Origin: an uncultured Methanomicrobiales archaeon
GTDB taxonomy: Archaea; Halobacteriota; Methanomicrobia; Methanomicrobiales; JACTUA01
Direction of reading: 5' to 3'
NCBI GenBank assembly: GCA_964551875.1
Contig: CAZKEV010000001.1
Location: 11,303 to 75,302 of the forward strand
DNA length: 64,000 bases
The position numbers were made by a program, and so were the translations under genes. How positions within the stretch are numbered: the first letter of the stretch is position 1; every line of letters begins with the position of its first letter. Positions 1 through 64,000 of the stretch are shown piece after piece. The notes beneath the pieces were generated by a model that worked only from the letters and a program-made list of their open reading frames with translations, was not told the origin of the DNA and did no database searches.

Positions 1-715
1 CGCCCCCGATGAGCCGGTCACCGCGGATGACCGGTCCCTCCCGGCATACCCGGATTCCGTCGGGGTCGATGGCACAGGATCCGCAGAGCCCGACGCCGCA
101 CTTCATGTACCGGTGAAGGGAGAAGAGTCCCCTGTCTGCGATCCCCTCCTCCTGAAGGCGCCCGATCACCACCCTCATCATCGCCTCGGGACCGCAGACG
201 CAGATGTGCTCGAAGGCGTGGAGGTCCAAGTCCTCCAAGAGAACAGTAACGGGTCCATGGCTGCCCGAGGAACCATCATCGGTCGCAATCTTCAGGTCTG
301 TCTTATTGGAGAGGGCTTCCAGGAAAGGAAGGTCGCTCGCGGTCCCGGCCCCGAGGAGGAAGACATCGACCTTCCCTGCGATGGCGAGCGGAAGGAGCGG
401 TGCGGAGCCGATACCCCCTGCCACCGCGAGGACCCGCCCCCGAACAGAGAACCCCTCACCATAGGGGCCACGTATACCCAGGAGATCGCCTTTCTTCAGG
501 GAGAACATGGCGGATGTTGCATCCCCCACCTCCTGGACCGAGATGGAGTTCCCCCCCGAGAGGGCCATGGGGATCTCGTCCACCCCGGGCACCCAGACCA
601 TGACGAACTGCCCCGGCGTGAACCCGAAGGTTTCCGAGAGGAGAAACGTGCGTATCTTCGGGGTCTCTTTCACGATCCCCGTGATGGAGACGGTCCGGGG
701 GATCCCCTCATCCAT
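1..715 (-). CDS. pyrK: Dihydroorotate dehydrogenase electron transfer subunit (3' end runs off the window)
   Basis: Not in the ORF track because it has no stop in the window. Manual translation from ATG at 715: MDEGIPRTVSITGIVKETPKIRTF...PGQFVMVWVPGVDEIPMALS...YMKCGVGLCGSCAIDPDGIRVCREGPV (2Fe-2S motif). Overlaps the pyrD stop. Confidence 0.93.
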   Translation of the reverse strand, partial: MDEGIPRTVSITGIVKETPKIRTFLLSETFGFTPGQFVMVWVPGVDEIPMALSGGNSISVQEVGDATSAMFSLKKGDLLGIRGPYGEGFSVRGRVLAVAGGIGSAPLLPLAIAGKVDVFLLGAGTASDLPFLEALSNKTDLKIATDDGSSGSHGPVTVLLEDLDLHAFEHICVCGPEAMMRVVIGRLQEEGIADRGLFSLHRYMKCGVGLCGSCAIDPDGIRVCREGPVIRGDRLIGG

Positions 716-1595
716 GGGCGCACCCCACGATCTCCAGGGGGTCCTTCCCGTCCGGGGTGTAGAGATCCCGGGCGATCTTCGCAAAGACCTCAGTGTCCTC
801 CAGGACCGCGCTCCCGATCTCCACGGCACTCGCCCCGGCCATCATCATCTCCACCACATCCTCTGCCGTGGAGATACCCCCGCACCCGATGATGGGCACC
901 CGGCATGCCTCGTAGAGCTCGTACACGCACCGGATCGCTATCGGGAAGATTGCCTTCCCCGACAGGCCGCCGAACCGGTTCCCGAGGACCGGCCGCCCCA
1001 TCGGCACCGAGATGCGCATGGCTTTCACGGTGTTGATGGCAACGATGGCATCTGCACCTCCGCGCTCTGCCGCGGCGCCGATCTCGGCGATCTCGGTCAC
1101 GTTCGGGGTCACCTTCACCCAGGTGGGCCTCCCGAGGGCTTTCACCGCCCGGGTGCACTCCTCGACGAGGGCGGGATCGGTCCCGAGGGCCGACCCGAAC
1201 CCCTCGGCATGGGGGCAGGAGAGGTTCAGCTCAAAGCCCGCTGCGCATCCTGTGAACCAGGATGCCACCGTGGCAAACTCTTCGGGATCTCCGCCGAAGA
1301 TGCTCACCACGACAGGTTCTCCCGAGAGGTGCGCAAGTTCCTCCACGAAGTGCCGGGACGGGTTCGGGAGGCCCATCGCGTTCAGCACCCCGTCTCCCAG
1401 GACCACCAGGCAGGGGCCGGGGTGGCCGTCGAGCGGCTCGGGGCCGATGGACTTGGTCACCACCCCGCCTGCGCCGGCATGGAGGATCCGCGCAAGGGAG
1501 GCGCCCGTTGTCCCGAGGATACCGGCCGCGAGCACGAGGTGATTCCTGAGTTCGACTCCCCCCACCCTGACTGGCCCGGCCGGAGACCTGATCAT
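708..1595 (-). CDS. pyrD: Dihydroorotate dehydrogenase catalytic subunit, family 1B
   Basis: Motifs VVTKSIG, NAMGLPNP, ELNLSCPH, VKVTPN, AINT, GGLSG, IIGCGGI; adjacent to pyrK. Confidence 0.95.
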   Translation of the reverse strand: MIRSPAGPVRVGGVELRNHLVLAAGILGTTGASLARILHAGAGGVVTKSIGPEPLDGHPGPCLVVLGDGVLNAMGLPNPSRHFVEELAHLSGEPVVVSIFGGDPEEFATVASWFTGCAAGFELNLSCPHAEGFGSALGTDPALVEECTRAVKALGRPTWVKVTPNVTEIAEIGAAAERGGADAIVAINTVKAMRISVPMGRPVLGNRFGGLSGKAIFPIAIRCVYELYEACRVPIIGCGGISTAEDVVEMMMAGASAVEIGSAVLEDTEVFAKIARDLYTPDGKDPLEIVGCAHG

Positions 1596-1647
1596 CCAAA
1601 GAGAGTCTGCAGTTATTTATTTATTAGGATACCCATAGTGTAGCTGG

Positions 1648-2514
1648 ATGAGTACCCTCGCCGTTATCGGAGTTGGCAAGATCGGGGGCGAGATCGGCTT
1701 TGTCGCGGCTCTCGACGGGCTCGTGGACGACCTGATACTCTACGATGTGAACCTCCCCCTCCTCTCAGCCCAGGTCCTCGATATCGAGGACTGCGGCCTT
1801 GACATCCGCGTATCCACCGATACGGCGGCCATCCGGGAGGCAGATGTCTGCATCTATGCGGCCGGGGTCTCGCGGAACCCTGCGGTAAAGACACGGGCAG
1901 ATCTCCTGGGGGTGAACCTCCCCATTGCCGAGACCTGCCTTCCGCTCCTCAAGGAGTTCACGGGGGTCTTTGTTACCGTGACAAACCCGATGGACCTGCT
2001 CAACTACTATTTCGCGCAGAAAGCGGGGATCCCGAGGGAGCGGTGTATCGGCTTCGGCGGGCAGCTTGACAGCGCCCGGTTCAGGCGCATCCTGGGCAGC
2101 TCGGGTATCTCCGGCGAGGGATACGTGCTCGGGGAGCACGGAGAGCATCAGGTCCCCCTCTTCCATCCCCTCCGGGACCCCGTGGACCTTGCGACCAGGG
2201 AGAAGATCCTCACGAGCCTCCGTGGCGCCTCGATGGAGATCATCAGGGGGAAGGGGGGCACGATCTTCGGTCCCGCCTGGCACCTGACAAGGCTCGTGAA
2301 GGCGATCCTCAACGGAGGGGACACCCCCGTCCCCTGCTCCTGCCTCCTTGACGGGGAGTACGGTCTCTCGGGGTGCTCCATAGGAGTGCCTGCCAGAATC
2401 GGGAAGGATGGCATCAGGAAGATCGAGGAGTGGCCCCTGGATCCGTGGGAAGAGGCCTATCTCCAGGAGGCTGCAGCGTTCCTCACCGATCTCTCCCGGG
2501 GGCTCGATGGGTGA
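1648..2514 (+). CDS. mdh: Malate dehydrogenase (LDH/MDH superfamily)
   Basis: GVGKIGG Rossmann motif, AGVSR...TRADL (Arg at the specificity position, MDH-like), VTNPMD, LDSARF, GEHGE. Confidence 0.85.
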   Translation: MSTLAVIGVGKIGGEIGFVAALDGLVDDLILYDVNLPLLSAQVLDIEDCGLDIRVSTDTAAIREADVCIYAAGVSRNPAVKTRADLLGVNLPIAETCLPLLKEFTGVFVTVTNPMDLLNYYFAQKAGIPRERCIGFGGQLDSARFRRILGSSGISGEGYVLGEHGEHQVPLFHPLRDPVDLATREKILTSLRGASMEIIRGKGGTIFGPAWHLTRLVKAILNGGDTPVPCSCLLDGEYGLSGCSIGVPARIGKDGIRKIEEWPLDPWEEAYLQEAAAFLTDLSRGLDG

Positions 2515-4951
2515 GGGAGCGGCCCTGACGGTCGTCCCGGGGTTTGAGAAGAGGACCATCACCCGCACCCTTGCCGATTACTCCGGTATCCGAATCGCCA
2601 TCAACCAGGTGGAGTACACGAACAGCCCCCAGGGGCCGGTCATCCACATCTTCGGGAGGGAGGGAAACGGATCGGCGGTCCACCTCGAAGTGACGGGTTT
2701 CCGCCCGTACTTCTATGCCCCCGCGGAGCAGGTCACGGCGACACCCATCCCTTCCGGGGTCGAGGTCGAGGCGGACCATGCATACCGCTCGATTCAGGGC
2801 GAGACCCTCTGCAGGCTCTATACCCGGAGGCCCACCGACGTGCGGGAGTACCGCGATCGGTACCGTCACTACGAAGCCGATATACCCTTTGCCACACGCT
2901 TTCTGATCGATAGGGGCCTTACGGGAGGCGTGGAGGCGCAGAGTCTACAGACCGACTACCGCTCCCTCCGCCCGGCCGAGGTGAACGCCCCCGCCCGCAC
3001 CTGCATCATGGACATCGAGTGCGAGGATGAGCGCGGGTTCCCGGAACCGGGACGGGACAAGATCATCGCCATCACCTGCTGGGACTCCTTCCAGGACGAC
3101 TACACGAGCCTCCTCCTCTCTCCAGGCGTGGAAACCCCCGCCGTCCCGCAGCAGGATGGGAAAAACGCGACGGAGATCTACCATGATGAGAAGAAGATGC
3201 TCCAGGGGCTCGCCCGGTACATCGATGAGAGGGACCCTGATATCCTATCAGGCTGGAACTTCCTCGAGTTCGACATACCCTATATCATCGCCCGGATGAA
3301 TGAACTCGGGATGAAAGCCACCTCCCTCGCCAGGCTGGAGGAGCCGACAGAGCGAACCGCACTCCGGGGCCGCGCTCTCTTCGACCTCCTGGGTGCCTAC
3401 AAGAAGATGCACGGGAGCCAGCGGGAGTCCTACCGGCTGGATGCCGTGGCCGAGGAAGAGGTCGGCGAGACGAAGATCCGGTTCTCGGGGACCCTCTCGT
3501 CCCTCTGGAGGGAGGACCCGGCCCGGCTCGTGGACTACAACCGGAAGGACGTGGAGCTCTGCGTGGCCATCAACCGGAAGAACCATATCATCGAGTTCTA
3601 CCGGGAGATCGCCCGGTACGTCGGGTGCCCCCTGGACAGGACCCTCAACTCCTCCCAGGTGATAGACATCTATATTCTCCGGAAGGCCTTCGACCGGTTC
3701 GTCCTCCCGTCTAAAGGCTTTGCCGCCGCCGAGGAGTTCGAGGGAGCGACGGTCTTTGACCCGTCCAAGGGGGTGAAGGAGAACGTGGTCGTCCTTGACC
3801 TGAAGTCCCTGTACCCCATGGCGATGATGACCATCAATGCCTCCCCCGAGACCAAGGACCCGGACGGGGAGTACCGGGCCCCCAACGGGGTCAGGTTCCG
3901 GCGCGAGCCCGACGGGCTCACCCGGTCCATCATCGCCGAGCTCCTGAAGGAGCGGGAGCAGAAGAAGGCCCTGCGCGACAGGCACCCCTTTGGCTCCCCG
4001 GAGTTCATCCTCTACGACCTCCAGCAGAACGTCCTGAAGGTCATCATGAACACCTACTACGGGGTCTCGGGCTATGCCCGTTTCCGGCTCTACGACCGGG
4101 AGATCGGGGCGGCGGTGACCTCGGTGGGGCGGGCCATCATCGAGCACACGAGAACGGTCATCGAGTCCCTGGGGTACCACGTCATCTACGGTGACACCGA
4201 CTCGTGCATGGTCCAGATCCCCCCGATGGAGGTGGCCCCGACCATCGGGACCGCCCGGAGGATCGAGGCCGCGTTGAACGAGAGCTATTGTGAGTTCGCG
4301 AGTAAGACCCTGAACGCCGATTCCCACTACTTCTCCATCAAGTTCGAGAAGATCTACCGGCGGTTCTTCCAGGCAGGGAAGAAGAAGCGCTATGCCGGGC
4401 ACCTCGTCTGGAAGGAGGGGAAGGACGTGGACGAGATCGATATCGTGGGCTTCGAGCTCCGGCGCTCCGATTACCCCCAGATCACGAAGGAGGTCCAGCG
4501 GACCGTCATCGAGAAGATCCTGAAGGGGGAAGGCCTCCCCGAGGTGAAGGCATACCTGGGGGATATCATCAGGAACTTCCGTGCCGGGAAGTACTGCCTG
4601 GACGAGGTGGGCATCCCGGGAGGGATCCAGAAGGCCCTCGACCAGTACGAGACGAACGATGCCCACAGGAGGGGGGCGGAGTACGCAAATACCTACCTGA
4701 AGGCCGACTTCAAGAAGGGGTCCAAGCCGAAACGGATCTACATCAGGAACGTGAAGGAGAAGTACCCGAAGACCGATGTCCTCTGCTTCGAGTACGGCGA
4801 CCAGGTGCCCCCCGAGTTTGTCGTCGACTGGGAGACGATGCTCGAGAAGACGATCAGGCAGCCCATCTCCAGGATCATCGAGGCCCTCGGGTGGGACTGG
4901 CACGACGTGGACCCGTCCCGCACGACGCTCGCGCAGTTCGGGATGGGGTGA
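2507..4951 (+). CDS. polB: Family B DNA polymerase
   Basis: Exonuclease motifs DIECED and GWNFLEFD; polymerase motifs DLKSLYP, KVIMNTYYG, YGDTDS, KKRY. Start moved to ATG 2507 (MGEGAAL), in frame with the track ORF and overlapping the mdh stop by 8 nt. No intein visible. Confidence 0.96.
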   Translation: MGEGAALTVVPGFEKRTITRTLADYSGIRIAINQVEYTNSPQGPVIHIFGREGNGSAVHLEVTGFRPYFYAPAEQVTATPIPSGVEVEADHAYRSIQGETLCRLYTRRPTDVREYRDRYRHYEADIPFATRFLIDRGLTGGVEAQSLQTDYRSLRPAEVNAPARTCIMDIECEDERGFPEPGRDKIIAITCWDSFQDDYTSLLLSPGVETPAVPQQDGKNATEIYHDEKKMLQGLARYIDERDPDILSGWNFLEFDIPYIIARMNELGMKATSLARLEEPTERTALRGRALFDLLGAYKKMHGSQRESYRLDAVAEEEVGETKIRFSGTLSSLWREDPARLVDYNRKDVELCVAINRKNHIIEFYREIARYVGCPLDRTLNSSQVIDIYILRKAFDRFVLPSKGFAAAEEFEGATVFDPSKGVKENVVVLDLKSLYPMAMMTINASPETKDPDGEYRAPNGVRFRREPDGLTRSIIAELLKEREQKKALRDRHPFGSPEFILYDLQQNVLKVIMNTYYGVSGYARFRLYDREIGAAVTSVGRAIIEHTRTVIESLGYHVIYGDTDSCMVQIPPMEVAPTIGTARRIEAALNESYCEFASKTLNADSHYFSIKFEKIYRRFFQAGKKKRYAGHLVWKEGKDVDEIDIVGFELRRSDYPQITKEVQRTVIEKILKGEGLPEVKAYLGDIIRNFRAGKYCLDEVGIPGGIQKALDQYETNDAHRRGAEYANTYLKADFKKGSKPKRIYIRNVKEKYPKTDVLCFEYGDQVPPEFVVDWETMLEKTIRQPISRIIEALGWDWHDVDPSRTTLAQFGMG

Positions 4952-4953
4952 AT

Positions 4954-5841
4954 TCAACTAGATTTTTCCTTTCCATCCATGAGCATGGTCTCCCCCGTTA
5001 TCCTCACCGCCCCGACGTGGATCGAGCTTACCTTCATGGAGTCGAACTCCGGCGCCCTGATCCCCAGGGTCTGAGTCGTGAGATTAATTGATTCCACGAT
5101 CCCCAGTGCAACGACCCACTGCTCCGGGTTGCAGAGGGCGACGAGGAGCCCCTGCCAGTGTTCTGGGTGGAAGGAGTCGGGGAATCGTCCATGGATCCCG
5201 AGGCCTTCGACATGGAGGTCACGGAGGGCAGCACCGGAAAAATACTCCCTGAATTTCTCCTCCCGGTATCTCCGCCGCTCCGTGCTCCCCCTCGCTCTGG
5301 CCAGGGGCGCCGGGGAGAGCCGGTGGATCACCATGGCCGGGTGCCCCCGGAAATGGGCGAGGATGGGCTCCAGCTCACCTATTTCCTGAAGGGCGACCAG
5401 GTGGTCCGGCTGGAGGAGATCGATGAGGTACAGGTGGAACTCGGTAGCCACCTCGTCGTGGATATACCCTGGCGAATCGATGATGACCATCCCGGCTTCC
5501 GAGGCCAGGGCTCGTTCCAGGAGCCGCTTTGCTCCGGCAAGGAGTGGGAGGAGATATCCTCGTGGTGATGTAGAGCCTACGAACCGCAGGCATGTCTCCT
5601 CCGGGTTGGCCGGATCCTCCCTGAAAAGTGCGAGCCCCAGGGTCGCCGGCGGCCCGATGGTGGACTGCCCGGGATCGAGGTCGAGATACGCTACCCGTCC
5701 ACAGTTCGAAAGGCGGGTGATGAGGTCGCGGCAGAGGGTGGTCTTGCCTCGATCGGTTGATCCGAGCACGTAGATGATATGGGCCCTGCCATCTTCGAGA
5801 GCGGAGAAGAGATCATTCCACACAGCGGGGATTCCCGGCAT
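4954..5841 (-). CDS. Clp1/Grc3-family polynucleotide 5'-hydroxyl kinase
   Basis: Walker A GSTDRGKTT, DLDPGQSTIGPP signature, Walker B IIDSPG, RRRYRE lid motif. Confidence 0.88.
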   Translation of the reverse strand: MPGIPAVWNDLFSALEDGRAHIIYVLGSTDRGKTTLCRDLITRLSNCGRVAYLDLDPGQSTIGPPATLGLALFREDPANPEETCLRFVGSTSPRGYLLPLLAGAKRLLERALASEAGMVIIDSPGYIHDEVATEFHLYLIDLLQPDHLVALQEIGELEPILAHFRGHPAMVIHRLSPAPLARARGSTERRRYREEKFREYFSGAALRDLHVEGLGIHGRFPDSFHPEHWQGLLVALCNPEQWVVALGIVESINLTTQTLGIRAPEFDSMKVSSIHVGAVRITGETMLMDGKEKSS

Positions 5842-5911
5842 GTCTTTCCCAGAGGTAAGATCATCAACCCATTTTTTGGATCATTTTCAGGGGATCCCTC
5901 TCCGACCTACC

Positions 5912-6427
5912 TCATCTCGTGGTCGTCTCGTTGCACTCGCCCCGGAAGTATGCCCAGGCATCGCACTCCTTCCCGCCCGGGAAGATGCAGACCCCGTACT
6001 CGCTCCCGTCCGGGTTCTTTCTGGTCAGGTACGTGTAGTTCTTCGAGATGCAGAGAACCGCCGAAGGATTCGCGAGTGCCGTGGTGGGGTTGGTGACCGC
6101 AGGGGAGATAGCCTGAGGGGTGATCGCAACGGGCGTGGTGACGGCAGGGCATCTGCCCTGGTAAAACGCCCACTCCTCGCACTCGGTCCTGTCGGGGAAG
6201 ATGCAGACCCCGTACTCGCTCCCGTCCGGGTTCTTCCGGATTTCGTACCCGTAGTTCTTTGACGTGCAGAACACGGCTGCCGGGTTCGCGAGGGCAGAAC
6301 CCGGGGTCGTAACGGAGGGGGTTGTCCCTGGTACTGGTTGCTCCGATCCCTTAGGCGGCTGCGTGCATCCGGCGAGCAGGATCATCATGCCGAGGGTGAT
6401 GGTAATAGTGAGGAGGATGGCTTTCAT
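5912..6427 (-). CDS. DUF333-domain lipoprotein (two repeats)
   Basis: Lipobox-like LLAGC; two copies of ANP-x-x-x-x-C...GSEYGVCIFP...EC-x-x-WA-x-x-x-G-x-C. Confidence 0.85.
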   Translation of the reverse strand: MKAILLTITITLGMMILLAGCTQPPKGSEQPVPGTTPSVTTPGSALANPAAVFCTSKNYGYEIRKNPDGSEYGVCIFPDRTECEEWAFYQGRCPAVTTPVAITPQAISPAVTNPTTALANPSAVLCISKNYTYLTRKNPDGSEYGVCIFPGGKECDAWAYFRGECNETTTR

Positions 6428-6601
6428 CGGGTTCCCTTACACGAGTTTGTGCTCTCCATGCCTATAATCATGGAGGAATATTTCCACGTCACGATTCGAT
6501 GGAGAGGGAGATAGTCCAGACCCAATGAGGTGAAGGCGCCAAACCCTTCTTTCGCTCTCAGACTCCTGCTGATCCTTGGGGATCCAGCAATTTGTCCAAT
6601 A

Positions 6602-7039
6602 TTATCCCATCAGAATCGAAAATAACGTTTTTTTGTAGAGGATTCTGATTTGGCCCCCATAATTCCCTTCTTTCGCATCTTCCGGCACCTTCACGCTTAC
6701 CTTCACCTGCTTCAGGTTATTCAGCAGGAAATCCCCATCGCTCACCTCTGTCCAGGGGGCGATGGTCCCCTCCGGGATTATCGAGACAAAGGCCGGGGGC
6801 TGGGATCCCCGGGTAATGTTCAGCGTCTTGATGACCGTCGTACCTGGAAAGGTTGATCCGAAATCCAGTTCCTTCTGCTTTACCCGGGAAACGGAGAATC
6901 CCAGTTGGCGGCTGCTGGTATCGGTGACGTTCAGCGTCACCGGCAGGACCTCCTCGGTCGATCCCAGGGGGATGCTCCATGCGAGAGCACCCAGAAGGAT
7001 GACCAGGAGCAGGGAAAAAATGATGTAACTTCTCTTCAT
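6602..7039 (-). CDS. Small secreted or membrane-anchored Ig-like protein
   Basis: N-terminal hydrophobic segment; LDFGSTFPG...KTLNIT and VKVPEDAKEGNYGGQIRI, a pattern shared with neighbouring surface proteins. Confidence 0.7.
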   Translation of the reverse strand: MKRSYIIFSLLLVILLGALAWSIPLGSTEEVLPVTLNVTDTSSRQLGFSVSRVKQKELDFGSTFPGTTVIKTLNITRGSQPPAFVSIIPEGTIAPWTEVSDGDFLLNNLKQVKVSVKVPEDAKEGNYGGQIRILYKKTLFSILMG

Positions 7040-7923
7040 GACCTTTTTCTTCGTTTCAGGATGAACAGAGCAACGCCAATCACGGCTATCAAACAGATTC
7101 CGATGACAGCGACAGTTGTTAGGTTCAGCGGTGTTGATGATTGCGGGGTCTCCTTTACCCCGCCCAGCTCAAGGGTGATGGCAGGGTAGCTCGCCGTCCT
7201 GATCTTCACGTCCTTCCCGCTGCTCGATGGCACGGCGCTCACCACGGCGGTGTACTTTCCCTCCGGCTGCCCTTGGGTATCCCAGTAGAGCTTCACGGTC
7301 TGTTCCGCGTTCATCCCGAAGTCCACCGGCACACCGGGAATGGTGGTGATAGCACTGGACCCCTTCGTGACGGCCACAGAGAACTGCCCTGTCGCCGGAA
7401 CATTCCCGACATTCTTTGCAGAAATGGTGAACTTCACGATATCACCGGGTTTGTTGTCCGTCGGGGTCTCAACCCTGGTAATCTCGATGGCAGCCGTTGC
7501 ACCGGGCTTCACCACGTTCGCCACCACGTTCGATTTCGTGGCCACCGCATACCCCACGGTTGCCCCCTCCGGGGTCCCTCCCGCGGATGGCACCGTCTTC
7601 TTGCCCACGGCGGTTATCGTCGCGGTCTTCTCGCCCAGGGAGGCATCCTTCGGGACGACAAGGGTGACGGTGAGAGACTGGCTCGATCCCTTCGCAAGGT
7701 CGAACTCCATCGGCGAGACCGTGATCCAGTCCCTCATGATGCCGCCCACCTCGATGACAAAGTGGTTGTCAATATCCTGGGGCGAGTTGAGGAGCACGAC
7801 GGTCTGGGGGTAGGTTGCCCCCTGCTCCACGTCACCGAAGTTGATGTCGGACAGAGCAAGGGCCTGCACGGCTCCTGCCAGGGCAACCAAAATGAGAAGG
7901 AACACCAGGGTTTTCCGGAGCAT
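7036..7923 (-). CDS. Cell-surface protein with two Ig-like domains and a C-terminal TM anchor
   Basis: Likely start ATG 7923 (MLRKTLVFLLILVALAGAVQA signal peptide); INFGDVEQG...VVPKDASLGEKTATIT; C-terminal VAVIGICLIAVIGVALFILKRRKRS. Confidence 0.75.
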   Translation of the reverse strand: MLRKTLVFLLILVALAGAVQALALSDINFGDVEQGATYPQTVVLLNSPQDIDNHFVIEVGGIMRDWITVSPMEFDLAKGSSQSLTVTLVVPKDASLGEKTATITAVGKKTVPSAGGTPEGATVGYAVATKSNVVANVVKPGATAAIEITRVETPTDNKPGDIVKFTISAKNVGNVPATGQFSVAVTKGSSAITTIPGVPVDFGMNAEQTVKLYWDTQGQPEGKYTAVVSAVPSSSGKDVKIRTASYPAITLELGGVKETPQSSTPLNLTTVAVIGICLIAVIGVALFILKRRKRS

Positions 7924-7964
7924 AGGTTCGGATATACCCCTTGAAAAAATAAAAAGCTGTCTGT

Positions 7965-9335
7965 TCACGCGTTCGAGAACGTCAGGATCACGCTCCCCGC
8001 ATAGGCTCCGGGCTGCTGTGTCGCCGGCACCGAGAGCCTCGCATCGAGGAGTGTGTGCCCTACCGGTGCGGTCGCCACCTGCACATCGGAGCCATCATCA
8101 TTCAGGGCCACGATGGATCCGGTCGGACCCAGCTGGAAGTTGTGCGCCGCGAGGATATCGGGTCCCGACACCAGCCCGAAGATCCCCCCGATGCTGTCGG
8201 CGAACCGGGCCTCAACCTTCGCAGGGTTACAGCCGGTATTGTTTAAAACTACCGACGGGCTAATGGTCTTGCTCTGACCCCGGAGGATCGACCCGAAGGC
8301 GCCGTCCGAGGCCTGGATCACCGTGTTCTGGCCACACAACACAGTGGCGGTGTAGCCGACGGCATTCGGTGTTGCCATCGTTTCCGGACCGATAAACCGA
8401 CCGAAGGCAAGAGCAATGCCTTCAACGTTCACCGTGGCTGTAACGGTGTTGGCTGCTGTGTCAATGACTGAGACATCGTGGCTGTCAGAGTTCGCCACGT
8501 ATACCCGTGTTCCCGCCGGGTTCACTGCCACTCCCACAGGAGTGTATCCCACGTTCACCATGGATACAACGGTATTTGTGGCTGTGTCAATGACAGAGAC
8601 ATTGTTACTGTTGTGGTTCGCCACGTAAACCCGCGTTCCCGCCTGGTTCACCGCTATTCCCCAGGGATGGATTCCAACGATTATCGTGGTATTAATCATG
8701 TTTGTTGCTGTGTCAATGACATGGACTGTGTTGCCGCCACCATCCGCCACGTATACCAGAGTTCCCGCCGGATTCACTGCCACTCCATAAGGGAGGCTTC
8801 CCACGTTCACCGTGGCTGTAACCTTGTTTGTGGCTGTGTCAATGACATCGACAGTCTTTTCCATATTGTTCGTCACATATACCCTTGTTCCCGCCGGGTT
8901 TACTGCTACTCCATACGGATAGCTCCCTACGGTCACCGTGGCTGAAACCGTGTTTGTGGCTGCGTCAATGACTGAGACGGTGTCGCTGTTCGAGTTCGCC
9001 ACGTATACCCTTGTTCCCGCCGGGTTCACCGCCACTCCATAAGGAGAGATTCCCACGTTCACCGTGGCTGTAACGGTGTTCGTGGCCGTGTCGATGACTA
9101 AGACGGCGTTGTCGTAAGGGTTCGTCACATATACCCTTGTTCCCGCCGGGTTCACCGCCACTCCCCAAGAAACGCTTCCAGTGTCGACCACCGCTGCAAC
9201 CGTGTTTGTTGCTATGTCAATGACCGAGACATTTTCACCCGTGATATATGCAAACGGTGCTGCGCCTGCGCTGCCTGCAAGCAGTAAAAAGGCGAGCATG
9301 GTTATGACAAAACCTGCTCTTACATTGATGTTCAT
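7965..9335 (-). CDS. YVTN beta-propeller surface protein 1 with C-terminal Ig-like domain
   Basis: Signal peptide ending AGA-AP; six complete [13 protein letters not shown] repeats plus split ends (7 blades); C-terminus ...[15 protein letters not shown]. Confidence 0.9.
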   Translation of the reverse strand: MNINVRAGFVITMLAFLLLAGSAGAAPFAYITGENVSVIDIATNTVAAVVDTGSVSWGVAVNPAGTRVYVTNPYDNAVLVIDTATNTVTATVNVGISPYGVAVNPAGTRVYVANSNSDTVSVIDAATNTVSATVTVGSYPYGVAVNPAGTRVYVTNNMEKTVDVIDTATNKVTATVNVGSLPYGVAVNPAGTLVYVADGGGNTVHVIDTATNMINTTIIVGIHPWGIAVNQAGTRVYVANHNSNNVSVIDTATNTVVSMVNVGYTPVGVAVNPAGTRVYVANSDSHDVSVIDTAANTVTATVNVEGIALAFGRFIGPETMATPNAVGYTATVLCGQNTVIQASDGAFGSILRGQSKTISPSVVLNNTGCNPAKVEARFADSIGGIFGLVSGPDILAAHNFQLGPTGSIVALNDDGSDVQVATAPVGHTLLDARLSVPATQQPGAYAGSVILTFSNA

Positions 9336-9381
9336 CCTTACTCACGCCTCCTCACCAGTTCGAAATAAGACCCTCCTCTCA

Positions 9382-10782
9382 TCAATTCGAGAACGTCAGG
9401 ATCACGCTCCCTGCGTATGCCCCGGCTGGCTGCGTCGATGGCACGGAGAGCTTCGCATCGAGGCTCGTAATCCCTACCGGTGCGGTCGCCACCTGCACGT
9501 CGGTGCCGTCATCGCTGAGGGCCTCGAGTGCTCCTGTGGGCCCCATCTCGAAGTTGCTCGCCGGGAGCACGTCGGTACCCGAGATTAGCCCGAAAAGTCC
9601 GCCGATGCTGTCGGCGAACCGGCCCTCGACCCTCGCCGGGTTGCATCCCGTATTATTGAGCACCACTGACGGGCTGATAGTCTTTGATGCACCTCGGAGG
9701 ATCGGGCCGAAGGTACCGTTCGTGGCCTGGATCACCGTGTTCTGGCCACACAACACAGTGGCGGTGTAGCCGACGGAGTTGGTTGGTGCCGTTGTTGCCG
9801 GACCTATAAATAGACCAAAAGAATGAGGATATCTTCCTACGTTCACGGTGGCTGTAACCGTGTTTGTTGCTGTGTCAATCACCGAGACAGTGTTGCTGTA
9901 TACGTTCGCCACGTATACCTTTGTTCCAGCCGGGTTCACTGCCACGCCAACAGGACCATTTCCCACGGTCACCGTGGCTGTAACAGTATCAGTGGCTGTG
10001 TTAATCACCGAGACGGTGTTGCTTGAGACGGTGGAGTTCCCAGAGTTCGCCACGTATACAAGTGTTCCCACCGGGTTCACTGCCACGTAACCAGGACCAT
10101 TTCCCACGGTCACCGTGGCTGTAACAGTATCAGTGGCTGTGTCAATCACCGAAACATTGTTGCTGCGATAGTTCGCCACGTATACCCTTGTCCCCGCCGG
10201 GTTCACTGCCACGCCCCAAGGTTCGATTCCTACATTCACGGTGGTTGTAACAGTGTCTGTTGCTGAATCAATCACCGAGACATTGAGGCGGTTCGTCACG
10301 TATACCTTCGTTCCCGCCGGATTAACTGCCACGCCCACAGGATACCTTCCTACGTTGTTCACTGTGGCTGTAACCGTGTTTGTTGCTGTGTCAATCACCG
10401 AGACATTGTGGCGGTTATAGTTCGTCACGTATACCTTTGTTCCCGCCGGGTTCACTGCCACTCCATAAGAGCTTCCTACGTTCACTGTGGCTGTAACGGT
10501 GTTTGTTGCTGTGTCAATCACCGAGACATAGTCGCCCCGCATGTTCGTCACGTATACCTTTGTTCCCGCGGGGTTCACTGCCACTCCATAAGGCTCCGCT
10601 CTACCTCCAGAAGGGTCGGTTATGTTCACCGAGGCTATAACCGTGTTTGTGGCTGTGTCAATGACCGAGACATTTTCGCTGCCCCAGTTCGTGATATAAG
10701 CAAAGGGTGCTGCGCCTGCGCTGCCAGCGAGCAGCACAAGGGCGAGCAGGGTTATGACAAAAGCTGTTCGTAGATGGTTCAT
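9382..10782 (-). CDS. YVTN beta-propeller surface protein 2 with C-terminal Ig-like domain
   Basis: Same architecture as paralogs 1 and 3; six complete repeats; ends [13 protein letters not shown]. Confidence 0.9.
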
Positions 10783-10839
10783 CCTTACTTACGCCTCCTC
10801 ATCAGTTCAAGTCACCCAAGAAAAAATAAGATCTATCTC

Positions 10840-12225
10840 TCACGCGTTCGAGAAGGTCAGGATCACGCTCCCCGCGTACGCCCCGGCTGGCTGCGTCGAT
10901 GGAACCGAGAGCTTCGCATCGAGGTTCGTAATCCCTACCGGTGCGGTCGCTACCAGCACGTCGCTGCCGTCATCGCTGAGGGCCTCGAGTGCTCCTGTGA
11001 GACCCATCTCGAAGTTGTGAGCAGGGAGAACATTGGTACCCGAGATCAGCCCGAAGATACTGCCGATACTCTCGGCGAACCGGCCCTCGACCTTCGCCGG
11101 GTTGCATCCGGTATTATTGAGCACCACTGACGGGCTGATGGTCTTTGATTCGCCCCGTAGGATCGCGCCGAAGGTGCCGTTCGAGGCCTGGATCACCGTG
11201 TTCTGGCCGCACAACACCGTGGCGGTGTAGCCGACGCTGTTCGGTGTTGCCATTGTTTCTGGACCGATAAATAGACCCAATCCCATAGGACCGTTTCCAA
11301 CAGTAATCGTGTCTATAACGGCGTTTGTTGCCATATCGATTACAGAAACGGCGTTGTCGAACCGGTTCGTTACATACACCTTTGTTCCCGCCGGGTTCGC
11401 TGCAACGCCATAAGGACCGTTTCCAACAGTAATCGTGTCTGTAACAGCATTTGTTGCCGTATCGATTACAGAGACGGTGTCGCTGCCCGCGTTCGCCACG
11501 TAAACCTTCGTTCCCGCCGGGTTCACTGCAACGCCAGAAGGATCGGTTCCTACGGGCACGGTGGCTGTAACCGTGTTTGTGGCTGTGTCAATCACAGAGA
11601 CGGTGTTGCTCCAGTAGTTCGTCACATAAACCCTTGTTCCCGCCTGGTTCACTGCCACGCCATCAGGACCGGTTCCTACGGGCACGGTGGCTGTAACCGT
11701 GTTAGTGGCTGTGTCAATTACATAGATTTCGTTGCTATCAAGTCCCGCCACGTAAACCTTTATTCCCGCCGGGTTCACAGCAACTCCCGAAGGACCGTTA
11801 TTTCCTACGTCCACCGTGGCTGTAACCGTGTTAGTGGCTGTGTCGATTACATGGACCTGGTAGCCATTTTGGTTCGTCACGTAAACCCTTGTTCCCGCCG
11901 GATTCACAGCAACTCCATAAATGCCGCTCCCTGGTACATTCACAATGGCTGTAACAGCGTTTGTTGCTGTATCAATTACTGAAACGCTACTGTTGAAATA
12001 GTCCGCCACGTATACCCTTGTTCCCGCCGGGTTCACTGCAACTCCCTGAGGATTGGGTCCTACATTCACTGTGGCTGTTACCGTGTTAGTGGCTGTGTCA
12101 ATCACCGAGACAGTGTTGCTGCCAGAGTTCGTGATGTACGCAAAGGGTGCTGCGCCTGCGCTGCCTGCGAGCAGCACAAGGGCGAGCATGGTTATGACAA
12201 AACCTGTTCTTACATTGATGTTCAT
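10840..12225 (-). CDS. YVTN beta-propeller surface protein 3 with C-terminal Ig-like domain
   Basis: Same architecture; 5' end and upstream leader nearly identical in DNA to paralog 1. Confidence 0.9.
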   Translation of the reverse strand: MNINVRTGFVITMLALVLLAGSAGAAPFAYITNSGSNTVSVIDTATNTVTATVNVGPNPQGVAVNPAGTRVYVADYFNSSVSVIDTATNAVTAIVNVPGSGIYGVAVNPAGTRVYVTNQNGYQVHVIDTATNTVTATVDVGNNGPSGVAVNPAGIKVYVAGLDSNEIYVIDTATNTVTATVPVGTGPDGVAVNQAGTRVYVTNYWSNTVSVIDTATNTVTATVPVGTDPSGVAVNPAGTKVYVANAGSDTVSVIDTATNAVTDTITVGNGPYGVAANPAGTKVYVTNRFDNAVSVIDMATNAVIDTITVGNGPMGLGLFIGPETMATPNSVGYTATVLCGQNTVIQASNGTFGAILRGESKTISPSVVLNNTGCNPAKVEGRFAESIGSIFGLISGTNVLPAHNFEMGLTGALEALSDDGSDVLVATAPVGITNLDAKLSVPSTQPAGAYAGSVILTFSNA

Positions 12226-12514
12226 CCTTACTCACGCCTCCTCACCAGTTCAATTTACAGGACTCCCACTCATTGGGCATCCCTGTCCTGAAGAATCCCG
12301 AATGCTGAATTTAAAAATGTGACTTGATCAATAGAATACTGAATGGAAACGGATCGATTCAGGACAAGCAATAGTAATAGTTGTTCTTTATAAGACTTAT
12401 GAAATGAGATTTGAATCTTCATAGAGAGCTAATAATCCTATTCAATTGATTCGTTCGCCTACCATTATTTTCATGGAAATTTCATCTCACTCAGGAAAAA
12501 ATAAAATCCATCTC

Positions 12515-12773
12515 TTACGTATTCGAGAAGGTCAGGATCACGCTTCCCGCGTAGGCCCCCGGGGGTTGCGTTGCTGGCACGGTGAGCTTCGCGTCGAGGT
12601 TCGTAATCCCTACCAATGCCGTCGCCACCTGCACGTCGGTACCGTCATCGCTTAGAGCTATAAGGGTTCCGGTCGGCCCCAGCTCGAGGTTGCTCGCCGG
12701 GAGCACGTTCGTCCCCCGAGATCAGCCCGAAAAGTCCGCCGATGTTGCCTGCGAACCGGGCCTCCCCCACCTT
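12515..12773 (-). pseudogene. Remnant of a fourth YVTN-type gene (C-terminal domain only, frameshifted)
   Basis: Manual translation: [20 protein letters not shown], then a 1-nt insertion in the C5 run at 12713-12717, then TNVLPASNLELGPTG...[14 protein letters not shown]. No propeller or start codon; downstream DNA matches the 3' flank of paralog 3. Confidence 0.85.
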
Positions 12774-12801
12774 TCTCCATCAGGAGATGGAGACCAGAGC
12801 A

Positions 12802-13338
12802 TTATCTCTTTCCATTCCTTCGCGCAATGCAGGAGGCCAGGAGAAGTCCTGCACAGGTTCCGAAAATCTCAAATCCCGGGAGAACAACCCTCTTCTGCTC
12901 TTCCCCTGCCAGCCCCTCGCCGGAGATCTCCGCACTACCCCTCGCTCTTACCACGATGCTGTAGTTGCCGATATACTGTTTCTCGCTTCTGGTCTTCACG
13001 TTCCAGATGACAGTCTTGAAATTTGTCCCCCCGAGAGTGCCAATCCTTTTCACGGGATCACTGTAGCTGAAGGCTCTCCGGCTGTGATTCACATCATTGT
13101 CCAGGTCAAGGAAGAACAATTCTGCCGAGACATTGAGTGCATTCTCGGTGCCGCGGTTGGAGAGGTTGGCGATGACAAGGAATTGGGATCCGAGGGAAGC
13201 CCTAGAGGGGGCATTGATATGAACCAGAAGATCTGCGGGGGCATATACATCAGCGGTGTACTGGACGTTCCCTGCAGATGCCCCAGGTGTGATGAGATAT
13301 ATCAGGAAGAGAACTGAGAGAAGAGGAAGTAACTCCAT
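12802..13338 (-). CDS. PGF-CTERM-sorted secreted protein with one Ig-like domain
   Basis: Signal peptide; C-terminal LPGFE + hydrophobic stretch + RRNGKR matches the archaeosortase PGF-CTERM pattern; several N-x-S/T sequons. Confidence 0.75.
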   Translation of the reverse strand: MELLPLLSVLFLIYLITPGASAGNVQYTADVYAPADLLVHINAPSRASLGSQFLVIANLSNRGTENALNVSAELFFLDLDNDVNHSRRAFSYSDPVKRIGTLGGTNFKTVIWNVKTRSEKQYIGNYSIVVRARGSAEISGEGLAGEEQKRVVLPGFEIFGTCAGLLLASCIARRNGKR

Positions 13339-13593
13339 CAGATATTCCTTAACATACTCCCCTTCATAAAGGCTTTGTGAACGTCATGACATGTGTCAGG
13401 AAAGAATTCCCGCCGAAAGGAATTCCGTGAAAAGATCAAATTTTCACTCCGGTTTCAAGAGCCGGCGAATAACTTCGTCATTCTCCTAGATGAGATGGAT
13501 AGATACGGAGGGATTGCTATGCAGGAACCCGTCGATCTCCTCCATCTTGCTTCATGGCCGATGGTGGCAAAAATTAGAAATTATCCGGATGAA

Positions 13594-13734
13594 TTAAATA
13601 CCCTTTGCCACCGCGTCGTTGCATCTGTCACAGAAGTATGCCCGGGCATCGCACTCCTTATCACCGCGGAAAATGCAGCCCCCGCGCTCGCTCCTATCCA
13701 GGTTCCTTCCGGATCTAGCGTGGTAGTTCCTTGA
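13594..13734 (-). pseudogene. Degenerate DUF333 domain fragment
   Basis: 13616-13734 aligns without gaps to 5928-6046 (86/119 nt by hand count). Reads GGCIFRGDKECDARAYFCDRCN versus GVCIFPGGKECDAWAYFRGECN; first Cys and start are missing. Confidence 0.75.
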
Positions 13735-13739
13735 TGTTT

Positions 13740-14708
13740 TCACGTGGTGAGCTCCCCGATAATACTCCAGGTGCTCTCCCTTGGCGGCCCTGTCTCGATC
13801 TTCGGAACTTCGCCGCCGAGAACACGGATGATCTCCCGGATGGCGGCACCGTGGGAGGGGCCATAACCCCCTTCGAGGACGAGGGCGAGGGGCAGGCCTC
13901 CGGCCCTCATGAGCCGCCAGGTGAGGAGGCCGAGGTCGCCGGGGCACAATTCCATCCCCCCGAAGGGATCGTCAAAGAGGATATCCTGCCCTGCGGAGAT
14001 AAGGAGCAATCCGGGGCGGAATGTGCGGATGGCCGGGACGAAGACCTCCCTGAAGACTGCATCGTAATCTGCGATGGTCGATCCGGCTTCAATAGGGGCA
14101 TTCAGGGTGAACCCCTCACCTGCGCCGGATCCCCGTTCATCTGTCCTTCCAGAGTAGGGATAATAATAGCCCCGGTGCACGGAGCAGTAGAGGACCCGGT
14201 CGGACGCATAGAATGCCTGCTGGGTTCCGTTCCCATGGTGCACATCCCAGTCCACGATGGCAACACGCTCGACCTCCCCGAGGGCCCGGGCCGCAGCGAT
14301 CGCCACGTTGTTGAGAAGGCAGAACCCCATCGCATGATCTTTCTCTGCATGGTGTCCCGGAGGCCTGACGAGCGCGAAACAGTGCTCGCCGGAGAGAGCC
14401 CTCTCCGCGGCCCCCATGGCGCTACCGGCGGCATAGAGTGCCACGTCGAATGAGGAACGGGTGATGTAGGTGTCCGGATCCAGCATGGTGAAGGTCCGGG
14501 TGCGGGCGCATGCATCTTCGAGCTCACTCACGTACCCGGGGCTGTGAATCCTCTCCACGTCCTCGCGCAGGGCTTTCACCGGCTGGTGGCGCCTGATATC
14601 CCGGGGGACCCCGGAGAGGGCTCCGGCGAGGCGGGCATTGCTCTCGGGGTGGTGGGGCATATCATGGGCCGAGAAGAGATCGGCCGTGATGACCGAGCAG
14701 CCTGGCAT
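13740..14708 (-). CDS. Histone deacetylase/AcuC-family protein
   Basis: HHPESNARL, RPPGHHA, GFCLLNN, DWDVHHGNGTQ, SAGQD, LEGGY. Confidence 0.93.
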   Translation of the reverse strand: MPGCSVITADLFSAHDMPHHPESNARLAGALSGVPRDIRRHQPVKALREDVERIHSPGYVSELEDACARTRTFTMLDPDTYITRSSFDVALYAAGSAMGAAERALSGEHCFALVRPPGHHAEKDHAMGFCLLNNVAIAAARALGEVERVAIVDWDVHHGNGTQQAFYASDRVLYCSVHRGYYYPYSGRTDERGSGAGEGFTLNAPIEAGSTIADYDAVFREVFVPAIRTFRPGLLLISAGQDILFDDPFGGMELCPGDLGLLTWRLMRAGGLPLALVLEGGYGPSHGAAIREIIRVLGGEVPKIETGPPRESTWSIIGELTT

Positions 14709-14756
14709 CCTTACCCCTTCCAGTCCCTCACAAATGGGCCCCTCTCACAGATCGAG

Positions 14757-15368
14757 TCACCGGATCGGGAGGCGGATGATCATCTTCATCTTCTCCGGGC
14801 TCAGGGTCCTCGGGTCTGAGATGTAGATCTCATGGTGCCTGCCCCTGATCTGGTAGCCTTTCCTCTCGATGAAGGCCCGTAGTCGGTTGATGGTGGTCCA
14901 TTTCTCGGCTCTCGGCCCGTTGTGGAGGGTCTGGACCGAGAGCCCCTCGGTGAAGATCCCGTAGCGGACCTTCGAGATGCCGGGAAGGGACTTGTCCCGG
15001 TCCATGGCCCCGAGAGCCTCCCGGGCCAGGGCGCTCGTCACGTAATTCGGCTGGACCACCATGAGGATCCATCTCCATTCCTCCCGGTTATCGGGGGTAT
15101 AATCGCCTGTGCCCCTCCCCCACCAGAGGCATTCGAGGGGCATCACGGCGTACTCGAACCCGATGCGGGTCCTCGCAATGGCGGCTTTCATCGCCTGGGA
15201 GAGGGCGAAGAGGCCTTCGATGCCGTTCCGGAACTCGTCGAAATTGCTCCCCTGGCAGGACCCGTCCACCATCAGGAACTTCATCGCCGGCACATCCACC
15301 TCGTCTATCCTCCGGGTGGTTGCACGGTAGAGCCTGTTGAACTCCTTCATCGAGTCCTGCGATTCCAT
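14757..15368 (-). CDS. GyrI-like small-molecule-binding protein
   Basis: VMPLECLWW, WRWILMVVQP, QTLHNGP, HHEIYISDPR...MIIRLPI pattern. Confidence 0.85.
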   Translation of the reverse strand: MESQDSMKEFNRLYRATTRRIDEVDVPAMKFLMVDGSCQGSNFDEFRNGIEGLFALSQAMKAAIARTRIGFEYAVMPLECLWWGRGTGDYTPDNREEWRWILMVVQPNYVTSALAREALGAMDRDKSLPGISKVRYGIFTEGLSVQTLHNGPRAEKWTTINRLRAFIERKGYQIRGRHHEIYISDPRTLSPEKMKMIIRLPIR

Positions 15369-15420
15369 CCTACTCCTTACTATGAGTTATGAATCGCGAG
15401 AGATAAACAAACCGTTCGCC

Positions 15421-15545
15421 CGGTGTCCGGATCCCGTCTGCACCCCCTGGGCCCCGGATACCATGAGGCCCCCGGTTGCCCGGATCCCCTCTGCACCTCA
15501 CGGTGCCCGGATCTCCCCTCTCCAACCATCCTTCGCACGGATCCC
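15421..15545. repeat. Degenerate about 27-nt tandem repeats with a CCGGAT core
   Basis: CCGGAT at 15427, 15454, 15480 and 15507, ACGGAT at 15537; three units resemble CGGTG-CCGGATCCC-TCTGCACC. Lies between divergent genes. Confidence 0.55.
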
Positions 15546-15678
15546 ATAAGCAGTACTTGTGCAGATTCCCCCGGAATCCCTGTGCCTGGACGCGAGATCC
15601 TGCCAGGTCCGGGCCTGCCAGAGATTCCGGCCATGAGATGAACCTTGATATGGAAAGGAGACAGAACCGGATCAAAGG

Positions 15679-16398
15679 ATGCTTGTCTTTGCCCACCTGT
15701 GCATAGGCGCCATTGCGGGGCTCTTCCTCTCGCGGCTGACGGGGAACCGGGATATGGTGCTTGTCGGCATCTTCGGGAGTATCCTCCCTGACCTCGTAGA
15801 CAAGCCCCTGGAGATCCTCGGCCTCGGGGATATCCTTGGATACGAGGCTCTCTTTCTCCACACGTTGCTCGCACTCGCGATCCTCTGCATGGCAGGGCTC
15901 CTCGCGTACCGTTTTCTCAGCCCTCCGGTGCCGGCCGTGATGGCCGTGATTATCCTGATGGTCGGCCTCCACCAGGTGATGGACCTCGTGTGGATGAGCC
16001 CGGAGCAGTGGCTTTATCCCTTCTTCGGGCCCATCCCCCAGTCCTGCTCGTGCCTGACACCCTCCCTCGCTCCGGCAGGGGGCCTGGCCCTGGAGGTCCC
16101 CGTAGACTTCGTCGGGAGGGAGGTCGCGACCGAGCTCCTCTCTCCCTCGGAATGGGTCTTCTCCGGGGTACTCGCCCTCGTCCTCCTCGTCCCCCGGCTG
16201 GGGGAGAGGGCCATCCTCTGGGGTTCGGTCCTCCTTGCGGTCCTCGGCCTTGCGTCCCTCACCTCCCTCGCCGGCCTCCCGGTCCACCTCATTGCGGAGG
16301 GCGGAAGGGAGATGGAAGTCCTCCTCGTTCTTGTCTCCTGTGCAGGGGCTGCGGGCCTCTGGCTTTACGACCGCAGGGATCGGATGGGACACGAATAA
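15679..16398 (+). CDS. YdjM-like membrane-bound metal-dependent hydrolase
   Basis: N-terminal FAHL, GSILPDLVDKP, FLHTLL, LHQVMD motifs; multiple TM segments. Confidence 0.8.
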   Translation: MLVFAHLCIGAIAGLFLSRLTGNRDMVLVGIFGSILPDLVDKPLEILGLGDILGYEALFLHTLLALAILCMAGLLAYRFLSPPVPAVMAVIILMVGLHQVMDLVWMSPEQWLYPFFGPIPQSCSCLTPSLAPAGGLALEVPVDFVGREVATELLSPSEWVFSGVLALVLLVPRLGERAILWGSVLLAVLGLASLTSLAGLPVHLIAEGGREMEVLLVLVSCAGAAGLWLYDRRDRMGHE

Positions 16399-16669
16399 AC
16401 AAACCATCCCCCCCACCCCCCTGACTCACGGGCGAAGTCAGTATCCTCATATAGGGTGACGACGATATAACCGGGAGGATTCTTTCTGGGATTCGCCGCA
16501 GTGGCCGGATGCTCCGGTGTCCCCCTTCACCTCATTCCAGACGACTGGGCGAAACAGGACTCATGCTTGCCCTTATCTCTTTTGCGGGTTCCCCGGGGCT
16601 CTGGCTCTCCTGCAGGTGGGGAAAGGGAAGGGCCATGCCCAGGGAGAGAGGCTTCCCCCTTTGAGGATG

Positions 16670-17605
16670 TCAGGACGGGTGGTCCCTGAACCATTCCATG
16701 GTCTCACGAAGTCCGTCAACAAGGTGGACCCGGGGCCGGTAGCCCATCACGTCCCTGGCCCGGGAGATGTCGGCGACTGATTCCCGGATATCTCCCGGAC
16801 GGGGCTTCTCAAAGACCGGTTCGCGGGACATCCCTCCGATCTCCGTGATGACCCGTGCGAGATCTCTTACGGATACCCCGGCACCGGTTGCGATGTTGAA
16901 GGTGCCGACCGCGTCCCGCTGCATGGCAAGAATGTTCGCCCTGACGACATCCTGTACCGAGACAAAGTCCCGGATCTGGTTCCCGTCCCCGAATATTACT
17001 GGAGGCCTTCTCCTGAGGACATGCATGATGAAACTGGGGATAACCGCTGCGTACTCACCGCGGGGATCCTGGGCAGGGCCATAGACATTGAAGTAGCGGA
17101 GCGAGGCTGTCGGGAGTCCGTAAGAGCGCCGGTAAACCTCGCAGTAGTACTCTCCGGCGAGTTTCGAGGCAGCATAAGGGGAGAGGGGTTCGGGGAATGC
17201 ACTTTCCAGCTTCGGGGAGATTGGGCTGTCTCCATAGACAGCAGAAGAAGAAGAGAAAATTACTTTCTTCACCCCGGCCTCATGGGCAGAGGAGAGGACA
17301 GAGAGAGTCCCGGTAGCGTTCACTTCATGAACCTCCAGGGGACGTTCCATGGAACGGCTCACAGAGACATCTGCGGCAAGATGGAAGATGCAGTCGACCC
17401 CCCTGCAAAGGTCGAGAAGAAGGTTCCTGTGGAGGATGCTCCCGCGGGCGAACTGCGCCTTCCCATGGTCAAGGAGGTCCTGGATGCGCCCTGTCTGCCC
17501 TGAGGAGAGATCGTCGAGCACGGTCACCTCGCCGAGGTTCGCGAGCTCCCGCGCCAGGTGCGAACCGATGAACCCCGCCCCGCCGGTCACAAGGAAATTC
17601 ATCAT
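16670..17605 (-). CDS. NAD-dependent epimerase/dehydratase (extended SDR, UDP-sugar 4-epimerase-like)
   Basis: TGGAGFIGS, FSSSSAVYG, YAASK, LRYFNVYGP, RDFVSV. Confidence 0.92.
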   Translation of the reverse strand: MMNFLVTGGAGFIGSHLARELANLGEVTVLDDLSSGQTGRIQDLLDHGKAQFARGSILHRNLLLDLCRGVDCIFHLAADVSVSRSMERPLEVHEVNATGTLSVLSSAHEAGVKKVIFSSSSAVYGDSPISPKLESAFPEPLSPYAASKLAGEYYCEVYRRSYGLPTASLRYFNVYGPAQDPRGEYAAVIPSFIMHVLRRRPPVIFGDGNQIRDFVSVQDVVRANILAMQRDAVGTFNIATGAGVSVRDLARVITEIGGMSREPVFEKPRPGDIRESVADISRARDVMGYRPRVHLVDGLRETMEWFRDHPS

Positions 17606-17685
17606 CCCATCTCCTTGTCTCCCGTCTCCATGGTACGGGAATGGATTAGACTCTCAAAAGAACCTTTCTCTCCGATTCTCTTTCT

Positions 17686-18600
17686 TCAGCACCCTTTCTC
17701 AGGATCCCCGTGGATGAGCCTGGGATCATCGTGGGCGATCCCGAGAGCCTGGAGGGCACTCTTCTCCTTGTCCTTGATCTCGAGCATGATATCCATGTCA
17801 TACGGCCTGGACTCAAGGAGGAACCTCCGGAAGAGCAGGGCATCAAGGCTTGTTGCATGGGTTCCCCTTCTCTTCCCAATCTCCTGGGAGCTGTAATCCA
17901 CAATGGGAATGCCATCGGCTCTTTTCCATGTCCCGGCGGCTGCGGCGAGTGCCTGGGGAAGGGGTTCACCACGGTTGTTCAGTTCATGGTGGAACACATC
18001 GAAGATGACAGGGAGGCCGGTCTCTCCATGGATGCGGAGGCAGTCGGCAAGGGGAAATCGCAGGTCATCGTTCTCGATGGCGAGCCGCCGCAGGATAGCC
18101 TCGTCCAGCCCAACTGCCCTTTCGATGAATCGCCGGATGCTTGCCTCACGATCCCTGTACACCCCTCCGACATGAATCTGGACCTTTGCAGTGGTATCGA
18201 GATTCATGAGATCCAGCACCTCGGCGTGGTAGCGGAGCTCGGCGATGGATCTCCCGACGATGGTCCCCTCCGTTGCGTTGATGAGGATGAACTGGTCGGG
18301 GTGCATGGAGACACGGATCCCCGAATCCCTGATGAACTTCCCGATCTCCCTGAACTGCTCCAGGAACCGATCCTGCCACGGGATATCTATGACCGGATGG
18401 GATGCGAAGGGAACGAGGTCCGAGGTGATGCGGAAGAAGAGAATGCCATGGTCGCGGTTGAAAGAAAGGATCTTCTGGAGACATGCCAGGTTCCCGGCCA
18501 CGGTCGCCATGAGCCGTTCCCCGCTGTAGGAGGCGAGCCGGAAGGTATGATTTGCGGTGCACCCGATGGACCGGTTGATGCACGGGTACCCTATCCTCAC
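17686..18600 (-). CDS. uvsE: UV DNA damage repair endonuclease
   Basis: RIGYPC start region (GTG 18600 taken as start), FRITSDLVPFASH, SMHPDQF, IHVGG, IENDD, FDVFHH, IMLEIKDKE. Confidence 0.93.
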   Translation of the reverse strand: MRIGYPCINRSIGCTANHTFRLASYSGERLMATVAGNLACLQKILSFNRDHGILFFRITSDLVPFASHPVIDIPWQDRFLEQFREIGKFIRDSGIRVSMHPDQFILINATEGTIVGRSIAELRYHAEVLDLMNLDTTAKVQIHVGGVYRDREASIRRFIERAVGLDEAILRRLAIENDDLRFPLADCLRIHGETGLPVIFDVFHHELNNRGEPLPQALAAAAGTWKRADGIPIVDYSSQEIGKRRGTHATSLDALLFRRFLLESRPYDMDIMLEIKDKEKSALQALGIAHDDPRLIHGDPEKGC

Positions 18601-18622
18601 CTGCTTACCCCCGCGAGGGTGG

Positions 18623-19510
18623 CTAGCATCGAATCCTTCCCCCGGCCCGTTCGATAAACCCATCCCTTTCCAATCCTTTGAGGATCCGCTCAAGCCGCCC
18701 GGGTTCGACGGGTACCAGGCCTCTTAACTCCTCTTCGCGGGCCCCGCCTCCAGAAAGGAGATGGCGGAGGATGATCCCCCTCACCTGCCGATCCGATCCC
18801 TCGAACGGGCTCTGCCTCGAGTAGGAGGCGCTCCTTGTGTTCGGGTTCCCGGCCCCTTTCTTCAAGAGCGACCCATAATCCATCATAGCGTAATAGAACT
18901 CCCGTGGTCTCTTCTTCATCAGCGTCTTCTCGAGGATCGGTTCGATCTCCCTGTCCTGAACCTTTTCGGCATCCGGGAAGAAGAGATGGATGAATACCCG
19001 CCGGATGTTCGTCTCGATGAAGATCTCGGGCCGGTTCGTTGAGAATACCACGATTGCCCCCGCGGTCGCGCTCCCGATACCGGGGAAAGGGTCGAGGATG
19101 GTCCGGTCGAGCGGGATCGATCCCTGGTACTCGTCCCTGACCCTCCGGGCCGTCTCGTGCAGGGCAAGGGCCCGCCGGTTATAGCCGAGGCCCTGCCAGG
19201 CACGGAGCACCTCGTGTCTCGGGGCACGGGCGAGTGCCTCGATGTCGGGGAAGCATCCGAGGAATTCCGGATACTTCGTGAGTACCCGCTCCACCCGGGT
19301 CTGCTGGAGCATGAACTCCGAGACAAGGATATGGTAAGGATCGGCGGTTCTTCTCCAGGGGAGATCCCTGCCACAGGAGGCGTAAAAGAGCCTAAGGAAC
19401 CTCTGGAAGGAACTGACAAGTCCAATGGTGAGACCTCCGCTCCTGGAACGGGCCCTGATGGAGTCCTCCATGGCGGATAATTCCCTCTGGATATCCCTCT
19501 CCTGATCCAT
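18623..19510 (-). CDS. MutY-like HhH-GPD DNA glycosylase lacking the 4Fe-4S motif
   Basis: RDLPWR, VSEFMLQQTRV, WQGLGYNRRA, HhH FPGIGSATA, IETNIRRV. No Cys cluster; short winged-helix-like tail. Start taken at ATG 19510. Confidence 0.85.
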   Translation of the reverse strand: MDQERDIQRELSAMEDSIRARSRSGGLTIGLVSSFQRFLRLFYASCGRDLPWRRTADPYHILVSEFMLQQTRVERVLTKYPEFLGCFPDIEALARAPRHEVLRAWQGLGYNRRALALHETARRVRDEYQGSIPLDRTILDPFPGIGSATAGAIVVFSTNRPEIFIETNIRRVFIHLFFPDAEKVQDREIEPILEKTLMKKRPREFYYAMMDYGSLLKKGAGNPNTRSASYSRQSPFEGSDRQVRGIILRHLLSGGGAREEELRGLVPVEPGRLERILKGLERDGFIERAGGRIRC

Positions 19511-19673
19511 CACTGTCTCACAGCATGGGAACCTTATGGGATAAATAAGGGGGCAGCGACCCATCCGGTCTGCGCTATTCTTCCCCTCGAAGGAGTTCCA
19601 GGAATATGCAGGGAATCAGCTCGGGATCCCTTGGTGACGCATCAGAACCTTTAAGAAAAGGGATGCGGTATTC

Positions 19674-20165
19674 ATGCTGTTGGTTGCCATGGAGATCGTC
19701 AAAATCCCCAGGATGGAGAAGCAGGATTACGACGCGCTTATCACCGAAGGCTATGTCTCGAGGATCGCGTTCCTGGGCGAGAAGTACCCCTACATCGCGC
19801 CGTTCCTCTATGTCTTCGACGGCAACTTCATGTATTTCCTCTCCACCCGGTACGGGAAGAAGATCCGGTACTTCCGGTCCAACCCCTATGTCTCGGTTGA
19901 GGTTGAGCGCTACAGCCAGGACCTGTCCTGCTACATGTTCGTCACCCTCCAGGGGAGGCTCGAGGAGGTCGAGGATGCCATCGAGAAGAAGAAGATCCGC
20001 CAGAAGTTCGTGAACATGATCAGGACGAAGAATCTCTCGAAGAATATCCTTGCCGCCCTCGGCATCCTGCCCCAGGAACCCATCGAGACGATAGCCGCCG
20101 AGGAACGGTCCATCCTCTGGCGCCTCACCGGCGTGACCGACATCGTGGCCCTCCAGAACATGTGA
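19674..20165 (+). CDS. Pyridoxamine 5'-phosphate oxidase-like (NimA-type) flavin-binding protein
   Basis: SRIAF...YPYIAPFLY...YFLS...GKK...NPYVSVEV; true start may be MEIVKIP. Confidence 0.82.
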   Translation: MLLVAMEIVKIPRMEKQDYDALITEGYVSRIAFLGEKYPYIAPFLYVFDGNFMYFLSTRYGKKIRYFRSNPYVSVEVERYSQDLSCYMFVTLQGRLEEVEDAIEKKKIRQKFVNMIRTKNLSKNILAALGILPQEPIETIAAEERSILWRLTGVTDIVALQNM

Positions 20166-20193
20166 CCGCCGAACTCCTGAAAAGCATCCCCCG

Positions 20194-21009
20194 ATGACTT
20201 CCGATCCCAACCGCGCCTATGTCCATGGATATTCATGGCGGGAAGCGAAACGCCTCCTGGACCAGGCAGGCGCACTCACCGGTCTCCTCCACCACGACAC
20301 CGGGTATCCGGCGGGAAGCCGTGTGCTGGAAGCAGGCTGCGGGATCGGTGCCCAGACAGTCACGCTCGCAAAGAAGAGCCCGGGGGCCCTGATCACCTCC
20401 ATCGACCTCTCGGAACCCTCCCTTGGGCAGGCAGAAGCGCGGGTGAAGGCGTCGGGTGAGAGAAACGTCACCTTCCTACAGGCTGATATCCACGCCCTGC
20501 CGTTTGCAGACGGGACCTTTGACCACATCTTTGTCTGCTTTGTCCTCGAACACCTCCCTGACCCGGTTCCTGCGCTTACCTGCCTCCGCCGGGTCCTGAA
20601 ACCCGGCGGCACCATCACGGTCATCGAGGGGGACCATGGATCTGCGTATTTCTCCCCGGACAGCGAAACGGCGAGGAAGGCCATATCCTGCCTTGTTGCT
20701 CTCCAGCTGGGAAAGGGCGGGAACGCGCTGATCGGCCGGGAGCTCTACCCGCTCCTCTCCAGGGCAGGATTCCGGGATGTCACCATCTCTCCGCGTATGG
20801 TGTACGTGGATGCCTCGAGGCCGGAGCTTGTCGAAGGGTTCACAAAACAGACCTTCACCGCGATGGTCGAGGGTGTCCGGGATGAGGCATTGTACCGCGG
20901 CATGATCAGCGAAGCGGAGTGGGACCAGGGAATCAAGGACCTTTACCGCACCTGCGAACCCGACGGGACGTTCTGTTATACCTTCTTCAAGGGGACCGGG
21001 GTAAAATAA
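20194..21009 (+). CDS. Class I SAM-dependent methyltransferase
   Basis: VLEAGCGIG, ADIHALPFADGTFD, LKPGG. Confidence 0.9.
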   Translation: MTSDPNRAYVHGYSWREAKRLLDQAGALTGLLHHDTGYPAGSRVLEAGCGIGAQTVTLAKKSPGALITSIDLSEPSLGQAEARVKASGERNVTFLQADIHALPFADGTFDHIFVCFVLEHLPDPVPALTCLRRVLKPGGTITVIEGDHGSAYFSPDSETARKAISCLVALQLGKGGNALIGRELYPLLSRAGFRDVTISPRMVYVDASRPELVEGFTKQTFTAMVEGVRDEALYRGMISEAEWDQGIKDLYRTCEPDGTFCYTFFKGTGVK

Positions 21010-21021
21010 CAGGAAAGAGCC

Positions 21022-21618
21022 ATGAAGATCTCCGTTATTCTCGCACACCCGCATCCGGGCAGTTTCAACCATGCGATAGGCGCGGCGGTGATCCAGGCGC
21101 TCGGGGAGAACCGGCACGATATCGTGTATCACGACCTGTACACGGAACGGTTCAACCCCGTCCTTCCGTTTGAAGAGATTCCCCGCGGTGCCCTGCTCGA
21201 TCCGGTCATCCAGGCCCACTGCGCTGAGATCGCGGCTGCAGAAGGCATTGTGGTCATTCATCCAGACTGGTGGGGCCAGCCGCCGGCGATCCTGAAGGGG
21301 TGGGTCGATCGCGTGCTCCGCCCCGGTGTCGCCTACCGGTTCCTCGAGGGTGACAGGGGCGAGGGGGTGCCGGTCGGGCTTCTCAAGGCGAGGGCTGCGC
21401 TCGTCTTCAACACCTCCAACACCCCCCGGGGGCGGGAGATGGAGGCCTTTGGCGACCCGCTCGAGCGGCTCTGGAAGGACTGCATCTTCTCGCTCTGCGG
21501 CGTTCCCGTCATCCACAGGCGGATGTTCTCCGTTGTGGTGGCGAGCACGGATGATGAGCGCAGGCGCTGGCTTGAAGAGGTTCAGAGTACCGTGTTAGGA
21601 GCTTTCTCCGAGCCTTGA
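21022..21618 (+). CDS. Flavodoxin-like NAD(P)H oxidoreductase (KefF/MdaB type)
   Basis: AHPHPGSFNHA, DLYTERFNP, HPDWWGQPPAILKGWVDRV. Confidence 0.9.
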   Translation: MKISVILAHPHPGSFNHAIGAAVIQALGENRHDIVYHDLYTERFNPVLPFEEIPRGALLDPVIQAHCAEIAAAEGIVVIHPDWWGQPPAILKGWVDRVLRPGVAYRFLEGDRGEGVPVGLLKARAALVFNTSNTPRGREMEAFGDPLERLWKDCIFSLCGVPVIHRRMFSVVVASTDDERRRWLEEVQSTVLGAFSEP

Positions 21619-21641
21619 CGGCGGGGCCCCTCTCCCCTGCC

Positions 21642-22892
21642 TCATCCCATGCCAAGGAAGAACCAGTAGACGAGGGCCTGGAGCACGGTGAGGGGGAGCC
21701 CGATCTTCACGAACTCGGGGAAGGTGAGGGTCTCGCCCTCTCTCTCGGCGTTCTGGATGATGATGACATTGGATGCCGCCCCGAGGATGGAGAGGTTCCC
21801 CGCGATGGTGCTCCCCGCGGCAAGGGCCATGAGGGCGGCCATGGATTCCCCTGACTTCGTGATGACGGGGAGGTAGAGGGCAACCCAGGGCACATTGGAG
21901 ACGAACTGGCTTACGATCAGGGAGAGCCCGAGGATCACGGGGACCCGGGTGATCTCCCCGCCGATGAGCAGGATAAAGGACTGGAAGAACCCCGACTCCC
22001 AGACGCTCTCCATGAGGACGAACATGGCAGCAAAGAAGACCAGGGTCTCCCAGTCGACCTTCCTCGCGATCTCGACCCTCCTTCCCGAGAGGGCGAGGAT
22101 CGGGAACGCGGAGAGGAGGGCGATGGCCGGGAGGGAGACCCAGGTATCCAGGCCGACGAAGAACCCCGCGATCTTGACGAGGATCAGGGTCACGAGGACC
22201 CCGAGTGAGACCCTGGAGAGGAGAGCGAGCCTCACGTCCTTCACCGCCTCGTGGTTGAACTCAAGGACTCGCTCCCAGGACTCCTTCCGGAACGCGATCC
22301 TGAGGAAGAGATAGACGAGGATGAGGCTAATCGCCGTGGGAATGGCAAGGAACCGGGCGAAGGTGATGAAGGGGTTCCCGACAGAGCCATGGAGGGCGAC
22401 GAGGAGGTTCTGGGGGTTCCCGATGGGGCTCATGACGCTTCCCGTCGTCACAGAGAACGCGAGGGCCATGAGGAGGAGCTTCGGGGAGATCCGGTTCATG
22501 CGGGAGAAGTAGAGGGCAAGGGGTGTCCCGATGATAGCTAGGGTATCGTTCATCAGGAGGGCGGAGAGGATCCCAACTGAGAAGACGAGGACGAGGAGGA
22601 GCTGGTCAGGAGTCCTCGCCCTGCGGAAGATCCGGGTCGCGAGGAAGAGGAGATAGCCGCTCTCGTGGAGCGCCACCCCCACTACGAACATCCCGAAGAG
22701 GAAGATCATGACGTCCATATTGATGGCCCGGATGGCCGAGACGGGCGATATCTGGCCGGTCACGAGAACGGCCACCGCCCCGATGAGCATGATCTGCCAG
22801 ATCTTGAACGTGAACCTCCCTATCCTGCGGATCGCGATCCCGAGAAAGACCAGGACGAGGACGATGACGGGGATGGTCGGTGCAAAAGCCAT
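21642..22892 (-). CDS. ArsB/NhaD/SLC13-family ion transporter
   Basis: About 11-12 TM segments; SALLMNDT, TTGSVMSPIGNPQN, VSNVP, STIAGNLSILGAASN. Confidence 0.87.
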   Translation of the reverse strand: MAFAPTIPVIVLVLVFLGIAIRRIGRFTFKIWQIMLIGAVAVLVTGQISPVSAIRAINMDVMIFLFGMFVVGVALHESGYLLFLATRIFRRARTPDQLLLVLVFSVGILSALLMNDTLAIIGTPLALYFSRMNRISPKLLLMALAFSVTTGSVMSPIGNPQNLLVALHGSVGNPFITFARFLAIPTAISLILVYLFLRIAFRKESWERVLEFNHEAVKDVRLALLSRVSLGVLVTLILVKIAGFFVGLDTWVSLPAIALLSAFPILALSGRRVEIARKVDWETLVFFAAMFVLMESVWESGFFQSFILLIGGEITRVPVILGLSLIVSQFVSNVPWVALYLPVITKSGESMAALMALAAGSTIAGNLSILGAASNVIIIQNAEREGETLTFPEFVKIGLPLTVLQALVYWFFLGMG

Positions 22893-22898
22893 AGGATC

Positions 22899-23804
22899 TC
22901 ATCGGGCAGGGCCGGACCCTGCGGGAGTCTCCCCGTCACCGAGGAGATGGGCGATGATCTTCCTGTAGAGGCCGGGTGAGTGCTCGTCCTCCCCCGCTTC
23001 GAGTGAAGGGTTGTCGTTCACCTCGATGACAAAGGGGGTGCCGTCCCTGTCCTTGATATCGACCCCGTAGAAGCCTCTCCCGATTGCCTTTGCAGCCATG
23101 ACCGCCACGTCGAGGATGGGTGCGGGGACATGGTCGAGGGGAACGCTTTTCACCGCGCAATAGACGACGTGGCCGTTCACGGTGGCCTGGATCTTGAAGG
23201 TATCCTGGGGGATGATGTACTGGCAGGCATAGAGGGGCTCCCCGTCGAGCACCCCGACCCTCCAGTCGAAATCGCTCTCGATGAACCTCTGGGCCACGAT
23301 CCAGTCCGACATCTTGATGAACCTCTTTGCGGTCTTCAGGAACTCGGGGACAGTGTGCACCTTCTCCACCCTGAGGGAGAAGGAGGTGGATGGTTCCTTG
23401 AGGATGAGGGGCGAGCCCAGCTCGCGGAAGAGGTCTTCTGCGTCCTTCTCGGTAACCTCCCCCTTCCTGACAAAGACGGTATCAGGCATCCTCACTCCCT
23501 CCTGCATGAGGTGGAGGTACATATTCACCTTATCTGAGCAGATCTGGATGGATGCCGGGTCATCGATGACCGGGATGCCCCGGAGCTCCGCCATCTTCGC
23601 GGCCACGAAGCTGATGTTCATCGGGTCCGTCCGGCTCCTGATGAAGAGGCCGTCGACCTTCCCTATCTTCGCGATCTCGACGGGGAAGATGAAGTAGACC
23701 GTGTGCCCCATGCCCTCGGCAGAGTCCCTGAGCCTGATTAAGGCCGTGAGCTGCTCCGAGTTCCCCAGGGTCTGGCGGTCCACGAAGAGGCCGAGCCTAC
23801 CCAT
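22899..23804 (-). CDS. RimK-family ATP-grasp ligase
   Basis: Real start taken at ATG 23804 (MGRLGLFVDRQ); CSDKVNMY, PLILKEP, QRFI, DWRVGVL, GFYGVDIK, VIEVNDNP. The first 152 residues of the track ORF are a shadow of the RLAN gene. Confidence 0.88.
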   Translation of the reverse strand: MGRLGLFVDRQTLGNSEQLTALIRLRDSAEGMGHTVYFIFPVEIAKIGKVDGLFIRSRTDPMNISFVAAKMAELRGIPVIDDPASIQICSDKVNMYLHLMQEGVRMPDTVFVRKGEVTEKDAEDLFRELGSPLILKEPSTSFSLRVEKVHTVPEFLKTAKRFIKMSDWIVAQRFIESDFDWRVGVLDGEPLYACQYIIPQDTFKIQATVNGHVVYCAVKSVPLDHVPAPILDVAVMAAKAIGRGFYGVDIKDRDGTPFVIEVNDNPSLEAGEDEHSPGLYRKIIAHLLGDGETPAGSGPAR

Positions 23805-24390
23805 TGCACTCACCTGCAAGGATCTCCTCGAGTATCCCCTTCTCGTCCCGGGAGAGTTTTGAGTAGCGGACCGGGGTGATGGACGAGAGGCGGTAGGTGT
23901 CGGTGAAGACCGAGATGACCTCCATGAGAGGGATCCTGAAGAGCCGGTAAGCATGTGCGGCAAGGCCCGCGAGGGGCTCCGGGGCATCGGCAGTCCGGCC
24001 GAAGATGGCGACGCAGGGTACGATCTCCGCGGATTCCGGGACCGGCTGGTAACAGAACGGGTACTTCCCGCTGCCGGTGATGTATTTGATGACCGGATCA
24101 GCGGTCTCAAGGTCCCGCACCAGGCTGTACTCCGAGGGATCTGCGAAGTAGGAGATCCCGTAGAGGATGGAGGGGACTGGGACGCGCTCGTCAGAGATAC
24201 CCCACTCGCAGACCGGGATACCGGCTCCTTTCGCCCGGGTGAGGCAGACAGGCACCACATAGGCCTCGAGGAGGTCCCGGGTGGAAGGGACGGTCTCCTT
24301 GCCTTCCATCTCGAGGGTGAGAATCCGGTAATACGCCTCGGTCTTGTAGGAGTAGTCCTCGCTGATGATGTAGGTGAGGCCCCCCCGCAC
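23797..24390 (-). CDS. RimK-like ATP-grasp N-terminal (RLAN) domain protein
   Basis: DYSYKTEAYYRIL...VPSTRDL resembles the RLAN consensus; overlaps the RimK start by 8 nt. Confidence 0.72.
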   Translation of the reverse strand: MRGGLTYIISEDYSYKTEAYYRILTLEMEGKETVPSTRDLLEAYVVPVCLTRAKGAGIPVCEWGISDERVPVPSILYGISYFADPSEYSLVRDLETADPVIKYITGSGKYPFCYQPVPESAEIVPCVAIFGRTADAPEPLAGLAAHAYRLFRIPLMEVISVFTDTYRLSSITPVRYSKLSRDEKGILEEILAGECNG

Positions 24391-24718
24391 CCTCTCGTGG
24401 ATGAGGTCCCGCCGGAGAAGCCTGCCCGCGTTCTTTTTCAGAGGAGATCCCCCCGAATGTACCCGGGGTTCTTCATGAGAGGGATCCCGCTCAACGGATC
24501 CCCCCGGGGGCTATCCATGACCCCTGCCCAGGGTGAGAGATCATGGAGAAGGGATCGTTCCTGCGTCAATGGCATGGGTGGCAGAAGAGCTGAAATACCT
24601 GACACACCCTCCCGGTGTCCATGATGTAGTATGGGAATCCCGTTATTTCATTCTATCGCGGGGCTGGGAGCCCCTGCTCCGGCGGGAGCATGCGGTCCCC
24701 ATTCCGTGAGACCCGGCA

Positions 24719-25369
24719 TCACTCGATGGTGATCCGCTCACCGGTGACCATGTAATGGATCTTCTCGGCCATCTTGCAGGCGTGGTCCCCGCAGCGCTCC
24801 AGGTAGCGGGCGACCAGCACGTAGTTCGTACAGATGGGGATTTTCTCCGGATCCTCCGTCATCGCCGTGATGCATTCCTGGAGGGTGGAGAAGAAGAGGG
24901 CATCGACCTCATCGTCCAGCTTCCCGATGGTCTCCAGGGGGGAGATACTCTCGTCCGCGTACGCCCTGATGCCCGCATCGACCATGCCACAGACGATCCT
25001 GGTCATCCTGGGGATGGCGAAGAGGCCGGGGACGGGTGGCATCTCCGAGACCTTGTTCACCACAACCGCGATATCTTTCCCGTAGATCCCGATCCGGGTA
25101 AGGTAGGTGATCATCTTCAGGGTACAGGCGATGGTGCGCAGGTCCTTTGCCATGGGCTGGTAGAGGGCCATGAGCCTGAGGGCCTCCTCCTCGATGGAGT
25201 CGTCCAGCGCGGTCAGGTTATCCCTCCGGCTCATCACCCATGCTGCCAGGTCCAGATCCCGGTTCTTCAGCGCCCGGATGGACATCTGGAGCATGGTCCG
25301 GGAGAGTGAACCCATCTCAAGGGTGTGCTCCTTCATCATGTCCAGTTCAAGATGAAACTTCTCAACCAT
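24719..25369 (-). CDS. phoU: Phosphate signalling protein PhoU
   Basis: LYQPMAKDLR, LDDEVD, RYLERCGDHACKMAE; follows pstB. Confidence 0.93.
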   Translation of the reverse strand: MVEKFHLELDMMKEHTLEMGSLSRTMLQMSIRALKNRDLDLAAWVMSRRDNLTALDDSIEEEALRLMALYQPMAKDLRTIACTLKMITYLTRIGIYGKDIAVVVNKVSEMPPVPGLFAIPRMTRIVCGMVDAGIRAYADESISPLETIGKLDDEVDALFFSTLQECITAMTEDPEKIPICTNYVLVARYLERCGDHACKMAEKIHYMVTGERITIE

Positions 25370-25377
25370 TCCATCAC

Positions 25378-26142
25378 CTACCCGAACCGACCCGTCACAT
25401 AGTTCGCGGTGAGCTCCTCCCGGGGGTTCTCAAAGATCCGGGTTGTCTCTCCGAACTCAATGAGCTTTCCCAAATACATGAACCCGGTGAAGTCCGAGAC
25501 CCGGGCCGCCTGCTGCATGTTATGGGTGACGATGACCACGGTATAGGTCCGCTTGAGGATATCGATGAGGTTCTCGATCTTTGCGGTTGCGATGGGATCA
25601 AGCGCGGAGCAGGGCTCGTCCATGAGGATGATCTCCGGCTCGACCGCGAGGCAGCGGGCGATGCAGAGCCGCTGCTGCTGCCCGCCCGAGAGGCCGGTCG
25701 CCGGGTCATGGAGCCGGTCCTTCACCTCGCTCCAAAGGGCTGCGTTCTGGAGGCTCTCCTCCACGATCCGGTCAAGCTCCTTCTTCTCCGTGATACCATG
25801 GATCCTCGGGCCGTAGGCCACGTTCTCGTACACCGACTTGGGAAAGGGGTTGGGCTTCTGGAAGACCATCCCTACCTTCTTCCTGATGGTCACGACGTCG
25901 GTCGACGGGCTGTAGATGTCCTCCCCGTCGATGAGGACGCTGCCCTCGACCCTGCAGGAATCGATCAGGTCGTTCATCCGGTTGAAGACACGGATGAGGG
26001 TGGACTTGCCGCACCCCGAGGGGCCGATGAGGGCTGTCACATGGTTCCTCTCCACCTCCATGGTGATATCGGCAAGGGCCTGCTTCTCCCCGTACCAGAG
26101 GTTCAGGTTCTTTGTCGTGATGATGGGTGTGCTCTTCTCCAT
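25378..26142 (-). CDS. pstB: Phosphate ABC transporter ATPase
   Basis: [43 protein letters not shown]. Confidence 0.96.
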
Positions 26143-26146
26143 GGGG

Positions 26147-28210
26147 TTACCACCTCACGGTCTTCTGGTAATGGCCCCTGAGGAGGATGGCGACGCTGTA
26201 GATCCCGATGACGGCAGCAAGGAGGACAAGGGCGGTGCCGTACTGGTTCGTCCTCGCACCCGGCACGTTCGTGGCAAGGACAAAGAGGTGATACGGGAGG
26301 GCCATGACCGGGTCGAGCGGGGACGTGGGGAGGAACCGCTGGGAGAACACCACCGCGGTGAACAGGATGGGGGCGGTCTCCCCCGCTGCCCTCCCGATGG
26401 CAAGGATGGCGCCCGTGAGGACCCCGGGCATGGCGGGCGGGATCACCACCCGGCTCACGGTCTGCCACCGCGTTGCCCCGAGGGCCAGGCTCCCCTCCCT
26501 GAGCCCCTGGGGGACGCACTTCAGGGCCTCCTCGGTGGTCCGGATGATGGTCGGGAGGACCATGAGCCCCAGGGTGACCTGCCCCGCGATGAGGGACACC
26601 CCTAAATGGAGGGAGAGGACGAGGAATGCGAAGCCGAAGAGGCCGAAGACGATGGAGGGGGTCCCGTTCAGGAGGTCCACGCCGGTCCTCGCGAGCCTGA
26701 CGAGGCGCCCTTCCCGGGTGTACTCGACCAGGTAGATGGCGGCCCCGATGCCGAGAGGGAGGGCGATGCCGATAGCCCCTGCCACCAGGTACAGGGTGCC
26801 CACGATGGCCGGGAAGATCCCCCCGCTCCTCCCCAGGTCCCGGGGCACCCCGGTGAGGAATTCCCAGGAGATGGCCGGGAGGCCGTTTGCGACGATATTC
26901 CAGAGGATGACCCCCAGGATGAGAACCACGAGGAGGGTTGCACCGGAAAGGAGGGAGAAGGCAATCTTCTCGGCGATTTGTGGGGATACTCTCCTCCTGA
27001 GCAGGATGAAGGCGACAGTCACAACGAGGATGGCTGCAGCAGCCCTGTGCCCGGCAGAGAGATCGATGGCGAGGAGCACGAGGGCTCCCAGGGTGGCGAT
27101 TGCAGGGAGCCGGAGCTTTGAGTAGATGCCCCTCAGGGCGCGGGTGATCCTGTTCCGGAAGGGAATTCTCCTATCAGTCTGGCATTGGACAACCGGCACC
27201 GGTCCGCTCCGGATCCTTCCGATAACCACCGTTGCGGCCATGTTCACGAGGAGGGTGATGGCGAGGAGGAGGAAGGCGACCCCGAAGAGGGCATGGTAGT
27301 GGGCGCTTCCGGAGGCAACCTCCCCCATCTCGATCCCCAGGGTGCCGGTGAGGGTCCGGATAGGTGAGAAGACGTTCGTGATGGGGGAGGGGATGATGGC
27401 CGCGTTCCCTGTGACCATGAGCACCGCCATCGTCTCTCCGAGGGCCCTGCCTGTGCCCAGAATGATGGCGGCAGTGATCCCGGAGAAGGCCGAGGGTATC
27501 ACCACCCGGCTCATGGTCTGCCACCGGGTAGCCCCTATGGCCAGGCTCCCTTCCCGGAACTCCCGGGGAACTGCTCTTATGGCATCCTCGGAGACCGAGG
27601 TGATGGTGGGGAGGGCCATGACGGCAAGGAGGATGGAACCGGCGAGCCAGGTGAGGCCTGATCCAAGGTCGAAGGTGACCCGGAGGACCTCGGTGAGGAT
27701 GACGAGGCCGAAGAAACCGTACACCACGGACGGGATCCCTGCCAGGAGCTCGATGGCAGGCTTGAGGATGCTTCTTGTCCGGGGAGAGGCGATCTCGGCG
27801 ATGAAGATGGCGCATCCCAGGGAGAGGGGGATGGCGATGGCCATAGCGCCGAGGGTAACGAGGATGGTGCCGGCGATGAGGGGAAGGGTGCCGTACTCCG
27901 GCGGGATCCCCGTCGGATCCCAGGTACCTCCGGTGATGAAGTTCCCGATCCCGGCCAGCGGGAAGATGGGGGAAGCCTCGAGGAAGAGGTAGGCCAGGAT
28001 GAAGAGTACCGAAACGATGGCGGCGAGGGATGCAAGGAAGAGGAGCGCATGGATCGCCTCCTCCTTTCCGAACCGCCAGGAGGATCCGGGCGCGCCTGCA
28101 GGCTCCGGGTGGGCGGGAGAATGGCAGGTTACCCCGGGGTCGGGCAGCACCAGGTTATGAGGGGATGCAGGCCCCGGGGAATGTCCTAGGATAGACATCA
28201 ATCGGTTCAC
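26147..28210 (-). CDS. pstA: Fused phosphate ABC permease PstC-PstA
   Basis: One reading frame with two permease domains, each with an EAA loop ([20 protein letters not shown] and [20 protein letters not shown]). Start uncertain. Confidence 0.88.
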
Positions 28211-28245
28211 TCTGTCTCTCCCATCTCCCTTCCGAAGAGGGGGGT

Positions 28246-29238
28246 TCAGGAAAGGGGCACGAAGCCCTGGTCCTGGACGATCTTCTGCCCATCGGGGGAG
28301 AGGATGAAGTCGATGAAGTCCTTCGCGAGCCCTGCCGGCTGGCCTTTCGTGATCATATACAGGGGCCGGGAGATGGGATACTGGTGGGAAAGGACCGTCG
28401 CGATGGTCGGGGCGACAGGCTCTCCCTTCGAGTAGATCTTCACTGCCTTGACCGAGCTGTCAACATACCCGAGGCCCACATACCCGACGGCTGCCGGGGT
28501 CTGAGCTACCGTCTGCTTCACGGCCCCGTTGGAGTTCATCTCCCGCATGTCGGGCCGGTACTTCTCGTTCTTCATCACGGCCTCGCTGAAGTAGACCCGG
28601 GTACCCGAGGCGCTGTCACGGCCGATGATCACCGGGAAGGTGAGGGTGCCGCCCACAGAGTTCCAGCCCTGGTAGGTGTCATTATAGAGCCCGCGGACCT
28701 GGTCCAGGGTGAGGCTCGTCACCGGGTTGGAGGGGTGGACGATGAGCACAACGGCGTCGGTTGCGACATCAACCGGAACAAGGCCCGGGTACCTGGCCTT
28801 CTCGGCATCGCTGATCTCCCGGGAGGACATCCCGATATCAGCTGTGCCCTCCCCGATAGCCTGCACCCCGACGCCCGAACCTCCGCCTGAGACCTGGATG
28901 TCGGCGTTTCCGTTCTTCTCCATATAGGCATCGGCCGCTGCCTGGGCAATGGGGAAGACCGTGGTCGAGCCGGTGACCCGGAGCTTCCCTGCAATCTGCT
29001 GGACGGTATACGTGCCCGACGGTGCCGGGCTCACGGTTGCGGAGGGAGTCATTGTTACCGTCGGCTGAACCGGTGGTGTTGTGGCCGGAACCGTGGTTGC
29101 CGGAGCCGGTGGGACGGGGGTCTCCCCGGCCTTTGGCATGGTCTGAGGTGCTGTGCACCCCGCGGCGATGATGGCGAGGACGAAAGTTCCTGCCATGAGC
29201 AGGGTCAGGATATTCAGCTGTTTCCGAGAAGGTGCCAT
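28246..29238 (-). CDS. pstS: Phosphate ABC transporter substrate-binding lipoprotein
   Basis: Lipobox AAGC; TGSTTVFP, GGGSGVG, GRDSASGTR, YPISRPLY. Confidence 0.94.
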   Translation of the reverse strand: MAPSRKQLNILTLLMAGTFVLAIIAAGCTAPQTMPKAGETPVPPAPATTVPATTPPVQPTVTMTPSATVSPAPSGTYTVQQIAGKLRVTGSTTVFPIAQAAADAYMEKNGNADIQVSGGGSGVGVQAIGEGTADIGMSSREISDAEKARYPGLVPVDVATDAVVLIVHPSNPVTSLTLDQVRGLYNDTYQGWNSVGGTLTFPVIIGRDSASGTRVYFSEAVMKNEKYRPDMREMNSNGAVKQTVAQTPAAVGYVGLGYVDSSVKAVKIYSKGEPVAPTIATVLSHQYPISRPLYMITKGQPAGLAKDFIDFILSPDGQKIVQDQGFVPLS

Positions 29239-29348
29239 TCTTCACCGCTCAGGTACTCAGCAGGGTGATTATATAGAGGTGTTCGAAGTAAACTATATAT
29301 CTATATATAATATCCATAGATACATAGAGATCAGGCTACGTGGTTGCC
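29239..29348. promoter_or_regulatory. Divergent pstS / phoU-regulator promoter region
   Basis: AT-rich patch in GC-rich DNA; CTATATAT x2 (29293-29308) and CATAGA(T/G)A x2 (29315-29330). Confidence 0.5.
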
Positions 29349-30416
29349 ATGGAGGTCAGGAAGGTCCAGGTCACCGGCGGGGCGTCGTACATCATCTCCC
29401 TGCCCAAGGAATGGGCGAGGTCCCAGAAGATCGGCAAGAACGACCCCCTCGGGGTGCTCGTCCAGCCCGACGGGACACTCCTCATCACCCCGAAGATATC
29501 CCCGGAGGGGGTCACGAGGGAGCGGACCTTCGATGTCTACCCGGAGATGGACCCGGTCTTTCTCTTCCGGCTCCTCATCGCCACGTACATCGCCGGCTAC
29601 TCCATCATCCGTCTCCGTGCCGCGGGCAGCCTCCCCCCCTTTGTCCGCTCTGTCGTGAGGGACTTCACCCAGATGACCATCGGCCAGGAGGTGGCCGAGG
29701 AGACCGAGGCATCCCTCACGGTAAAAGACCTCCTCAACCCGAGGGAGATGCCCATGGACCGCACCCTGAGCCGCATGGCGGTCATCGTCCGGTCCATGCA
29801 CCAGGATGCCATCACCTCTCTCCTCACCGCGAACAGCGAGCTTGCGGTGGACGTCATGAAGCGGGACAACGACGTGGACCGGCTCCACTGGCTCGTGGCC
29901 CGGCAGTACAACCTGATCCTCTCTGACCCGAACCTCGCCCGGTCCATGAAGATCACCCCGGGGACGGCATCGAGTTTCTACATCCACTCCCGGCTTGTCG
30001 AGCGCATCGGCGACCACGGGGTGCGTATCGCGGAGAACGCCGTAAAACTCAGGGAGAAGCGGCTCGAGGCCGCTGAGAAGAATTCCCTCAAGGAGTCCAT
30101 GGATATGGCGCTCCGGCTCTTCTCCCTGGGGATCGAGGCCTTCTCGTCCAGCGACCCGGGGGCGTCCCACCGGGTCATCGAGCTCGCAGCCCCCCTGGAG
30201 GCGCGGTGCGCCGAGATGGACGCCATGGCCCAGCACCACAAGGGAGAGATCGCAACCGCCCTCGTGGACATCATCGGCTCTATCAGGAGGATCGGGGAAT
30301 ACACCGAGGATATCTGCGAGAACGCCATCAACCACCTGGTGGCAGAGGGGATGCTTGTGCCGCAACCGGGCGCGGGGATCTCCAGGGAGAAAGGATCCTT
30401 CCGGGCTACCCGGTGA
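29349..30416 (+). CDS. Archaeal phosphate-uptake regulator (AbrB/SpoVT N-terminus plus PhoU domains)
   Basis: MEVRKVQVTGGASYIISLPKEW (AbrB-like); RDNDVDRL, LVERIGDH, RRIGEY. Confidence 0.9.
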   Translation: MEVRKVQVTGGASYIISLPKEWARSQKIGKNDPLGVLVQPDGTLLITPKISPEGVTRERTFDVYPEMDPVFLFRLLIATYIAGYSIIRLRAAGSLPPFVRSVVRDFTQMTIGQEVAEETEASLTVKDLLNPREMPMDRTLSRMAVIVRSMHQDAITSLLTANSELAVDVMKRDNDVDRLHWLVARQYNLILSDPNLARSMKITPGTASSFYIHSRLVERIGDHGVRIAENAVKLREKRLEAAEKNSLKESMDMALRLFSLGIEAFSSSDPGASHRVIELAAPLEARCAEMDAMAQHHKGEIATALVDIIGSIRRIGEYTEDICENAINHLVAEGMLVPQPGAGISREKGSFRATR

Positions 30417-30494
30417 CCGGGCCGGCCTTTGCGTGCCCCTTCTCCGGAAACTATAACATGATCCGCGGATCAAGGAGTAATCCGGGGTGGTGCA

Positions 30495-30887
30495 GTGGAG
30501 GGTTCCCCTGTGATCGAGGTCGATGACCGCTCGTTCCATGACCAGGTGGAGAAGGCGAACCTCCCGGTGGCGGTGATGTTCTATACCCCGACATGCGTTC
30601 ATTGCCGTGCCATGGCGCCCTACTATGCCCAGTACGCCCAGGAATACAAGGACAAGGTCCTCTTCGCCCGTGTCGATGTATCGGTGAACCTCTTCACGGG
30701 CGAGCGCTACGGGGTGAAGGGAACGCCCACCTTCAAGTTCTTCTGCCAGGGGCGCCCGGTCACCGAGCTCGTCGGGGCGGTCTACCCGGCTATCCTGAAA
30801 CGGACAGTGGACGAGGTCCTCGTCCACGGAAAGGAGTGCATCAGCAAGTCAACCGAGATCGACTACGAGATCAGCGGCTACGCGTGA
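30495..30887 (+). CDS. Thioredoxin-family protein
   Basis: FYTPTCVHC (CxxC), FARVDV, YGVKGTPTFKFF. Confidence 0.88.
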   Translation: MEGSPVIEVDDRSFHDQVEKANLPVAVMFYTPTCVHCRAMAPYYAQYAQEYKDKVLFARVDVSVNLFTGERYGVKGTPTFKFFCQGRPVTELVGAVYPAILKRTVDEVLVHGKECISKSTEIDYEISGYA

Positions 30888-31152
30888 ATCAGGTATATTG
30901 CTCCTGTTTCTACAATAAGACAATCCGGATAATTCAGCCTTTTTCCTCATTAAGCGTTTTATTGCTCCGATTTCTGCACTAAGCGCAGTCCAGATTTCTC
31001 AACCTTTTCCTCATCAGGCGGTTTCATGGGGAAGCAGTTGATCTCTGCCCGCAAGGGTTTTCACCCCCGCCGCCCGGGCATCCCCTGATTTGCGACAGGG
31101 TGGTGAGACCGAACAACAATACCCTCATCACCGATGGAGGATATGATACTGT

Positions 31153-31422
31153 ATGGCACTGATCGGCCTTCTCGTCCTTCTCCTGGTCATCATCGCCTTT
31201 GCAGCGGTCGTGTACTTCGTCATCAGGAACATCGGGCACCTGGTGATCAACTCGATTGTCGGGCTCGTGACCCTTCTTGCCGTGAATTCCTTTCATGTGA
31301 TGCAGTATGCAGGGAAACCCGACATCGGGGTTGAGTGGATCACGGTCATCATCTGCGCCCTCGCCGGGCTGCCCGGGGCGGTTCTCCTGGTCATCCTCGC
31401 CCTCTTCGGGATCACGCTCTGA
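31153..31422 (+). CDS. BofA-family small membrane protein
   Basis: Hydrophobic 89 aa; INSIVG...ITVIICALAGLPGAVLLVIL pattern. Confidence 0.75.
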   Translation: MALIGLLVLLLVIIAFAAVVYFVIRNIGHLVINSIVGLVTLLAVNSFHVMQYAGKPDIGVEWITVIICALAGLPGAVLLVILALFGITL

Positions 31423-31446
31423 TCCCGGGGATCCGCCGTCACTGTT

Positions 31447-31854
31447 TTAGTATTCATCCTGGGGCTTTGAGGTCACCGCCTCCTCCACTTCGGGTGCGAG
31501 GAGCCAGAGTGCTTCGCGGACCTTTTCGCGGATCCCGGGATCCCGATGGTCCTGCATCCGGTCGAGCCTGGCGATCACCCCCTGGCTGACCAGGGCTTCT
31601 TCCTCCCCTGCATTAGCAATGGCGATGATGATCGCAAGGGCCGATCGGACGATGTGCATATTTCTCTCCCCGAGAAGGCCGGTGATGATTTCGATACCCT
31701 CCCCGAGGATCAGATCGTCAGGCCTCCAGTCCTCGTCCTCGGTGCTCACCGCCAGGGCTTCAGCTGCGGTCTCCCGCACAGCTTCCCTCGGATCCGCGAG
31801 CCGGGCGAGCAGGTCCCCGGTGATCTCCCGTTGTGCCTCCAGTTCTTCTGACAT
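31447..31854 (-). CDS. HEAT/ARM-repeat protein
   Basis: LADPREAVRETAAEAL; DPGIREKVREALWLL; acidic and helical. Confidence 0.7.
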   Translation of the reverse strand: MSEELEAQREITGDLLARLADPREAVRETAAEALAVSTEDEDWRPDDLILGEGIEIITGLLGERNMHIVRSALAIIIAIANAGEEEALVSQGVIARLDRMQDHRDPGIREKVREALWLLAPEVEEAVTSKPQDEY

Positions 31855-32060
31855 CTTCTTTCCCTGCCTCTTCAGGTCGATGGACGGGAGGGTACTGCAC
31901 GGGAAGGGTTAAAAACCTGATGGTTCCTGGGGCCTGAAACGATCCCTCTCAGCCCATATCAAATTCCCCGCGCCGGGAAGGAGTGTACCGGCAGGTTCAC
32001 CGGGATCGGCTGCGAAACTCTCCCGAATTCTTGGGAAAAAAAGGTTGATTTCAGGGCGAT

Positions 32061-32366
32061 CTACTTCTTTGTCACCTTCGCTTCCTTGAACAGGTACTTC
32101 GCGACCAGGAAGATGACGAAGGCGATGATGATGAAGTTGATCAGCTCACCGAGGAATGCCCCCCATCCGATCTTGAAGGGCCCGATGGCAAATACCGCAG
32201 TCTTCCAGTCCCCGCCGGGGAGCAGGGGCGCGATGATGGCCATGATGATGTTGTCGACCAGGGACTTGATAACCGCGGTCGATGCAACGCCCATGATGAA
32301 GGCGATGGCAAGGGGGATGACCTTGTACTCATAGAGGAAGTCCATGAACTCCTTGATAAGACCCAT
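32061..32366 (-). CDS. mscL: Large-conductance mechanosensitive channel
   Basis: MGLIKEFMDF...LAIAFIMG...SLVDNIIM...GAFLGELINFIII; start taken at ATG 32366. Confidence 0.9.
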   Translation of the reverse strand: MGLIKEFMDFLYEYKVIPLAIAFIMGVASTAVIKSLVDNIIMAIIAPLLPGGDWKTAVFAIGPFKIGWGAFLGELINFIIIAFVIFLVAKYLFKEAKVTKK

Positions 32367-32518
32367 TTGTAAAACACCTCGCACAAAAGAAGGCAAACCC
32401 CCTATTTATCCATTGTGAAATGGTGCTGAACGGACGGCCCGATCCCGGGCCTGCCCCTTGAGCCTCCTTTTTGCCAATTGAGAGAAAGCGTATATAATCC
32501 ATCTGCTCACGCTGGTGC

Positions 32519-33451
32519 ATGAAACCGATCCGGGTTCTCGGGATCCTCCTCGTCATCTCCCTCGCGGCGAACCTGTACCTGGCATCCTTCCCGCTCCAGG
32601 GAGACCGGGCGGATCTCGCAGAACTCACGAGCCGGGTGAATATGCTCGAGTCCGAGAATGCCCGGCTCTCCATGCAGGTGGACAGGGATAATGCGACCCT
32701 CGGGGGGTACCAGAGCCAGCTCGGCCTCTACCGGATGCAGCTCCAGGAGCTGACCGGCCTCATTAATGTCTCCCCATCGGGAACGGGGCCGGTAGGATCG
32801 GCAGTCCTCCAGGGCCCTGCCGTTCTCCAGCAGATCCAGTACGACAGGGACAGCCCCTTTGCCAGGGGGCAGGTCGTCCAGTCCGGGGTCATGCTGAACA
32901 TCACCGCAGAGGTGAAGCCCGGGAAGGGGCGGGTCCTCGTGGATACCAAACCTCTCATGGGGCTCGTCTTCCAGGACGCGGCCAACACCGCCGTATACGT
33001 TGCCCAGAACCGGACAGGGATCTCTCTTGTCGGGAGCGACGTGATCTTCTCCATTAACGCGCCCGGCCAGGTACCGGCTGTGGACGGCCCGAGTGCAGGC
33101 GCCCTGATGACCCTCCTTGCCATCTCAGCTCTCGAGAACAAGCCCCTCCACGAGGATGTGACCCTCACCGGCACCATCGACCAGGACGGGAATGTCGGGG
33201 CTGTCGGCGGTGTCGTCGAGAAGGCCCGGGCTGCCAGGGACTCCGGCAAATCCGTCATCCTCCTCCCCAGGGCGAACGCGAACCTCCTCCAGTACACCCA
33301 GCAGACCCGCGAGTACTATGGTTTCAACGTGATCCAGCAGGTCCCGAAAAGCGTGGACGCGAAGACCTATGTCGAGGCAAATATCGGGGTGAAGGTCCAG
33401 TATGTCGATACTATCGATGATGTGTTCAGAATCGCGACCGCTCCGGGCTAG
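32519..33451 (+). CDS. Membrane-anchored S16 (Lon C-terminal) serine protease
   Basis: N-terminal TM and coiled coil; DGPSAGA (Ser), LTGTI, VGGVVEKA (Lys). Confidence 0.87.
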   Translation: MKPIRVLGILLVISLAANLYLASFPLQGDRADLAELTSRVNMLESENARLSMQVDRDNATLGGYQSQLGLYRMQLQELTGLINVSPSGTGPVGSAVLQGPAVLQQIQYDRDSPFARGQVVQSGVMLNITAEVKPGKGRVLVDTKPLMGLVFQDAANTAVYVAQNRTGISLVGSDVIFSINAPGQVPAVDGPSAGALMTLLAISALENKPLHEDVTLTGTIDQDGNVGAVGGVVEKARAARDSGKSVILLPRANANLLQYTQQTREYYGFNVIQQVPKSVDAKTYVEANIGVKVQYVDTIDDVFRIATAPG

Positions 33452-33470
33452 GGGCCCGCCCGGATCACGA

Positions 33471-33859
33471 CCGGTTTCCAACCGGTCGGATCGCGTCCGG
33501 TTATCAACCGTCCGGATCGCGACCGGTCAGGGACCGGCCGCAATATGTCCGGTTAAAAACCGTCCCCCACGCCACCGGTTTGAGAACCGTTGGTCGCCAC
33601 CGGTTTGACAACCGCTGGCTCTGCCTCGGATTTGAAAATCCTCGGCCTCTACCTCTGGTTTGATAACCCTCGGCATTGCGTCGGGTTATCCAATCCTCCG
33701 CTCTGGCTCCGGTTCATAGAACCGTCCCCCACGCCACCGGTTTGAGAACCGTTGGTCCCCACCGGTTTGACAACCGCTGGCTCTGCCTCGGATTTGAAAA
33801 TCCTCGGCCTCTACCTCGGGTTTGATAACCCTCGGCCTTGGGTCGGTTTCACTGAAACC
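33471..33859. repeat. Array of about 15 short palindromes with 25-29 nt period, containing a 162-nt near-identical duplication
   Basis: Units start at 33471, 33497, 33523, 33549, 33575, 33600, 33626, 33655, 33682, 33709, 33737, 33762, 33788, 33817, 33843; consensus CCGGTT-N3/4-AACCG. The segment from 33558 recurs at 33720. Confidence 0.88.
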
Positions 33860-33939
33860 TCCCCAACCCAAAATCATATCAACTCCTACCCCCATCAATC
33901 TCTGGTTTCGGATTCCGAAGCCTCTCTCGAGGAACTGTT

Positions 33940-34833
33940 ATGCCGCAGGGAAAGACATACCCCTACCCGTCAGGCGATGGTGAGGTGAAATGGGTCTCCA
34001 CGGAATGGCTCGCAGACCACCTGAAAGACCCGGGCCTCCAGATCATCGATTCCCAGCCGAACATCCATGACTACCTGAGGGGCCATATCCCGGGGGCCTT
34101 CTATGTGGAAGAGAACCATTTCAGGATAGCCCAGGAGAGGCCCGGGATCTTCCTGCCTCCCGAAATGGCCGAACTGCTCTTCCGGAGGCTGGGTGTCCGC
34201 GCCGATCTCCCGTTGGTGGTCTGCTCAAGCTCCGGCCCCCTCTCGGCCTGCACCACCTTCATCGGCGACGGCCTGGAGCAGACGATGCTTGCCTACACCC
34301 TCGCGCGGTACGGCCACCGGAAGGTCCACATCCTTGACGGCGGGGTCGACAAGTGGCAGGAGGAGGGGAGGCCGCTCTCCCAGACCTTCCCCCGGGTCGT
34401 GGAATCGGACTTCAGGGTCCAGCTCAGGCGTGAATTCTTCGTGGAATACAACGAGGTGAAGGCCATGAAGGACCGGCCCGACGTCATCCTCCTGGATGCC
34501 CGGCCCTCGCCCGTGTACGAGGGGCAGGGACCCTGGCCGAAGCCCGGCCACATCCCGGGGGCCGTCAACCTCCCCTGGAAGAGCCTCATGGACGATAAAA
34601 ACAAGAAGCTCCTGAAACCGGACGACCAGATCCAGGCTATCCTTGCCGAGAAGAAGATCACCCCCGACAAGAATATCATCTGCTCCTGCGGGACAGGGAG
34701 GGAGGCGACCAACGAGTTCTGCCTCTTCAAGTTCTACCTCAAGTACCCGAAGGTGAAGATCTACGAGGGGTCCTTCACCGAGTGGTCCATGTTCCCTGAT
34801 AATCCCACAGTGACCGGGAAGAACCCGAGATAA
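33940..34833 (+). CDS. Tandem-domain rhodanese / sulfurtransferase (SseA-like)
   Basis: GHIPGA twice, LDGGVDKW, active-site loop CGTGRE, YEGSFTEW. Confidence 0.92.
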   Translation: MPQGKTYPYPSGDGEVKWVSTEWLADHLKDPGLQIIDSQPNIHDYLRGHIPGAFYVEENHFRIAQERPGIFLPPEMAELLFRRLGVRADLPLVVCSSSGPLSACTTFIGDGLEQTMLAYTLARYGHRKVHILDGGVDKWQEEGRPLSQTFPRVVESDFRVQLRREFFVEYNEVKAMKDRPDVILLDARPSPVYEGQGPWPKPGHIPGAVNLPWKSLMDDKNKKLLKPDDQIQAILAEKKITPDKNIICSCGTGREATNEFCLFKFYLKYPKVKIYEGSFTEWSMFPDNPTVTGKNPR

Positions 34834-34846
34834 GGGCGGGCACCCT

Positions 34847-36232
34847 TCACGAAATTATTTTATGGAGGATGCGGAGCAGGTTTGCAAGGAACCGGCGCTG
34901 CCTCTCCATTCTCCTCACAAAGATGGCCTCTTCTGAGATGAAGAGCTCCTTTAAGTGGTAAATATCGGTTTTCGGCGAGAAGAATACGTAGATGGGTATC
35001 CCCGCGAGGATGACGAGCCCGCCAGCGAGCTTGTCAAAGAGGGATGTGGAAGCGAGGAGGTAGATGCAGATGGCGGCGCCTGCCCACGGGAGGATCCCGA
35101 TGCCGCGCGGGGTCTTCTCATCCCTCCTTGCGAGGAGAGTGAGGGCGAGGCAGGTGAGGAGGAAGGAGAAGGCCATGTTAAAGACCGAGAAGGAGATGAG
35201 GCCCGAGATGCCGGCAACCAGGGAGAGGAGGAAGGCGATGATGCCCTCTATGATGAGGGCTGCGTACGGTGTCCCGTACCTGGGGTGGATGAGGGAGAAG
35301 ACCCTCGGGAAGAGGCCGTCGATGGCCATGGCATAGGAGAGCCGGGCGGTCCCCAGGATCCCGCTCTCGTCCGACCCTGAGACCGAGACGAGCGCGCCTG
35401 CAGTCATGAAGATGGCCCCTGCAGCCCCGAAGAGCGCCCCGCCCACCAGGATGAGCGGGGTGGCCGACTGTGCAAGGGTCTCCCAGGGAACCATGCCGAA
35501 GACGACGAAGTTCGTGGAGAGGTAGAAGGCCGTGACCACGAGCATGCCCGAGATGATCGCCTTCGGGATGGTTTTTGTCGGGTCCTTCACCTCGCTCGCA
35601 GGGAGGGTCCCCATCTCGAAGCCCACGTACGCCCAGAAGATGAGGACGAAGGCGGTGCCGACGTTTCCGAACCCGAGGGGCGCGAAGGGGGTGTAGGTGG
35701 AGAGGAGCCTCGAGGGGTTGAGGGCGAAGACCGCGAGGCCCGCGACGACGAGGGCAAGGAGGGGGAGAAGCTTCACCATCGTGAGGAGGTCGTTCAGCCT
35801 CCCCGCGGCCCGGACACCCATGATGTTTACCAGGGTAAGGGTTGCTAGGAAGGCCCCCTTCACAAGGATCTCGGCGGGGGTGCTCAGGGGGATGAGAAAC
35901 TCAAGGTACTGCACAAAGGCGATGGCAAAGACCGGGAGGGCAAGGATCTCGGCGATCCAGAGGGACCAGCCCGCGATGAACCCGAAGAAGTCATCGAAGG
36001 CCTCGGAGACGAATGCGAACGGCCCTCCCACCCTGGGGAGGAAGTAGCCGCAGTACGCAAAGACCAGGGCAAGGACCGTGGCGCAGATCGCAGCAGCGAT
36101 CCAGACCACGATGGCGAAGGGCCCGACGAGCCCTGCCGTGAGGGCCGAGGCGATATAGATGTCTGCCCCGACGACAGACCCGATGACGATGTTCGTCAGG
36201 TCAAAGAGGGAGAGGTCCCGCCTGAGTTCCAT
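34847..36232 (-). CDS. APC-family amino acid permease
   Basis: IGSVVGADIY, YVGFE, EVKDP, RLSYAMAIDG, GTP; about 12 TM segments. Confidence 0.9.
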   Translation of the reverse strand: MELRRDLSLFDLTNIVIGSVVGADIYIASALTAGLVGPFAIVVWIAAAICATVLALVFAYCGYFLPRVGGPFAFVSEAFDDFFGFIAGWSLWIAEILALPVFAIAFVQYLEFLIPLSTPAEILVKGAFLATLTLVNIMGVRAAGRLNDLLTMVKLLPLLALVVAGLAVFALNPSRLLSTYTPFAPLGFGNVGTAFVLIFWAYVGFEMGTLPASEVKDPTKTIPKAIISGMLVVTAFYLSTNFVVFGMVPWETLAQSATPLILVGGALFGAAGAIFMTAGALVSVSGSDESGILGTARLSYAMAIDGLFPRVFSLIHPRYGTPYAALIIEGIIAFLLSLVAGISGLISFSVFNMAFSFLLTCLALTLLARRDEKTPRGIGILPWAGAAICIYLLASTSLFDKLAGGLVILAGIPIYVFFSPKTDIYHLKELFISEEAIFVRRMERQRRFLANLLRILHKIIS

Positions 36233-36260
36233 GCCGTTTGAGGGTATTTGACCGGCCCCT

Positions 36261-37145
36261 TCATGAGAGTATTGATCCCGGGACAGTGGTAAGGACGATG
36301 AGGGCCACCCCCATGATCATGATAAGGGCGCCGAGGATCCGGAACCGGAGTCCCTCCTCCCTGAAGACGAGGCCGCCGATGAGGACCGAGAAGAGGATGG
36401 AAAGCCTCTTCACCGCGATGACGTACGGGACGATCTGGAGGGTGTACGCGAGGTTGATGGCGATGGTCGCCCCCGTGAGAACCAGGCCGAGGGCGAGCGC
36501 CGCGGAGAAGGCGGCGCCCGGGGGGACCCGTCTCCAGCTCCCCCGTACGAGGGCGATCACCCCAAATGCTCCGCCGATATAGAGGCATGCGAGGGCAGAG
36601 CCGAACAGGGTATCCGATGCGAGGACCACCGCCTTGTCGAAAGGGAGGGAGAGGCTGTAGAGGAAGGCCACCCCGAGCATGGTCACGATCCCCTTCCAGC
36701 GTGCCCTGTCCCAGGGAGAAGAGGGCCCGGACCTGCCCGGGGACACCTGGATGCAGAATGCCCCGAGAACAATGAGGAGGATCCCTGCCATCCCGGCAGC
36801 CGTCGGGACCTCACCCAGGACCACGAACGAGGTGCCCATGAGGAAGACCAGGGTGAAGGTGATGATGGGTACCGCAAGGGAGAGGTCGGCCCTCCGCAGG
36901 GTGTAAAAGACGAGGGCAGCGGCGATGATGTTGATAGTGCCGGTGATGACAACCGGCTGGAAAAGAGCGGGGGAGACCTCCGGGAAACCCCTTGCGAAGG
37001 ATATGAGGAGGAGAAGGGCCGAGGTCGCAAGGAATGCCCCTGCAGCGAGCACCTCGTCCTTCACCGACGCAAGAAACCGTTTCGCCAGGGCATAGTACCC
37101 CGCGTCCAGGACGGCTCCCGAGAAGGCGAGGATTGCCCAGAGCAT
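36261..37145 (-). CDS. EamA/DMT-family transporter
   Basis: Two EamA repeats; LVFLMGTSFVVLGE and VKRLSILFSVLIGGLVFREE. Confidence 0.88.
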   Translation of the reverse strand: MLWAILAFSGAVLDAGYYALAKRFLASVKDEVLAAGAFLATSALLLLISFARGFPEVSPALFQPVVITGTINIIAAALVFYTLRRADLSLAVPIITFTLVFLMGTSFVVLGEVPTAAGMAGILLIVLGAFCIQVSPGRSGPSSPWDRARWKGIVTMLGVAFLYSLSLPFDKAVVLASDTLFGSALACLYIGGAFGVIALVRGSWRRVPPGAAFSAALALGLVLTGATIAINLAYTLQIVPYVIAVKRLSILFSVLIGGLVFREEGLRFRILGALIMIMGVALIVLTTVPGSILS

Positions 37146-37250
37146 ACCGGATCATCTCTCCATTGCGGGTAATAAGGGGTGGGGGGCGTCTCTATGACTT
37201 GCTTATTCAGACCCAAATCCCTTTCTTCAAAAAACCTGAAATAATGATAT

Positions 37251-38345
37251 ATGAGCCATGAGGCCAGTCATCAGGAGCAGAAAGACTGGCTCACCTCGCG
37301 AACTCTTCTTGCGGTCCTGGGCCTCATATGTATCCTCATCTGCGCCTCCCTTTTCCAGTTCGTTCTCTTACCCAAGATACATGCTTACCTTGTGAAATAC
37401 CAACCCAATGAGACCCTTCATCCCGAGATAACCGGAGGTCCAGATCCTGTCATCACCGCAATGCTGCTTCAGGTAAATGAATCTGAAATGTTCAGGACTG
37501 TTGAAGACCTGCAAAAAATTCCCACAAGAGCATATGGAAGCCCCGGGAACCGGGAGGCCGCAGAGTACCTCGACAGGCGATTATCAGCGTATCCGAATTT
37601 ATCAGTCGAGTACCAGGGTGGAGAACTCAGGAACGTCATTGCTACTCTGCCGGGCCAGGATCACGCATCTGAGGAGATTATTCTGGTGGGGGCCCACTAT
37701 GACAGCAATTCAACCGATCCTTCTCATGCTCCGGGCGTCACGGACAATGGCTGCGGCGTTGCCATCACGATGGAGCTTGCCCGGGTGATGAGCCAGTACC
37801 ATTTCCCCAATACCTTGAAGTTCGCGTTCTGGAATGGAGAAGAAAGTAAAGAGGGGGAGTTTTCCCTGGGGAGCACCTCGTATGCTCATCAAGCTAAAAA
37901 CCAATCTCTGGACATCTCGCTCTATCTGAATTACGATAGCGCATGCTATGATCCGGCGAACCGTTCGGTAATTGATATTATGTATAACCTGGAGTCCCGT
38001 CCGATGGCTGAAGAAATGGTCCGTTCTAATGGCCTTTACGGAATAAATGCCACTCTTACCTATAATCTCTTCAACTGTGTTGATGATATGCGTCCCTTCT
38101 GGTCAGAGGGGTATCCGGCGATCATGACTCACTCTGAATCCCATGGTTATCGCCATACCCCCAAAGATACCCTTGATAAAGCCTCGTTCCCCTATGCAAG
38201 AAAGAACGCCCGGCTTGGAATGGCAGTCCTGGCACATTATGCCGGGCTCGGGAAGAAAGTGTCTGGAAATCGTTTTTTCCTTCCATTTTTTCCATTCGTA
38301 AGCCAGACAAGATCGCATTTCATGATTCCAGCTCAGGTTCCATAA
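37251..38345 (+). CDS. Membrane-anchored M28-family metallopeptidase
   Basis: GAHYDS, PGVTDNGCG, WNGEE, NYD, HTPKDT; N-terminal TM. Confidence 0.85.
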   Translation: MSHEASHQEQKDWLTSRTLLAVLGLICILICASLFQFVLLPKIHAYLVKYQPNETLHPEITGGPDPVITAMLLQVNESEMFRTVEDLQKIPTRAYGSPGNREAAEYLDRRLSAYPNLSVEYQGGELRNVIATLPGQDHASEEIILVGAHYDSNSTDPSHAPGVTDNGCGVAITMELARVMSQYHFPNTLKFAFWNGEESKEGEFSLGSTSYAHQAKNQSLDISLYLNYDSACYDPANRSVIDIMYNLESRPMAEEMVRSNGLYGINATLTYNLFNCVDDMRPFWSEGYPAIMTHSESHGYRHTPKDTLDKASFPYARKNARLGMAVLAHYAGLGKKVSGNRFFLPFFPFVSQTRSHFMIPAQVP

Positions 38346-38532
38346 AAATCATAACATATAAAATATATATTATAAAATAGGTGACGATGCAATTTTCAAA
38401 GAGGAGCCAGGGAAGGGATTTATCGACTGCCGGTGATCGGCTGCTCCGGTTGAAGATGGAACGGCCGGGCCAGGGGGCAGCGAGTATGTTCGCACGTCCT
38501 CATCCAAACCTTTTCGACTCCGGTGAGAAAGG

Positions 38533-39681
38533 ATGAAGCAGGGTCCGGTGATCTTCCTCGTCTTTCTTATCCTCTTCCCTGGGTGCCTTCAGGACGGGCA
38601 TTCGCGAAACCCCGATCTTCCGGTTCAGGTCTCTCCGGGTACCACGGCCGTCGTGGTCCAGCCCCTTCCATCCCTCACCGAGACCACAAGCCCCACGACG
38701 ATTACCACCATCCTTGCTGTGGCAGGCCTGGGGGAGAAAAGATCCTTCACGTTCACCTCCGGGGGTAATGATTACTCATTCACCATCCCGGTGGCGACCA
38801 TTTCAGATCCGGGGAGCACAGAAACCCGGAACTGTCCCCTCATGTCCTGGAGAACCGGAGATGAGGAACGGCTGGCTTCCTACTATGCCGGTATCTTCAA
38901 GGATCCGGGGGAGGCACCGCTCTACGATGCACTCCTCGGGGAGTTCCGCCGCATCAGGAGGATGGAGGGGCTGAACGACGACGAGTACCTCGAACTCCTC
39001 ACGCATTTCGTCCAGCAGATACCCTATGATCCCATGGCTCCTATCTGCCCCAGGCGACCGGATCAGGTGATCCAGGACGAAAAAGGGGACTGCGACGAGA
39101 AGAGCCTCCTCCTGCTCGGGCTCCTGAACAGGGAAGGATACGATGCAGCCATCCTCCTTTTTCCCGGCAGACACCATGCGACCGCGGGGATCCGGATCGA
39201 GACCGAAGGGCGCCCGTCCTTCCGGGTCTACGAACTCAGGGGCAGGAAGTACGTGTACATGGAGACCACCCGGCCTTCTTTCATAGGCCTCTATCCTGAT
39301 GGGTTTGAGAATGAGAACCCGGTCATCATACCAACCGGAAACGGCACCATCACCTACCGGGCCATCAACGACGTGATGCACATCGTTTCGACCCAGAAAA
39401 GGATGGAAGATCGATTGCGGTGGATCAATGAAACAGGTACTGGGATGTTCAACGAGATCGAGAACCTTGAGCAGAAACTCAGCGCGGGGACCGGCTACTC
39501 CACCCGGGATGAATATGATGCGGACTATGCCCGCTATACCAGCCTTGTAACCCAGTACAACACCTATGTCGATGAATTCGGGAAGATCCGCGATGTGTAT
39601 CTCTACATACTCAAGCATCAGTGCGATCGGCAGGGAGTGAGCGGGAGGATCGCGAACAGCAAGGTGGAGAACCTGCTTTGA
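38533..39681 (+). CDS. Transglutaminase-like (cysteine protease fold) lipoprotein
   Basis: Lipobox-like FPGC; FVQQIPY, GDCDEKS, HATAGI, YMETT; helical C-terminus. Confidence 0.8.
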   Translation: MKQGPVIFLVFLILFPGCLQDGHSRNPDLPVQVSPGTTAVVVQPLPSLTETTSPTTITTILAVAGLGEKRSFTFTSGGNDYSFTIPVATISDPGSTETRNCPLMSWRTGDEERLASYYAGIFKDPGEAPLYDALLGEFRRIRRMEGLNDDEYLELLTHFVQQIPYDPMAPICPRRPDQVIQDEKGDCDEKSLLLLGLLNREGYDAAILLFPGRHHATAGIRIETEGRPSFRVYELRGRKYVYMETTRPSFIGLYPDGFENENPVIIPTGNGTITYRAINDVMHIVSTQKRMEDRLRWINETGTGMFNEIENLEQKLSAGTGYSTRDEYDADYARYTSLVTQYNTYVDEFGKIRDVYLYILKHQCDRQGVSGRIANSKVENLL

Positions 39682-39948
39682 TTGTTTTTAAGGCCTGAAT
39701 AAAAAATGGTTTGAAGATGTAAGAAAATCCAACTGCAATAAATAACCTCCCTTCCCTCTCTTCCACGAGTCACTTGCTCGATTCAGGGGAGGTTTCATTC
39801 AATCCAGAACCGTCGAGAAGATCGCTTATCAAGATATATCCCATCAATCTCCCCGCATCGGGTAAATATTTTTGATTGGGAAAAAATAATCATCAGAAAA
39901 AAATCACAATAGATATATAGAAAAAGGAGAAAAAATGTTGATACACCT

Positions 39949-40920
39949 ATGGATTACCTCCCTTTTCTCCTGATGTTTATCTTTTTCATCCTCATGCCCT
40001 TCGCACTCATGCTTCTTGTGATGCCCCGGAGCATCCGCGCGATGAAGGCACGCGGTTTTGTCGGACGTGATATGTACAAGCCGGATCGCCCTGAGGTCGC
40101 GATCAATGGGGGCCTGATCCTTCTCCTTATTGCTCTCTCCTCCATGTCAATCATCTCCCTCTTCTATTCGAAGCACATCCGTCCCGAGAACCATGCGATG
40201 ATCATGGTCATCGTCCTCTTCGCCCTCTTTGGCCTTGTCGATGATATGATCGATATCGGGAGAAGTGCAAAACTGATCCTCCTCTACTACTGCTCGTATC
40301 CCCTCATACCCTTTGTACCTGTAATCCCCCTGCAGATCCCTTTCATAGGCCCTCTGGACCTCAATATCCTCTACCTGCAGCTCCTCATCCCCACCTTCGT
40401 TCCCGTTGTCGCAAATCTCGTGAATATGCACTCCGGTTTCAATGGGCTTGCACCAGGTCTCTCACTCATGATCCTCACTACGCTCCTCGTAAAGACCTGG
40501 TTCTTCGGGGATATCTATAAGGTTCTTTTTATCATCTGCCTGACCGGCGCGCTTGCCGCCTACTTCCTCTTCGAGAAGTACCCTGCCCAGATCTTCTGGG
40601 GAAATGTGGGGGCACTCTCTGTCGGAGCCGCCATTGGGGCCACATGTGTCATCCAGGGATTCATTGTCTCAGGCTTTGTCATGCTCATACCCCACACGGT
40701 AAACTTCCTGATGTGGATCTACTGGAAACTGAATATGAAGCGCGTGCCCTTCGAGAAATTCGGGAAGATCAGGGAGGATGGGACCCTGGAGGTTCCAAAC
40801 CGATTTACCCTCAAGTGGGTGCTCCCCTATTATTTCCGACTCACGGAGAGACAGTCAGCCCTGGCGATGTTCGGTCTCACCGGCCTTTTCTGTATCGCAG
40901 GGTTTTTCATTCCGGGATGA
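39949..40920 (+). CDS. GPT/AglH-like polyprenyl-phosphate HexNAc-1-phosphate transferase (MraY/GT4 family)
   Basis: DMYKP, GLVDD, NLVNMHSGFNGL, FWGNVG; many TM segments. Confidence 0.85.
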   Translation: MDYLPFLLMFIFFILMPFALMLLVMPRSIRAMKARGFVGRDMYKPDRPEVAINGGLILLLIALSSMSIISLFYSKHIRPENHAMIMVIVLFALFGLVDDMIDIGRSAKLILLYYCSYPLIPFVPVIPLQIPFIGPLDLNILYLQLLIPTFVPVVANLVNMHSGFNGLAPGLSLMILTTLLVKTWFFGDIYKVLFIICLTGALAAYFLFEKYPAQIFWGNVGALSVGAAIGATCVIQGFIVSGFVMLIPHTVNFLMWIYWKLNMKRVPFEKFGKIREDGTLEVPNRFTLKWVLPYYFRLTERQSALAMFGLTGLFCIAGFFIPG

Positions 40921-40976
40921 GATAAGGAAAGAGAAGAATTATCGAACGATCCGAACTTGTGATGACGTGAGATTTT

Positions 40977-41369
40977 ATGGACCTTGTCACGATACCAAGG
41001 GCAATTGCAGGATATATTCTCATCCTTTTTGTACCTGGCTATGCACTCACCTGGGCCCTCTACCCGACTCACGAAGAGCTGGCTTTTATCGAGCGGATAG
41101 CCCTCTCATTTGTCCTGTCTATCGTATCCGTAATGATCTCCGTCCTCTTTGCCGACATCTTCCTCGGGATTGATGTCACACCGCCCAACATCGTCATTGT
41201 CATAATCATTGTGACCGCTCTTGCTGCGCTGATGTGGTTGCTCCAGGTGGTGTATGCGAAGAGCCGGTTGAAGCGATGGATAGACGGAAAACTCGGAAGG
41301 AGGCCGGAAGGTGTTCTTCAGGATCTGAAGGACTCTGATTCTGTGGAAAAATTCTGGAATATCCGATAA
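40977..41369 (+). CDS. DUF1616-type membrane protein
   Basis: LFVPGYALTWALYP...IERIALSFVLSI pattern typical of archaeal glycosylation loci. Confidence 0.75.
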   Translation: MDLVTIPRAIAGYILILFVPGYALTWALYPTHEELAFIERIALSFVLSIVSVMISVLFADIFLGIDVTPPNIVIVIIIVTALAALMWLLQVVYAKSRLKRWIDGKLGRRPEGVLQDLKDSDSVEKFWNIR

Positions 41370-41540
41370 AGAGAATTTCTCATGATCCATGTAATGACAA
41401 TTGGATCTCCCGAGATCTCATCTTAAATGAATCTGGAAATATGTTCATAATTTTACTTCTGGCTGAAGAATGATTCTACGGGCACAGGGTATTTATTCAA
41501 GAAGATTTATAATTTTATCTCAGGGAATAATTCCGCAGAT

Positions 41541-43124
41541 TTGGAGCTGAAGCATCATATGCGGATTAACGATATCATACCGCAGCTGGGGCAATTCCAT
41601 ACTCTCAATACGCAACAAGAAGAGAATCTTGGAAGGTTGATTGAAATCTCAAAGACTTTCAGTGAAGAAGCAGGTATTCCCTTTTTTCATTCCGCACCTG
41701 TCAATAACAGGACGATTGTTCTTGAGTCCGGTCACCAGCCAAACTTCTTACCCTACCCGGGGGTCTGGAAGAAGGCATTCCTTCTGGATTATATCCGGAG
41801 GCATCTCCACGAACTTGGTATGGATGCAATCGCCGTCTTCGGATTCGCTGATTACAACCTTTCGACCGCCTCATATCTCTTCCGGAACCAGGTCCCGGCC
41901 TTCAATAAACAGGGGAGTGAAAATATCGGGTTTAAAACCGCGGAAAAGAATCGCTGGAGATGTTTCCATACTCTGGAGAAGCCATCAGAAGAACGATTCC
42001 TGGCCGAGATGGAGAAAATAAAGCGGTTTTATGAGGAGAATGCAAAAAATCTGAACTCAAACAGAGAGATGATTGGATACCGAACTGAACAGCTGACGGA
42101 TCTCCTCCAGAGAAGTTACGAACGGGCCCGAAGCTTCTCGGGGATGAATGCCACGATCTTTGCCGGGATATGTACTGAAATCTTAGACCTTGATATCCTC
42201 TTTTTCCGATATACGGATCTCCAGAAGAACTGTCTTTTTATTGAATGCTCGCAGCAGATTCTCAATGATATCGAGAGATATAATTCTGTTTATCATCTTT
42301 CCGCCTCCTCTCACCAGACTGGCGTCCCACCCCCAGAAAAGGGAGACGTTCCTTTCTGGTATCACTGTGAATGTGGCGGGAAGGTCCACCTCATGATCGA
42401 TGCATCCTCTAATTTCATCGGAAAATGTCCTGTGTGCGAGAAAGAACATCGCATCTCCATGGGGCCCGAATATACAAATCTCGCCGAGAGATATCCCCGG
42501 ATGAGCCCGAATGCCGTTGCACGGAATATCATATTCGCCGAAGGTCTGGGAACTACCCTCTTCATATCCGGTGTCGGCGGCGGGCTTCATTATGGCCTGA
42601 TTGCAGATGCCATATCCCGGGATATGAATATTCACCGCCCCCTGACGCTCGCATGGCAGTCGAAGGATCATTACCTCGGGGTCGTGCACCAGGTTGCGCT
42701 CAAGGAACTGTTGCGGACCTTCCGTCTTACACCAGCAGACCTTCTCGATCCTGGAATAAGCCGGAGAATCGGTGAAATACGGTCTGCCCTTCTTCAGCAG
42801 GTCAAGGAAATGCAGGAGAACGGAGGCGATAAAAAGGAGATCCAGAGACTGGAAGGCAGGTTCCTGAACTCCGCGGTGCAGGCTGCAACGGTGAAGAAGA
42901 TATTTTCCTCAAACCCATCAGTTCTTGATCTCCTGGTCACCTGCGATGCGAAACAAATCTCGAAACAATGGAATACAGGGGCTTCGGAAGCAGAGATCAT
43001 TCACGAGGATCATCTCATAAGGATGCATGGTGATGTACTCTACCCATGCACTCCTGAATCCCCCGTAGCTCCAGATATGATCCCTGAAGTGTACAAGACA
43101 ATGGTATCGATTGAGGTTAAGTGA
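41541..43124 (+). CDS. Uncharacterised BshC-like / class I aminoacyl-tRNA-synthetase-fold protein with Zn-ribbon motif
   Basis: VLESGHQPNF, FGFADY, YHCECG...KCPVC, MSPNAVAR, FISGVGGGLHY. Family call is inference. Confidence 0.5.
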   Translation: MELKHHMRINDIIPQLGQFHTLNTQQEENLGRLIEISKTFSEEAGIPFFHSAPVNNRTIVLESGHQPNFLPYPGVWKKAFLLDYIRRHLHELGMDAIAVFGFADYNLSTASYLFRNQVPAFNKQGSENIGFKTAEKNRWRCFHTLEKPSEERFLAEMEKIKRFYEENAKNLNSNREMIGYRTEQLTDLLQRSYERARSFSGMNATIFAGICTEILDLDILFFRYTDLQKNCLFIECSQQILNDIERYNSVYHLSASSHQTGVPPPEKGDVPFWYHCECGGKVHLMIDASSNFIGKCPVCEKEHRISMGPEYTNLAERYPRMSPNAVARNIIFAEGLGTTLFISGVGGGLHYGLIADAISRDMNIHRPLTLAWQSKDHYLGVVHQVALKELLRTFRLTPADLLDPGISRRIGEIRSALLQQVKEMQENGGDKKEIQRLEGRFLNSAVQAATVKKIFSSNPSVLDLLVTCDAKQISKQWNTGASEAEIIHEDHLIRMHGDVLYPCTPESPVAPDMIPEVYKTMVSIEVK

Positions 43125-43762
43125 TGGCGCGCAAAATCCTCATCATAAGCCCGCACACCGATGATGGAGAACTCGGTTGCGGGGGATCCGTCGCCCGGTT
43201 TGTTGAAGAAGGGGACGAGGTTTCATATGTTGCTCTCTCGTCCTGTGAGAAATCCATCCCTCCGGAATATCCCTGCGACATCCTGAAGCAGGAGGTTAGG
43301 AATGCCACCCAGGTTCTTGGCATCACCGAACCGGTCCTCTTCGAGTTCGAGGTCAGGGAATTTCCCAGGCTCAGGCAGGAGATTCTCGACACCCTCATCT
43401 CTCTCCGGAACGAGATCCGGCCGGAGATCGTCTTCACTCCTTCCTCCTTCGATACCCATCAGGATCACAAGACCACCCGTGAAGAGACCCTCCGGGCCTT
43501 CAAGCAATGCACAATTCTCGGTTACGAGCAGCCCTGGAACAACATAACTTTCAACACCCTTGCGTTCATTTCCCTGAAGGAACACCATATACAGAAAAAG
43601 ATCGAGGCGCTCGGGTGTTACAAGACCCAGAAACACCGGGCATATCTCTCGGGTGATTTTATTCGAGGCCTCGCACTGACCCGGGGTGTCCAGATCGAAG
43701 AGAAGTATGCAGAGGCATTCGAGGTGATCAAGTGGGTCATGAGGTTATCGGGTGAGTCATGA
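43121..43762 (+). CDS. PIG-L/LmbE-family deacetylase
   Basis: ISPHTDDGELGCGG, DTHQDH, AEAF; overlaps neighbours by 4 nt. Confidence 0.9.
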   Translation: MMARKILIISPHTDDGELGCGGSVARFVEEGDEVSYVALSSCEKSIPPEYPCDILKQEVRNATQVLGITEPVLFEFEVREFPRLRQEILDTLISLRNEIRPEIVFTPSSFDTHQDHKTTREETLRAFKQCTILGYEQPWNNITFNTLAFISLKEHHIQKKIEALGCYKTQKHRAYLSGDFIRGLALTRGVQIEEKYAEAFEVIKWVMRLSGES

Positions 43763-44850
43763 AATTGCTCATTGATGTGGCCCACCCGGCTCATGTACAC
43801 TTTTTCAAGAATTTCCTCGGCGAGATGAGATCCCGGGGCCACGAGATTCTCGTCACCGCGAGGGACAAGGAGGTCACCCTTGCCTTACTTGATAAATACG
43901 GCATTCCATACATAAACAGGGGGTCGATCCAGAAAAGCGTCCTGAAGAAAGCCCTCTCTCTCATCAGGATCGATGCAAAGCTGTGGAAGATCGCCAGGGG
44001 ATTTCAACCGGATCTCTTCCTTGGTATCCACAACCCCTACATTGCCCATGTCGGAGCGGTGATGAGAAGACCCTCGATCATCTTCACCGACACCGAGGGA
44101 GTGAAGGTGGCGAGCATGCTCACCTATCCCTTCGCAAGCGCCATCTGCACTCCGTCGTGTTTCCGGGAGGTCCTCGACCCGAGGAAACATGTCAGGTACA
44201 ACGGCTACAAGGAACTCGCGTATCTCCATCCATCGCGCTTTACTCCACGGGAGGAGGACCTCGGGGACATTGGGCTCTCGAGATCCGACGATTTCATCGT
44301 TTTGCGCTTTATTTCATGGGGCGCGATCCATGACACTTCCCTGAAAGGGATTCAGAGTGGTTCTGAGCTGGAGTTCATCAGGGCACTCGAGGAGTACGGG
44401 AAGGTGCTTCTCACCTCTGAACGTCCCCTTGCAGGGGATCTGGAGAAATACAGGGTTCGGATTTCACCCGAAAAGATCCATTCCCTTCTCTCCTTTGCAC
44501 GGCTCTATATCGGCGAGGGTGGGACGATGGCGACCGAGGCGGCAGTCCTGGGGACGCCGGCGATCCATATTGAATCGACGGGAACGGGCCAGGCGACCGG
44601 TGAGACCTCCGGGAATTTTCTTGAACTCAGGGACAGGTACCACCTGCTCAGATTCTTCCCCGATCAGTACAGGGCACTTGATGAGGCTGTTGGAATACTC
44701 AAAAATTCAGAATCGAAGAGCGAATGGAAGAATAAACGCGAGTTGCTACTTCATGAGAAAATTGATGTCACAGCCTGGATGACCGATTTCGTCGAAAGAT
44801 ACCCTTCGAGTTTTCATGAATACCAGGGCACCGGTGGAATCGGGAGATGA
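43759..44850 (+). CDS. DUF354-family GT-B-like protein
   Basis: DVAHPAHVHFFK, VTARDK, FTDTE, YNGYKELAYLHP, GEGGTMATEAAVLGTP. Confidence 0.88.
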   Translation: MKLLIDVAHPAHVHFFKNFLGEMRSRGHEILVTARDKEVTLALLDKYGIPYINRGSIQKSVLKKALSLIRIDAKLWKIARGFQPDLFLGIHNPYIAHVGAVMRRPSIIFTDTEGVKVASMLTYPFASAICTPSCFREVLDPRKHVRYNGYKELAYLHPSRFTPREEDLGDIGLSRSDDFIVLRFISWGAIHDTSLKGIQSGSELEFIRALEEYGKVLLTSERPLAGDLEKYRVRISPEKIHSLLSFARLYIGEGGTMATEAAVLGTPAIHIESTGTGQATGETSGNFLELRDRYHLLRFFPDQYRALDEAVGILKNSESKSEWKNKRELLLHEKIDVTAWMTDFVERYPSSFHEYQGTGGIGR

Positions 44851-46478
44851 TCTCCTTTCATCACCGTTCCAGTGATTCCTATGGTACTTACGGTATAGAG
44901 CATTTTTTCAGAAAATACGGTATCCCTGTTGACGTTAACCCCCCACAACCATCAAGGGTGAGCATTGGTTACGGGATAAGAAGCCCAGGCGAGAATTTTA
45001 GTATACTGATCCGCGAAAACGAGATCCTGGACGGGATAACGGGATCTCTGGAGGCACAGGGAAAAAAGGCCCCTCTCTTCGAGGTCCCTTCCGATACCGG
45101 TGATGACGGCCTTCCCCTGGCCTTCTATTCGTCAGGAGCTCTGAAATATCCCTGTATGAGTGTGACCGAGGCCGGAATTATTATCGGATTTGACCTCTTC
45201 AAGGAAACCGGACGCATTCTTTCCGGTTCTTTGGATAAGGTCAGGGAAAAACAGGGCACTTCTGACCCGGATCCGTTTACTTCCGTCCCTCTGGTTGATT
45301 TCTACGAATCGCAATTATTCGATGCAATCCTCCGTGCCTACAAGAGAGCCGAGATCCCCCTCGTTCTGGTACCCTTCTGGCCTGACGGGAAAAAGTTCGC
45401 CGTCTGCCTGACCCATGACGTGGATGAGGTGAAAAAAACTTATCAGTGGCTGACGTATCCGGTAAAACTGATTAAAAGAGGTAATTTCAAAGGCCTGACA
45501 CATCAGTTTTCTTCATTATTCAAGAAACTGAGGGGTAAGGAACCCTACTGGACGTTTGATGAGCTGATTCCTCTCGAAGAACGGCTGGGGGTGGTTTCAT
45601 CCTATTTCTTCCTGCAGGAAAATGCCAGGGTCCGAGTGCAGGAAAGGAAAACATGGAAACACATGGGAAGGCGTTATCGATTGGATGACCCGGCAGTGAA
45701 ACAGGTACTTGAAACTCTTCAATTAAAGGGGCACGATATCGGGCTTCACGGGTCTTATGATTCCTACCTTGATGCGGCGTTGCTCTCAGAGGAGAAGAAG
45801 GAACTGGAGAAGATTCTCTCCGGGCATGTTTATGGAACGAGGCAGCACAATCTGAACTTCCGTTTTCCTGATACCTTATTGATCCAGGAAAAGGCTGGTC
45901 TTCTCTACGACTCCACCCTGGGCTTTAACAATACCCTCGGATTCCGCTGGGGAACATGTTTTCCCTTCTATCCTTTCGATCCGAAGGACCAGCGCGGATT
46001 GAACATCCTTGAAATCCCTCTGGTCATCCAGGATACGGTCTTTTTCAGGTATCAGGATCCATGGGGCGAATTTTTAAAACTGGTCAAGGAAATCCAGTCG
46101 TATCAGGGGGTTCTTACATTGCTCTGGCATCATGCGGTCTTTAATGACGATGAATTTCCCGGGTGGGGCCCCCTCTACAGCAGAATCATCGAGTTCTGCA
46201 AACAACAGGGTGCATGGGTTACGAATGGCAGGGAGATTGCGGAATGGTGGAAAGGGAGGGAGTCCATCCGAATAAAAGCTGAATTTGATGGATTTACCAT
46301 GAAAATCAGGCCTATTCCTGGGGATCATGACATCGCGATATATTTACCGGGACCATGGTCGGTGGAAAAAATCACAAATGCAGGGCTCGTGGAATTTGAT
46401 CACCAGATAATGGTAATCCGACCGGACGACTCCGCGGAAGGGAGTGGGATCGAGATACAATTTTCAGGGACCAAATAA
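44847..46478 (+). CDS. Polysaccharide deacetylase-family protein with N-terminal extension
   Basis: CLTHDVD, SSYFFL, GLHGSY, RQHNL, YDSTLG, LTLLWH. Confidence 0.88.
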   Translation: MISFHHRSSDSYGTYGIEHFFRKYGIPVDVNPPQPSRVSIGYGIRSPGENFSILIRENEILDGITGSLEAQGKKAPLFEVPSDTGDDGLPLAFYSSGALKYPCMSVTEAGIIIGFDLFKETGRILSGSLDKVREKQGTSDPDPFTSVPLVDFYESQLFDAILRAYKRAEIPLVLVPFWPDGKKFAVCLTHDVDEVKKTYQWLTYPVKLIKRGNFKGLTHQFSSLFKKLRGKEPYWTFDELIPLEERLGVVSSYFFLQENARVRVQERKTWKHMGRRYRLDDPAVKQVLETLQLKGHDIGLHGSYDSYLDAALLSEEKKELEKILSGHVYGTRQHNLNFRFPDTLLIQEKAGLLYDSTLGFNNTLGFRWGTCFPFYPFDPKDQRGLNILEIPLVIQDTVFFRYQDPWGEFLKLVKEIQSYQGVLTLLWHHAVFNDDEFPGWGPLYSRIIEFCKQQGAWVTNGREIAEWWKGRESIRIKAEFDGFTMKIRPIPGDHDIAIYLPGPWSVEKITNAGLVEFDHQIMVIRPDDSAEGSGIEIQFSGTK

Positions 46479-46613
46479 CTGCAATATTTGATAAACAGAT
46501 CAATTTATCTGATAAATAAATATAATATAAGAATAATACTATTTCTTAAAATATATAAAATATCGATGCGATATTAATTATGATCACAGACAAGAATTAT
46601 AGAACTGAGTCCG

Positions 46614-47633
46614 ATGATGAAATTTGAGATCCATGTTGCACAGGATAATGAAGCCGGTTTATGGGATCAGATAAATGACAGTTCTGCCCATGGATCCCCG
46701 TTTCATACGTGGAAGTGGCTGAAAATAGCCGAGCGACATTCAAATTCGAAGCTTGTTCCGATCATCGGTTTTAGGGATGACGAACCCCTGGGGATATTTC
46801 CCCTCTTTTTTGGGAAAAAATACTTCGTTCGATTTGTATTTTCTCCCCCTCCCCGTACTGCACTCCTGTACCTGGGTCCTGTTCTGGCCAATTATGATAA
46901 TCTAAGACAGGAACGAAAGGAGTACTTCTTTTCCGAGTTCCAAAGTAGGGTTGATCAATATATTACCGACTCGCTTTCCCCGGGCTATACCTACATCGCT
47001 CTTCCTTACGGGCTGTCCGATCCCCGCCCGTTCAAATGGTCAGGCTATTCCATCGGCCAGACGTATGATTATTCGACGAACCTGAATGGCAGTATTGATG
47101 ATGTCTGGCTGAGGTTCAAGCCCAAATTACGAAAGGATATAGATAGGGCGGAAAGAAAGGGAATCCACGCTGAAGAGGGTGGTAAAAAGGAGCTCGAGAT
47201 CATTTACGACCTTCTCGTGGAAAGGTATCGCGAACAGAACAGGGTTGTGAAGGTGCCTAAAAACTATCTTTTCGACCTCCATGATACTTTCCCTCAAAAT
47301 ATGAAGATCTTCGTGGCAAAATCAGATGACCAGATCATCACGGGATCGGTTGAAATCCTCCACCGGGATGCATTGCTGAGCTGGATAGGATCACCCAAGC
47401 CCAAAGATGAGAAGTATCAGTCCCCCAACGAGGTGCTCACATGGGAAATCATGAAATATTCTTATGAACATGGCCTGAAGAAGAATATCCAGCTTGGTAC
47501 TGCAGGGAATGAGAGATTGTCAAAATATTATTCGAAATTTAACCGGGACCTCAACGTGCGCTTTACAGCCAAAAAAACCACCCCGGTCACGAAAATAATG
47601 GAGATCGTGTACTGTTCGGTGCTGAGCCGGTAA
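46614..47633 (+). CDS. FemAB-like double-GNAT protein 1
   Basis: FHTWKWLKI, YLGPV, RKDIDRAERKG, PNEVLTWEIM, SKFN. Confidence 0.82.
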   Translation: MMKFEIHVAQDNEAGLWDQINDSSAHGSPFHTWKWLKIAERHSNSKLVPIIGFRDDEPLGIFPLFFGKKYFVRFVFSPPPRTALLYLGPVLANYDNLRQERKEYFFSEFQSRVDQYITDSLSPGYTYIALPYGLSDPRPFKWSGYSIGQTYDYSTNLNGSIDDVWLRFKPKLRKDIDRAERKGIHAEEGGKKELEIIYDLLVERYREQNRVVKVPKNYLFDLHDTFPQNMKIFVAKSDDQIITGSVEILHRDALLSWIGSPKPKDEKYQSPNEVLTWEIMKYSYEHGLKKNIQLGTAGNERLSKYYSKFNRDLNVRFTAKKTTPVTKIMEIVYCSVLSR

Positions 47634-47703
47634 AATCACTTTCGGGTCCTTATTCGATGGAGAATATTTCATTAACGTTCAGGGAAATATAATCTTAAAA
47701 CCT

Positions 47704-48711
47704 ATGGACATTGATTTGAAGATTGCCACTGAGGATGATTCCAAGGGCTGGGATGATATCGTACATTCCTCTCCGCACGGAACCATCTTTCACACCTGGA
47801 AGTGGCTCAAGATCGTTGAGAGGCACAGGGGCTGCACATTTTACCCGCTTATTGCGTACCGGGATACCTCTCTTTATGCGATATACCCGATTTTTCTCCA
47901 GAAGAAGGGTATTTTCCGAATCGCCCTTTCCCCCCCCTCCCATGCATACCTCCTCTACCTCGGGCCGGTCATTATCGACTATGAGAAGAAAAAGCAGGAT
48001 AAAAAGGAGAGCATTTTCATCGAGCTCCAGCGCGAGGTTGATAAATTCATTTTTGAGAGGATGAAATGTAGATATTCAAGAATACGCCTTTCACCCGGAT
48101 TAAACGATTCAAGGCCATTACAATGGAATAATTATACGGTGACCCCCCTGTATACCCTCCGGACAGGTCTTGGGATTGGCAAGGAGCAGATTCTCGAAAG
48201 ATTTGACAGGAAACTCCGGGTAAGCCTGAACCGGGCAATAAAGGAGGGAGTTGTCGTCCGAGAAGGAAAGAGGGAGGATTTGCTTCTGGTCGAGGAGAAC
48301 CTGACCCGGAGACGAAAGGATCAGAGTCTTCCATCGACCGATCACGTCGGATATCTCCTCGACCTGTATGATCATTTTCATGACAACATGAAAATATTCC
48401 TGGCATATCACCAGGATGAACTCGTGGGAAGCCTCGTGGCCCTCGTCTACAGGGATATCATGCACCTCTGGATAGGGACCCCGAAAAGCGAATTAAAAGG
48501 CGTATATCCCAATGATCTCGTCCAGTGGGAGGCGATGAAGTGGGCCTGCGACCACCAGCTCACCTATTTCGAAAGCATGGATGCCGGGGATGATCTCCGG
48601 CTAAGGGCGTACAAGTCAAAATGGAACCCCGATCCCCTAATCTGGTTCTCTGCAGAGAAATACTCCTCCCCGTTGTTCAGGATTGGAGAACGGCTTTTCA
48701 TGAAGAAGTAA
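47704..48711 (+). CDS. FemAB-like double-GNAT protein 2
   Basis: FHTWKWLKI, YLGPV, PNDLVQWEAM, YKSKWN. Confidence 0.82.
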   Translation: MDIDLKIATEDDSKGWDDIVHSSPHGTIFHTWKWLKIVERHRGCTFYPLIAYRDTSLYAIYPIFLQKKGIFRIALSPPSHAYLLYLGPVIIDYEKKKQDKKESIFIELQREVDKFIFERMKCRYSRIRLSPGLNDSRPLQWNNYTVTPLYTLRTGLGIGKEQILERFDRKLRVSLNRAIKEGVVVREGKREDLLLVEENLTRRRKDQSLPSTDHVGYLLDLYDHFHDNMKIFLAYHQDELVGSLVALVYRDIMHLWIGTPKSELKGVYPNDLVQWEAMKWACDHQLTYFESMDAGDDLRLRAYKSKWNPDPLIWFSAEKYSSPLFRIGERLFMKK

Positions 48712-49050
48712 GACACTGAAGACAGTGGTATGGTTTGATAACCATATCACTAAATCTCCCCTTTTTGAGGTTCTTTTCAGAAAAAACGAGCTTTATATAT
48801 CCCCAATAGGTTCTCATATAATATATTTCCTTGAGGATCATGCTCTCAAATTTTCGGCATCTGCCGAAGTCCCTCAAAATTAGAACCTTTTTAAAAAGCT
48901 TCAAAGCGAGGTAGGTTCCATATGAAACCATTTCCCATCCACACGAATTATGCCCGGGAACGCACCCGGGCCATGCCCGAGAAGATCAGGGCTCACCCAT
49001 GAGATACATCTGCTCTGGGGTGGGCTCCTAGGGTGCAGCATAACAATAAC

Positions 49051-49102
49051 GGCATTCCCATATCTCCGGATCCTCCGGGGCGAGGTGCGGGCCGATCCGC
49101 AC
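49051..49102 (+). repeat. Direct repeat, left copy, flanking the RlpA-SH3 gene
   Basis: GGCATTCCCATATCTCCGGATCCTCCGGGGCGAGGTGCGGGCCGATCCGCAC; 46/52 identical to 50784-50835. Confidence 0.85.
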
Positions 49103-49236
49103 GCAGTGCAGGGGATCAGAGGAGGATCGGATACCATGAAGAGGGGGAGGATATTTGGGTATGTCAGGGTTAGGTTAGGGGAGGGTGAAAGTGAGGGTAG
49201 TTTCATTCCCCAATATTCGGAATATAAAAAATTTGT

Positions 49237-50457
49237 TTAGGTCATTTTCTTCTTCATGACCACTACTGCCACCATTACTCCACCCAATATTGCTATGGGG
49301 ACCGTAACTGTCGGAAATTCAGGGACAGACCCTCCACCATCCCACCCAAGAGGGATGATCTCTCCTGTATTTTTAACCTGGATTCGATATGGACTGGAAG
49401 GAATATCTTTTACCTTACCAGATGCAAGTGTCAAGATTTGAATGTAATCAGACCCCGGAGGATCGTATAACGATTCTGCAAAGAGTGTGAAATCTGCATT
49501 TGGGTCGGCACCAGGCCTTGGTGTCATTGTAATTAGATAATCACCGGTTTTTAAACCTTTGAATTTAATACCCGCTTTAAGAACTCCATTTGATTCATAT
49601 TCGCTATATTCTGTTCCAGGAATCTGGTTGGTGAACTTTGATCCGATCAGTCCCTCGGGGTCCTCCACCGTAAAGTATGCCGGGCCATACACAATGACTT
49701 TTCCTCCGGCCCATAAGAATTCAACTGTTACCCAATCGTTATTAGTCATTCCAAGATCAGAGAATGTGCCATCGGCTAAATCAATTCCTGCAGGATTAGA
49801 GGGACTTCTTTTTTGTGCAGACCATCCGGAAGAACCGCTATCCCATTGAATTTTCCACCACGAGTATGTTATTCCACTAACAATACCCGTCTCTGGGCCG
49901 GAAATCACCGTACCAATATCGCTCGTGGATACCGATCCACTTTCGCTCCCACCAGGTGTTGTTCTGACTTTTAATCCATCAATAGTTGGGCGAACGCGAT
50001 CGTTTGTTTTCAATATATCCGAACCAGCAGAGGTTATGAGAAGATTCGTCTCATCAAATCCGCCGTTATAATCATTTAGATAAGCGGCTTGCGCTTCAGG
50101 AGTTCCTTGAGGAAGATCCTGCCACATTTCTCGTTCTTCGGGGAGGTTCCAATAGTCATCCCTTGTATTCCATGGTCCTGTATCCCATACAGGCGCCACA
50201 ACAGATTTTCCTTTGTAGGTCAGTCGTACTTGGAATCCATTCCCTCCATTACGACTTAGCACCGTCCTTGAAGGTAAACCCACGAAATGATCATTTGATT
50301 GGATAAGATGCCCATTTGCAGTTGTTTTTCCGACAAGACCTTCTCTAGTAGCATATACGGTGTAACTAACACCAGCATTAACAGGGAGAATTACCAACCC
50401 ACTAACTCCCAAAATAACAATTAAAATAAAAATAATTATGATTTCTTTTTTCTTCAT
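49237..50457 (-). CDS. PEF-CTERM surface protein: RlpA-like double-psi beta-barrel with inserted SH3b-like domain
   Basis: Signal peptide; GKTTANG, GKSVVAPVWDTGP, GIDLADG..DLG, VTVEFL match the RlpA pattern; aa about 148-216 LKVRTTPG...WWKIQWDSGSSGWSA are SH3b-like; tail VPEFPT + TM + KKKMT. Confidence 0.8.
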   Translation of the reverse strand: MKKKEIIIIFILIVILGVSGLVILPVNAGVSYTVYATREGLVGKTTANGHLIQSNDHFVGLPSRTVLSRNGGNGFQVRLTYKGKSVVAPVWDTGPWNTRDDYWNLPEEREMWQDLPQGTPEAQAAYLNDYNGGFDETNLLITSAGSDILKTNDRVRPTIDGLKVRTTPGGSESGSVSTSDIGTVISGPETGIVSGITYSWWKIQWDSGSSGWSAQKRSPSNPAGIDLADGTFSDLGMTNNDWVTVEFLWAGGKVIVYGPAYFTVEDPEGLIGSKFTNQIPGTEYSEYESNGVLKAGIKFKGLKTGDYLITMTPRPGADPNADFTLFAESLYDPPGSDYIQILTLASGKVKDIPSSPYRIQVKNTGEIIPLGWDGGGSVPEFPTVTVPIAILGGVMVAVVVMKKKMT

Positions 50458-50783
50458 CCTTGCATTCCTCCATGTTTCATTCTACCATCGAGAATTTCCA
50501 TAACCATCAGCCATATCAGCTCTCGCAGGTCCAGAAAGAATAGAACTCTGAAGTGTTAGACTGAGCGCTGAACGGAGCGAGAACAACCCCGCGAGCAACA
50601 GAGCAGTATCCCTCATGCTATATAAAACATGTTATATTTTCCACGGTTGAATACTTCATAAAAATGCAAAGATTTGGAATTCGATGCAGCTATCATAGTT
50701 TTTATATTACCTCTGGATAATAAAAAATTTTAACGGACTCCCTCCTAACACCACTGGTCCGATGTCTTCGGGCCATCAATACT

Positions 50784-50835
50784 GGCATTCCCATATCTCC
50801 GGATCCTTCGGGGCGAGGTGAGGACCAACCTGCAC
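50784..50835 (+). repeat. Direct repeat, right copy, flanking the RlpA-SH3 gene
   Basis: GGCATTCCCATATCTCCGGATCCTTCGGGGCGAGGTGAGGACCAACCTGCAC; only one mismatch to the left copy in the first 37 nt. Confidence 0.85.
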
Positions 50836-50980
50836 CAAGGACAAGGGAGCAGGTGCGGTCCATGAGGAGAGGGAGTATCATCCAAGGTTGCGTGGCCTGC
50901 TATGGCCATATACTGTTCGAATTAATGGATATTCTTGCATTACCATTAGGATGAGGATAACTAATTGGAATTTTTTTATG

Positions 50981-51088
50981 AGTGTGTGCGCACACTTTCT
51001 CTCATCCAATTCTTCTTACAAATAAACACGCATGAGAGAAATCACACAACAATTGCTCCGCCCCGTGCTTTGTTTCGTTGTGTGATTT
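50981..51088. other. Three interlocking inverted repeats upstream of GNAT gene 3
   Basis: AGTGTG/CACACT (50981-50996), TTTCTCTCAT/ATGAGAGAAA (50996-51041), AAATCACACAAC/GTTGTGTGATTT (51039-51088). Confidence 0.6.
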
Positions 51089-51133
51089 GCGCGTCTTCTT
51101 ATTTCAAAACATTAATATAAAGTTTTCTCGAAT

Positions 51134-52156
51134 ATGACACCAATGGAAGTTCGCCTCGCAACCGATCCGGATAGCCGGTTATGGGATGAGATTATTTCTT
51201 ATTCCCCCGATGCAGCAATCTTCCATACATGGAAATGGCTCAAAATAATGGAGAAACATTCGAGGAAAAGAGTTCTTGCAGGCCCTATAAAACCAGTTCT
51301 CTATCCCTTAATGATTTCCACCGAGGATGAAATTTTCAGTGTCATCCCGATATATCTCTTTGATGGGTTTTTCGGGAAGATGGCATATTCGCCTCCTCCG
51401 GCGGTCGAATGTGCATATTTGGGTCCGGTATTCAATAATTGCCAATCCCTCATACCTAGGGAACGATACCACCGTTTTTTTGAATTCCAGGCTGCACTCC
51501 ATGAATTTTTGGTGAAAGATCTCCATGCAAAAAAGATCTTCATCCGCACTCCCACGGGATTTGAAGATCCCCGCAGCTTCTCCTGGGGTTCCTATACAGT
51601 TGCCCCGAAATTCACTTATCTTTTGGATCTTGGGGGTGGAGAAGAGTTCCTCTGGAAGAACCTCCGGAATACCGTAAAGAAATCCATCAGGAGGAGTGAA
51701 AAAGTTGGCATCGAATTTCTCGAGGGAACAAAAGAGGATCTCGAACCGCTCTTTCGCTTAATGAAGGAGAGGAAGAGAACAAGGGCATTGATGAAGTATT
51801 TCCAGGAGATCTATGATGCGTACAACCCCCAGAATGTGCGGATCTTCACAGCCAGCCACCAAGGGGAAATCCTGAGCGCCCTCGTTATTACAGTCTTTAA
51901 AAATAGGGTATCCTCTTGGTTTGGAACACCACGGATGTCGTACAAAGGGGTGTCGCCAAACGAATTCCTCCACTGGCATCTCATCCAGTGGGCCATCGAA
52001 CAGGGCATGGAGTGCTTTGAACTTGTAGGGGCCGATGATTATCCCTTATTTGCCTTTAAAAACAAGTTTAATGCCACGCTGGCACTCAATTACCGGCTGG
52101 AATGGAATTCTCCGGGATTCCGGGTCATCGGCATGTTATATAATATGCTAAAATAG
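51134..52156 (+). CDS. FemAB-like double-GNAT protein 3
   Basis: FHTWKWLKI, YLGPV, KKSIRRSEK, PNEFLHWHLI, FKNKFN. Confidence 0.82.
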   Translation: MTPMEVRLATDPDSRLWDEIISYSPDAAIFHTWKWLKIMEKHSRKRVLAGPIKPVLYPLMISTEDEIFSVIPIYLFDGFFGKMAYSPPPAVECAYLGPVFNNCQSLIPRERYHRFFEFQAALHEFLVKDLHAKKIFIRTPTGFEDPRSFSWGSYTVAPKFTYLLDLGGGEEFLWKNLRNTVKKSIRRSEKVGIEFLEGTKEDLEPLFRLMKERKRTRALMKYFQEIYDAYNPQNVRIFTASHQGEILSALVITVFKNRVSSWFGTPRMSYKGVSPNEFLHWHLIQWAIEQGMECFELVGADDYPLFAFKNKFNATLALNYRLEWNSPGFRVIGMLYNMLK

Positions 52157-52231
52157 ATATCCATCCTCTCAAAGATCAGGAATAGTTACAAATACAATGA
52201 GCAGGGTACTGATAATACTCTAGTTGATCCT

Positions 52232-55200
52232 ATGCCCAGATACTCCCGCTGGGTCAGCAGGTCCCTGATCCTCTTGTCCCTTGTGATCACGGTCCTGCTC
52301 ATCTTTCCAGTCGATGCCCAGACCCATCCATCGTTGCTCTTCAATGATATCAGGGATACGCCGGGCTACCAGCACCGGACCACGGCTCCGTGGAGTGATT
52401 ATGAATCCTCGATCATCAGCTATGCCGATGATTATCTGTCCGTGGACTTCTCCAGCAGTAGCCTGAGTCAAAGCACCCGGGCTGATGACGCCCAGGATCT
52501 CGGTCTCGCCTACCAGATCACCAAACAGCAGAAGTATGCCGATGCGGCCCGGTGGGCTCTCCTTAACATCACGCCTCCGCAAGCCGGCCGTGATAACCAG
52601 GAGATGAACTCCCTGCGGGGCTACGCCCTTGCTTATGACTGGATACAGACCACCCTCAGCGCGGCGGATAATGCTACCATAAGGGACAAGATGGCAATAG
52701 TTACCGATCAGGTGTACAAAGATCTCAATAAAAACGGTGCCTATCGGGGGGTCATCCAGTTTGCCGACTACGATGGACAGGCCTACCCGGCAGTCGGGAT
52801 CATGGGGTGCGCCCTCTCCGACTACACCAACCCCCTCTCCCTCTCCTCCACGCCAGCCGACTGGCAGAAGGTGGGGACCGACTACCTCTTTGTTGACGAT
52901 AGCGTGCTCCATGACACCGGTGGCCGGTCCATGTTCAGCTTCGGGTTTGACGAGGCATCCGGAAAACACCTGAACGGCGCCTACAAGTTCTATGTGAGCG
53001 ACTCGTTCCTCTGGTGGTTCCAGGTCTACAGCCACTTCAAAGGGACGAACATCCTCGGGGTCTACCCCGCCGCCAGGCGGGCCTTCACCTCTGAGCTCTG
53101 GGAGTCAATGCCCAACTATTACAGCAATAACTATGTTACCCTGGGTAACACCCTCTGGGATTACCCGCTGGGGCTCCTCAACCTCTATGATCCCGATACA
53201 AGAGCCCAGGTTCTCAACTACCTTGACCATGTCCAGAGCACCTCCTTGCTCCCCTACTCACGTACTTTCAGTTCACCCTCCAGCCGGCTCCTCTACCTCG
53301 TCTACCCGGACACCAGTGCCATGCCCCGCACGACTCCCTCCTCTACGAGCCACCTGGATCCGAACGCCATCTACCAGGTATTCCGGGGGAGCTGGGCCGA
53401 GGACTCCGATTGGCTCTCCCTGGTCACCTTCAATGTCAATACCTGGAGCAACCGGGACAGAATGCATCACGACCAGCTGGGTATTGAGTATTATAGCAGG
53501 GGCGACCTGCTCCTCGCCGATGCAGGAGAGGATAAGCATGTACAGGATGCGTACTATGGCGACTTTGAGATCCATCACAATACCATCGCCCTTGAAAATC
53601 CCAGATCCCCCTTTTCTCTTGCGGCCTGGTCGAATAGCCCGGCGCGCGGTATTTTTAAAGGGGATACGAGCGGTATCACGACACCGGTCACCATAGATAC
53701 CCTCGTTCAGACTTCATGGGTGGAGATGCTTGCAGGGCGGGCTACCATTACTGAAGTCATCGGGAATGGTTGGTCGGATTATTATACCCTCTCACCCTCC
53801 GTTCAGTTTTCCCGATCCATACTCTATCCCAGCAGGGATTACTTTATCCTCATCGACCGGCTGCAGGGAAGCGAGACCTGGACGTATCGGAATATCTTCC
53901 GTCCCACCAGCCTCTCTATTACCCCCACATCAGGCTCAACGGTCGGGAATGTCCAGGGAAGCCTTACCTTGGGAGGAACTCTCTTCAACTGGCTGGGCCT
54001 TGACTACAAGAGAGAGACCTCCACTGGCATCACTACGAACTCCCTGAAATGGACGACCCGGAACCCCTATGGGGACAATGTCAACCTGGAAGTCTTCACC
54101 AGCCCGGCCTCCGAGGTTTTGGTCACCAAGCACGTGGGGAGAATTGCGGGATACGACGAGAAGAATGAGGTGTACTCACCGATTATCTCCTTCCGGACCC
54201 CTTCGGTAAATAACCTCTACCGGGTCACTGTACTCCTTTCCCGCTATGACTCTGAAACTGCGAAGGAGCCATCGGAGCTTGTGGTGACCGGGCTGGGTTC
54301 CGCCGTAAAGGTGCATAATACAACATTTGACGACTATATCTATGCTGGCAGCGGTTCATCATCATTCGGACCATTCTCTACCGATGCGGAAACGGTCTAT
54401 ACACGCGTAACCACTCGACCTGTCAACTACACCATGGCTGGCGGGAGTTATCTGAACTTTTCAGAGAGATCATTCCTGCGAGTTTCCGAGAATATCGACT
54501 GCCTCGCGGCAACAGAAAAGGCCGACCGGATATCGTTGTACATAAAGAGCGGATCGCCAGGTTATACCATATCCCTCTTCCAGCTTCAGCAAAGTGTAAC
54601 CGGGGTCACGATAGATGGTATTCCCTCTGCATCTTGGACAAATACTGGTGATACCATGACATTTACCGCTACCCAGGGCGCACATCTTGTGGATATCCTC
54701 ACTGCCCCGTTCCCGAACCGGCCCCCGAGCCTCGATCCCATCGGGAACAAGACCGTGACTGCTGGATCCCCGCTCGCCTTTACCATCAGTGCGACGGATC
54801 CCGATGGGAATGCTCTCACGTATTCAGCAGCCGGGCTCCCCTCAGGGGCAATATTCGATGCTTCTTCGAGAACCTTCACCTGGACCCCTGCAACCTCCCA
54901 GAATGGGTCCTACCAGATGAAATTCACAGTATCAGATGGATCACTCACCGATGACGAGACCATCTTCATTACGGTTCTTCGGGTTGGTGCCCCCCCGAAC
55001 CAGCCCCCGAGCCTCGATCCCATCGGGAACAAGACCGTGACTGCTGGATCCCTGCTCACCTTTACCATCAGTGCGACAGATCCCGACGGGAATGCTCTCA
55101 CGTATTCAGCAGCCGGGCTCCCCTCAGGAGCAATATTCGATGCTTTTTCGAGGACCTTTACCTGGACCCCTGCAATCTCCCTGAATGGGTCCTATCAGAT

Positions 55201-55600
55201 GACATTCACAGTATCAGATGGATCACTCACTGATGACGAGACCATCTTCATCACGGTTCTTCGGATGGATGTCCCTACTTCTCCGCCGATCCCCCCCGAC
55301 TCCGGCTCGGATTCCATGGTTTTTAGCGTGGAAATAGTTACACCTCCCCCTGCAGAACAAACCGTTGTGAATAAAATTTCTGGAGAAAAAGCAGTAATCG
55401 AGACCGAAACACCTCCGGAAAAACAATTATCTACCACTACGCCCCGTTCAACCGTAACGGTTTCAGAATCACCAGGAGAACCTGCAATTGCACAAAAAAA
55501 TAATATTTTAACTGATTTTATAAGTAATTCGGGCATTTTGCCATCTCTCCAATATTTCGTGAATATTATACAGAAAATATTTTCTTTTTTTAAATTTTAA
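52232..55600 (+). CDS. Secreted heparinase II/III-like polysaccharide lyase-fold protein with two putative Ig domains
   Basis: Signal peptide; HPSLLF start of a helical toroid; AIYQVFRGSW...HHDQLGIEYYSRGDLLLADAG...HNTI; two NxPPSLDPIGNKTV...FTVSDG repeats; Ser/Thr/Pro-rich tail. Confidence 0.78.
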   Translation: MPRYSRWVSRSLILLSLVITVLLIFPVDAQTHPSLLFNDIRDTPGYQHRTTAPWSDYESSIISYADDYLSVDFSSSSLSQSTRADDAQDLGLAYQITKQQKYADAARWALLNITPPQAGRDNQEMNSLRGYALAYDWIQTTLSAADNATIRDKMAIVTDQVYKDLNKNGAYRGVIQFADYDGQAYPAVGIMGCALSDYTNPLSLSSTPADWQKVGTDYLFVDDSVLHDTGGRSMFSFGFDEASGKHLNGAYKFYVSDSFLWWFQVYSHFKGTNILGVYPAARRAFTSELWESMPNYYSNNYVTLGNTLWDYPLGLLNLYDPDTRAQVLNYLDHVQSTSLLPYSRTFSSPSSRLLYLVYPDTSAMPRTTPSSTSHLDPNAIYQVFRGSWAEDSDWLSLVTFNVNTWSNRDRMHHDQLGIEYYSRGDLLLADAGEDKHVQDAYYGDFEIHHNTIALENPRSPFSLAAWSNSPARGIFKGDTSGITTPVTIDTLVQTSWVEMLAGRATITEVIGNGWSDYYTLSPSVQFSRSILYPSRDYFILIDRLQGSETWTYRNIFRPTSLSITPTSGSTVGNVQGSLTLGGTLFNWLGLDYKRETSTGITTNSLKWTTRNPYGDNVNLEVFTSPASEVLVTKHVGRIAGYDEKNEVYSPIISFRTPSVNNLYRVTVLLSRYDSETAKEPSELVVTGLGSAVKVHNTTFDDYIYAGSGSSSFGPFSTDAETVYTRVTTRPVNYTMAGGSYLNFSERSFLRVSENIDCLAATEKADRISLYIKSGSPGYTISLFQLQQSVTGVTIDGIPSASWTNTGDTMTFTATQGAHLVDILTAPFPNRPPSLDPIGNKTVTAGSPLAFTISATDPDGNALTYSAAGLPSGAIFDASSRTFTWTPATSQNGSYQMKFTVSDGSLTDDETIFITVLRVGAPPNQPPSLDPIGNKTVTAGSLLTFTISATDPDGNALTYSAAGLPSGAIFDAFSRTFTWTPAISLNGSYQMTFTVSDGSLTDDETIFITVLRMDVPTSPPIPPDSGSDSMVFSVEIVTPPPAEQTVVNKISGEKAVIETETPPEKQLSTTTPRSTVTVSESPGEPAIAQKNNILTDFISNSGILPSLQYFVNIIQKIFSFFKF
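54713..55264 (+). repeat. Intragenic tandem duplication encoding two He_PIG-type Ig domains
   Basis: 54713-54982 and 54995-55264 are highly similar DNA copies with a 282-nt period. Confidence 0.9.
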
Positions 55601-55675
55601 TGCTTCACCCTCACGACGATACTCCTTCGATTCGGGCGCCGCCGGATCCGGCCTCTCTTCACCGGAGGAACGAGA

Positions 55676-56161
55676 GATAGCGTACCTTATGCATCATGGA
55701 CTATGGATAATAGCACCATGACCTTAACTCTTGGTCAGGGTGAAAACCAGTTTGATATTTCTACGATACCAGCACCCACCCTTACACCCACACCAACAGT
55801 TACCATAGCAACCACAACACCAACCTCTACCCCAACATCAGTCCCTCCAACCCAGAAGGAAGCCTCTAATGGAATGAGTTCCTCACCTGGACCCGAAGGG
55901 GGCGTGTCAATCTCTTCAGGGGAGATATCACCACAGAATGACAAACCTCATGAAATTGAAGCTGCCCAAACCCCGACGATAGAGATGGAATCCATCACGG
56001 GGACACCTGTCTCAATCCCACTCACGATCCCACCAACGACTCCCCCTCAGCGAGTGATACCAACAACTAGTGCTCAGGAACCTATTCCATCCGGTAATGA
56101 TGTTATTGTGGCCATCGAAATACTCAAATCCGGCTTTATATCCGGAATAGGACAAATATAG
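55676..56161 (+). pseudogene. Orphan C-terminal fragment of a further heparinase-like paralog
   Basis: In-frame DSVPYASWTMDNSTMTLTLGQGENQFDIS resembles DGIPSASWTNTGDTMTFTATQGAHLVDIL of the upstream protein; followed by a Thr/Pro-rich linker; no signal peptide. Confidence 0.6.
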
Positions 56162-56283
56162 AATTCTCTAAAAAATCTATGGCATTTTTAGATGCTTACT
56201 GACTTGAAGAGTTTTTCGTATCTTGTAATCAACTCAGAATACGAGAAATTATTTTATAAGGGAATATCTAAATAAAACATATT

Positions 56284-57060
56284 TTGATGGATGATAAAAA
56301 TCGAACAGCTTACTTGAGCGAGGAAATTGTTGATTATTACTCTTCCATGAATCACCTATATCCGCCAGAATTGAGGATATTAGGTAAATTCGAAGAGAAA
56401 TTACCATCGATGAAAATGCTTGATATTGGCGTCGGTGGTGGAAGAACAACACAATTTTTTGGCCAATTGGCATCGGCGTATATTGGAATAGATTATTCTC
56501 AAAAAATGATCGATGAATGCAGAAAAAAATTTGGGAACTCGTTAAAAATGAAATTTCAACAATGTGATGCAAGAAATATGGGAGTTTTTCCCGAAAATTT
56601 TTTTGATTTCATTTTCTTCAGTTTCAATGGTATTGACTATATGTCACATGAGGACCGGATCCAAACTCTAAAGGAAATCATAAGAGTGTGTAAAAGGGGA
56701 GGATATTTTTGTTTCTCTACTCACAATTTAGGTTTTATTGAAGAATTATTCAAATTTAAGGTAACCCTTAATCCAAAGACTTTTCTGAGTCGTATCTATG
56801 ATTTTATTCGCATACGGCTCGAGAATGAAGATCTTGAGGTTTTAAAAAGGAAAAATTATGCAATTATTTGTGATCAATCTCATAATTTCAAAATGACAAC
56901 GCATTACATCAGACCCATAGACCAGATAATGCAGTTGGAATTCATCGGGTTCAAGAAAATACAAGTTTATTCCTCAAATAATGGGGCTGATGTTACAAAT
57001 TACGAGGGTATCAATAATAATTCCTATGATCAATGGTTATATTTTCTTTGCGAAGCATGA
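56284..57060 (+). CDS. Class I SAM-dependent methyltransferase
   Basis: LDIGVGGGRT, IGIDYS, CDARNM, FSFNGIDY, GGYFCFSTHN; AT-rich. Confidence 0.88.
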   Translation: MMDDKNRTAYLSEEIVDYYSSMNHLYPPELRILGKFEEKLPSMKMLDIGVGGGRTTQFFGQLASAYIGIDYSQKMIDECRKKFGNSLKMKFQQCDARNMGVFPENFFDFIFFSFNGIDYMSHEDRIQTLKEIIRVCKRGGYFCFSTHNLGFIEELFKFKVTLNPKTFLSRIYDFIRIRLENEDLEVLKRKNYAIICDQSHNFKMTTHYIRPIDQIMQLEFIGFKKIQVYSSNNGADVTNYEGINNNSYDQWLYFLCEA

Positions 57061-57123
57061 TACTCAGCCAGTTCGATGAAAATTCAATGATTAACAATTC
57101 TCGAAATATTTCCTCTGAGATAA

Positions 57124-60100
57124 TTACCTTATGCCCAGCACGTTCAAGACCTTAAATACTTTTCCCTTCACATCGATAGTATATTCTTCCGGGAAAAACC
57201 CTGGTTTTTCGATCACAATGCGGTGAGATCCCCTCGTCATTGAAATCAATGCTTCACCCTGGCTGTTTGCATCAAACCTTTGGCTATCCACAAGGATGCT
57301 CGCATTTTTGACGCGATTCCCTTTCTCATCTTTGACTGTAATACGGGTCTCTCCTTCATAGATGACGGGGAGATCCTTTTTGAAACGCTGTCTCTGGATA
57401 TCCGGTTCGATTGTTATCCTTTTCTGTTCGGATGATTTTATGTCAAAATTAATATAAAGGGTACAGGTTTCACCTGTTATTGAATTTCTCAGGATCTCAC
57501 CATTAACCGCGTGGTATGGGCATATGTTCTCGAATGCAGGCAAAATAATCCTGTAGGTCACTCCTGAAACGTATTCCTGATTGAGATTGTTCGCGTCCAG
57601 AATAACGTAATCCAAACCTTTTGTTACTTTCACCGAAATATTTTGAATGGATTTGAAATGGCTGGCAAGGGTAGTAAGATCTGAAGAATTCATCCCCATG
57701 GATCTTGAGGATGTGAGGATGGACTCAAACTCATCCCGATACTGGGGATTGCCGACATCCCGTGCATCCCAAAGAAACAGCGCCATCCCCCCCTCGTGAA
57801 CGACTGAATTGAGTGTCTCATTCCAGTTTCCGAAAATTTCATCCGAATTAGAATATGAATTCAGGTTTGAACTGAATGGCGTGGCTACCGGTAGGAGCAC
57901 CAAACCGGTTTCTTCTCCATGATAATATCCAATTTTCGGATTTCTCAGTCCCTCTCGGTTGAATTCCATGAGGGGAGGAGGAACTGAATATGCGGGGATG
58001 AACTGGAAGCCATTAACTGATACTGCTTGGATAGCGCCAAGGTTATACTTGAAGTATTGAAACAGTATCCCTGTCGCATCGAATCGATCTTGAAGATCCT
58101 TCAATTCGGTACTGATATCCAGGTTTCTGGAGGTTTCCTTGGAAATATCCATAAACATTATCGGAGTTACAGTCGCTTCACTTCCGAAGAGCTGTCCGGG
58201 TAAAATTAGTTCATTATACCTAATATCGTAATTCTGAATCAGTGATACACCCGCATGAGGGAATCCAGCCCCATCTTTTGAATCAAATAATCCTATGACG
58301 GCTATGGGAATTTCAGCCTTCGGAAACTCGTATGAAGAAATTGACATATAAATATCGATATTTTTCCCTGCGGTGTTGCGGTCTCCTATCGAAAAAAATT
58401 GGACCTGGGTGATGGGTTCTGATGGTGATAAAGTACAATCCGAACGGAGAGAAACGCTCGAGTAATCGTAGAGTGTTGACCCCCTGTAAGAAAGCATCGA
58501 TGGGTACGGGGCAGAATCACTGTATCTGATCAATAATCCCGTGTCATCCTTCTTGAAATGCGCGTCATCGAATTTTTTATCCCTTAAAATCACTGAATCC
58601 TGGGAGGGATAGACTACCTTGTTTACCACAGTCTCGTCGGGATACGTGATCTGGTTAAATGAAAATTCTGAGAAGGGAGCAAAGATCGAACTGGATTGCT
58701 GAACATTCATGGCCGAACCTGATCCCGTCCAGTCATTCGCAACGGTAATTTTTCTCCGCACAGCTCTTTCAAAAAATGAGTATTCCACGATGAGAGTCGC
58801 CCAGTTCTTGGTTTGATTCTCATTCCTGATTGTTGTTTGATACCTGATGGAGTTTCCGCGAGCTTCAATGGAAGGATAGGACAGTTCGCTTAAGTCGTAG
58901 GTGGCGAATCCCTCGTCTGCTGTCCCTGGCCATGAAATTGTAACGGTATCGGAAAATGCGCCTTCACCCAGAAAATTTTCAATTTTTGTTCCGATATACC
59001 TGATCTGTGGGCTTGAATGACTGAGCTTTACTTTGTAGTAATCATTCTCAAAGATAAAGAGGGGATCCAGATCCTGGATGGAACTGTTACTCTCGACAAA
59101 TTCGATATCGGTGGTGCGTGTTGTAACAGAAACCGGTTTCACGGGTGGGCTGACATACTGATAAATCCCGTAATTATTATCGGAAGCATAAATGTCATCA
59201 AGCAGTTGATTTGAATTCGCCATTAAGAAACCACTGGCTATCCCAAAACCACTCACAATTTTTCGAGAGAAGATCAGGTATTTTATGCCGAATGAACGTA
59301 AATCCCTGGTATATGCCTCGGCATTGGAAGAGAAGAAAGAATTTTTCAGATCATCAAGATATCGCCTTGTCTCTGAACCCTCGGGTATACTTGGAACAGC
59401 TTTGTTTGCATACAGATTGATCCTTTCCCTGTAATAATATCCGGGAACTCCTTCGTTTGGATTCCCTATCCCGCTCAGCCATATCAAATTTTCTTTCTCG
59501 TTGGCCGTTCCGGATATCTGAGGCTGATAGTGTATATTTCCAACTATCGGAGAAATAAGCAGGGGCAGAAAGACTATAAGATAAAATATGATTATCAATC
59601 GTTTCCTGCTGGGACCTGAAAGGGATTTGATAATTTTGAAGCGCCCGATAGAAAGTGGGCCTGATCTGCCAATGGTCTGAACAATGGTATAAAATCCAGC
59701 TGCAGCGGTGATAGGGATGATGAGATAGAGATAATAGATCTCACGAAGGGCACCCGTTCCCTCAGAAGATTGGAAGGCAGAGGGAAGAATAGCGGCGAAG
59801 AACAGAGCGAGGGCAATGCATTTCGTCCTGGCATTAACTGCGATAATGCCTGGAATTGTTAGGAGCGTCTGAACCGGCCCGATCCACACAGGGGTTGTCA
59901 CAATACCGTGAGAAACACTTTGAATATTGCTGATAAACGGTATGGCGAAGGATTTTCTCTCACTCAAAAATTTTATCCGATCATGAGTGAAGAGAGCCAA
60001 TTTCCCGAAAGTGTATACCAAACACGACCAAAATAAGGCATATGAGATATTATTCGAAACAAATACATTTTCATATAAAATCAATCCCATATTTTGAATT

Positions 60101-60933
60101 TGATTCACTCTTAGGATTTTAGACAACGATCCAGTGAGGGTTACTATCATCCGGCCTTTATCAATATATTGTGGAAGAACAAAGGGAAAGAGGTGTACAG
60201 TTAGGACATAAAGGACCAGAGAGATTACAATGAGATAAAACATTCCGGTCTCAAATTTCTTCCAAACGAGCGCAGCAAGGAGAAAGTATGCTATTGCGAA
60301 GAATAACAGGAACATGTAGGTGCCGGTATGGCTGAAAACCATGGAAAATACCAGGAGAGGAAGTATAATGATATTTCTTAGGTTGAGCTCCTGGACTGAA
60401 AAATAGACAATAAATATCAGGAAAATCATCATAAATCCTCTCGTTGAGTAGATGAGGAGGTTCGTGACAAGGAGGGGCATCGAAAGAAGAAATATCAGTG
60501 ATAAAATTGACTTATTGGTCGAGTCGAGCAGGTGTTTTGAATAAACGTAAAAGCCTATCAGTGTGATGATGATCAACAGGACCGTGAATGAAAAGACGAA
60601 TTCAAAGACATCCATTCCGGTTACCTTCATGATCAATGATCCGAAGAACCACATCCCGAAGGGATACTCCTGTCCCAGATTTTCGGAAATAAAGGATTTT
60701 TCATAAAATTCGTTGAGAGAGCGGGAATCAGTCATCATCCGGGTAAAATAAATATGTGTAACGGCATCGCTGCCAGACGGTGTCTGATATAAGAGGACGG
60801 GAACGAAATATGCAAGAACGAAGATCGAGAGCGCAAAAAGCACAAGGTATCGACTATCCTTGCTTAATTGAGAATGATTGCTTTTTTTATCTCCCGCTGG
60901 AGTATCAATACGCTCCATCATTACACAAACCAT
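57124..60933 (-). CDS. Large membrane protein: GT-C-like multi-TM domain fused to extracellular beta domains, a deacetylase-like barrel and a PEGA-like end
   Basis: Multi-TM N-terminal about 470 aa with GSDAVTH in the first loop and HTGT; then FGIKYLIF...IYQY; GGMALFLWD; IVIEKPGFFPEEYTIDV. Domain calls are inference. Confidence 0.65.
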   Translation of the reverse strand: MVCVMMERIDTPAGDKKSNHSQLSKDSRYLVLFALSIFVLAYFVPVLLYQTPSGSDAVTHIYFTRMMTDSRSLNEFYEKSFISENLGQEYPFGMWFFGSLIMKVTGMDVFEFVFSFTVLLIIITLIGFYVYSKHLLDSTNKSILSLIFLLSMPLLVTNLLIYSTRGFMMIFLIFIVYFSVQELNLRNIIILPLLVFSMVFSHTGTYMFLLFFAIAYFLLAALVWKKFETGMFYLIVISLVLYVLTVHLFPFVLPQYIDKGRMIVTLTGSLSKILRVNQIQNMGLILYENVFVSNNISYALFWSCLVYTFGKLALFTHDRIKFLSERKSFAIPFISNIQSVSHGIVTTPVWIGPVQTLLTIPGIIAVNARTKCIALALFFAAILPSAFQSSEGTGALREIYYLYLIIPITAAAGFYTIVQTIGRSGPLSIGRFKIIKSLSGPSRKRLIIIFYLIVFLPLLISPIVGNIHYQPQISGTANEKENLIWLSGIGNPNEGVPGYYYRERINLYANKAVPSIPEGSETRRYLDDLKNSFFSSNAEAYTRDLRSFGIKYLIFSRKIVSGFGIASGFLMANSNQLLDDIYASDNNYGIYQYVSPPVKPVSVTTRTTDIEFVESNSSIQDLDPLFIFENDYYKVKLSHSSPQIRYIGTKIENFLGEGAFSDTVTISWPGTADEGFATYDLSELSYPSIEARGNSIRYQTTIRNENQTKNWATLIVEYSFFERAVRRKITVANDWTGSGSAMNVQQSSSIFAPFSEFSFNQITYPDETVVNKVVYPSQDSVILRDKKFDDAHFKKDDTGLLIRYSDSAPYPSMLSYRGSTLYDYSSVSLRSDCTLSPSEPITQVQFFSIGDRNTAGKNIDIYMSISSYEFPKAEIPIAVIGLFDSKDGAGFPHAGVSLIQNYDIRYNELILPGQLFGSEATVTPIMFMDISKETSRNLDISTELKDLQDRFDATGILFQYFKYNLGAIQAVSVNGFQFIPAYSVPPPLMEFNREGLRNPKIGYYHGEETGLVLLPVATPFSSNLNSYSNSDEIFGNWNETLNSVVHEGGMALFLWDARDVGNPQYRDEFESILTSSRSMGMNSSDLTTLASHFKSIQNISVKVTKGLDYVILDANNLNQEYVSGVTYRIILPAFENICPYHAVNGEILRNSITGETCTLYINFDIKSSEQKRITIEPDIQRQRFKKDLPVIYEGETRITVKDEKGNRVKNASILVDSQRFDANSQGEALISMTRGSHRIVIEKPGFFPEEYTIDVKGKVFKVLNVLGIR

Positions 60934-61251
60934 GTATCAAATTATAAAACTTATTGAACTGGGTAAAACCACAATGACCTATTCTATCTGGTATATTCTG
61001 CGATAGTTGCCCGAATAAATTTTCACAAAATCCACCTTCCCGGCAATCGGCAATCTTATCGTTGATACAACATTCTCCAAAATTATATCCCTGGCATGAA
61101 AATATTTATCGGGTTAATGCTCTGCATTAACTTCGCAATCCATATCGAAAAAGTTCTCTATTTAAATTCAATACAATTAAATAATAATAATAGAAAATAT
61201 CTGTAATAATCCCCTATGAAAGTAATTCGGGATATTAACGGGTAAACAAAG

Positions 61252-61794
61252 GTGGAAGATATGGAAGCCGATCAGAAACCATGCAATTTCGTAGCTTTTG
61301 AGGTCATCGACGCAACATTTCCGCATAAAACATTGAAAATGGAACTTGAAGGCTGTCGAAAAGCATGTAAAAAACTTGCTTTATCAATCGTATTACGTAT
61401 TCCAATTATTAATTCTTTTTCAATCTTCAAGTCCAGGCAGAAGAGAGCTTACCCGGCCTCTACAACTTCAAATATACCGGATCCCAACCTGAACTTGCAG
61501 CCTGGTGAGTTGGTTCTCATACGCCCGAGTGAGGAAATTTTTGCTACCCTGGATGAGAAAGGGAAATACAGGGGCCTGTTTTTCATGCCAGAGATGGTAA
61601 AATTTTGTGGAAAAAAATTCAAAGTATATAAGAAAGTCGAAAGAATCGTGCTCGAATCTACTGGAGAGATGCGAAAGATAATGAGTCCAACTGTCTTTCT
61701 TGAAGGCGTATATTGTGACGGTGAATTCCATGACGGGTGTGACAGGTCATGCTTCTGTTACTGGCGAGAGATCTGGTTAAAGAGAATTCAATAA
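61252..61794 (+). CDS. Conserved hypothetical protein with Cys-containing SH3-like barrel
   Basis: LQPGELVLIRPSEEIFATLD..G...GLFFMPEMVKFCGKKFKV...VYCDG...GCDRSCFCYWREIWL; start uncertain. Confidence 0.65.
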   Translation: MEDMEADQKPCNFVAFEVIDATFPHKTLKMELEGCRKACKKLALSIVLRIPIINSFSIFKSRQKRAYPASTTSNIPDPNLNLQPGELVLIRPSEEIFATLDEKGKYRGLFFMPEMVKFCGKKFKVYKKVERIVLESTGEMRKIMSPTVFLEGVYCDGEFHDGCDRSCFCYWREIWLKRIQ

Positions 61795-62257
61795 AAATGT
61801 CATCGTTACATTTTTTGTTGGCCTCGTTGCTCTGATATGCCATCTGAATAAGCCAATGTAGATTGAAGTATTTCTAAATCCGAAAAAAATAACAAAAATC
61901 TCTTTTCTCCCTGATAGTTTCACGGCCCCGAATAGGTAAAATTTTTTTGATCTGCTCTTTACACATTGCATCCAGTATATATTGATAAACATCTCACAAT
62001 AGCCTAAATAAATTAATCAGAATTCAATGTTAATGCATTGTCTAATTAGTGCATAATAAATTAGTTATCATATATATAATATATCCTATCAAGATCATGC
62101 ATTTTAAATGGTTTATATATCAAAGCAGACTATAATGGATGTTTTTAGAGTATTATAACCGTTTTAAATAGACATAAGCGAAAAGATATATTTATATATT
62201 ACCTACTTATAAAGCTAGGTATTTGACCGATAAATTTCAACACGGGGGGAACTTGTT

Positions 62258-64000
62258 GTGTCCAAAGAAATGATCGTTCAACCACTAATAATGCTTTTAT
62301 TTATCTATTCGATCGCGATTCCGATTGTTTCGGCAGCTCAGGTACATCCCTCGCTCCTGTTTCACGACATCACGGAAACACAGGGCTATCAGCACAGAAC
62401 AGTATCACCCTGGAGCAGTTGGGAAAGCCAGATTATTTCTACCGCTGGCGGTTCGGTCTCATATACCGGGGATTATGCGTTGGCCGTCGGTCTTGCTTAT
62501 CAGATCACGAAACAGAGCACATACGCAACCAAAGGGAAGCAGGTATTGCTTAATTTTGGAACTCCCACGGATAATCTCGCCCGAGCCAATGAACTTGGTG
62601 GCTATGCAATCGCATATGATTGCCTTCAGCCATCTCTTGACGCGGCAAGCGATGCAATAATACGGGATAAACTCGCCACCCTTACCGATACAGTTTATAA
62701 AGAGCTCAATAATAACGGTGCCTATCGGGGGGTCATACAATTTGCAGATTATAATGGCGCGGCGTACCCCTACGTCGGTATTGCAGGATATGCCTTATCC
62801 GATTATACAAATCCCAACCATATCCCGATTTCGACGGGCCCCACCGACTGGATCAAGGCGGGAACCGACTATCTCTTTGTTAACGACCTGCTCCATGATA
62901 CTGGTGGCCGCTCGCTCTTCAGCTTCGGCTTTGATGAAAGCTCAGGGAAACACCTGAACGGCGCGTACAAATATTATATCGCCAATAACTTCCTCTGGTG
63001 GTTCCAGGTTTACAGTCACTACTCAGGCAGGAATATATTTGATGTATATCCCGCCGCAAAACGGGCTTTCACATCAAACATTTGGGAATCCCTCCCTAAC
63101 CACTACAGCAATAATTATGTAACACTGGGGAACACAAGGTGGTGGGATGAGGAAGCAGTACTGAATCTACTCGATCCTGAGACCAGGTCCCAAGCCCTCC
63201 ACCACATCGATAGTATCAAGTCATCAAATCTACTTCCTTACTCCCGTGAGTTTACCTTTATACCAACCTCGCTCCTTTACTGCGTGTATCCCGATACCAG
63301 CTCGATGCCCAGGCAGAATCCCTCTTGGACGAGCCATCTCGATCCCACTGGAATATACCAGGTCTTCAGGGGCAGCTGGGCCGATGACTCTGACTGGCTC
63401 TCTCTGGTCACCTTCAACGTCGCTACCTGGAGTAACCGGGACAGCATGCATCATGATCAGCTGAGTATCGAATATTACAGTAGAGGCGACCTTCTCCTTG
63501 CCGACGCGGGTGAGGATAAATATACGTCGGATGCGTATTATGGTGAACTCGACACCCATCATAACACAATCTTGATCGAAAATCCAAGGACCCCCTTCTC
63601 TCTTGCGAAATGGTCGAACAGTGCGGCCCGCGGCATGTTCAAAGGTTCGGCATCCGGTATCGAAACCCCTGTGACTGTGGCTAATGTAATTCAGGGCTCA
63701 TGGATGGAGATGCTGGAAGGGAAGGCAACAATAACCAAAGTCTTGGGGGCAGACTGGTATGACGACCCATCGCTCTCATCCCCCATTCAGTACTCGCGGT
63801 CTATACTCTATCCAAACAAAGATTACCTGATTCTCGTTGATCGGGCCGAGGGGAGTCAGACCTGGACATACCGAACGAACTTCCGTCCCACCAGCCTCGT
63901 CATTACTCCCACGTCCGGTACCAGTGTCGGAAATGTTCAGGGAAGCCTCGTAATTGGATCGACATCCTATAATTGGCTATCGCTTCCGTATAAAACAGAA
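62258..64000 (+). CDS. Second heparinase II/III-like paralog (runs off the window end)
   Basis: Not in the ORF track because it has no stop. From GTG 62258 / ATG 62270: MIVQPLIMLLFIYSIAIPIVSAAQVHPSLLFHDI...NNGAYRGVIQFADY...SMHHDQLSIEYYSRGDLLLADAG; colinear with 52232-55600. Confidence 0.88.
   Translation, partial: MSKEMIVQPLIMLLFIYSIAIPIVSAAQVHPSLLFHDITETQGYQHRTVSPWSSWESQIISTAGGSVSYTGDYALAVGLAYQITKQSTYATKGKQVLLNFGTPTDNLARANELGGYAIAYDCLQPSLDAASDAIIRDKLATLTDTVYKELNNNGAYRGVIQFADYNGAAYPYVGIAGYALSDYTNPNHIPISTGPTDWIKAGTDYLFVNDLLHDTGGRSLFSFGFDESSGKHLNGAYKYYIANNFLWWFQVYSHYSGRNIFDVYPAAKRAFTSNIWESLPNHYSNNYVTLGNTRWWDEEAVLNLLDPETRSQALHHIDSIKSSNLLPYSREFTFIPTSLLYCVYPDTSSMPRQNPSWTSHLDPTGIYQVFRGSWADDSDWLSLVTFNVATWSNRDSMHHDQLSIEYYSRGDLLLADAGEDKYTSDAYYGELDTHHNTILIENPRTPFSLAKWSNSAARGMFKGSASGIETPVTVANVIQGSWMEMLEGKATITKVLGADWYDDPSLSSPIQYSRSILYPNKDYLILVDRAEGSQTWTYRTNFRPTSLVITPTSGTSVGNVQGSLVIGSTSYNWLSLPYKTE

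Follow-up and report, generated by a model that had tools for sequence, protein, structure and literature searches.

The spacer between a protease gene and a sulfurtransferase gene in an uncultured Methanomicrobiales archaeon is 488 nt long (33452-33939; all positions refer to the window, by which we mean the whole 64-kb stretch of DNA that was analyzed). It carries 15 phased modules with a period of 25–28 nt. The upstream gene (32519..33451, + strand) encodes a membrane-anchored, protease-like protein of 310 aa with a Lon_C (S16) domain (Pfam Lon_C, E 8.6e-17). Its synteny is kept in all relatives, and its stop codon lies 16 nt upstream of the first palindrome. The sulfurtransferase gene (33929..34833, + strand, counted from its SD sequence GAGGA at 33929-33933; ATG at 33940) encodes 297 aa with two rhodanese domains (Pfam Rhodanese, E 2e-31, two matched stretches). 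Homologues of this protein are labelled thiosulfate/3-mercaptopyruvate sulfurtransferase by their sources.

The array is about 400 nt long. Each module consists of a C/T-rich linker and a palindrome of 13–21 nt that can be folded as a small hairpin, and all modules are arranged head-to-tail with a fixed polarity (5'-NNTC, stem, loop, stem, TCC/TCG-3'). The linkers, 8–14 nt long and 67% C+T on the sense strand, are themselves repeated. In a palindrome scan, perfect stems of 5–9 bp with loops of 1–5 nt were found at 13 of the 15 module centers; the stems at the remaining two (33662.5 and 33689.5) are imperfect. An initial annotation of this DNA had described about 15 covarying palindromes in the noncoding region upstream of the sulfurtransferase. 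The array is there as described, and every stem that was quoted is found in the sequence, but the modules are less diverse than was suggested: nine of the 15 stems share a GGTT...AACC core, and the full stem diversity is visible only once relatives are included.

Such a density of hairpins is unusual for this DNA. The array holds 13 non-overlapping hairpins with a score of at least 5 in 406 nt, compared with 4.3 ± 1.75 in dinucleotide shuffles and 4.4 ± 1.8 (maximum 10) in 155 other tiles of the window. The pattern CGGTT-N3/4-AACCG occurs seven times in the window, each time inside the array (0.13 expected). From one module center to the next the distances are 26, 26, 26, 26.5, 25, 27, 28, 27, 27.5, 27.5, 25, 27, 28, and 27.5 nt, and Tandem Repeats Finder reports periods of 26 (33456-33540), 25 (33570-33618), and 28 nt (33604-33674 and 33766-33838), as well as 52 nt. 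The claim that the first four spacings are exactly 26 nt holds for the first three, but the fourth is 26.5 nt. More generally the array is phased, but its spacing is not fixed, being 25–28 nt here and 22–25 nt in relatives. The initial annotation had also remarked that a 26-nt period breaks the reading frame. Indeed, periods of 25–28 nt together with the variable copy number exclude a conserved peptide repeat, and the ORFs that a program had called across the spacer were set aside.

Modules 1–4 (33468..33562; this and all following features are on the + strand) are of type A and follow one another with a period of exactly 26 nt. They score 15–22 bits with the covariance model R1, which matches all 15 modules on the + strand only. 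Module 1 is CGACCGGTT-tcc-AACCGGTCG (33468-33488), followed by CGGTT-atc-AACCG (33498-33510), CCGGTC-agg-GACCGG (33523-33537), and CGGTT-aaa-AACCG (33550-33562). The block duplication with few changes that had been proposed at 162 nt is borne out: a 130-nt block (33558..33687) recurs 162 nt further on, at 33720..33849, where it is 96% identical. The first copy contains modules B (33576-33589), B' (33601-33614), G (GGATTT-ga-AAATCC, 33628-33641), and C (GGTT-tgat-AACC, 33657-33668). Module 9 (GGGTT-atcc-AATCC with one G.T pair, 33683-33696) and module 10 (CGGTTC-ata-GAACCG, 33710-33724) are both also present in the close relative L009. In the second copy, B lies at 33738-33751, B' at 33763-33776, G at 33790-33803, and C (GGGTT-tgat-AACCC) at 33818-33831. 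Module 15, of type E (GGTTTCA-c-TGAAACC, 33845..33859), adjoins the promoter.

This promoter is a predicted archaeal BRE/TATA element of the sulfurtransferase gene (acccaaaatcatatca, 33866..33881). It lies downstream of the array and is conserved in our alignment A1, also in the array-less relatives L007 and L100; its sequence and its spacing from the ATG suggest that it functions as a promoter. The predicted transcription start, an inferred position about 26 nt past the TATA center, is where a sixteenth palindrome begins, GGTTTCGGA-t-TCCGAAGCC (33904..33922, one T.G pair), which had been noted just before the start codon. Its stems are largely kept in seven array-bearing lineages, while the loop is t, c, g, a, or gta. 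L006 and L012 have one or two changes in its arms, and its place is taken in L003/L004 by another palindrome, GGGTCC-ttacc-GGACCC. The +1 palindrome evolves like the modules: the stems are retained, the loop is free, and in L003 it has been swapped for another one. We propose that it is the 5'-terminal hairpin of the sulfurtransferase mRNA.

The array itself is not the leader of the sulfurtransferase, because it lies upstream of the predicted sulfurtransferase promoter. An RNA leader, one of the options offered by the initial annotation, and likewise a riboswitch were rejected on these grounds: the predicted TATA/BRE sits 3' of module 15 and is conserved even without an array, and only the 33904-33922 palindrome falls in the predicted leader.

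The array occurs at the same place in ten related Methanomicrobiales lineages (L009, L015, L010/L090, L006, L012, L005/L103, L003/L092, L004, L089, and L106), with 2–15 modules and at least seven stem types. It is absent from the somewhat more distant L100-102, L007/8, and L016 (82%, 79%, and 71% protein identity); in L100-102 and L007/8 the spacer is only 84 nt long and has the same TATA box. Array length can differ behind identical proteins: L003 and L004 have the same sulfurtransferase and spacers of 340 and 240 nt. Our window and L009, 97% identical at the nucleotide level in the flank, are five modules apart, with indels of 32, 53, and 53 nt, and the same 53-nt two-module indel (B'+G) is found in both block copies. 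Indels between relatives are whole modules. The smallest array, in L015, is a pair of palindromes 26 bp apart, directly upstream of the TATA box. Individual modules can be followed across lineages. Module 1 has been kept in L010, L015, L005, and L106, where the loops read tcc, ccc, and cgc, and the 6-bp stems of module E are identical in L009, L010, L006, L012, L003/L004, and L089 around a variable center (AcT, AtT, Ata, attc, or attt). The promoter-proximal module type differs among relatives (E, A, C, or F); the center of the last palindrome lies about 25 nt from the TATA center in every relative.

Head-to-tail units of roughly 10–100 bp and whole-unit copy differences are the marks of minisatellites and VNTRs, and the array has both. 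We are confident in describing it as a clade-specific hypervariable minisatellite of 22–28-nt hairpin modules. With high confidence, its hosts are a roughly genus-level group of uncultured Methanomicrobiales. The array grows and shrinks in register by whole modules or blocks, through slippage or unequal exchange combined with conversion between blocks.

The hairpins appear to be kept by selection, because the stems differ among relatives and nonetheless stay self-complementary. Stem types include CGGTT/AACCG, GGGTT/AACCC, GGATTT/AAATCC, CCGGTC/GACCGG, GGTTTC/GAAACC, GCGAC/GTCGC, TTTCGT/ACGAAA, and others. In an arm-swap test, which needs no alignment, a module's own arms were complementary at 5.6 of 7 positions compared with 2.6 of 7 when arms were exchanged, and at 4.8 of 6 compared with 2.4 of 6 (permutation p < 1e-4). 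The test serves as a cross-check of pair counts in alignment A3, which was used since a mixed MAFFT alignment (A2) placed odd- and even-loop types in different registers. In A3, 90% of the cells are paired, a percentage lowered by seven type-A rows that sit one column out of register, compared with 62% in shuffles and 34–59% in slid controls. Five of the six pairs have changes on both sides. Double-change cells number 50, compared with 17 in shuffles, and none of 500 shuffles reaches 50. Module G and its neighbor C differ at 4 of 27 positions: two of the four form a compensated G-C to A-T pair, and a third adds one pair.

Conservation points in the same direction. When modules are matched between species, stems are identical at 263 of 270 positions (97%), linkers at 321 of 356 (90%), and loops at 75 of 92 (82%; Fisher 1.6e-6 and 2.9e-4). 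Four-fold-degenerate sites in the adjacent gene are 59–88% identical. Loop length varies within a module type (1, 3, or 4 nt in E; 3, 4, or 5 nt in D), a change that is tolerated by a hairpin, not by a dimer binding the duplex. The initial annotation had concluded that selection acts on dyad symmetry and spacing. The symmetry part stands, with compensatory changes in the homologous arrays, covarying arms, and stems conserved above the synonymous level, but spacing is not conserved: among relatives the period ranges from 22 to 28 nt and the number of modules from 2 to 15.

We found few traces of the modules elsewhere. R1 has no match with E < 0.3 outside the array in the 64-kb window. Across 86 kb of close relatives its only match outside the arrays is a mini-array in L003 (16.4 bits, E 0.18), seen twice as L092 is the same contig; it consists of three inverted hairpins, one of them F-like, in the next intergenic spacer about 1 kb away. 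Among GTDB species representatives, three Methanomicrobiales assemblies were matched by the exact E module, each of them a single time and at this locus. Exact 11- and 12-nt module cores are present at two other intergenic sites of the window, 31907 and 48732, and GGTT-N3/4-AACC is found five times outside the array (expectation for the entire window, about 1.7). Searched with a viral origin in mind, the exact patterns of modules B and C are absent from IMG/VR.

No known RNA family or candidate partner gene turned up either. Rfam gave no match at the gathering score in the whole window; under permissive settings (E <= 5) the best matches scored 21 and 16 bits, whereas their thresholds are 50 and 70. 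A tRNA/tmRNA search returned nothing, and a scan for sigma-70 promoters and intrinsic terminators, a model that is wrong for Archaea, returned nothing relevant. Among 38 window ORFs scanned with Pfam (the genes of the locus and 30 of about 50 window ORFs outside it; pstB, pstCA, and pstS were named by eye) there is no transposase, RAYT, IS200, partition, origin, or cas gene. The initial annotation had suggested looking nearby for an HUH/TnpA-REP nuclease, SegAB/ParAB, or orc1; none is among the scanned ORFs. The listed neighbor genes of relatives include no RAYT or par/seg/orc1, and no regulator gene adjoins the array at the locus, among those neighbors, or among the scanned ORFs.

Tentatively, we read the array as a transcribed intercistronic hairpin array that acts like a REP/BIME cluster of E. 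coli. It does not look like a new kind of system but like a cousin, limited to a single locus, of the REP/BIME spacers of bacteria. This reading builds directly on the anatomy of the array, its distribution, the covariation, the conservation of stems above neutral sites, and the position relative to the promoter. From them we infer that the array is transcribed, that its RNA folds, and that RNA stability or read-through may be affected. RNA polymerase reading the protease gene would continue through the array. Such transcription is expected because there is no oligo-T terminator between the protease gene and the array: the longest T run in 33452-33939 is 3, and other genes of the window end in T tracts. 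The nascent RNA would then fold co-transcriptionally into a string of short stem-loops that act in cis. These stem-loops could block 3'-to-5' decay of the upstream protease message, and could attenuate or insulate read-through into the sulfurtransferase promoter, with a strength set by the number of modules. The +1 palindrome of the sulfurtransferase mRNA would be a protective 5'-terminal hairpin of the same general kind. A precedent exists in E. coli, where REP325, located between the tandem genes yjdM and yjdN, stabilizes the upstream mRNA and limits read-through (bioRxiv 10.64898/2026.03.23.713779).

Several observations temper this proposal. In the DNA that was scanned the array is present at one locus only, and if it were a general RNA device other loci would be expected to carry such arrays. 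No dependence on hairpins is known for archaeal termination and decay. Any effect must be dispensable or tunable, because there are sister lineages without the array and copy number varies from 2 to 15. Folding shows no asymmetry between the strands. In 10 arrays, the mean local-stem probability at equilibrium was 0.47 on the + and 0.51 on the − strand (Wilcoxon p = 0.16), and many local hairpins were out-competed by pairing between modules. Such pairing is favored at equilibrium, so that this partition-function test has no bearing on co-transcriptional folding. The whole spacer folds better than shuffles on both strands (z −5.1 and −6.5), as expected of any palindrome array. In imperfect stems on the + strand, G.U (G.T) outnumbers A.C by 8 to 3 (p = 0.23), an outcome that a transcription-linked C-to-T bias would also give. 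The sequence conservation of stems and linkers would fit protein recognition equally well.

It is quite unlikely that the array goes further and is a selection-maintained, copy-number-tunable RNA device peculiar to the clade, with linkers that may mask the SD sequence. If it were, Archaea would have their first BIME-like intercistronic hairpin array, and module number would be a rapidly evolving dial that splits transcription or mRNA survival between protease and sulfurtransferase. The CCUCG/CCUCC linkers might then mask the sulfurtransferase SD whenever a transcript has read through, limiting translation to promoter-proximal transcripts.

The main rival to the hairpin-array reading, which we consider somewhat unlikely, is that the array is a nonadaptive, self-propagating hairpin minisatellite without a role for the cell. 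Modules that fold back would stabilize slipped intermediates and be preferentially duplicated, and intrastrand template switching (quasipalindrome correction) would copy mutations from one arm to the other, so that compensation is only apparent. Much of what we see would follow. Copy number is unstable, whole modules come and go even behind identical proteins, the shared 53-nt indel points to conversion between blocks, and sister lineages with the same synteny and promoter do without this array, which is confined to a single locus. There is published evidence that template switching generates and preserves hairpins and inverts loops (PMC8794818, PMC8604942), and it can create compensated arms without selection on RNA (PMC8794818). 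One possible loop inversion is present here (cct/ccc compared with agg in CCGGTC-agg-GACCGG), and a multi-nucleotide event would suit the difference between modules G and C, since it arose between genomes that are about 97% identical. Yet matched stems and even linkers are more conserved than the synonymous sites, and the order stems, linkers, loops is predicted by purifying selection, not by drift. For the unchanged E stems, the probability that 12 neutral sites all survive is 0.002–0.05. The array also persists in all ten array-bearing lineages examined. A role at the DNA level is unlikely. On this view duplication would have multiplied palindromic operators for one or several dimeric regulators, and upstream of the sulfurtransferase promoter these would form either a nucleoprotein scaffold or a region for activation or repression. 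The array does adjoin the BRE/TATA at a constant distance, the pair in L015 resembles a classical operator pair, arms and flanks are conserved in sequence around a free center, nine modules share the GGTT...AACC core, and identical module cores are present at 31907 and 48732. A cooperative protein-binding array, as entertained by the initial annotation, is nevertheless disfavored. At least seven stem types are unrelated, half-site spacing varies by 1–2 bp within one module type, and the period of 22–28 bp, which is not the same for all module types, does not amount to a whole number of helical turns. The flanks are direct (TC...TC) rather than symmetric, the promoter-proximal module changes its identity, array-less relatives use the same promoter with no upstream site, and no regulator gene is adjacent. 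Nor does the centromere- or operator-like version fare better, there being no par, seg, or orc1 gene among the scanned ORFs.

Two further explanations have less to recommend them. It is very unlikely that the array is a local cluster of a low-copy, dispersed REP-like family, similar to the CGTC-tagged REPs that lack a transposase of their own. What favors it is the unpaired 5' tag NNTC (CGTC in a few modules, otherwise GGTC, CCTC, GCTC, or CATC, and GTAG in none) with a 3-nt tail TCC/TCG: CGTC REPs, including the dRS3 clusters of Neisseria, have an unpaired tag ending in TC, often TGTC or CCTC, a 3-nt tail, no dedicated transposase, and large clusters in some genomes (PMC3733652). The mini-array of L003, the exact cores at 31907 and 48732, and the excess of GGTT-N3/4-AACC outside the array also fit. 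On the other hand, CGTC REPs have 8–9-bp stems beginning with A-T pairs (about 5–7 bp here), loops of 4–5 nt, and a CCA tail, are mostly head-to-head dimers, and are dispersed and reported only in five bacterial phyla, features that were not encountered here, whereas a strictly head-to-tail arrangement is rare in REP clusters (PMC3733652). Moreover, outside the arrays the R1 searches of the window and of the 86 kb of relatives yielded nothing but that mini-array, exact E modules are single-copy, and the scanned window ORFs contain no RAYT/IS200 gene. Still less probable is a stand-alone multi-hairpin ncRNA, for example one that sponges up a protein or ribosomes with its hairpins and its anti-SD-like CCUCG/CCUCC linkers, or else an extended, structured 5' leader in front of the sulfurtransferase. 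The beads-on-a-string layout recalls sponges of the CsrB/RsmZ type, both strands fold better than shuffles, and the linkers hold seven CCTCG and two CCTCC, of which CCTCG is complementary to the gene's SD CGAGG. However, the array starts 16 nt after a stop codon with no promoter-like element before it, the conserved sulfurtransferase TATA box lies downstream, and nothing in Rfam comes near a gathering score even at E <= 5. Loops, where sponge RNAs usually contact proteins, are conserved least of all, and copy number varies from 2 to 15.

Of the REP/BIME likeness put forward by the initial annotation, the likely mode of action survives, but membership does not: the modules are head-to-tail, are not seen elsewhere, and come without a RAYT in what was scanned. 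Like REP325 (yjdM-yjdN) and the malE-malF REPs of E. coli, the array consists of short GC-rich palindromes at regular spacing between co-directional genes, differs in copy number between strains (PMC2817692, PMC3733652), and has a proposed cis action as stabilizer of the upstream mRNA and partial block to read-through. Unlike it, BIME REPs come in alternating orientation, and their families, which are linked to RAYT transposases, count hundreds of dispersed copies. Here the orientation does not alternate (TC...TC flanks, R1 on the + strand only), stems are shorter (5–9 bp) and of mixed types, the host is an archaeon, and dispersed copies are missing from the 64-kb window and 86 kb of relatives. 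At 13–21 nt, compared with 20–40 nt for REPs, the palindromes reach the minimum size or fall short of it. In Thauera, GTAG-1 REPs have stems of 5 bp, in arrays that flank specific gene clusters (PMC3733652).

Other repeat systems share single features with the array. Mycobacterial MIRUs/VNTRs likewise lie head-to-tail between co-directional genes as units of tens of bases, differ by whole units between close relatives, and evolve in concert. MIRU units are, however, 40–100 bp long, occupy about 40 dispersed loci, and are not defined by an internal palindrome that is kept by compensation. Lrp/AsnC-type operator arrays and plasmid iteron or centromere arrays also place several regular short repeats or palindromes by a promoter, but they have one recognition sequence, fixed half-site spacing, helical phasing, and an adjacent cognate regulator, rep, or par gene. 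An Lrp operator, iteron, centromere, or origin was rejected here given at least seven stem types, loops of 1–5 nt within module types, a period of 22–28 nt, and no ParA/Orc1/Rep among the scanned ORFs. CRISPR arrays contain short, partly palindromic repeats at regular intervals, but these are identical, 23–47 nt long, separated by unique spacers about as long as the repeats, and usually accompanied by cas. The initial annotation rightly set CRISPR aside: the repeats are diverse and 13–21 nt long, the linkers of 8–14 nt are repeated in a tandem-repeat structure, and no cas domain is found in the scanned ORFs.

Hairpin clusters of the REP/BIME type are a classic bacterial feature whose function is debated. 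Our literature search found no comparable element in methanogens. The locus offers a natural series of 0, 2, 5, 6, 10, and 15 modules in otherwise syntenic genomes, with constrained stems and free loops. It could thus serve as a test case for whether mRNA 3' ends and read-through are shaped by short hairpins in Archaea, whose termination is considered to require oligo-U alone. It is equally a test case for the shares of template switching and selection in keeping palindromes paired. On the practical side, the array could be used as a strain marker. It also breaks short-read assemblies (L001, L002, L011, and L104-L106), and the exact sulfurtransferase protein was found on only two short Logan contigs, both of which break inside the array.

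Our results show that the spacer between a Lon_C-type protease gene (32519-33451, plus strand) and the gene of a two-rhodanese sulfurtransferase (33940-34833, plus strand) holds a real and somewhat unusual array: clade-specific, copy-number-unstable hairpin modules that are constrained by selection, in an archaeon. Tandem-repeat and palindrome scans recover 15 phased palindromes in this spacer (33452-33939), as the initial annotation had proposed, and a sixteenth outside the array, before the sulfurtransferase ATG (33904-33922). Their spacing is regular, but the period of about 26 nt is exact only for palindromes 1-4; over the whole array centre-to-centre distances are 25-28 nt. The duplicated block is also real: 130 nt (33558-33687) recur at 33720-33849 with 96% identity and an offset of 162 nt. 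The palindromes are less diverse than had been described, since 9 of the 15 stems share GGTT...AACC. The density of hairpins is well above chance, with 13 non-overlapping hairpins per 406 nt in the array versus 4.3 ± 1.75 in shuffles and 4.4 ± 1.8 (maximum 10) across the rest of the window. All seven occurrences of CGGTT-N3/4-AACCG in the window fall inside the array (expected 0.13).

Comparison of the lineages distinguishes at least seven types of module, plus rarer ones: A (CCGGTT-N3-AACCGG), B (caCCGGTTtgagAACCGttgg), C (ctcGGGTTtgatAACCCtcgg), D (tcGCGAC-N4-GTCGCtc), E (gtcGGTTTCAnTGAAACCtcc), F (TTTCGTttcACGAAA) and G (GGATTTgaAAATCC), the last found only in the window. The period depends on the type: D and E repeat about every 22-23 nt, whereas A, B, C, F and G do so every 25-28 nt. 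Polarity is identical in all modules, with an unpaired ...TC before the left arm and TCC or TCG after the right arm, and the linkers between modules are 67% C+T on the sense strand. Within 33624-33835 the linkers include CCTCG seven times and CCTCC twice. The former motif complements the Shine-Dalgarno sequence of the sulfurtransferase gene (CGAGG, 33928-33932), and these motifs could mask the ribosome-binding site on a read-through transcript; we treat this as a lead only, since CCTCG abounds in this genome, with 150 copies per 64 kb of the plus strand.

The order of protease and sulfurtransferase genes is kept in relatives, and an array sits at exactly the same place in ten related lineages (L009, L015, L010/L090, L006, L012, L005/L103, L003/L092, L004, L089 and L106). 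Their sulfurtransferases are 81-97% identical to that of the window (L089 excluded from this range), and the number of modules runs from two in L015 to 15 in the window. Two more groups, L100-102 (82%) and L007/8 (79%), have no array and a spacer of just 84 nt; L016 (71%) has no array either. When the 110 nt that precede the ATG are aligned, a conserved BRE/TATA-like box (window 33866-33881) stands out, which is also present in L100-102 and L007/8. Since this box lies downstream of the array and is conserved even without one, the array, which directly follows the protease stop codon, is placed upstream of the predicted sulfurtransferase promoter, and it is ruled out as a leader of that gene. 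From the TATA box at 33874-33881, the predicted transcription start is the first G of the palindrome at 33904-33922, which would hence form the 5'-terminal hairpin of the sulfurtransferase mRNA.

The arms of the hairpins covary between module types. When arms are swapped between modules, complementarity falls from 5.6/7 to 2.6/7 for odd-loop modules and from 4.8/6 to 2.4/6 for even-loop modules (permutation p < 1e-4), and in the module alignment used for pair counting (A3) 90% of cells pair versus 62% in shuffles and 34-59% with the partner slid, with both sides changed in five of six pairs; all these figures are inflated, as modules were picked as best hairpins and are related by duplication. 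Perhaps five to seven compensated events are independent. The clearest single case is module G, which differs from its neighbour C at 4 of 27 positions: two form a compensated change from G-C to A-T, and a third adds a pair.

The comparison between species is more telling. For modules with a matching module in the window, identity amounts to 97.4% in stems (263/270), 90.2% in linkers (321/356) and 81.5% in loops (75/92), and it is 59-88% at four-fold-degenerate sites of the adjacent sulfurtransferase gene (Fisher tests: stems versus loops 1.6e-6, stems versus linkers 2.9e-4). In module E all 12 stem bases are unchanged in lineages for which joint survival of 12 neutral sites has a probability of 0.002-0.05, and the centre varies (AcT, AtT, Ata, attc, attt). 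The palindrome at the predicted start evolves likewise, with stems largely kept and loop variable; in L003/L004 a different palindrome replaces it. This order of stems, linkers and loops, with stems above synonymous sites, points to purifying selection on the arms rather than to a repeat evolving purely neutrally.

A covariance model built from the module (R1) finds all 15 modules, all on the plus strand, and nothing at E < 0.3 in the rest of the 64-kb window. In 86 kb of close relatives every strong match lies inside a homologous array except L003:6927-6952 (minus strand, 16.4 bits). Exact scans of GTDB species genomes for module E hit three Methanomicrobiales assemblies, once each and always at this locus; eight further matches in bacteria were put down to chance. 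Viral contigs in IMG/VR contain no exact B or C modules, and when 450 kb of retrieved loci were scanned for structure alone, chains of at least four phased palindromes occurred essentially only here. Two solitary exact module cores stand outside the array within the window, at 31907 and 48732, and nothing near REP density was seen in the sequence scanned.

The exception in L003 belongs to a mini-array of three hairpins on the minus strand (6895-7012), also present in L004 and L092, that is inverted relative to the main array and lies in the 118-nt spacer of the convergent sulfurtransferase and permease genes. Its hairpins are CGCGAACGG-tgag-CCGTTCGCG, CCGGGTCC-gat-GGACCCG and CGTTTCG-tctcc-CGAAACG, one of them F-like. 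Its stem GGGTCC/GGACCC recurs in the 5'-UTR hairpin of the same lineage's sulfurtransferase gene, which thus has matching hairpins on both sides. In the window, the sequence at 31907-31917, GGTTAAAAACC, is identical to the core of module 4 (R1 13.2 bits, E 0.87). It stands between the MscL and HEAT-repeat genes, about 55 nt upstream of the minus-strand ATG of the HEAT-repeat gene, and may be no more than the TATA box of that gene. The 7-bp hairpin TATGGTT-tgat-AACCATA (48726-48743), whose 12-nt core GGTTTGATAACC is identical to module C, lies 15 nt past the point where a FemAB/GNAT-like gene stops (47704-48711), and a T5 tract follows about 20 nt after it. This hairpin may be a lone relative of the array modules, or the match may be coincidental (about 0.01 expected).

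What kind of element is the array? It is not a CRISPR array, a member of an Rfam family or a coding repeat. Membership in the REP/BIME class fails on orientation and, in the sequence scanned, on dispersal, and the tag fits in part: REP clusters run head-to-head or tail-to-tail and rarely head-to-tail (PMC3733652), and the array's NNTC tag (CGTC in a few modules, GTAG in none) and 3-nt tail do resemble those of CGTC-type REPs. With those classes out, what remains is a hairpin-module minisatellite with constrained arms, best classed with known palindromic intergenic repeats, as a variant and not as a new kind of system.

Since the longest T run between the protease stop and the sulfurtransferase ATG is 3, while other window genes end in T tracts, the array is most likely transcribed as a trailer of the protease gene. 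The mechanism that we favour, though tentatively, is that of intercistronic REP clusters: in E. coli, REP325 shields the mRNA upstream of it and also curbs read-through into the gene that follows (bioRxiv 10.64898/2026.03.23.713779). Two comparisons aimed at the functional strand did not distinguish sense from antisense significantly: G.T versus A.C pairs in imperfect stems numbered 8 to 3 (p = 0.23), and local-stem probabilities averaged 0.47 on the plus versus 0.51 on the minus strand (p = 0.16). The main rival, which we regard as rather unlikely, is a hairpin minisatellite that propagates itself and owes its symmetry to template switching (PMC8794818). It would explain the one-locus distribution and the instability of the array. 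It leaves conservation above the synonymous level unexplained.

An array bound at the DNA level is less probable still. Several unrelated stems, half-site spacing that changes within one module type, a variable, non-helical period and asymmetric flanks all disfavour operators for a dimeric protein, as do the differing promoter-proximal module types among relatives and the use of the same promoter by arrayless relatives without an upstream site. Neither the 38 window ORFs scanned with Pfam nor the annotated neighbours in relatives include a HUH/RAYT transposase, ParA/SegA, Orc1/Cdc6, a Cas protein or an adjacent regulator. A low-copy, dispersed REP-like family, of which the L003 mini-array and the solitary cores might be members, seems very improbable, and a stand-alone RNA the least probable of all.

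Gains and losses in the array involve whole modules. L003 and L004 share an identical sulfurtransferase and have spacers of 340 versus 240 nt. The upstream flanks of the window and L009 are 97% identical, yet their arrays differ by one A module and by the 53-nt pair B'+G. This pair is present in both block copies of the window (33558-33849) and missing from both in L009:2237-2400, which implies inter-block conversion, concerted evolution or parallel change. Short-read contigs with this sulfurtransferase gene (L001, L002, L011, L104-L106) stop inside or beside the array; hence the repeat interrupts assemblies, and MAGs will under-represent it.

Flanking proteins assign the window to uncultured Methanomicrobiales, and the neighbourhood is one of chromosomal housekeeping genes: near the array a pst/phoU operon, thioredoxin, a HEAT-repeat protein, MscL, the Lon_C and sulfurtransferase genes, an amino-acid permease and EamA; farther away PolB, a Clp1-like kinase, UvdE and a low-GC glycosylation island (pstB, pstCA and pstS identified by eye from translations). 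The sulfurtransferase and permease genes are convergent and 13 nt apart in the window, and the palindrome AAGGG-cgggca-CCCTT (34831-34848) overlapping both stop codons looks like a bidirectional 3'-end hairpin. At 37200-64000 GC drops from about 0.60 to 0.35-0.53; this region, which looks like a cell-surface or glycosylation island and was possibly acquired, encodes an M28 peptidase, glycosyltransferase 4, DUF1616, PIG-L, DUF354, a methyltransferase, three FemAB/GNAT-like paralogues and large proteins without Pfam match. The window also has long tandem repeats in coding sequence. A 282-nt unit is repeated twice with 94% identity (54712-55264) inside a 1122-aa ORF (52232-55600). Units of 126 nt (also scored as 252 or 378 nt) at 8420-12120 span three large minus-strand ORFs (7965-12225); in L003 and L004, genes with PKD domains lie a few kb upstream of the array.

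Follow-up and report, generated by a model that had tools for sequence, protein, structure and literature searches.

Gene content of the locus

The window analysed here is a stretch of 64,000 nt from an uncultured Methanomicrobiales archaeon (GCA_964551875.1, contig CAZKEV010000001.1, positions 11,303 to 75,302), in which co-oriented genes had been annotated between 39949 and 52156. An ORF check re-found all ORFs reported for this interval on the plus strand at their coordinates (Table 1), and the initial labels of GPT-like, PIG-L, DUF354 and three FemAB-like proteins were each borne out by scores above the respective Pfam cut-offs. The DUF1616 ORF and the minus-strand ORF whose secreted product ends in a PEF-CTERM-like tail were absent from the initial annotation. 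The 4-nt overlaps that it described are present as GTGA (or TGATG) at 43121, where the start of the PIG-L gene overlaps the stop of the BshC-like gene, ATGA at 43759, shared by the PIG-L stop and the DUF354 start, and ATGA at 44847, shared by the DUF354 stop and the VimE-like start. The middle block of the cluster is translationally coupled. A hydrophobic-segment scan found no signal peptide or TM segment in any soluble enzyme of the cluster, the VimE-like protein included.

Table 1. Predicted genes of the cluster and its flank, with positions in the window.
Feature	Position	Strand	Basis
Polyprenyl-phosphate HexNAc-1-phosphate transferase (Glycos_transf_4; WecA/MraY/AglH type), predicted initiator	39949..40920	+	Pfam PF00953
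Small 3-TM DUF1616 membrane protein	40977..41369	+	Pfam PF07760
BshC-fold, class-I aaRS-like putative ATP-dependent amino-acid:aminosugar ligase with inserted 4-Cys zinc ribbon	41541..43124	+	model, Foldseek
PIG-L/LmbE-type zinc de-N-acetylase	43121..43762	+	Pfam PF02585
DUF354 GT-B-fold enzyme: glycosyltransferase or UDP-HexNAc 2-epimerase-like	43759..44850	+	Pfam PF04007, model
VimE-like (CE4-related) cytoplasmic de-N-acetylase	44847..46478	+	NCBIfam NF053580
FemX/VimA-like aminoacyl transferase, paralog 1	46614..47633	+	Pfam Acetyltransf_6, FemAB
FemX/VimA-like aminoacyl transferase, paralog 2, separate conserved orthogroup	47704..48711	+	Pfam Acetyltransf_6, FemAB
Secreted 406-aa protein with PEF-CTERM-like sorting tail, candidate archaeosortase substrate	49237..50457	-	tail scan
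FemX/VimA-like aminoacyl transferase, paralog 3	51134..52156	+	Pfam Acetyltransf_6, FemAB
1122-aa surface protein with He_PIG, Big_9, cadherin-like and PKD domains	52232..55600	+	Pfam
1269-aa membrane protein, possibly GT-C-type transferase	57124..60933	-	TM scan, weak PMT_2

The predicted initiator matched its Pfam family with E 1.1e-24 (87.7 bits, cut-off 27) and showed at least eight hydrophobic segments in the scan, while the DUF1616 protein gave E 1.6e-12 (47.6 bits, cut-off 31.6). The protein encoded by the next gene, which probably starts at the ATG at 41559 to give 521 aa (527 aa from 41541), had been called BshC-like. It matched no Pfam or NCBIfam model even at E<=5, and its more than 200 homologues, in a family of 395 clusters at 50% identity, are annotated as hypothetical. 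The structural side of that label stood: the best PDB match by Foldseek of its AlphaFold (AF2) model (pLDDT 92) was Bacillus subtilis BshC (4WBD, E 8.7e-13, TM 0.6), followed by class I LysRS, and remote members of the family exceed the threshold of the Pfam BshC model (PF10079). It is therefore related to BshC by remote homology, without orthology; a bona fide BshC has itself never been reconstituted (PMC5790435). An ESGHQPN motif and four cysteines (C270, C272, C290 and C293) are invariant in the family, and the inserted zinc ribbon resembles DPH3 (E 0.01).

The PIG-L protein (E 2.3e-20) carries PHTDD and HQDH motifs, and its best NCBIfam match was BshB1 (E 2e-19, 70 bits, under the equivalog cut-off of 182.5). 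The DUF354 protein (E 8.7e-16) was modelled with a GT-B fold (pLDDT 91) that matched the GT1 enzyme SpnG (5e-12), UDP-GlcNAc 2-epimerase (8e-12, TM 0.69) and MurG (5e-10), and it could be an epimerase instead of a glycosyltransferase. The gene that follows had been labelled a polysaccharide deacetylase. Its product has no Pfam match, and the label is supported by the NCBIfam VimE model (E 3.3e-28, 98 bits against an equivalog cut-off of 440, model positions 130-428 of 431) and by a weak match of the family profile to the CE4 structure 3RXZ (E 3e-5), carried by the invariant motif THDVD. No Wbp genes, which make the substrate of VimE, were found in the window.

All three Fem-like proteins matched TIGR03019 (pepcterm_femAB), with E 3.5e-14 for paralog 1 and 8e-17 for paralog 3. 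Acetyltransf_6 and FemAB scores were E 1e-10 and 26.5 bits (cut-off 24) for paralog 1, E 4e-13 and 26.4 bits for paralog 2, and E 3e-20 and 47.5 bits for paralog 3. The PDB matches of the family profile were aminoacyl-tRNA-dependent transferases only, namely FemX (2.5e-14), an aa-tRNA-dependent peptide synthase (1.6e-8) and FemA (8e-7).

The gene for the PEF-CTERM-like protein, picked up by a tripartite-tail scan with controls, is placed between the Fem genes. The protein has hydrophobic segments at its N-terminal and C-terminal ends and a tail ending …VPEFPTVTVPIAILGGVMVAVVVMKKKMT; its TIGR03024 score of 14.7 bits (E 0.028) does not reach the cut-off of 23, and only one of ten PEF-type tails tested from relatives was above it. 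The neighbouring large surface protein begins with a signal-like segment. The 1269-aa protein has at least nine TM segments in its first 465 aa, followed by a large soluble part; its PMT_2 match is weak (E 1e-3, 19.6 bits, under the cut-off of 26.1) and it had no sequence match in PDB.

Conservation across archaea

Conservation was counted in 29 loci outside Bathyarchaeia that extend 5 kb or more to either side of the cluster. PIG-L and Fem were each present in 21 of these, DUF354 and the VimE-like gene each in 20 and DUF1616 in 19. Many loci contain both Fem1-type and Fem2-type genes. Co-occurrence had been set beforehand as a test that could refute the initial reading ("genes do not travel together"), and the genes do travel together, PIG-L, DUF354, VimE-like and Fem each being found in 20-21 of the 29 loci. 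This gene order is repeated in dozens of loci spread over eight or more archaeal lineages, so the arrangement is not due to chance. PIG-L and the BshC-like gene form the most conserved pair, adjoining in 21/29 loci outside Bathyarchaeia and retained even within that group (6/7 loci). DUF1616 lies directly 5' of the BshC-like gene in 19/29 loci and is fused to it in one protein (P0010), and an orthologue of the initiator lies upstream of the cluster in 12/29. No published description of the cluster was found.

Relatives' loci also contain Wzx/Polysacc_synt flippases, the polyprenyl-PP phosphatase BacA (present in Ferroglobus placidus), ATP-grasp and PaaK-like adenylating enzymes and a hexapeptide acetyltransferase. 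Homologues of the large surface protein adjoin the cluster in 8/29 loci, and those of the 1269-aa membrane protein lie beside it in Methanomicrobiales, Methanoperedens (L015, E 0) and Archaeoglobi (L030, L080).

Linkage to archaeosortase C

An archaeosortase C context was absent from the initial annotation. Genes for archaeosortase C (artC; TIGR03762, 150-268 bits against a cut-off of 100) and PEF-CTERM proteins were found inside or beside the cluster in Archaeoglobi, Methanoperedens, Syntrophoarchaeum and others. In Archaeoglobi, including the cultured F. placidus, artC separates PIG-L from DUF354; in Methanoperedens, Syntrophoarchaeum and Methanosarcinales MAGs it abuts DUF1616 and the BshC-like gene. 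Two neighbouring families (f3 and f25) are PEF-CTERM proteins. The PEF motif is specific, occurring in 25 of 105 tails with a TM segment and basic end against 0 for most permuted motifs. A reverse search of metagenomes from ArtC, which is not fully independent since its patterns were derived from cluster-linked ArtCs, gave BshC-like/PIG-L in 6/7 loci that reach 4 kb or more to either side and a PEF family neighbour in 49/59 loci. It re-found an array of PEF-protein, ArtC, PEF-protein, VanZ, DUF1616, BshC-like and PIG-L.

No artC was found in the 64-kb window, and none of the Methanomicrobiales loci examined has one less than 10 kb from the cluster; InterPro lists neither ArtC nor PEF-CTERM for Methanoregula formicica, the only Methanomicrobiales genome in the table of PMC5244752. 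Physical linkage of the cluster to archaeosortase C is a feature of other archaeal orders, from which the link in this window is extrapolated.

Proposed pathway and alternatives

The cluster can be read, with a probability of roughly one half, as the Methanomicrobiales form of a pathway conserved in archaea for a polyprenyl-(pyro)phosphate-linked aminoacyl amino sugar, the proposed acceptor for archaeosortase. The product would be a lipid-linked mono- or disaccharide, made on the cytoplasmic face of the membrane, whose N-acetyl groups are swapped for amino acids. The Glycos_transf_4 enzyme would load HexNAc-1-P onto the lipid carrier, and DUF354 would add or epimerise a second HexNAc. PIG-L and the VimE-like CE4 enzyme would then each remove one N-acetyl group and expose sugar amines, to one of which the BshC-fold enzyme, with DUF1616 as its partner at the membrane, may ligate an amino acid at the expense of ATP. 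In a fourth step, the three FemX/VimA-like enzymes would draw on aminoacyl-tRNA to load the second amine with one or more amino acids or to lengthen what the first one carries. Once flipped, the aminoacyl sugar would offer its free alpha-amino group as the acceptor to which archaeosortase transfers the new C-terminus of PEF-CTERM proteins. We infer the first four steps from family membership and the fifth by analogy, gene linkage alone being observed behind it.

De-N-acetylation followed by ATP- and tRNA-dependent re-acylation was already the core of the initial annotation, and it is the best-supported logic here because two cytoplasmic deacetylases (PIG-L and VimE-like) are encoded with two amide-forming classes (BshC-fold and FemX-like). 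The part that did not carry over is the product, a peptidyl-glycan coat or N-glycan decoration, since the embedding of artC and PEF-CTERM genes in other lineages speaks for an acceptor in protein anchoring and not for a general coat. That coat survives in essence as a possible, though rather doubtful, alternative: an ordinary surface glycan (N-/O-glycan or exopolysaccharide repeat unit) with N-aminoacyl or peptidyl substituents, decorating giant surface proteins or the S-layer, with artC and PEF-CTERM merely fellow surface genes. Its enzyme assignments would be identical, artC is missing near the cluster in Methanomicrobiales, and there a giant Ig/PKD surface protein borders it, as does the multi-TM protein with the weak GT-C (PMT_2) match, which could pass the glycan to protein; the additional ligase, adenylating and acetyltransferase genes of relatives are typical of elaborate glycan tailoring. 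Sortase co-location could also stem from shared regulation of surface components without a donor-acceptor relation. However, artC sits within the operon in Archaeoglobi, the array re-found from ArtC is tighter than generic surface-gene clustering, the one or two glycosyltransferase-type genes of the window do not suffice for the repeat unit of a polymer, and neither a polymerase nor a chain-length gene was detected there.

A pseudomurein-like glycopeptide wall or sheath polymer, in which Fem-like enzymes and the ATP-grasp ligases of relatives would equip a disaccharide-lipid precursor with cross-linkable peptides, appears improbable. The FemX-like enzymes, the MurJ/Wzx-type flippases of relatives and BacA in F. 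placidus would suit it, as would the match of the initiator to the archaeal pseudomurein MraY model (E 4e-11), which at 43 bits is nevertheless far from the cut-off of 450. Pseudomurein Mur-type ligases are absent, and no transpeptidase apart from archaeosortase is linked. It is also generally known that the cluster-bearing lineages are S-layered, Methanomicrobiales, Archaeoglobi and Methanoperedens having S-layers rather than peptidoglycan-like sacculi. A new low-molecular-weight thiol, the other product envisaged in the initial annotation, is unlikely, and very little credence is given to a soluble bacillithiol- or mycothiol-like compound (aglycone-GlcN-Cys) made by the GT-B, PIG-L and BshC-like trio with the Fem and deacetylase genes as unrelated neighbours. 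The three-enzyme logic does parallel BshA/BshB/BshC, with BshB1 as the best model for PIG-L, BshC as the best structure for the 527-aa protein and a pair that persists even in Bathyarchaeia. Against this, the BshC models of Pfam and NCBIfam miss the BshC-like protein, and in place of BshA the GT-B enzyme is a DUF354 protein, possibly an epimerase. The three genes share their orientation with the gene for a membrane phosphoglycosyl transferase and overlap the VimE-like gene by 4 nt. The BshC-like gene follows that of the DUF1616 membrane protein, to which it is fused in some cases, and in relatives it stands among artC, PEF substrates, flippases and polyprenyl-PP phosphatase. Bacillithiol has never been detected in archaea, where recognised BshA/BshC homologues are found mostly in Asgard archaea (PMC7278568).

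Relation to known systems

One of the known systems nearest to the proposed pathway is the Wbp/Vim linking sugar of Porphyromonas gingivalis and Tannerella forsythia, in which VimE deacetylates, the FemAB-like, TIGR03019-like VimA adds Ser or Gly, VimF is the glycosyltransferase and the sugar is linked to the C-termini of T9SS cargo (PMC7468200). The VimE and VimA pair is an experimentally supported precedent for such chemistry, and the same role was proposed for VimA-like genes of exosortase loci (PMC7468200). Both systems combine a cytoplasmic CE4-type de-N-acetylase with TIGR03019/FemAB-like transferases; in the Wbp/Vim pathway an amino acid replaces the N-acetyl of an amino sugar and the amine of the product receives the C-terminus of sorted surface proteins, as is proposed for the archaeal cluster. 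The latter differs in its archaeal host, in VimE and other scores far under equivalog cut-offs, in the absence of WbpA/B/E/D from the window (partly present in relatives), in having three Fem paralogs versus one VimA, in the added PIG-L and BshC-fold pair, DUF354 and DUF1616, and in its linked transpeptidase, archaeosortase C as opposed to the T9SS PorU.

Bacterial PEP-CTERM/exosortase (XrtA/EpsH) EPS loci (Haft 2006, PMC1569441) similarly pair an exosortase/archaeosortase-family sorting enzyme and multiple substrates bearing tripartite C-terminal signals with a phosphoglycosyl transferase, polysaccharide deacetylase, FemAB-family protein and CapK/PaaK-like adenylating enzyme. The archaeal version has ArtC and PEF-CTERM, adds the BshC-fold ligase, PIG-L, DUF354, DUF1616 and VanZ, and lacks chain-length, export and outer-membrane components. 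Bacillithiol and mycothiol synthesis (BshA/BshB/BshC; MshA/MshB/MshC) likewise uses a GT-B enzyme, a PIG-L/LmbE enzyme and a class-I-aaRS-like enzyme to place an amino acid on a freed GlcN amine; the archaeal family is small, unmatched by the BshC model and extended by a 4-Cys zinc ribbon, with DUF354 instead of the GT4 BshA and a membrane or surface context, not cytoplasmic redox.

For the final transfer, analogues are sortase with Lipid II-Gly5, PorU with the seryl/glycyl linking sugar and, in outline, the GPI anchor, which likewise depends for its synthesis on a PIG-L enzyme, a GlcNAc de-N-acetylase. In Gram-positive bacteria, FemXAB enzymes act serially and aa-tRNA-dependently on a polyprenyl-PP-linked sugar-peptide to give the amine nucleophile of sortase A, and the Fem profile of the window matches FemX and FemA structures; here there is no muramyl pentapeptide, the predicted acceptor amine is on a de-N-acetylated sugar, and sortase is unrelated in fold to archaeosortase. 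ArtA/PGF-CTERM anchoring in Haloferax, for which amine-lipid synthesis genes are required (PMC7157517), and GPI both have a transpeptidase-like enzyme that swaps a C-terminal TM signal for an amine-bearing lipid. The former depends on PssA/PssD (archaetidylethanolamine), not a glycolipid, and the latter on phosphoethanolamine on mannose, not an aminoacyl sugar. Since the cluster forms one operon with artC and PEF-CTERM substrates in other lineages, its product may be the attachment point of surface proteins.

Gene content of the cluster

The GPT-like initiator gene (a polyprenyl-phosphate HexNAc-1-P transferase), the block of overlapping genes and the three FemAB-like genes listed in the initial annotation were all confirmed by the ORF list and the family scans; the list had omitted the small DUF1616 gene and the minus-strand gene located between Fem genes 2 and 3. 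The 4-nt overlaps claimed for the middle block were likewise found, at 43121 (GTGA/TGATG), 43759 (ATGA) and 44847 (ATGA), so that the genes from BshC-like to VimE-like are translationally coupled. The GPT product is polytopic, with at least eight hydrophobic segments. None of the soluble enzymes of the cluster showed a signal peptide or transmembrane segment in the TM/signal scan, and they are predicted to be located in the cytoplasm. No tRNA gene or Rfam family was detected in the cluster, and hence no dedicated non-proteinogenic tRNA is encoded there; the window as a whole likewise has no dedicated tRNA gene. A pseudomurein reading was rejected on the tiny score of the MraY_archaea model and the absence of Mur ligases.

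Genes of the cluster and its surroundings (positions along the window; bit scores against model cut-offs)
Product	Position	Strand	Family evidence or remark
Three tandem paralogous beta-propeller proteins (YNCE/NHL/lactonase-like), 456-466 aa	7965-12225	-	GC of this stretch slightly lower
Secreted 382-aa protein	38533-39681	+	no Pfam match; just upstream of GPT gene
Glycos_transf_4 phosphoglycosyl transferase (GPT)	39949-40920	+	PF00953, E 1e-24, 87.7 bits (cut-off 27)
3-TM DUF1616 protein	40977-41369	+	E 1.6e-12
527-aa BshC-fold protein	41541-43124	+	no Pfam or NCBIfam match
PIG-L	43121-43762	+	PF02585, E 2e-20, 73.8 bits (cut-off 28.2)
DUF354	43759-44850	+	PF04007, E 9e-16
VimE-like 543-aa protein	44847-46478	+	NCBIfam VimE NF053580, E 3e-28; no Pfam match
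Fem-like protein 1	46614-47633	+	above FemAB and Acetyltransf_6 thresholds; FemAB 26.5 bits (24)
Fem-like protein 2	47704-48711	+	above FemAB and Acetyltransf_6 thresholds; FemAB 26.4 bits (24)
Secreted 406-aa protein, PEF-CTERM-like tail	49237-50457	-	between second and third Fem genes
Fem-like protein 3	51134-52156	+	above FemAB and Acetyltransf_6 thresholds; FemAB 47.5 bits (24)
Giant protein	52232-55600		Ig/PKD/cadherin domains
Class I SAM methyltransferase	56284-57060	+	between the two giant surface/membrane proteins
1269-aa membrane protein	57124-60933	-	PMT_2 (GT-C) match weak, E 1e-3, below cut-off

The first 38 kb of the window have a G+C content of ~60% and the remainder one of 38-51%; the cluster sits in this low-GC portion (38000-64000). 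In the closest MAG locus (L002), which has upstream amino-acid permease and EamA genes in common with the window, the orthologous cluster shows a host-like GC of ~0.6. This difference in GC downstream of common genes suggests that the surface-gene island of the window genome was laterally replaced.

The giant Ig/PKD/cadherin protein flanks the cluster in other loci too. The first 465 aa of the 1269-aa protein contain at least nine TM segments, and its C-terminal part, large and soluble, closes with a CarboxypepD_reg-like domain; a profile of the N-terminal region found no match among PDB sequences. Its homologs adjoin the cluster in Methanomicrobiales, Methanoperedens (L015) and Archaeoglobi (L030, L080).

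A small protein family with the BshC fold

Even at E<=5, the 527-aa protein was matched by no Pfam or NCBIfam model, the BshC model PF10079 (IPR011199) included, and its more than 200 homologs, from Methanomicrobiales, Ca. Alkanophaga and others, are without exception annotated as 'hypothetical'. Searched against PDB sequences, a profile built from 30 homologs retrieved no BshC chain, the sole match being a DPH3/Kti11-like 4-Cys zinc ribbon. An invariant 4-Cys insertion at residues ~259-315 resembles this DPH3/Kti11 CSL zinc ribbon (E 0.01). With the sequence models silent and the profile giving only the zinc ribbon, structure prediction was needed. The AlphaFold (AF2) model (pLDDT 92) has the BshC fold, that is, a Rossmann-like class-I aaRS core with helical domains; its best structural match in the PDB was Bacillus subtilis BshC (4WBD, E 8.7e-13, TM 0.61/0.59), followed by class I LysRS and other class I aminoacyl-tRNA synthetases.

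Across 1.84 billion representatives, an exhaustive search with the profile returned only 395 clusters for the whole family, for which there is no curated NCBIfam or Pfam model. Several remote members reach or come near the Pfam BshC model, two homologs (P0317, 38.6 bits; P0370, 32.8 bits) exceeding its threshold of 27. Since these pass while the window protein has no PF10079 match, profiles and predicted structure together point to homology with BshC at the superfamily level and a common fold, not to family membership. The label 'BshC-like' in the initial annotation is therefore apt for fold and remote homology, and too strong if taken as membership of the BshC family. One homolog (P0010, 712 aa) is a fusion with a DUF1616 domain.

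Deacetylases, DUF354 and Fem-like proteins

The PIG-L protein carries the metal-binding motifs PHTDD and HQDH and scored 70 bits against the BshB1 model, below its cut-off of 182.5. The 543-aa protein gave no match to Pfam Polysacc_deac_1, and it aligned with positions 130-428 of the 431 in the VimE model NF053580 (UDP-GlcNAc3NAcA 2-N-deacetylase), nearly the whole catalytic part, at 98 bits against an equivalog cut-off of 440. The protein is a relative, not an equivalog. The profile of its family also weakly matched the CE4 deacetylase 3RXZ through an invariant THDVD motif.

No PDB sequence was matched by the DUF354 profile. The DUF354 structural model (pLDDT 91) has a GT-B two-Rossmann fold, and its neighbours (E 5e-12 to 5e-10) are GT1 enzymes, MurG and UDP-GlcNAc 2-epimerase; as these represent both kinds equally, the protein may be a glycosyltransferase or a 2-epimerase. 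The matches of the Fem-like profile among solved structures were aminoacyl-tRNA-dependent transferases only, namely FemX (6SNR, 2.5e-14; 1XE4, 2.9e-14) and FemA (7.7e-7).

Conservation across lineages

The BshC-like profile, run against a single genome for each species, yielded 67 loci in Methanomicrobiales, Methanocellales, Methanoperedens, Syntrophoarchaeum, Alkanophaga, Archaeoglobi, Altiarchaeota, Micrarchaeota, Thermoplasmatales, Bathyarchaeia and two or three bacterial bins. Their six-frame, stop-to-stop ORFs were labelled with the window proteins (phmmer, E<=1e-5 or 1e-6). The order GPT, DUF1616, BshC-like, PIG-L, DUF354, VimE-like and then one to four Fem genes is conserved as a recurrent arrangement. 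That these genes travel together, the opposite of a refuting condition set in the initial annotation, was borne out among the 29 loci outside Bathyarchaeia that had flanks of at least 5 kb on either side: PIG-L and Fem genes were each present in 21, DUF354 and VimE-like genes each in 20, DUF1616 in 19 and GPT in 12, counts that vary with the flank offered by each contig and in which fragmented genes of low-quality MAGs are scored as present. Genes of the Fem1 and Fem2 types occur together in many loci, indicating that the Fem paralogs are old orthogroups and not recent duplicates.

In the Bathyarchaeia loci (L059-L066) the BshC-fold family is represented by a divergent branch with 23-27% identity and a length of 540-610 aa, always with PIG-L and GT2 genes; DUF354, VimE-like, Fem, DUF1616 and ArtC are all absent from them. 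The remote members that reach the Pfam BshC threshold match this branch in length and divergence. It was also observed that two clusters lie in bins labelled bacterial (L004, DSDU01000217, 'Deltaproteobacteria bacterium'; P0102, 'Smithella sp.') and show the order found in Methanogenium (GPT, DUF1616, BshC-like, PIG-L, DUF354, VimE-like, Fem, ATP-grasp, Fem, hexapeptide acetyltransferase), which reflects either mis-binning or inter-domain transfer.

Linkage to archaeosortase C and PEF-CTERM proteins

Clustering and annotation of the unlabelled neighbouring ORFs revealed recurrent families of hexapeptide acetyltransferases, VanZ, PaaK/F390-synthetase-like adenylating enzymes, DegT aminotransferases, NDP-sugar dehydrogenases, ATP-grasp ligases and Wzx flippases. 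Ten loci encode an Exosortase_EpsH protein, and the four tested with NCBIfam TIGR03762 (L019, L038, L048, L051) are all archaeosortase C (ArtC; 150-268 bits, cut-off 100), an enzyme that pairs specifically with the candidate substrate tail PEF-CTERM (PMC5244752). PEF-CTERM proteins make up two of the neighbour families that had no assignment. Among 105 ORFs with a C-terminal TM and basic tail, P[ED][FYW] was correctly spaced in 25, and most permuted versions of the motif gave 0; the curated TIGR03024 cut-off was reached by only one of ten tails tested, and the PEF-protein families are without a curated NCBIfam or Pfam model.

The artC gene and PEF-protein genes are linked to the cluster in several orders. 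In Archaeoglobi artC lies within a co-directional array. Locus L038 reads PEF-protein, DegT, NDP-sugar dehydrogenase, GPT, …, VanZ, DUF1616, BshC-like, PIG-L, ArtC, PEF-protein, DUF354, adenylating enzyme, VimE-like, three Fem genes and Wzx. The cultured Ferroglobus placidus DSM 10642 (L133, CP001899 1657121-1677960) also has an artC-containing version, in the order BacA, GPT, VanZ, DUF1616, BshC-like, PIG-L, ArtC, DUF354, …, FemAB, GT1, ATP-grasp, FemAB, GNAT and flippase. An IS240-family transposase gene separates its DUF354 block from its Fem block. In MAGs of Methanoperedens, Syntrophoarchaeum and Methanosarcinales, artC adjoins the DUF1616 and BshC-like genes. The reverse search was run on metagenomes with an alignment of ArtC sequences whose catalytic Cys, Arg and His are invariant, and yielded 64 loci; with patterns that came from cluster-linked ArtCs, 49 of the 59 loci with a recognisable ArtC had a PEF-family neighbour, and BshC-like/PIG-L genes were found in six of the seven with flanks of at least 4 kb on either side, the exception having a divergent ArtC.

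No exosortase-family ORF was found in the 64-kb window, no artC lies within 10 kb of the cluster in any Methanomicrobiales locus, and the best 120 matches of an ArtC profile search included none from Methanomicrobiales. Methanoregula formicica has neither ArtC nor PEF-CTERM by InterPro (PMC5244752, Table 2). The secreted 406-aa protein of the window ends in a tripartite tail of PEF motif, TM helix and basic end (…VPEFPTVTVPIAILGGVMVAVVVMKKKMT), scoring 14.7 bits with TIGR03024 against a cut-off of 23. Its 'PEFP(T/S/A)…' form is common to Methanomicrobiales loci L005, L006, L016, L022 and L050, and such tails score under the cut-offs of both TIGR03024 (PEF-CTERM) and TIGR04296 (PEFG-CTERM). Loci L001 and L009 carry the same PEF-protein family that adjoins artC in Archaeoglobi. 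As PEF-type tails are present in Methanomicrobiales with no artC within reach, the sortase link observed for the cluster family is extrapolated for the window.

Proposed function

The probable product of the cluster is a glycoconjugate of the cell surface that bears N-aminoacyl amino sugars and is part of the ArtC/PEF-CTERM system, a reading to which we give a probability of about 0.7. GPT would make lipid-PP-HexNAc, a second HexNAc would be added or epimerised by DUF354, and two amines would be freed by PIG-L and the VimE-like enzyme. These would be aminoacylated by the BshC-fold enzyme, acting with DUF1616 at the membrane (compare the fusion in P0010), and by the three Fem-like enzymes; after flipping, the free alpha-amine would serve as acceptor for archaeosortase-processed PEF-CTERM proteins. 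The odds that this whole chain, from GPT to acceptor, holds are about even. More tentatively, the product may be a GPI-like archaeal anchor, a polyprenyl-PP- or archaeol-linked glucosamine that would be de-N-acetylated by PIG-L, aminoacylated by the BshC-fold ligase and extended by FemX-like enzymes to form the ArtC acceptor for PEF-CTERM proteins; extended to bacteria, this reading would have the FemAB and deacetylase genes of exosortase loci make an equivalent acceptor.

A decorated N- or O-glycan or EPS without an acceptor role is a possible, though less probable, product, and a wall-like glycopeptide polymer is improbable. The new low-molecular-weight thiol offered as an alternative in the initial annotation was rejected, a bacillithiol-like product being very improbable here. 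The membrane initiator GPT and the DUF1616 partner or fusion weaken that reading, and the BshC-like/PIG-L/DUF354 trio is in 4-nt coupling to a VimE-like gene, with flippases, BacA, artC and PEF substrates carried by the relatives. The neighbouring GT-B protein is DUF354 and not BshA (GT4 malate GlcNAc-transferase), the 527-aa protein does not match the BshC model, and no archaeon has been found to contain bacillithiol (PMC7278568).

To our knowledge, what is known of the acceptor that receives exosortase and archaeosortase substrates is limited to indirect data on ArtA, with nothing for ArtC or the bacterial Xrt enzymes. PssA/PssD are required for ArtA-dependent anchoring (PMC7157517). Precedents exist for the proposed system, with the Wbp/Vim pathway for its chemistry and the PEP-CTERM EPS loci for its genomic logic. 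VimE strips the 2-N-acetyl group, VimA adds Ser or Gly, and the C-termini of T9SS cargo are attached to the resulting sugar; VimA-like genes of exosortase loci have already been speculated to make the acceptor (PMC7468200). For PEP-CTERM loci, a correlation with genes for deacetylases, sugar transferases and CapK-like proteins is reported (PMC1569441). Unlike the Wbp/Vim pathway, the window, including the region upstream of the cluster, has no WbpA/B/E/D genes for UDP-GlcNAc3NAcA supply; among the relatives, NDP-sugar dehydrogenase, DegT aminotransferase and hexapeptide acetyltransferase genes occur in 5-11 of the 29 loci. No paper was found that links ArtC with PIG-L, FemAB, BshC-like or DUF1616 genes, or that combines BshC, archaea, PIG-L and FemAB; literature matches to DUF354 concerned DUF354x families only. 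What is new here is the BshC-fold enzyme family and a testable link between the cluster and archaeosortase C.

BshC is a putative Cys ligase whose reaction has never been reconstituted (PMC5790435), and this new, small BshC-fold family could shed light on it. The cluster also points to a setting in which DUF354 and DUF1616 may function, and one of its carriers, F. placidus, is cultured and has a complete genome. It names a concrete, testable enzyme set for making a sortase acceptor, and extends the logic of the Wbp/Vim pathway, in which a sugar is deacetylated and then aminoacylated, from Bacteroidota to many archaeal phyla.

Follow-up and report, generated by a model that had tools for sequence, protein, structure and literature searches.

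Bacterial-wall hydrolases of archaea and double-psi beta-barrel proteins

Archaea encode peptidoglycan hydrolases and use them against bacteria, and killing by such enzymes was published in 2025 (Strock et al. 2025, PMC12352652). An archaeal modular hydrolase is defined there by the presence of at least one Pfam peptidoglycan-cleaving domain and at least one Pfam wall-binding domain, and the enzymes tested are M23 peptidases (PMC12352652). The notion of an antibacterial wall enzyme in an archaeon, which underlies the original prediction for the gene described here, is therefore less novel than was assumed. The product of this gene, which is located in a 64-kb stretch of DNA from an uncultured Methanomicrobiales archaeon (the window), resembles these hydrolases in that bacterial-type wall-directed modules occur in a murein-free archaeon, with apparent horizontal acquisition, domain shuffling, a signal peptide and a patchy distribution. 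It differs from them in its double-psi beta-barrel (DPBB) fold, nested architecture and surface anchor, and its role is putative; having no Pfam domain that passes threshold, it falls outside the above definition and would be missed by a Pfam-based screen of this kind.

Lytic transglycosylases generate 1,6-anhydro-MurNAc products from peptidoglycan. Among DPBB proteins, MltA and the 3D proteins (YuiC, PF06725) are enzymes of this type, with a single catalytic aspartate on the strand equivalent to that of RlpA, and MltA also has a domain inserted into its barrel. In RlpA itself, lytic transglycosylase catalysis resides in the DPBB domain (PMC6895207). The DPBB fold and a conserved groove residue, Asp or Thr, also occur together in bacterial expansins (EXLX1), loosenins, cerato-platanins, kiwellins and the Streptomyces papain inhibitor (SPI), as they appear to do in the protein analyzed here.

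Gene and protein architecture

The gene is a complete coding sequence for 406 amino acids at 49237..50457 on the minus strand, with a TAA stop codon at 49237-49239; the plus-strand frame over the same interval is riddled with stops. The original coordinates are right and the open reading frame is real, the strand being minus, and the exact protein was recovered from two independent Logan contigs derived from other sequencing runs. A GGAGG motif resembling a Shine-Dalgarno sequence (50467..50471, minus strand), 9 nt 5' of the ATG, presumably serves in translation initiation, and a T6 run directly after the stop codon (49226..49231, minus strand) may be an archaeal terminator. The protein consists of a predicted Sec-type signal peptide without a lipobox cysteine (aa 1-28, 50374..50457, minus strand; MKKKE, a hydrophobic core and VNA/G), a DPBB interrupted by roughly 84 inserted residues, a stalk rich in beta structure and a tail composed of a PEF motif, a transmembrane (TM) helix and KKK.

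All motifs quoted in the original prediction are present in the order given: GKTTANGH (aa 43-50), FQVRLT (aa 75-80), GKSVVAPVWDTGPWN (aa 83-97), NPAGIDLADG (aa 221-230, including D226), WVTVEFLW (aa 242-249) and VPEFP (aa 378-382), the last preceding a hydrophobic stretch of 19 residues and then KKKMT. Judging from database comparison, this set of motifs is far beyond chance, given that the database contains more than 2,519 proteins with a match of E<=1e-3, the best matches from other sequences reaching 1e-94.

The barrel head

The N-terminal part of the barrel (aa 29-136, 50050..50373, minus strand) is modeled with pLDDT of 87-98 for aa 29-128 and 78 for aa 129-138, and includes a family-specific conserved loop, WNTRDDYW...PEAQAAY...YNGGFDE (aa 96-136, 50050-50172, minus strand). 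The C-terminal part (aa 221-250, 49708..49797, minus strand; pLDDT 94-98) comprises NPAGIDLADG with the candidate catalytic aspartate D226 (49780-49782, minus strand), a short helix and WVTVEFLW, a strand-helix-strand arrangement that agrees with the IIDLS..AA..LG layout of RlpA. A Foldseek search started with the model of the query module (pLDDT 85, pTM 0.75) yields DPBB proteins as every confident match; the PDB matches are SPI, PA4485, kiwellins and expansins. The best matches in BFVD are phage proteins annotated as "Rare lipoprotein A(-like)" (E 1.3e-4 to 9e-3), with alignments of 220-225 columns that cover both barrel halves across the insert. The model of an insertion-free homolog, P0120, superimposes on PA4485, a true member of the RlpA family (PF03330), with a TM score of 0.77 and also matches the cyanophage hub protein 8kea, itself an RlpA homolog at the sequence level. 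Thus, structure prediction and Foldseek bear out the proposed fold: as modeled, the head is a six-strand DPBB of the RlpA-like/barwin-like superfamily. Matches to expansins are weak (E 0.02-0.3, TM score 0.2-0.35), and neither MltA nor the 3D proteins appear among the top 50 fold matches.

At the sequence level, membership of the head in the RlpA family proper is not supported. The query has no match to DPBB_1 (PF03330) or 3D at E<=10, none of 65 family members matches DPBB_1 or 3D (PF06725) at E<=1, and neither the protein nor the family profile retrieves anything for the head from Pfam, NCBIfam or PDB sequences. A profile-to-profile comparison (hhalign) of the family core with 122 RlpA sequences is not significant (P=0.016, probability 2.9%). 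Comparisons with 2 and then 122 RlpA sequences, both including the family loop and after its excision, produced weak matches throughout, none above shuffled controls; the C-terminal half of the barrel likewise aligns no better than such controls. When the loop is excised, hhalign places D226 on the RlpA aspartate, with a score of 22.2 against up to 27.3 for the shuffled controls. Accordingly, of the claimed identity of D226 with the RlpA aspartate, the presence and invariance of this residue stand, but its placement does not rise above the controls. Because no Pfam model (DPBB_1, 3D, SH3_3) detects the head and the RlpA comparison is not significant, the head represents a distinct, unannotated family.

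The two families nevertheless share the fold and the order of motifs, namely TA(S/N)G and a hydrophobic strand, then V.D.GP and IDL(S/A), with a short helix and one more strand at the end; in the head family, as modeled, the conserved aspartate is likewise located on the penultimate strand. In Pseudomonas aeruginosa RlpA, the catalytic aspartate, D157, lies on the IIDLS strand. In contrast to RlpA and PA4485-type DPBB_1 proteins, which are septal lytic transglycosylases, the head family contains a conserved, roughly 45-residue loop between D.GP and IDL and a histidine where TASGE has a glutamate. RlpA is an outer-membrane lipoprotein with SPOR at its C-terminus, whereas the query lacks a SPOR domain (no SPOR match) and a lipobox cysteine and carries an 84-aa domain nested in the loop. 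The DPBB fold is no guarantee of catalysis given that Escherichia coli RlpA (P0417) has a serine at the aspartate position. Compared to MltA, the inserted domain is different in kind and position and there is no match to PF06725; judging by the order of motifs, D92 and D226 could correspond to the second and third of the three conserved aspartates of the 3D domain. The similarity to the group of expansins, loosenins, kiwellins and SPI is weak at the fold level (E-values of 1e-3 to 0.1), and the family loop and invariant residues are different; unlike the bacterial expansin EXLX, the protein has no CBM63 D2 domain, the barrel being followed by an unrelated stalk.

The head family in bacteria

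The matching proteins form more than 2,500 clusters and come mostly from Streptomyces, Myxococcota and Chloroflexota, with identity of 57-71% in the core. Insertion-free barrels of secreted actinobacterial proteins, which the original prediction had mentioned, are found in Streptomyces, and the bacterial origin proposed for the head module is supported. Across phyla, 18 residues are invariant in 120 sequences: T37, G40, G43, T46, H50, D56, F58, P62, G94, P95, N97, D100, W103, R109, P120 and A125 in the N-terminal part, and D226 and G230 in the C-terminal part; at least 90% of these sequences also share D92. Such conservation, inclusive of D226, appears enzyme-like.

Fusions in the family involve two PG_binding_1 domains (P0052, P0119), SH3_3 (15 members) and Amidase_6 (P0009); peptidoglycan-binding fusions are a minority, those to CarboxypepD_reg and Golvesin_C being more common. 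A scan of genome contigs identified only six loci, all bacterial. In Deinococcus, a distant member with two PG_binding_1 domains and the sequence GIDLSPAAARRLGL adjoins a gene for an Amidase_2 protein (MurNAc-L-Ala amidase), and another bacterial homolog adjoins a GH8 gene. The neighborhoods in Actinacidiphila and Corallococcus (DUF4097, GH8, trypsin, methyltransferase, PGA_cap, HipA) contain no conserved operon. No match to the family was detected in the phage genomes searched, so that nothing points to an origin from endolysins.

The nested domain

The insert (aa 137-220, 49798..50049, minus strand) interrupts what in insertion-free homologs is an EFGR linker. It occurs in only 4 of the best 120 homologs; NGGxD and NPAGID are separated by 7 aa in the others but by 85-86 aa in the query, P0002 and P0003, and P0004 is also nested, as judged from its sequence. 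In 19 other members, the same SH3-like domain is located directly C-terminal of the barrel, and the query insert shows 43% identity (E 9e-14) to the C-terminal domain of P0007. Thus, the insertion between the barrel halves is real, and the inserted domain is homologous to a C-terminal domain found elsewhere in the family. The nested variants P0002-P0004 are encoded on contigs of 2-4 kb, where the neighboring genes are uninformative with respect to taxonomy.

The core of the insert (approximately aa 153-216, minus strand) includes LKVRTTPGG, GTVISGP, WWKIQWD and GWSAQ and is modeled as six strands (pLDDT 62-89). The query has no match to SH3_3 (PF08239); among its relatives, P0054, with the domain at the C-terminus, and P0003, with the domain nested, show weak similarity to this profile (E 0.028 and 3.4, respectively; profile positions 1-51/54). 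A search of the PDB with the insert profile yields marginal hits to spectrin SH3 (E 0.38) and to an SH3b domain solved by NMR (E 1.1), and the BFVD matches are SH3-domain and endolysin proteins (64-85 columns, E 0.2-0.6, probability 0.8-0.9). The hhalign comparison of the insert family with Streptomyces-type SH3_3 is not significant. As to the SH3b label, there is a nested beta-rich domain with SH3b hallmarks, but the HMM scores are below threshold and the query itself does not match SH3_3. The assignment as SH3b-like accordingly draws on the motifs, the model and these sub-threshold scores.

Stalk and surface anchor

The barrel is followed by a beta-rich stalk (aa 251-375, 49333..49707, minus strand) without a Pfam match and a PEF-CTERM-like sorting signal (aa 376-406, 49240..49332, minus strand; VPEFP, TM helix, KKKMT). 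A search of 1.84 billion representatives yields 163 homologs (E<=1e-3) of stalk and tail together; most of them form the C-termini of large surface proteins, where the homologous modules end in IPEFPS, a TM helix and RRTREH. The PEF-CTERM signal is recognized by ArtC (PMC5244752), and two papers consider it in ANME-2 and Methanosarcinales rather than in Methanomicrobiales (PMC5244752, PMC9723798). Like the archaeosortase C substrates (TIGR03024), the protein has the P-E-F motif, the TM helix and the basic tail at the extreme C-terminus, but it scores 14.7 bits (E 0.028) against the curated cutoff of 23. The predicted PEF-CTERM thus stands as an archaeal-type anchor with all three motif features, although not as a member of TIGR03024 by score. 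A systematic search for tails found no second one of the PEF type in the window; that search addressed tails only, and no archaeosortase gene was noticed in the window.

Genomic context and origin

The window PolB is 84% identical to that of a Methanomicrobiales MAG and about 70% identical to those of Methanoculleus and Methanoregula, in agreement with the Methanomicrobiales host. The GC content at third codon positions (GC3) of the gene is 0.34, compared to 0.84-0.88 in PolB and PstCA (about 85% in housekeeping genes) and 0.53-0.65 in its neighbors, and the two halves of the gene are equally GC-poor. The surroundings represent a glycan-biosynthesis island with three FemAB-like GNATs, PIG-L, DUF354, sugar epimerases and large surface proteins, the gene being on the opposite strand. 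On both sides, the gene is flanked by a dispersed repeat, a decayed zinc-ribbon ORF with a length of about 100-160 nt; the downstream (49044..49150) and upstream (50777..50875) copies are both on the minus strand, in direct orientation and 1733 nt apart. The repeat matches no RNA family in Rfam. A role of the two copies as att-like cassette sites was rejected, given that this repeat is scattered over many different contexts. The opposite strand, the GC3 that differs from that of the neighbors and the bracketing repeat suggest an independent insertion rather than membership in an operon. The gene was probably acquired horizontally, and probably already as a chimera, from an archaeon with a lower GC content.

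Predicted function

Given that the head family has the fold of the wall-cutting RlpA enzymes, the protein probably binds or cuts the walls of neighboring bacteria, a role that remains putative. Indirect support comes from the bacterial homologs fused to PG_binding_1, SH3_3 and Amidase_6, from the distant member beside an amidase gene, and from the archaeal stalk-and-anchor module, which in other proteins is combined with Peptidase_M23 and Amidase_3 domains. The signal peptide would export it via Sec to the cell surface, where the beta-sandwich stalk and the PEF-CTERM-type tail, which could be an archaeosortase C substrate or a plain C-terminal TM anchor, would hold it on the envelope. The head belongs to the large unannotated bacterial family of secreted DPBB proteins that combine the RlpA/expansin fold with a conserved loop of their own. 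The SH3b-like wall-targeting domain, normally located after the barrel, would have moved into the loop just before the strand bearing the aspartate; together with the aromatic-rich loop, it might keep a glycan strand of the neighbor's peptidoglycan in the barrel groove. There, D226, aided by D92, T37 and H50, might cleave the strand in the manner of a lytic transglycosylase or loosen it in the manner of an expansin. Being anchored, the protein would act on contact, and the anchor favors contact-dependent action or adhesion over the role of a diffusible toxin. Against wall cutting, several of the nearest modeled folds are non-enzymatic (SPI, kiwellin, cerato-platanin, expansins), and a membrane-anchored protein would reach exposed walls only. 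As a whole, the explanation that this is an anchored, wall-acting and horizontally acquired DPBB surface protein is tentative, with a probability slightly short of one half.

A protein that is anchored and not released would also suit a non-catalytic adhesin or expansin-like binder that binds, and perhaps loosens, wall polymers and tethers the methanogen to syntrophs or other bacteria. The closest folds include those of expansins, loosenin, cerato-platanin and kiwellin, the conserved aspartate is needed in non-hydrolytic expansins too, and hydrogenotrophic Methanomicrobiales rely on close contact with syntrophs. We consider this unlikely because the invariant residues, several of which are polar (T, H, D, N, R) and which persist across phyla at the above level of identity, are more reminiscent of an active site, and because the family includes an Amidase_6 fusion and a member next to an amidase gene. 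About as unlikely, or slightly more so, is a target other than peptidoglycan, such as the cell's own S-layer or exopolysaccharide glycan produced by the island, or an environmental polysaccharide (chitin, cellulose, EPS). The location among the FemAB-like GNAT, PIG-L, DUF354 and epimerase genes makes a role on the cell's own glycan possible; in addition, the folds of GH45 endoglucanase and expansins are related to the head (Foldseek), a GH8 gene lies beside one bacterial homolog, and Golvesin_C and CarboxypepD_reg are not specific for peptidoglycan. Against such a target, the gene differs from the island in strand and GC3 and is bracketed by the repeat, and its core is nearly unchanged compared to homologs from bacteria that do contain peptidoglycan.

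Two further explanations have little probability. The gene could be a recent passenger of the genomic island with no adapted host function, perhaps poorly expressed, or mis-sorted if archaeosortase C is absent; its GC3 is extremely atypical, decayed zinc-ribbon repeats lie on both flanks, and the window has no other PEF tail or noticed archaeosortase gene. This appears improbable given the intact ORF with every family-invariant residue retained, the plausible Shine-Dalgarno motif, signal peptide and terminator, and the identical protein in two other sequencing runs. Even less probable is a DPBB that binds proteins, either as a protease inhibitor (SPI-like) or by sequestering enzymes (kiwellin-like), and shields the surface against proteases of bacteria. 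The query module has SPI (5ntb) as its best PDB match and the insertion-free homolog has kiwellins, but the SPI alignments span 72-74 columns with TM scores of 0.43-0.46 whereas the RlpA-type matches cover the whole barrel, and the fusion partners in the family are wall-binding and glycan-binding domains.

If the head does cut or grip peptidoglycan, Methanomicrobiales and a class of folds missed by Pfam-based screens would join the newly recognized archaeal repertoire of wall enzymes directed against bacteria. The protein would then open a first way to the function of a very large, highly conserved but unannotated group of secreted proteins from Streptomyces, myxobacteria and Chloroflexota, and provide a natural case of a binding domain shifted from the end of a catalytic barrel into a barrel loop. 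The surface-anchored version would also be relevant to the attachment of hydrogen-consuming methanogens to bacterial neighbors, or their competition with them, in anaerobic communities. A more far-reaching joint reading, which we regard as rather doubtful, is that the head is an unrecognized, widespread enzyme family captured by methanogens as a contact device against bacteria. Under this reading, the candidate enzyme family, with its numerous clusters lacking a Pfam model, its characteristic conserved loop at the active site and its invariant set of His and Asp residues, would perform a putative chemistry on bacterial wall glycans unlike that of RlpA and MltA; fused to an archaeosortase-sorted stalk and re-wired by nesting, the protein might kill, feed on or dock to bacteria. 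It would then be one of a broader set of wall hydrolases displayed on the same stalk, and the archaeal stalk-and-anchor module is found elsewhere on proteins with Peptidase_M23 (P0268) and Amidase_3 (P0281) domains.

Gene and protein architecture

The gene at 49237–50457 is located on the minus strand, the plus-strand frame of this interval being closed by stops, and encodes a protein of 406 aa, with a GGAGG motif 9 nt upstream of the ATG and a T6 run 3' of the stop codon. Two independent short contigs encode a protein identical to this one. Sequence features indicate a signal peptide (aa 1–28), followed by GKTTANGH (aa 43–50), FQVRLT (aa 75–80), GKSVVAPVWDTGPWN (aa 83–97), NPAGIDLADG, which includes D226 (aa 221–230), WVTVEFLW (aa 242–249) and VPEFP (aa 378–382), the latter continued by a 19-residue hydrophobic stretch and KKKMT. 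The coordinates and the anatomy of the original prediction are correct, and every motif that it named is present in the order given.

A distinct family with a double-psi beta-barrel fold

The head of the protein (aa 29–250) has no match in Pfam, NCBIfam or PDB sequence searches. A database search with the query identifies more than 2,519 homologues, with the best E-values from 1e-94 to about 1e-48 when its own entry is excluded. The family shares a core of about 150 aa with the consensus YxVYATREGLVGxTTANGHVI..DHFVALPS...YQVRL.Y.G..V.APVWDVGPWNT.DDYWNP...REMW.DLPQG.PEAQAAY..GYNGG.D.FGR.V.NPAGIDLADGTFW..LGM.DNDWV.V.FLW. Over this core, the identity of the homologues to the query is 57–71% across phyla. 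Among 120 sequences, 18 positions are invariant (including T37, H50, D56, N97, D100, R109 and D226), and D92 is kept in at least 90%. Members from Streptomyces are named "SH3 domain-containing protein" and those from Myxococcota "golvesin C-terminal-like"; further members come from Thermomicrobiaceae, Chloroflexaceae, Paceibacterota and Deinococcus. Neither protein names nor a literature search revealed a characterised member. In a Chloroflexaceae metagenome-assembled genome, two insertion-free paralogues, each with a signal peptide, are encoded in tandem (5833–6645 and 7002–8033 of locus L005).

An AlphaFold model of aa 29–262, built with 120 sequences (pLDDT 85, pTM 0.75), supports a double-psi beta-barrel (DPBB) fold. 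All its meaningful PDB matches are double-psi barrels (Streptomyces papain inhibitor, PA4485, kiwellins and expansins), and the best BFVD matches are phage "Rare lipoprotein A(-like)" proteins (E 1.3e-4 to 9e-3, TM up to 0.69, rmsd 2.2–3.7); these alignments span 220–225 columns, so that both barrel halves flanking the insert are matched. The model of an insertion-free homologue, P0120 (pLDDT 78), matches kiwellins (E 1.7e-3), PA4485 (TM 0.77) and the cyanophage A-1(L) hub (8kea), as well as SPI, cerato-platanin, GH45, expansins, loosenin and the VCP-N domain. PA4485 (E 1e-18) and the hub (E 2e-11) each match the RlpA barrel of E. coli in sequence, and PA4485-like proteins contain PF03330 and are named RlpA-family transglycosylases. 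Judged by these sequence matches, both are true RlpA-family proteins, and their presence among the structure matches supports the DPBB assignment at the fold level.

The RlpA-like barrel of the original prediction holds for the fold and not for the family. When the family core profile is compared with 122 RlpA sequences, the N-terminal half alone aligns (P 0.016, probability 2.9%), pairing TANGH with TASGE and VWDVGPW with INDRGPF. Excision of a 43-aa family loop extends the alignment, placing GIDLADG..LGM on IIDLS.AA..LGM and D226 on the RlpA Asp, with a score of 22.2 that is no better than those of column-shuffled controls (up to 27.3). Neither Pfam DPBB_1 nor 3D matches any of 65 family members at E<=1. 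Membership of RlpA proper is not supported, and we conclude that the head represents a distinct family among double-psi barrels. That D226 corresponds to the catalytic Asp of RlpA is plausible, not proven.

Origin of the nested domain

A spacer of 7 aa (EFGRxVx) separates NGGxD from NPAGID in the best 120 homologues, with four exceptions, the query, P0002, P0003 and P0004, where it comprises 85–86 aa. The nesting noticed in the original prediction is real, and barrels without the insertion, which it placed in secreted actinobacterial proteins, are the rule among these homologues and occur in Streptomyces. The four nested forms sit inside a small neighbour-joining clade of 10 sequences. In 19 other members, a homologue of the insert is located directly after the barrel (e.g., that of P0007, 43% identity, E 9e-14); therefore, the nested form arose when a partner domain that already existed moved into the EFGR linker.

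The SH3b label is weak but consistent. The insert displays the hallmarks LxVR.TPGG, GTV..GP, WWxIxWD and GWS and is modelled with six strands; sub-threshold SH3_3 matches coincide exactly with the insert-type domain in relatives (P0054, E 0.028; P0003, E 3.4), and BFVD matches include SH3-domain, CHAP and PlyB endolysin entries (64–85 columns, E 0.2–0.6). Comparisons of the insert profile with PDB and with Streptomyces-type SH3_3 were not significant. The insert is thus probably, not demonstrably, SH3b-like.

Stalk and surface anchor

A search of 1.84 billion representatives with the C-terminal part (aa 251–406) gives 163 homologues at E<=1e-3, which typically form the very C-terminal end of large proteins (e.g., tails ending in IPEFPS, a TM and RRTREH). 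PEF-CTERM tails are the sorting signal of archaeosortase C (PMC5244752, PMC9723798); the putative PEF-CTERM tail of the query has the expected layout and scores 14.7 bits with TIGR03024, under the cutoff of 23. The same stalk/anchor module is combined with Peptidase_M23 in P0268 and with Amidase_3 and a Methanosarcina-type beta-propeller repeat in P0281. Heads with several bacterial wall-hydrolase folds thus seem to have been put on display on the archaeal stalk more than once. Elsewhere in the window, a 178-aa ORF (12802–13338, minus strand), overlapped by an opposite-strand ORF, combines a signal peptide with a PGF-CTERM-like tail, VLPGFEIFGTCAGLLLASCIARRNGKR, suggestive of an archaeosortase A-type substrate in the host genome.

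Functional prediction

A peptidoglycan-directed role of the query is possible, at slightly less than even chances, and the indications for it are indirect. Two PG_binding_1 domains are fused to the family domain in P0052 and P0119, SH3_3 is present in 15 of 65 members, and P0009 contains Amidase_6. On the Deinococcus aetherius plasmid pDAETH-2 (NZ_AP026562.1, 401–406 kb), three consecutive proteins carry two PG_binding_1 domains each; one of them also has a divergent DPBB family domain, one is an uncharacterised protein, and one is an Amidase_2 MurNAc-L-Ala amidase; the divergent domain is devoid of TANGH, has VYEVGPWN, and retains GIDLSPAAARRLGL, which is nearer to the RlpA wording. Moreover, the family core is almost unchanged in the query although the host lacks murein, a logic already applied to archaeal peptidoglycan hydrolases (PMC12352652). 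An antibacterial lytic role would be a reasonable inference, and the anchor implies surface-bound or contact-dependent action rather than that of a diffusible bacteriocin.

Several observations count against a peptidoglycan target: fusion partners that are not peptidoglycan-specific are commoner, several of the nearest folds are non-enzymatic, a phage genome search did not find the head family, and no conserved operon was found around bacterial members in Actinacidiphila and Corallococcus. Action on another glycan is a live alternative, and so is a head that only binds. At the position of the presumed catalytic Asp, E. coli RlpA (fragments P0417/P0418) has Ser, its VISLS contrasting with the IIDVS or IIDLS of PA4485-type proteins from Pseudomonas; hence, the RlpA fold alone does not imply activity. 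It is also a live reading that the gene is a passenger. Given that archaeal wall hydrolases are already published, a lytic query would be a variant rather than a new concept; of more general interest are the large family without annotation and the nesting of a partner domain in its barrel.

Genomic context and probable acquisition

The window PolB shares 84% identity with a protein of a Methanomicrobiales MAG and about 70% with those of Methanoculleus, Methanoregula and Methanolinea. The query gene has GC 0.43 and GC3 0.34, compared with GC3 of 0.84–0.88 in PolB and PstCA, and is encoded on the strand opposite to its neighbours. GC is equally low in both halves of the gene, which belongs to a compositionally mixed surface-glycan island (about 46000–62000; local GC 35–57%, window GC 55%, housekeeping GC3 about 85%). 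Contigs of the other nested variants have 40–50% GC; thus, an organism of lower GC that uses PEF-type anchors probably put the chimera together and was its donor, and direct acquisition from an actinobacterium of high GC is less probable.

The gene is bracketed by a direct repeat of about 100 nt (49044–49150 and 50777–50875, minus strand), the only copies in the window, 82% identical over 76 nt. The repeat, about 130–160 nt in its dispersed form, is spread over 20 metagenome contigs with differing flanks, and repeat pairs likewise bracket secreted or membrane protein genes in two of these (L018 and L029). On the minus strand of the window, its consensus codes for MATDPLVRCPACGSALTSPREDPEIWECRYCYAVFPVE, a zinc ribbon with the spacing CxxC-x16-CxxC and sub-threshold Pfam matches to Zn_ribbon_RPB9 (E 9e-5) and the transposase-associated Zn_ribbon_IS1595 (E 4e-4), and a 1-nt deletion breaks the frame in both window copies and in about half of all copies. 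The repeat might be what is left of an IS, or it might mark variable slots for surface genes.

The island contains three FemAB-like/Acetyltransf_6 GNAT paralogues (46614–47633, 47704–48711 and 51134–52156), a methyltransferase and two very large surface proteins of the Ig/cadherin type; PIG-L (43121–43762) and DUF354 (43759–44850) genes of higher GC are located just upstream. The presence of FemAB-type enzymes in a glycan cluster of Methanomicrobiales is a hint that surface glycans may be modified with amino acids. A 453-aa ATP-grasp protein (22899–24260, minus strand), encoded about 20 kb upstream of the FemAB-like genes, shows weak RimK, LysX, MptN and Ddl-like matches, and sugar epimerases are encoded in the same window. 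A secreted protein of 1122 aa (52232–55600, plus strand) contains two near-identical repeats of about 95 aa (PPSLDPIGNKTVTAGS.L.FTISATDPDGNALTYSAAGLPSGAIFDA.SRTFTWTPA...) and matches He_PIG, Big_9 and Cadherin_5. On the minus strand at 7965–12225, three genes in tandem encode paralogous secreted YVTN beta-propeller proteins (456, 466 and 461 aa) with almost identical signal peptides and C-termini.
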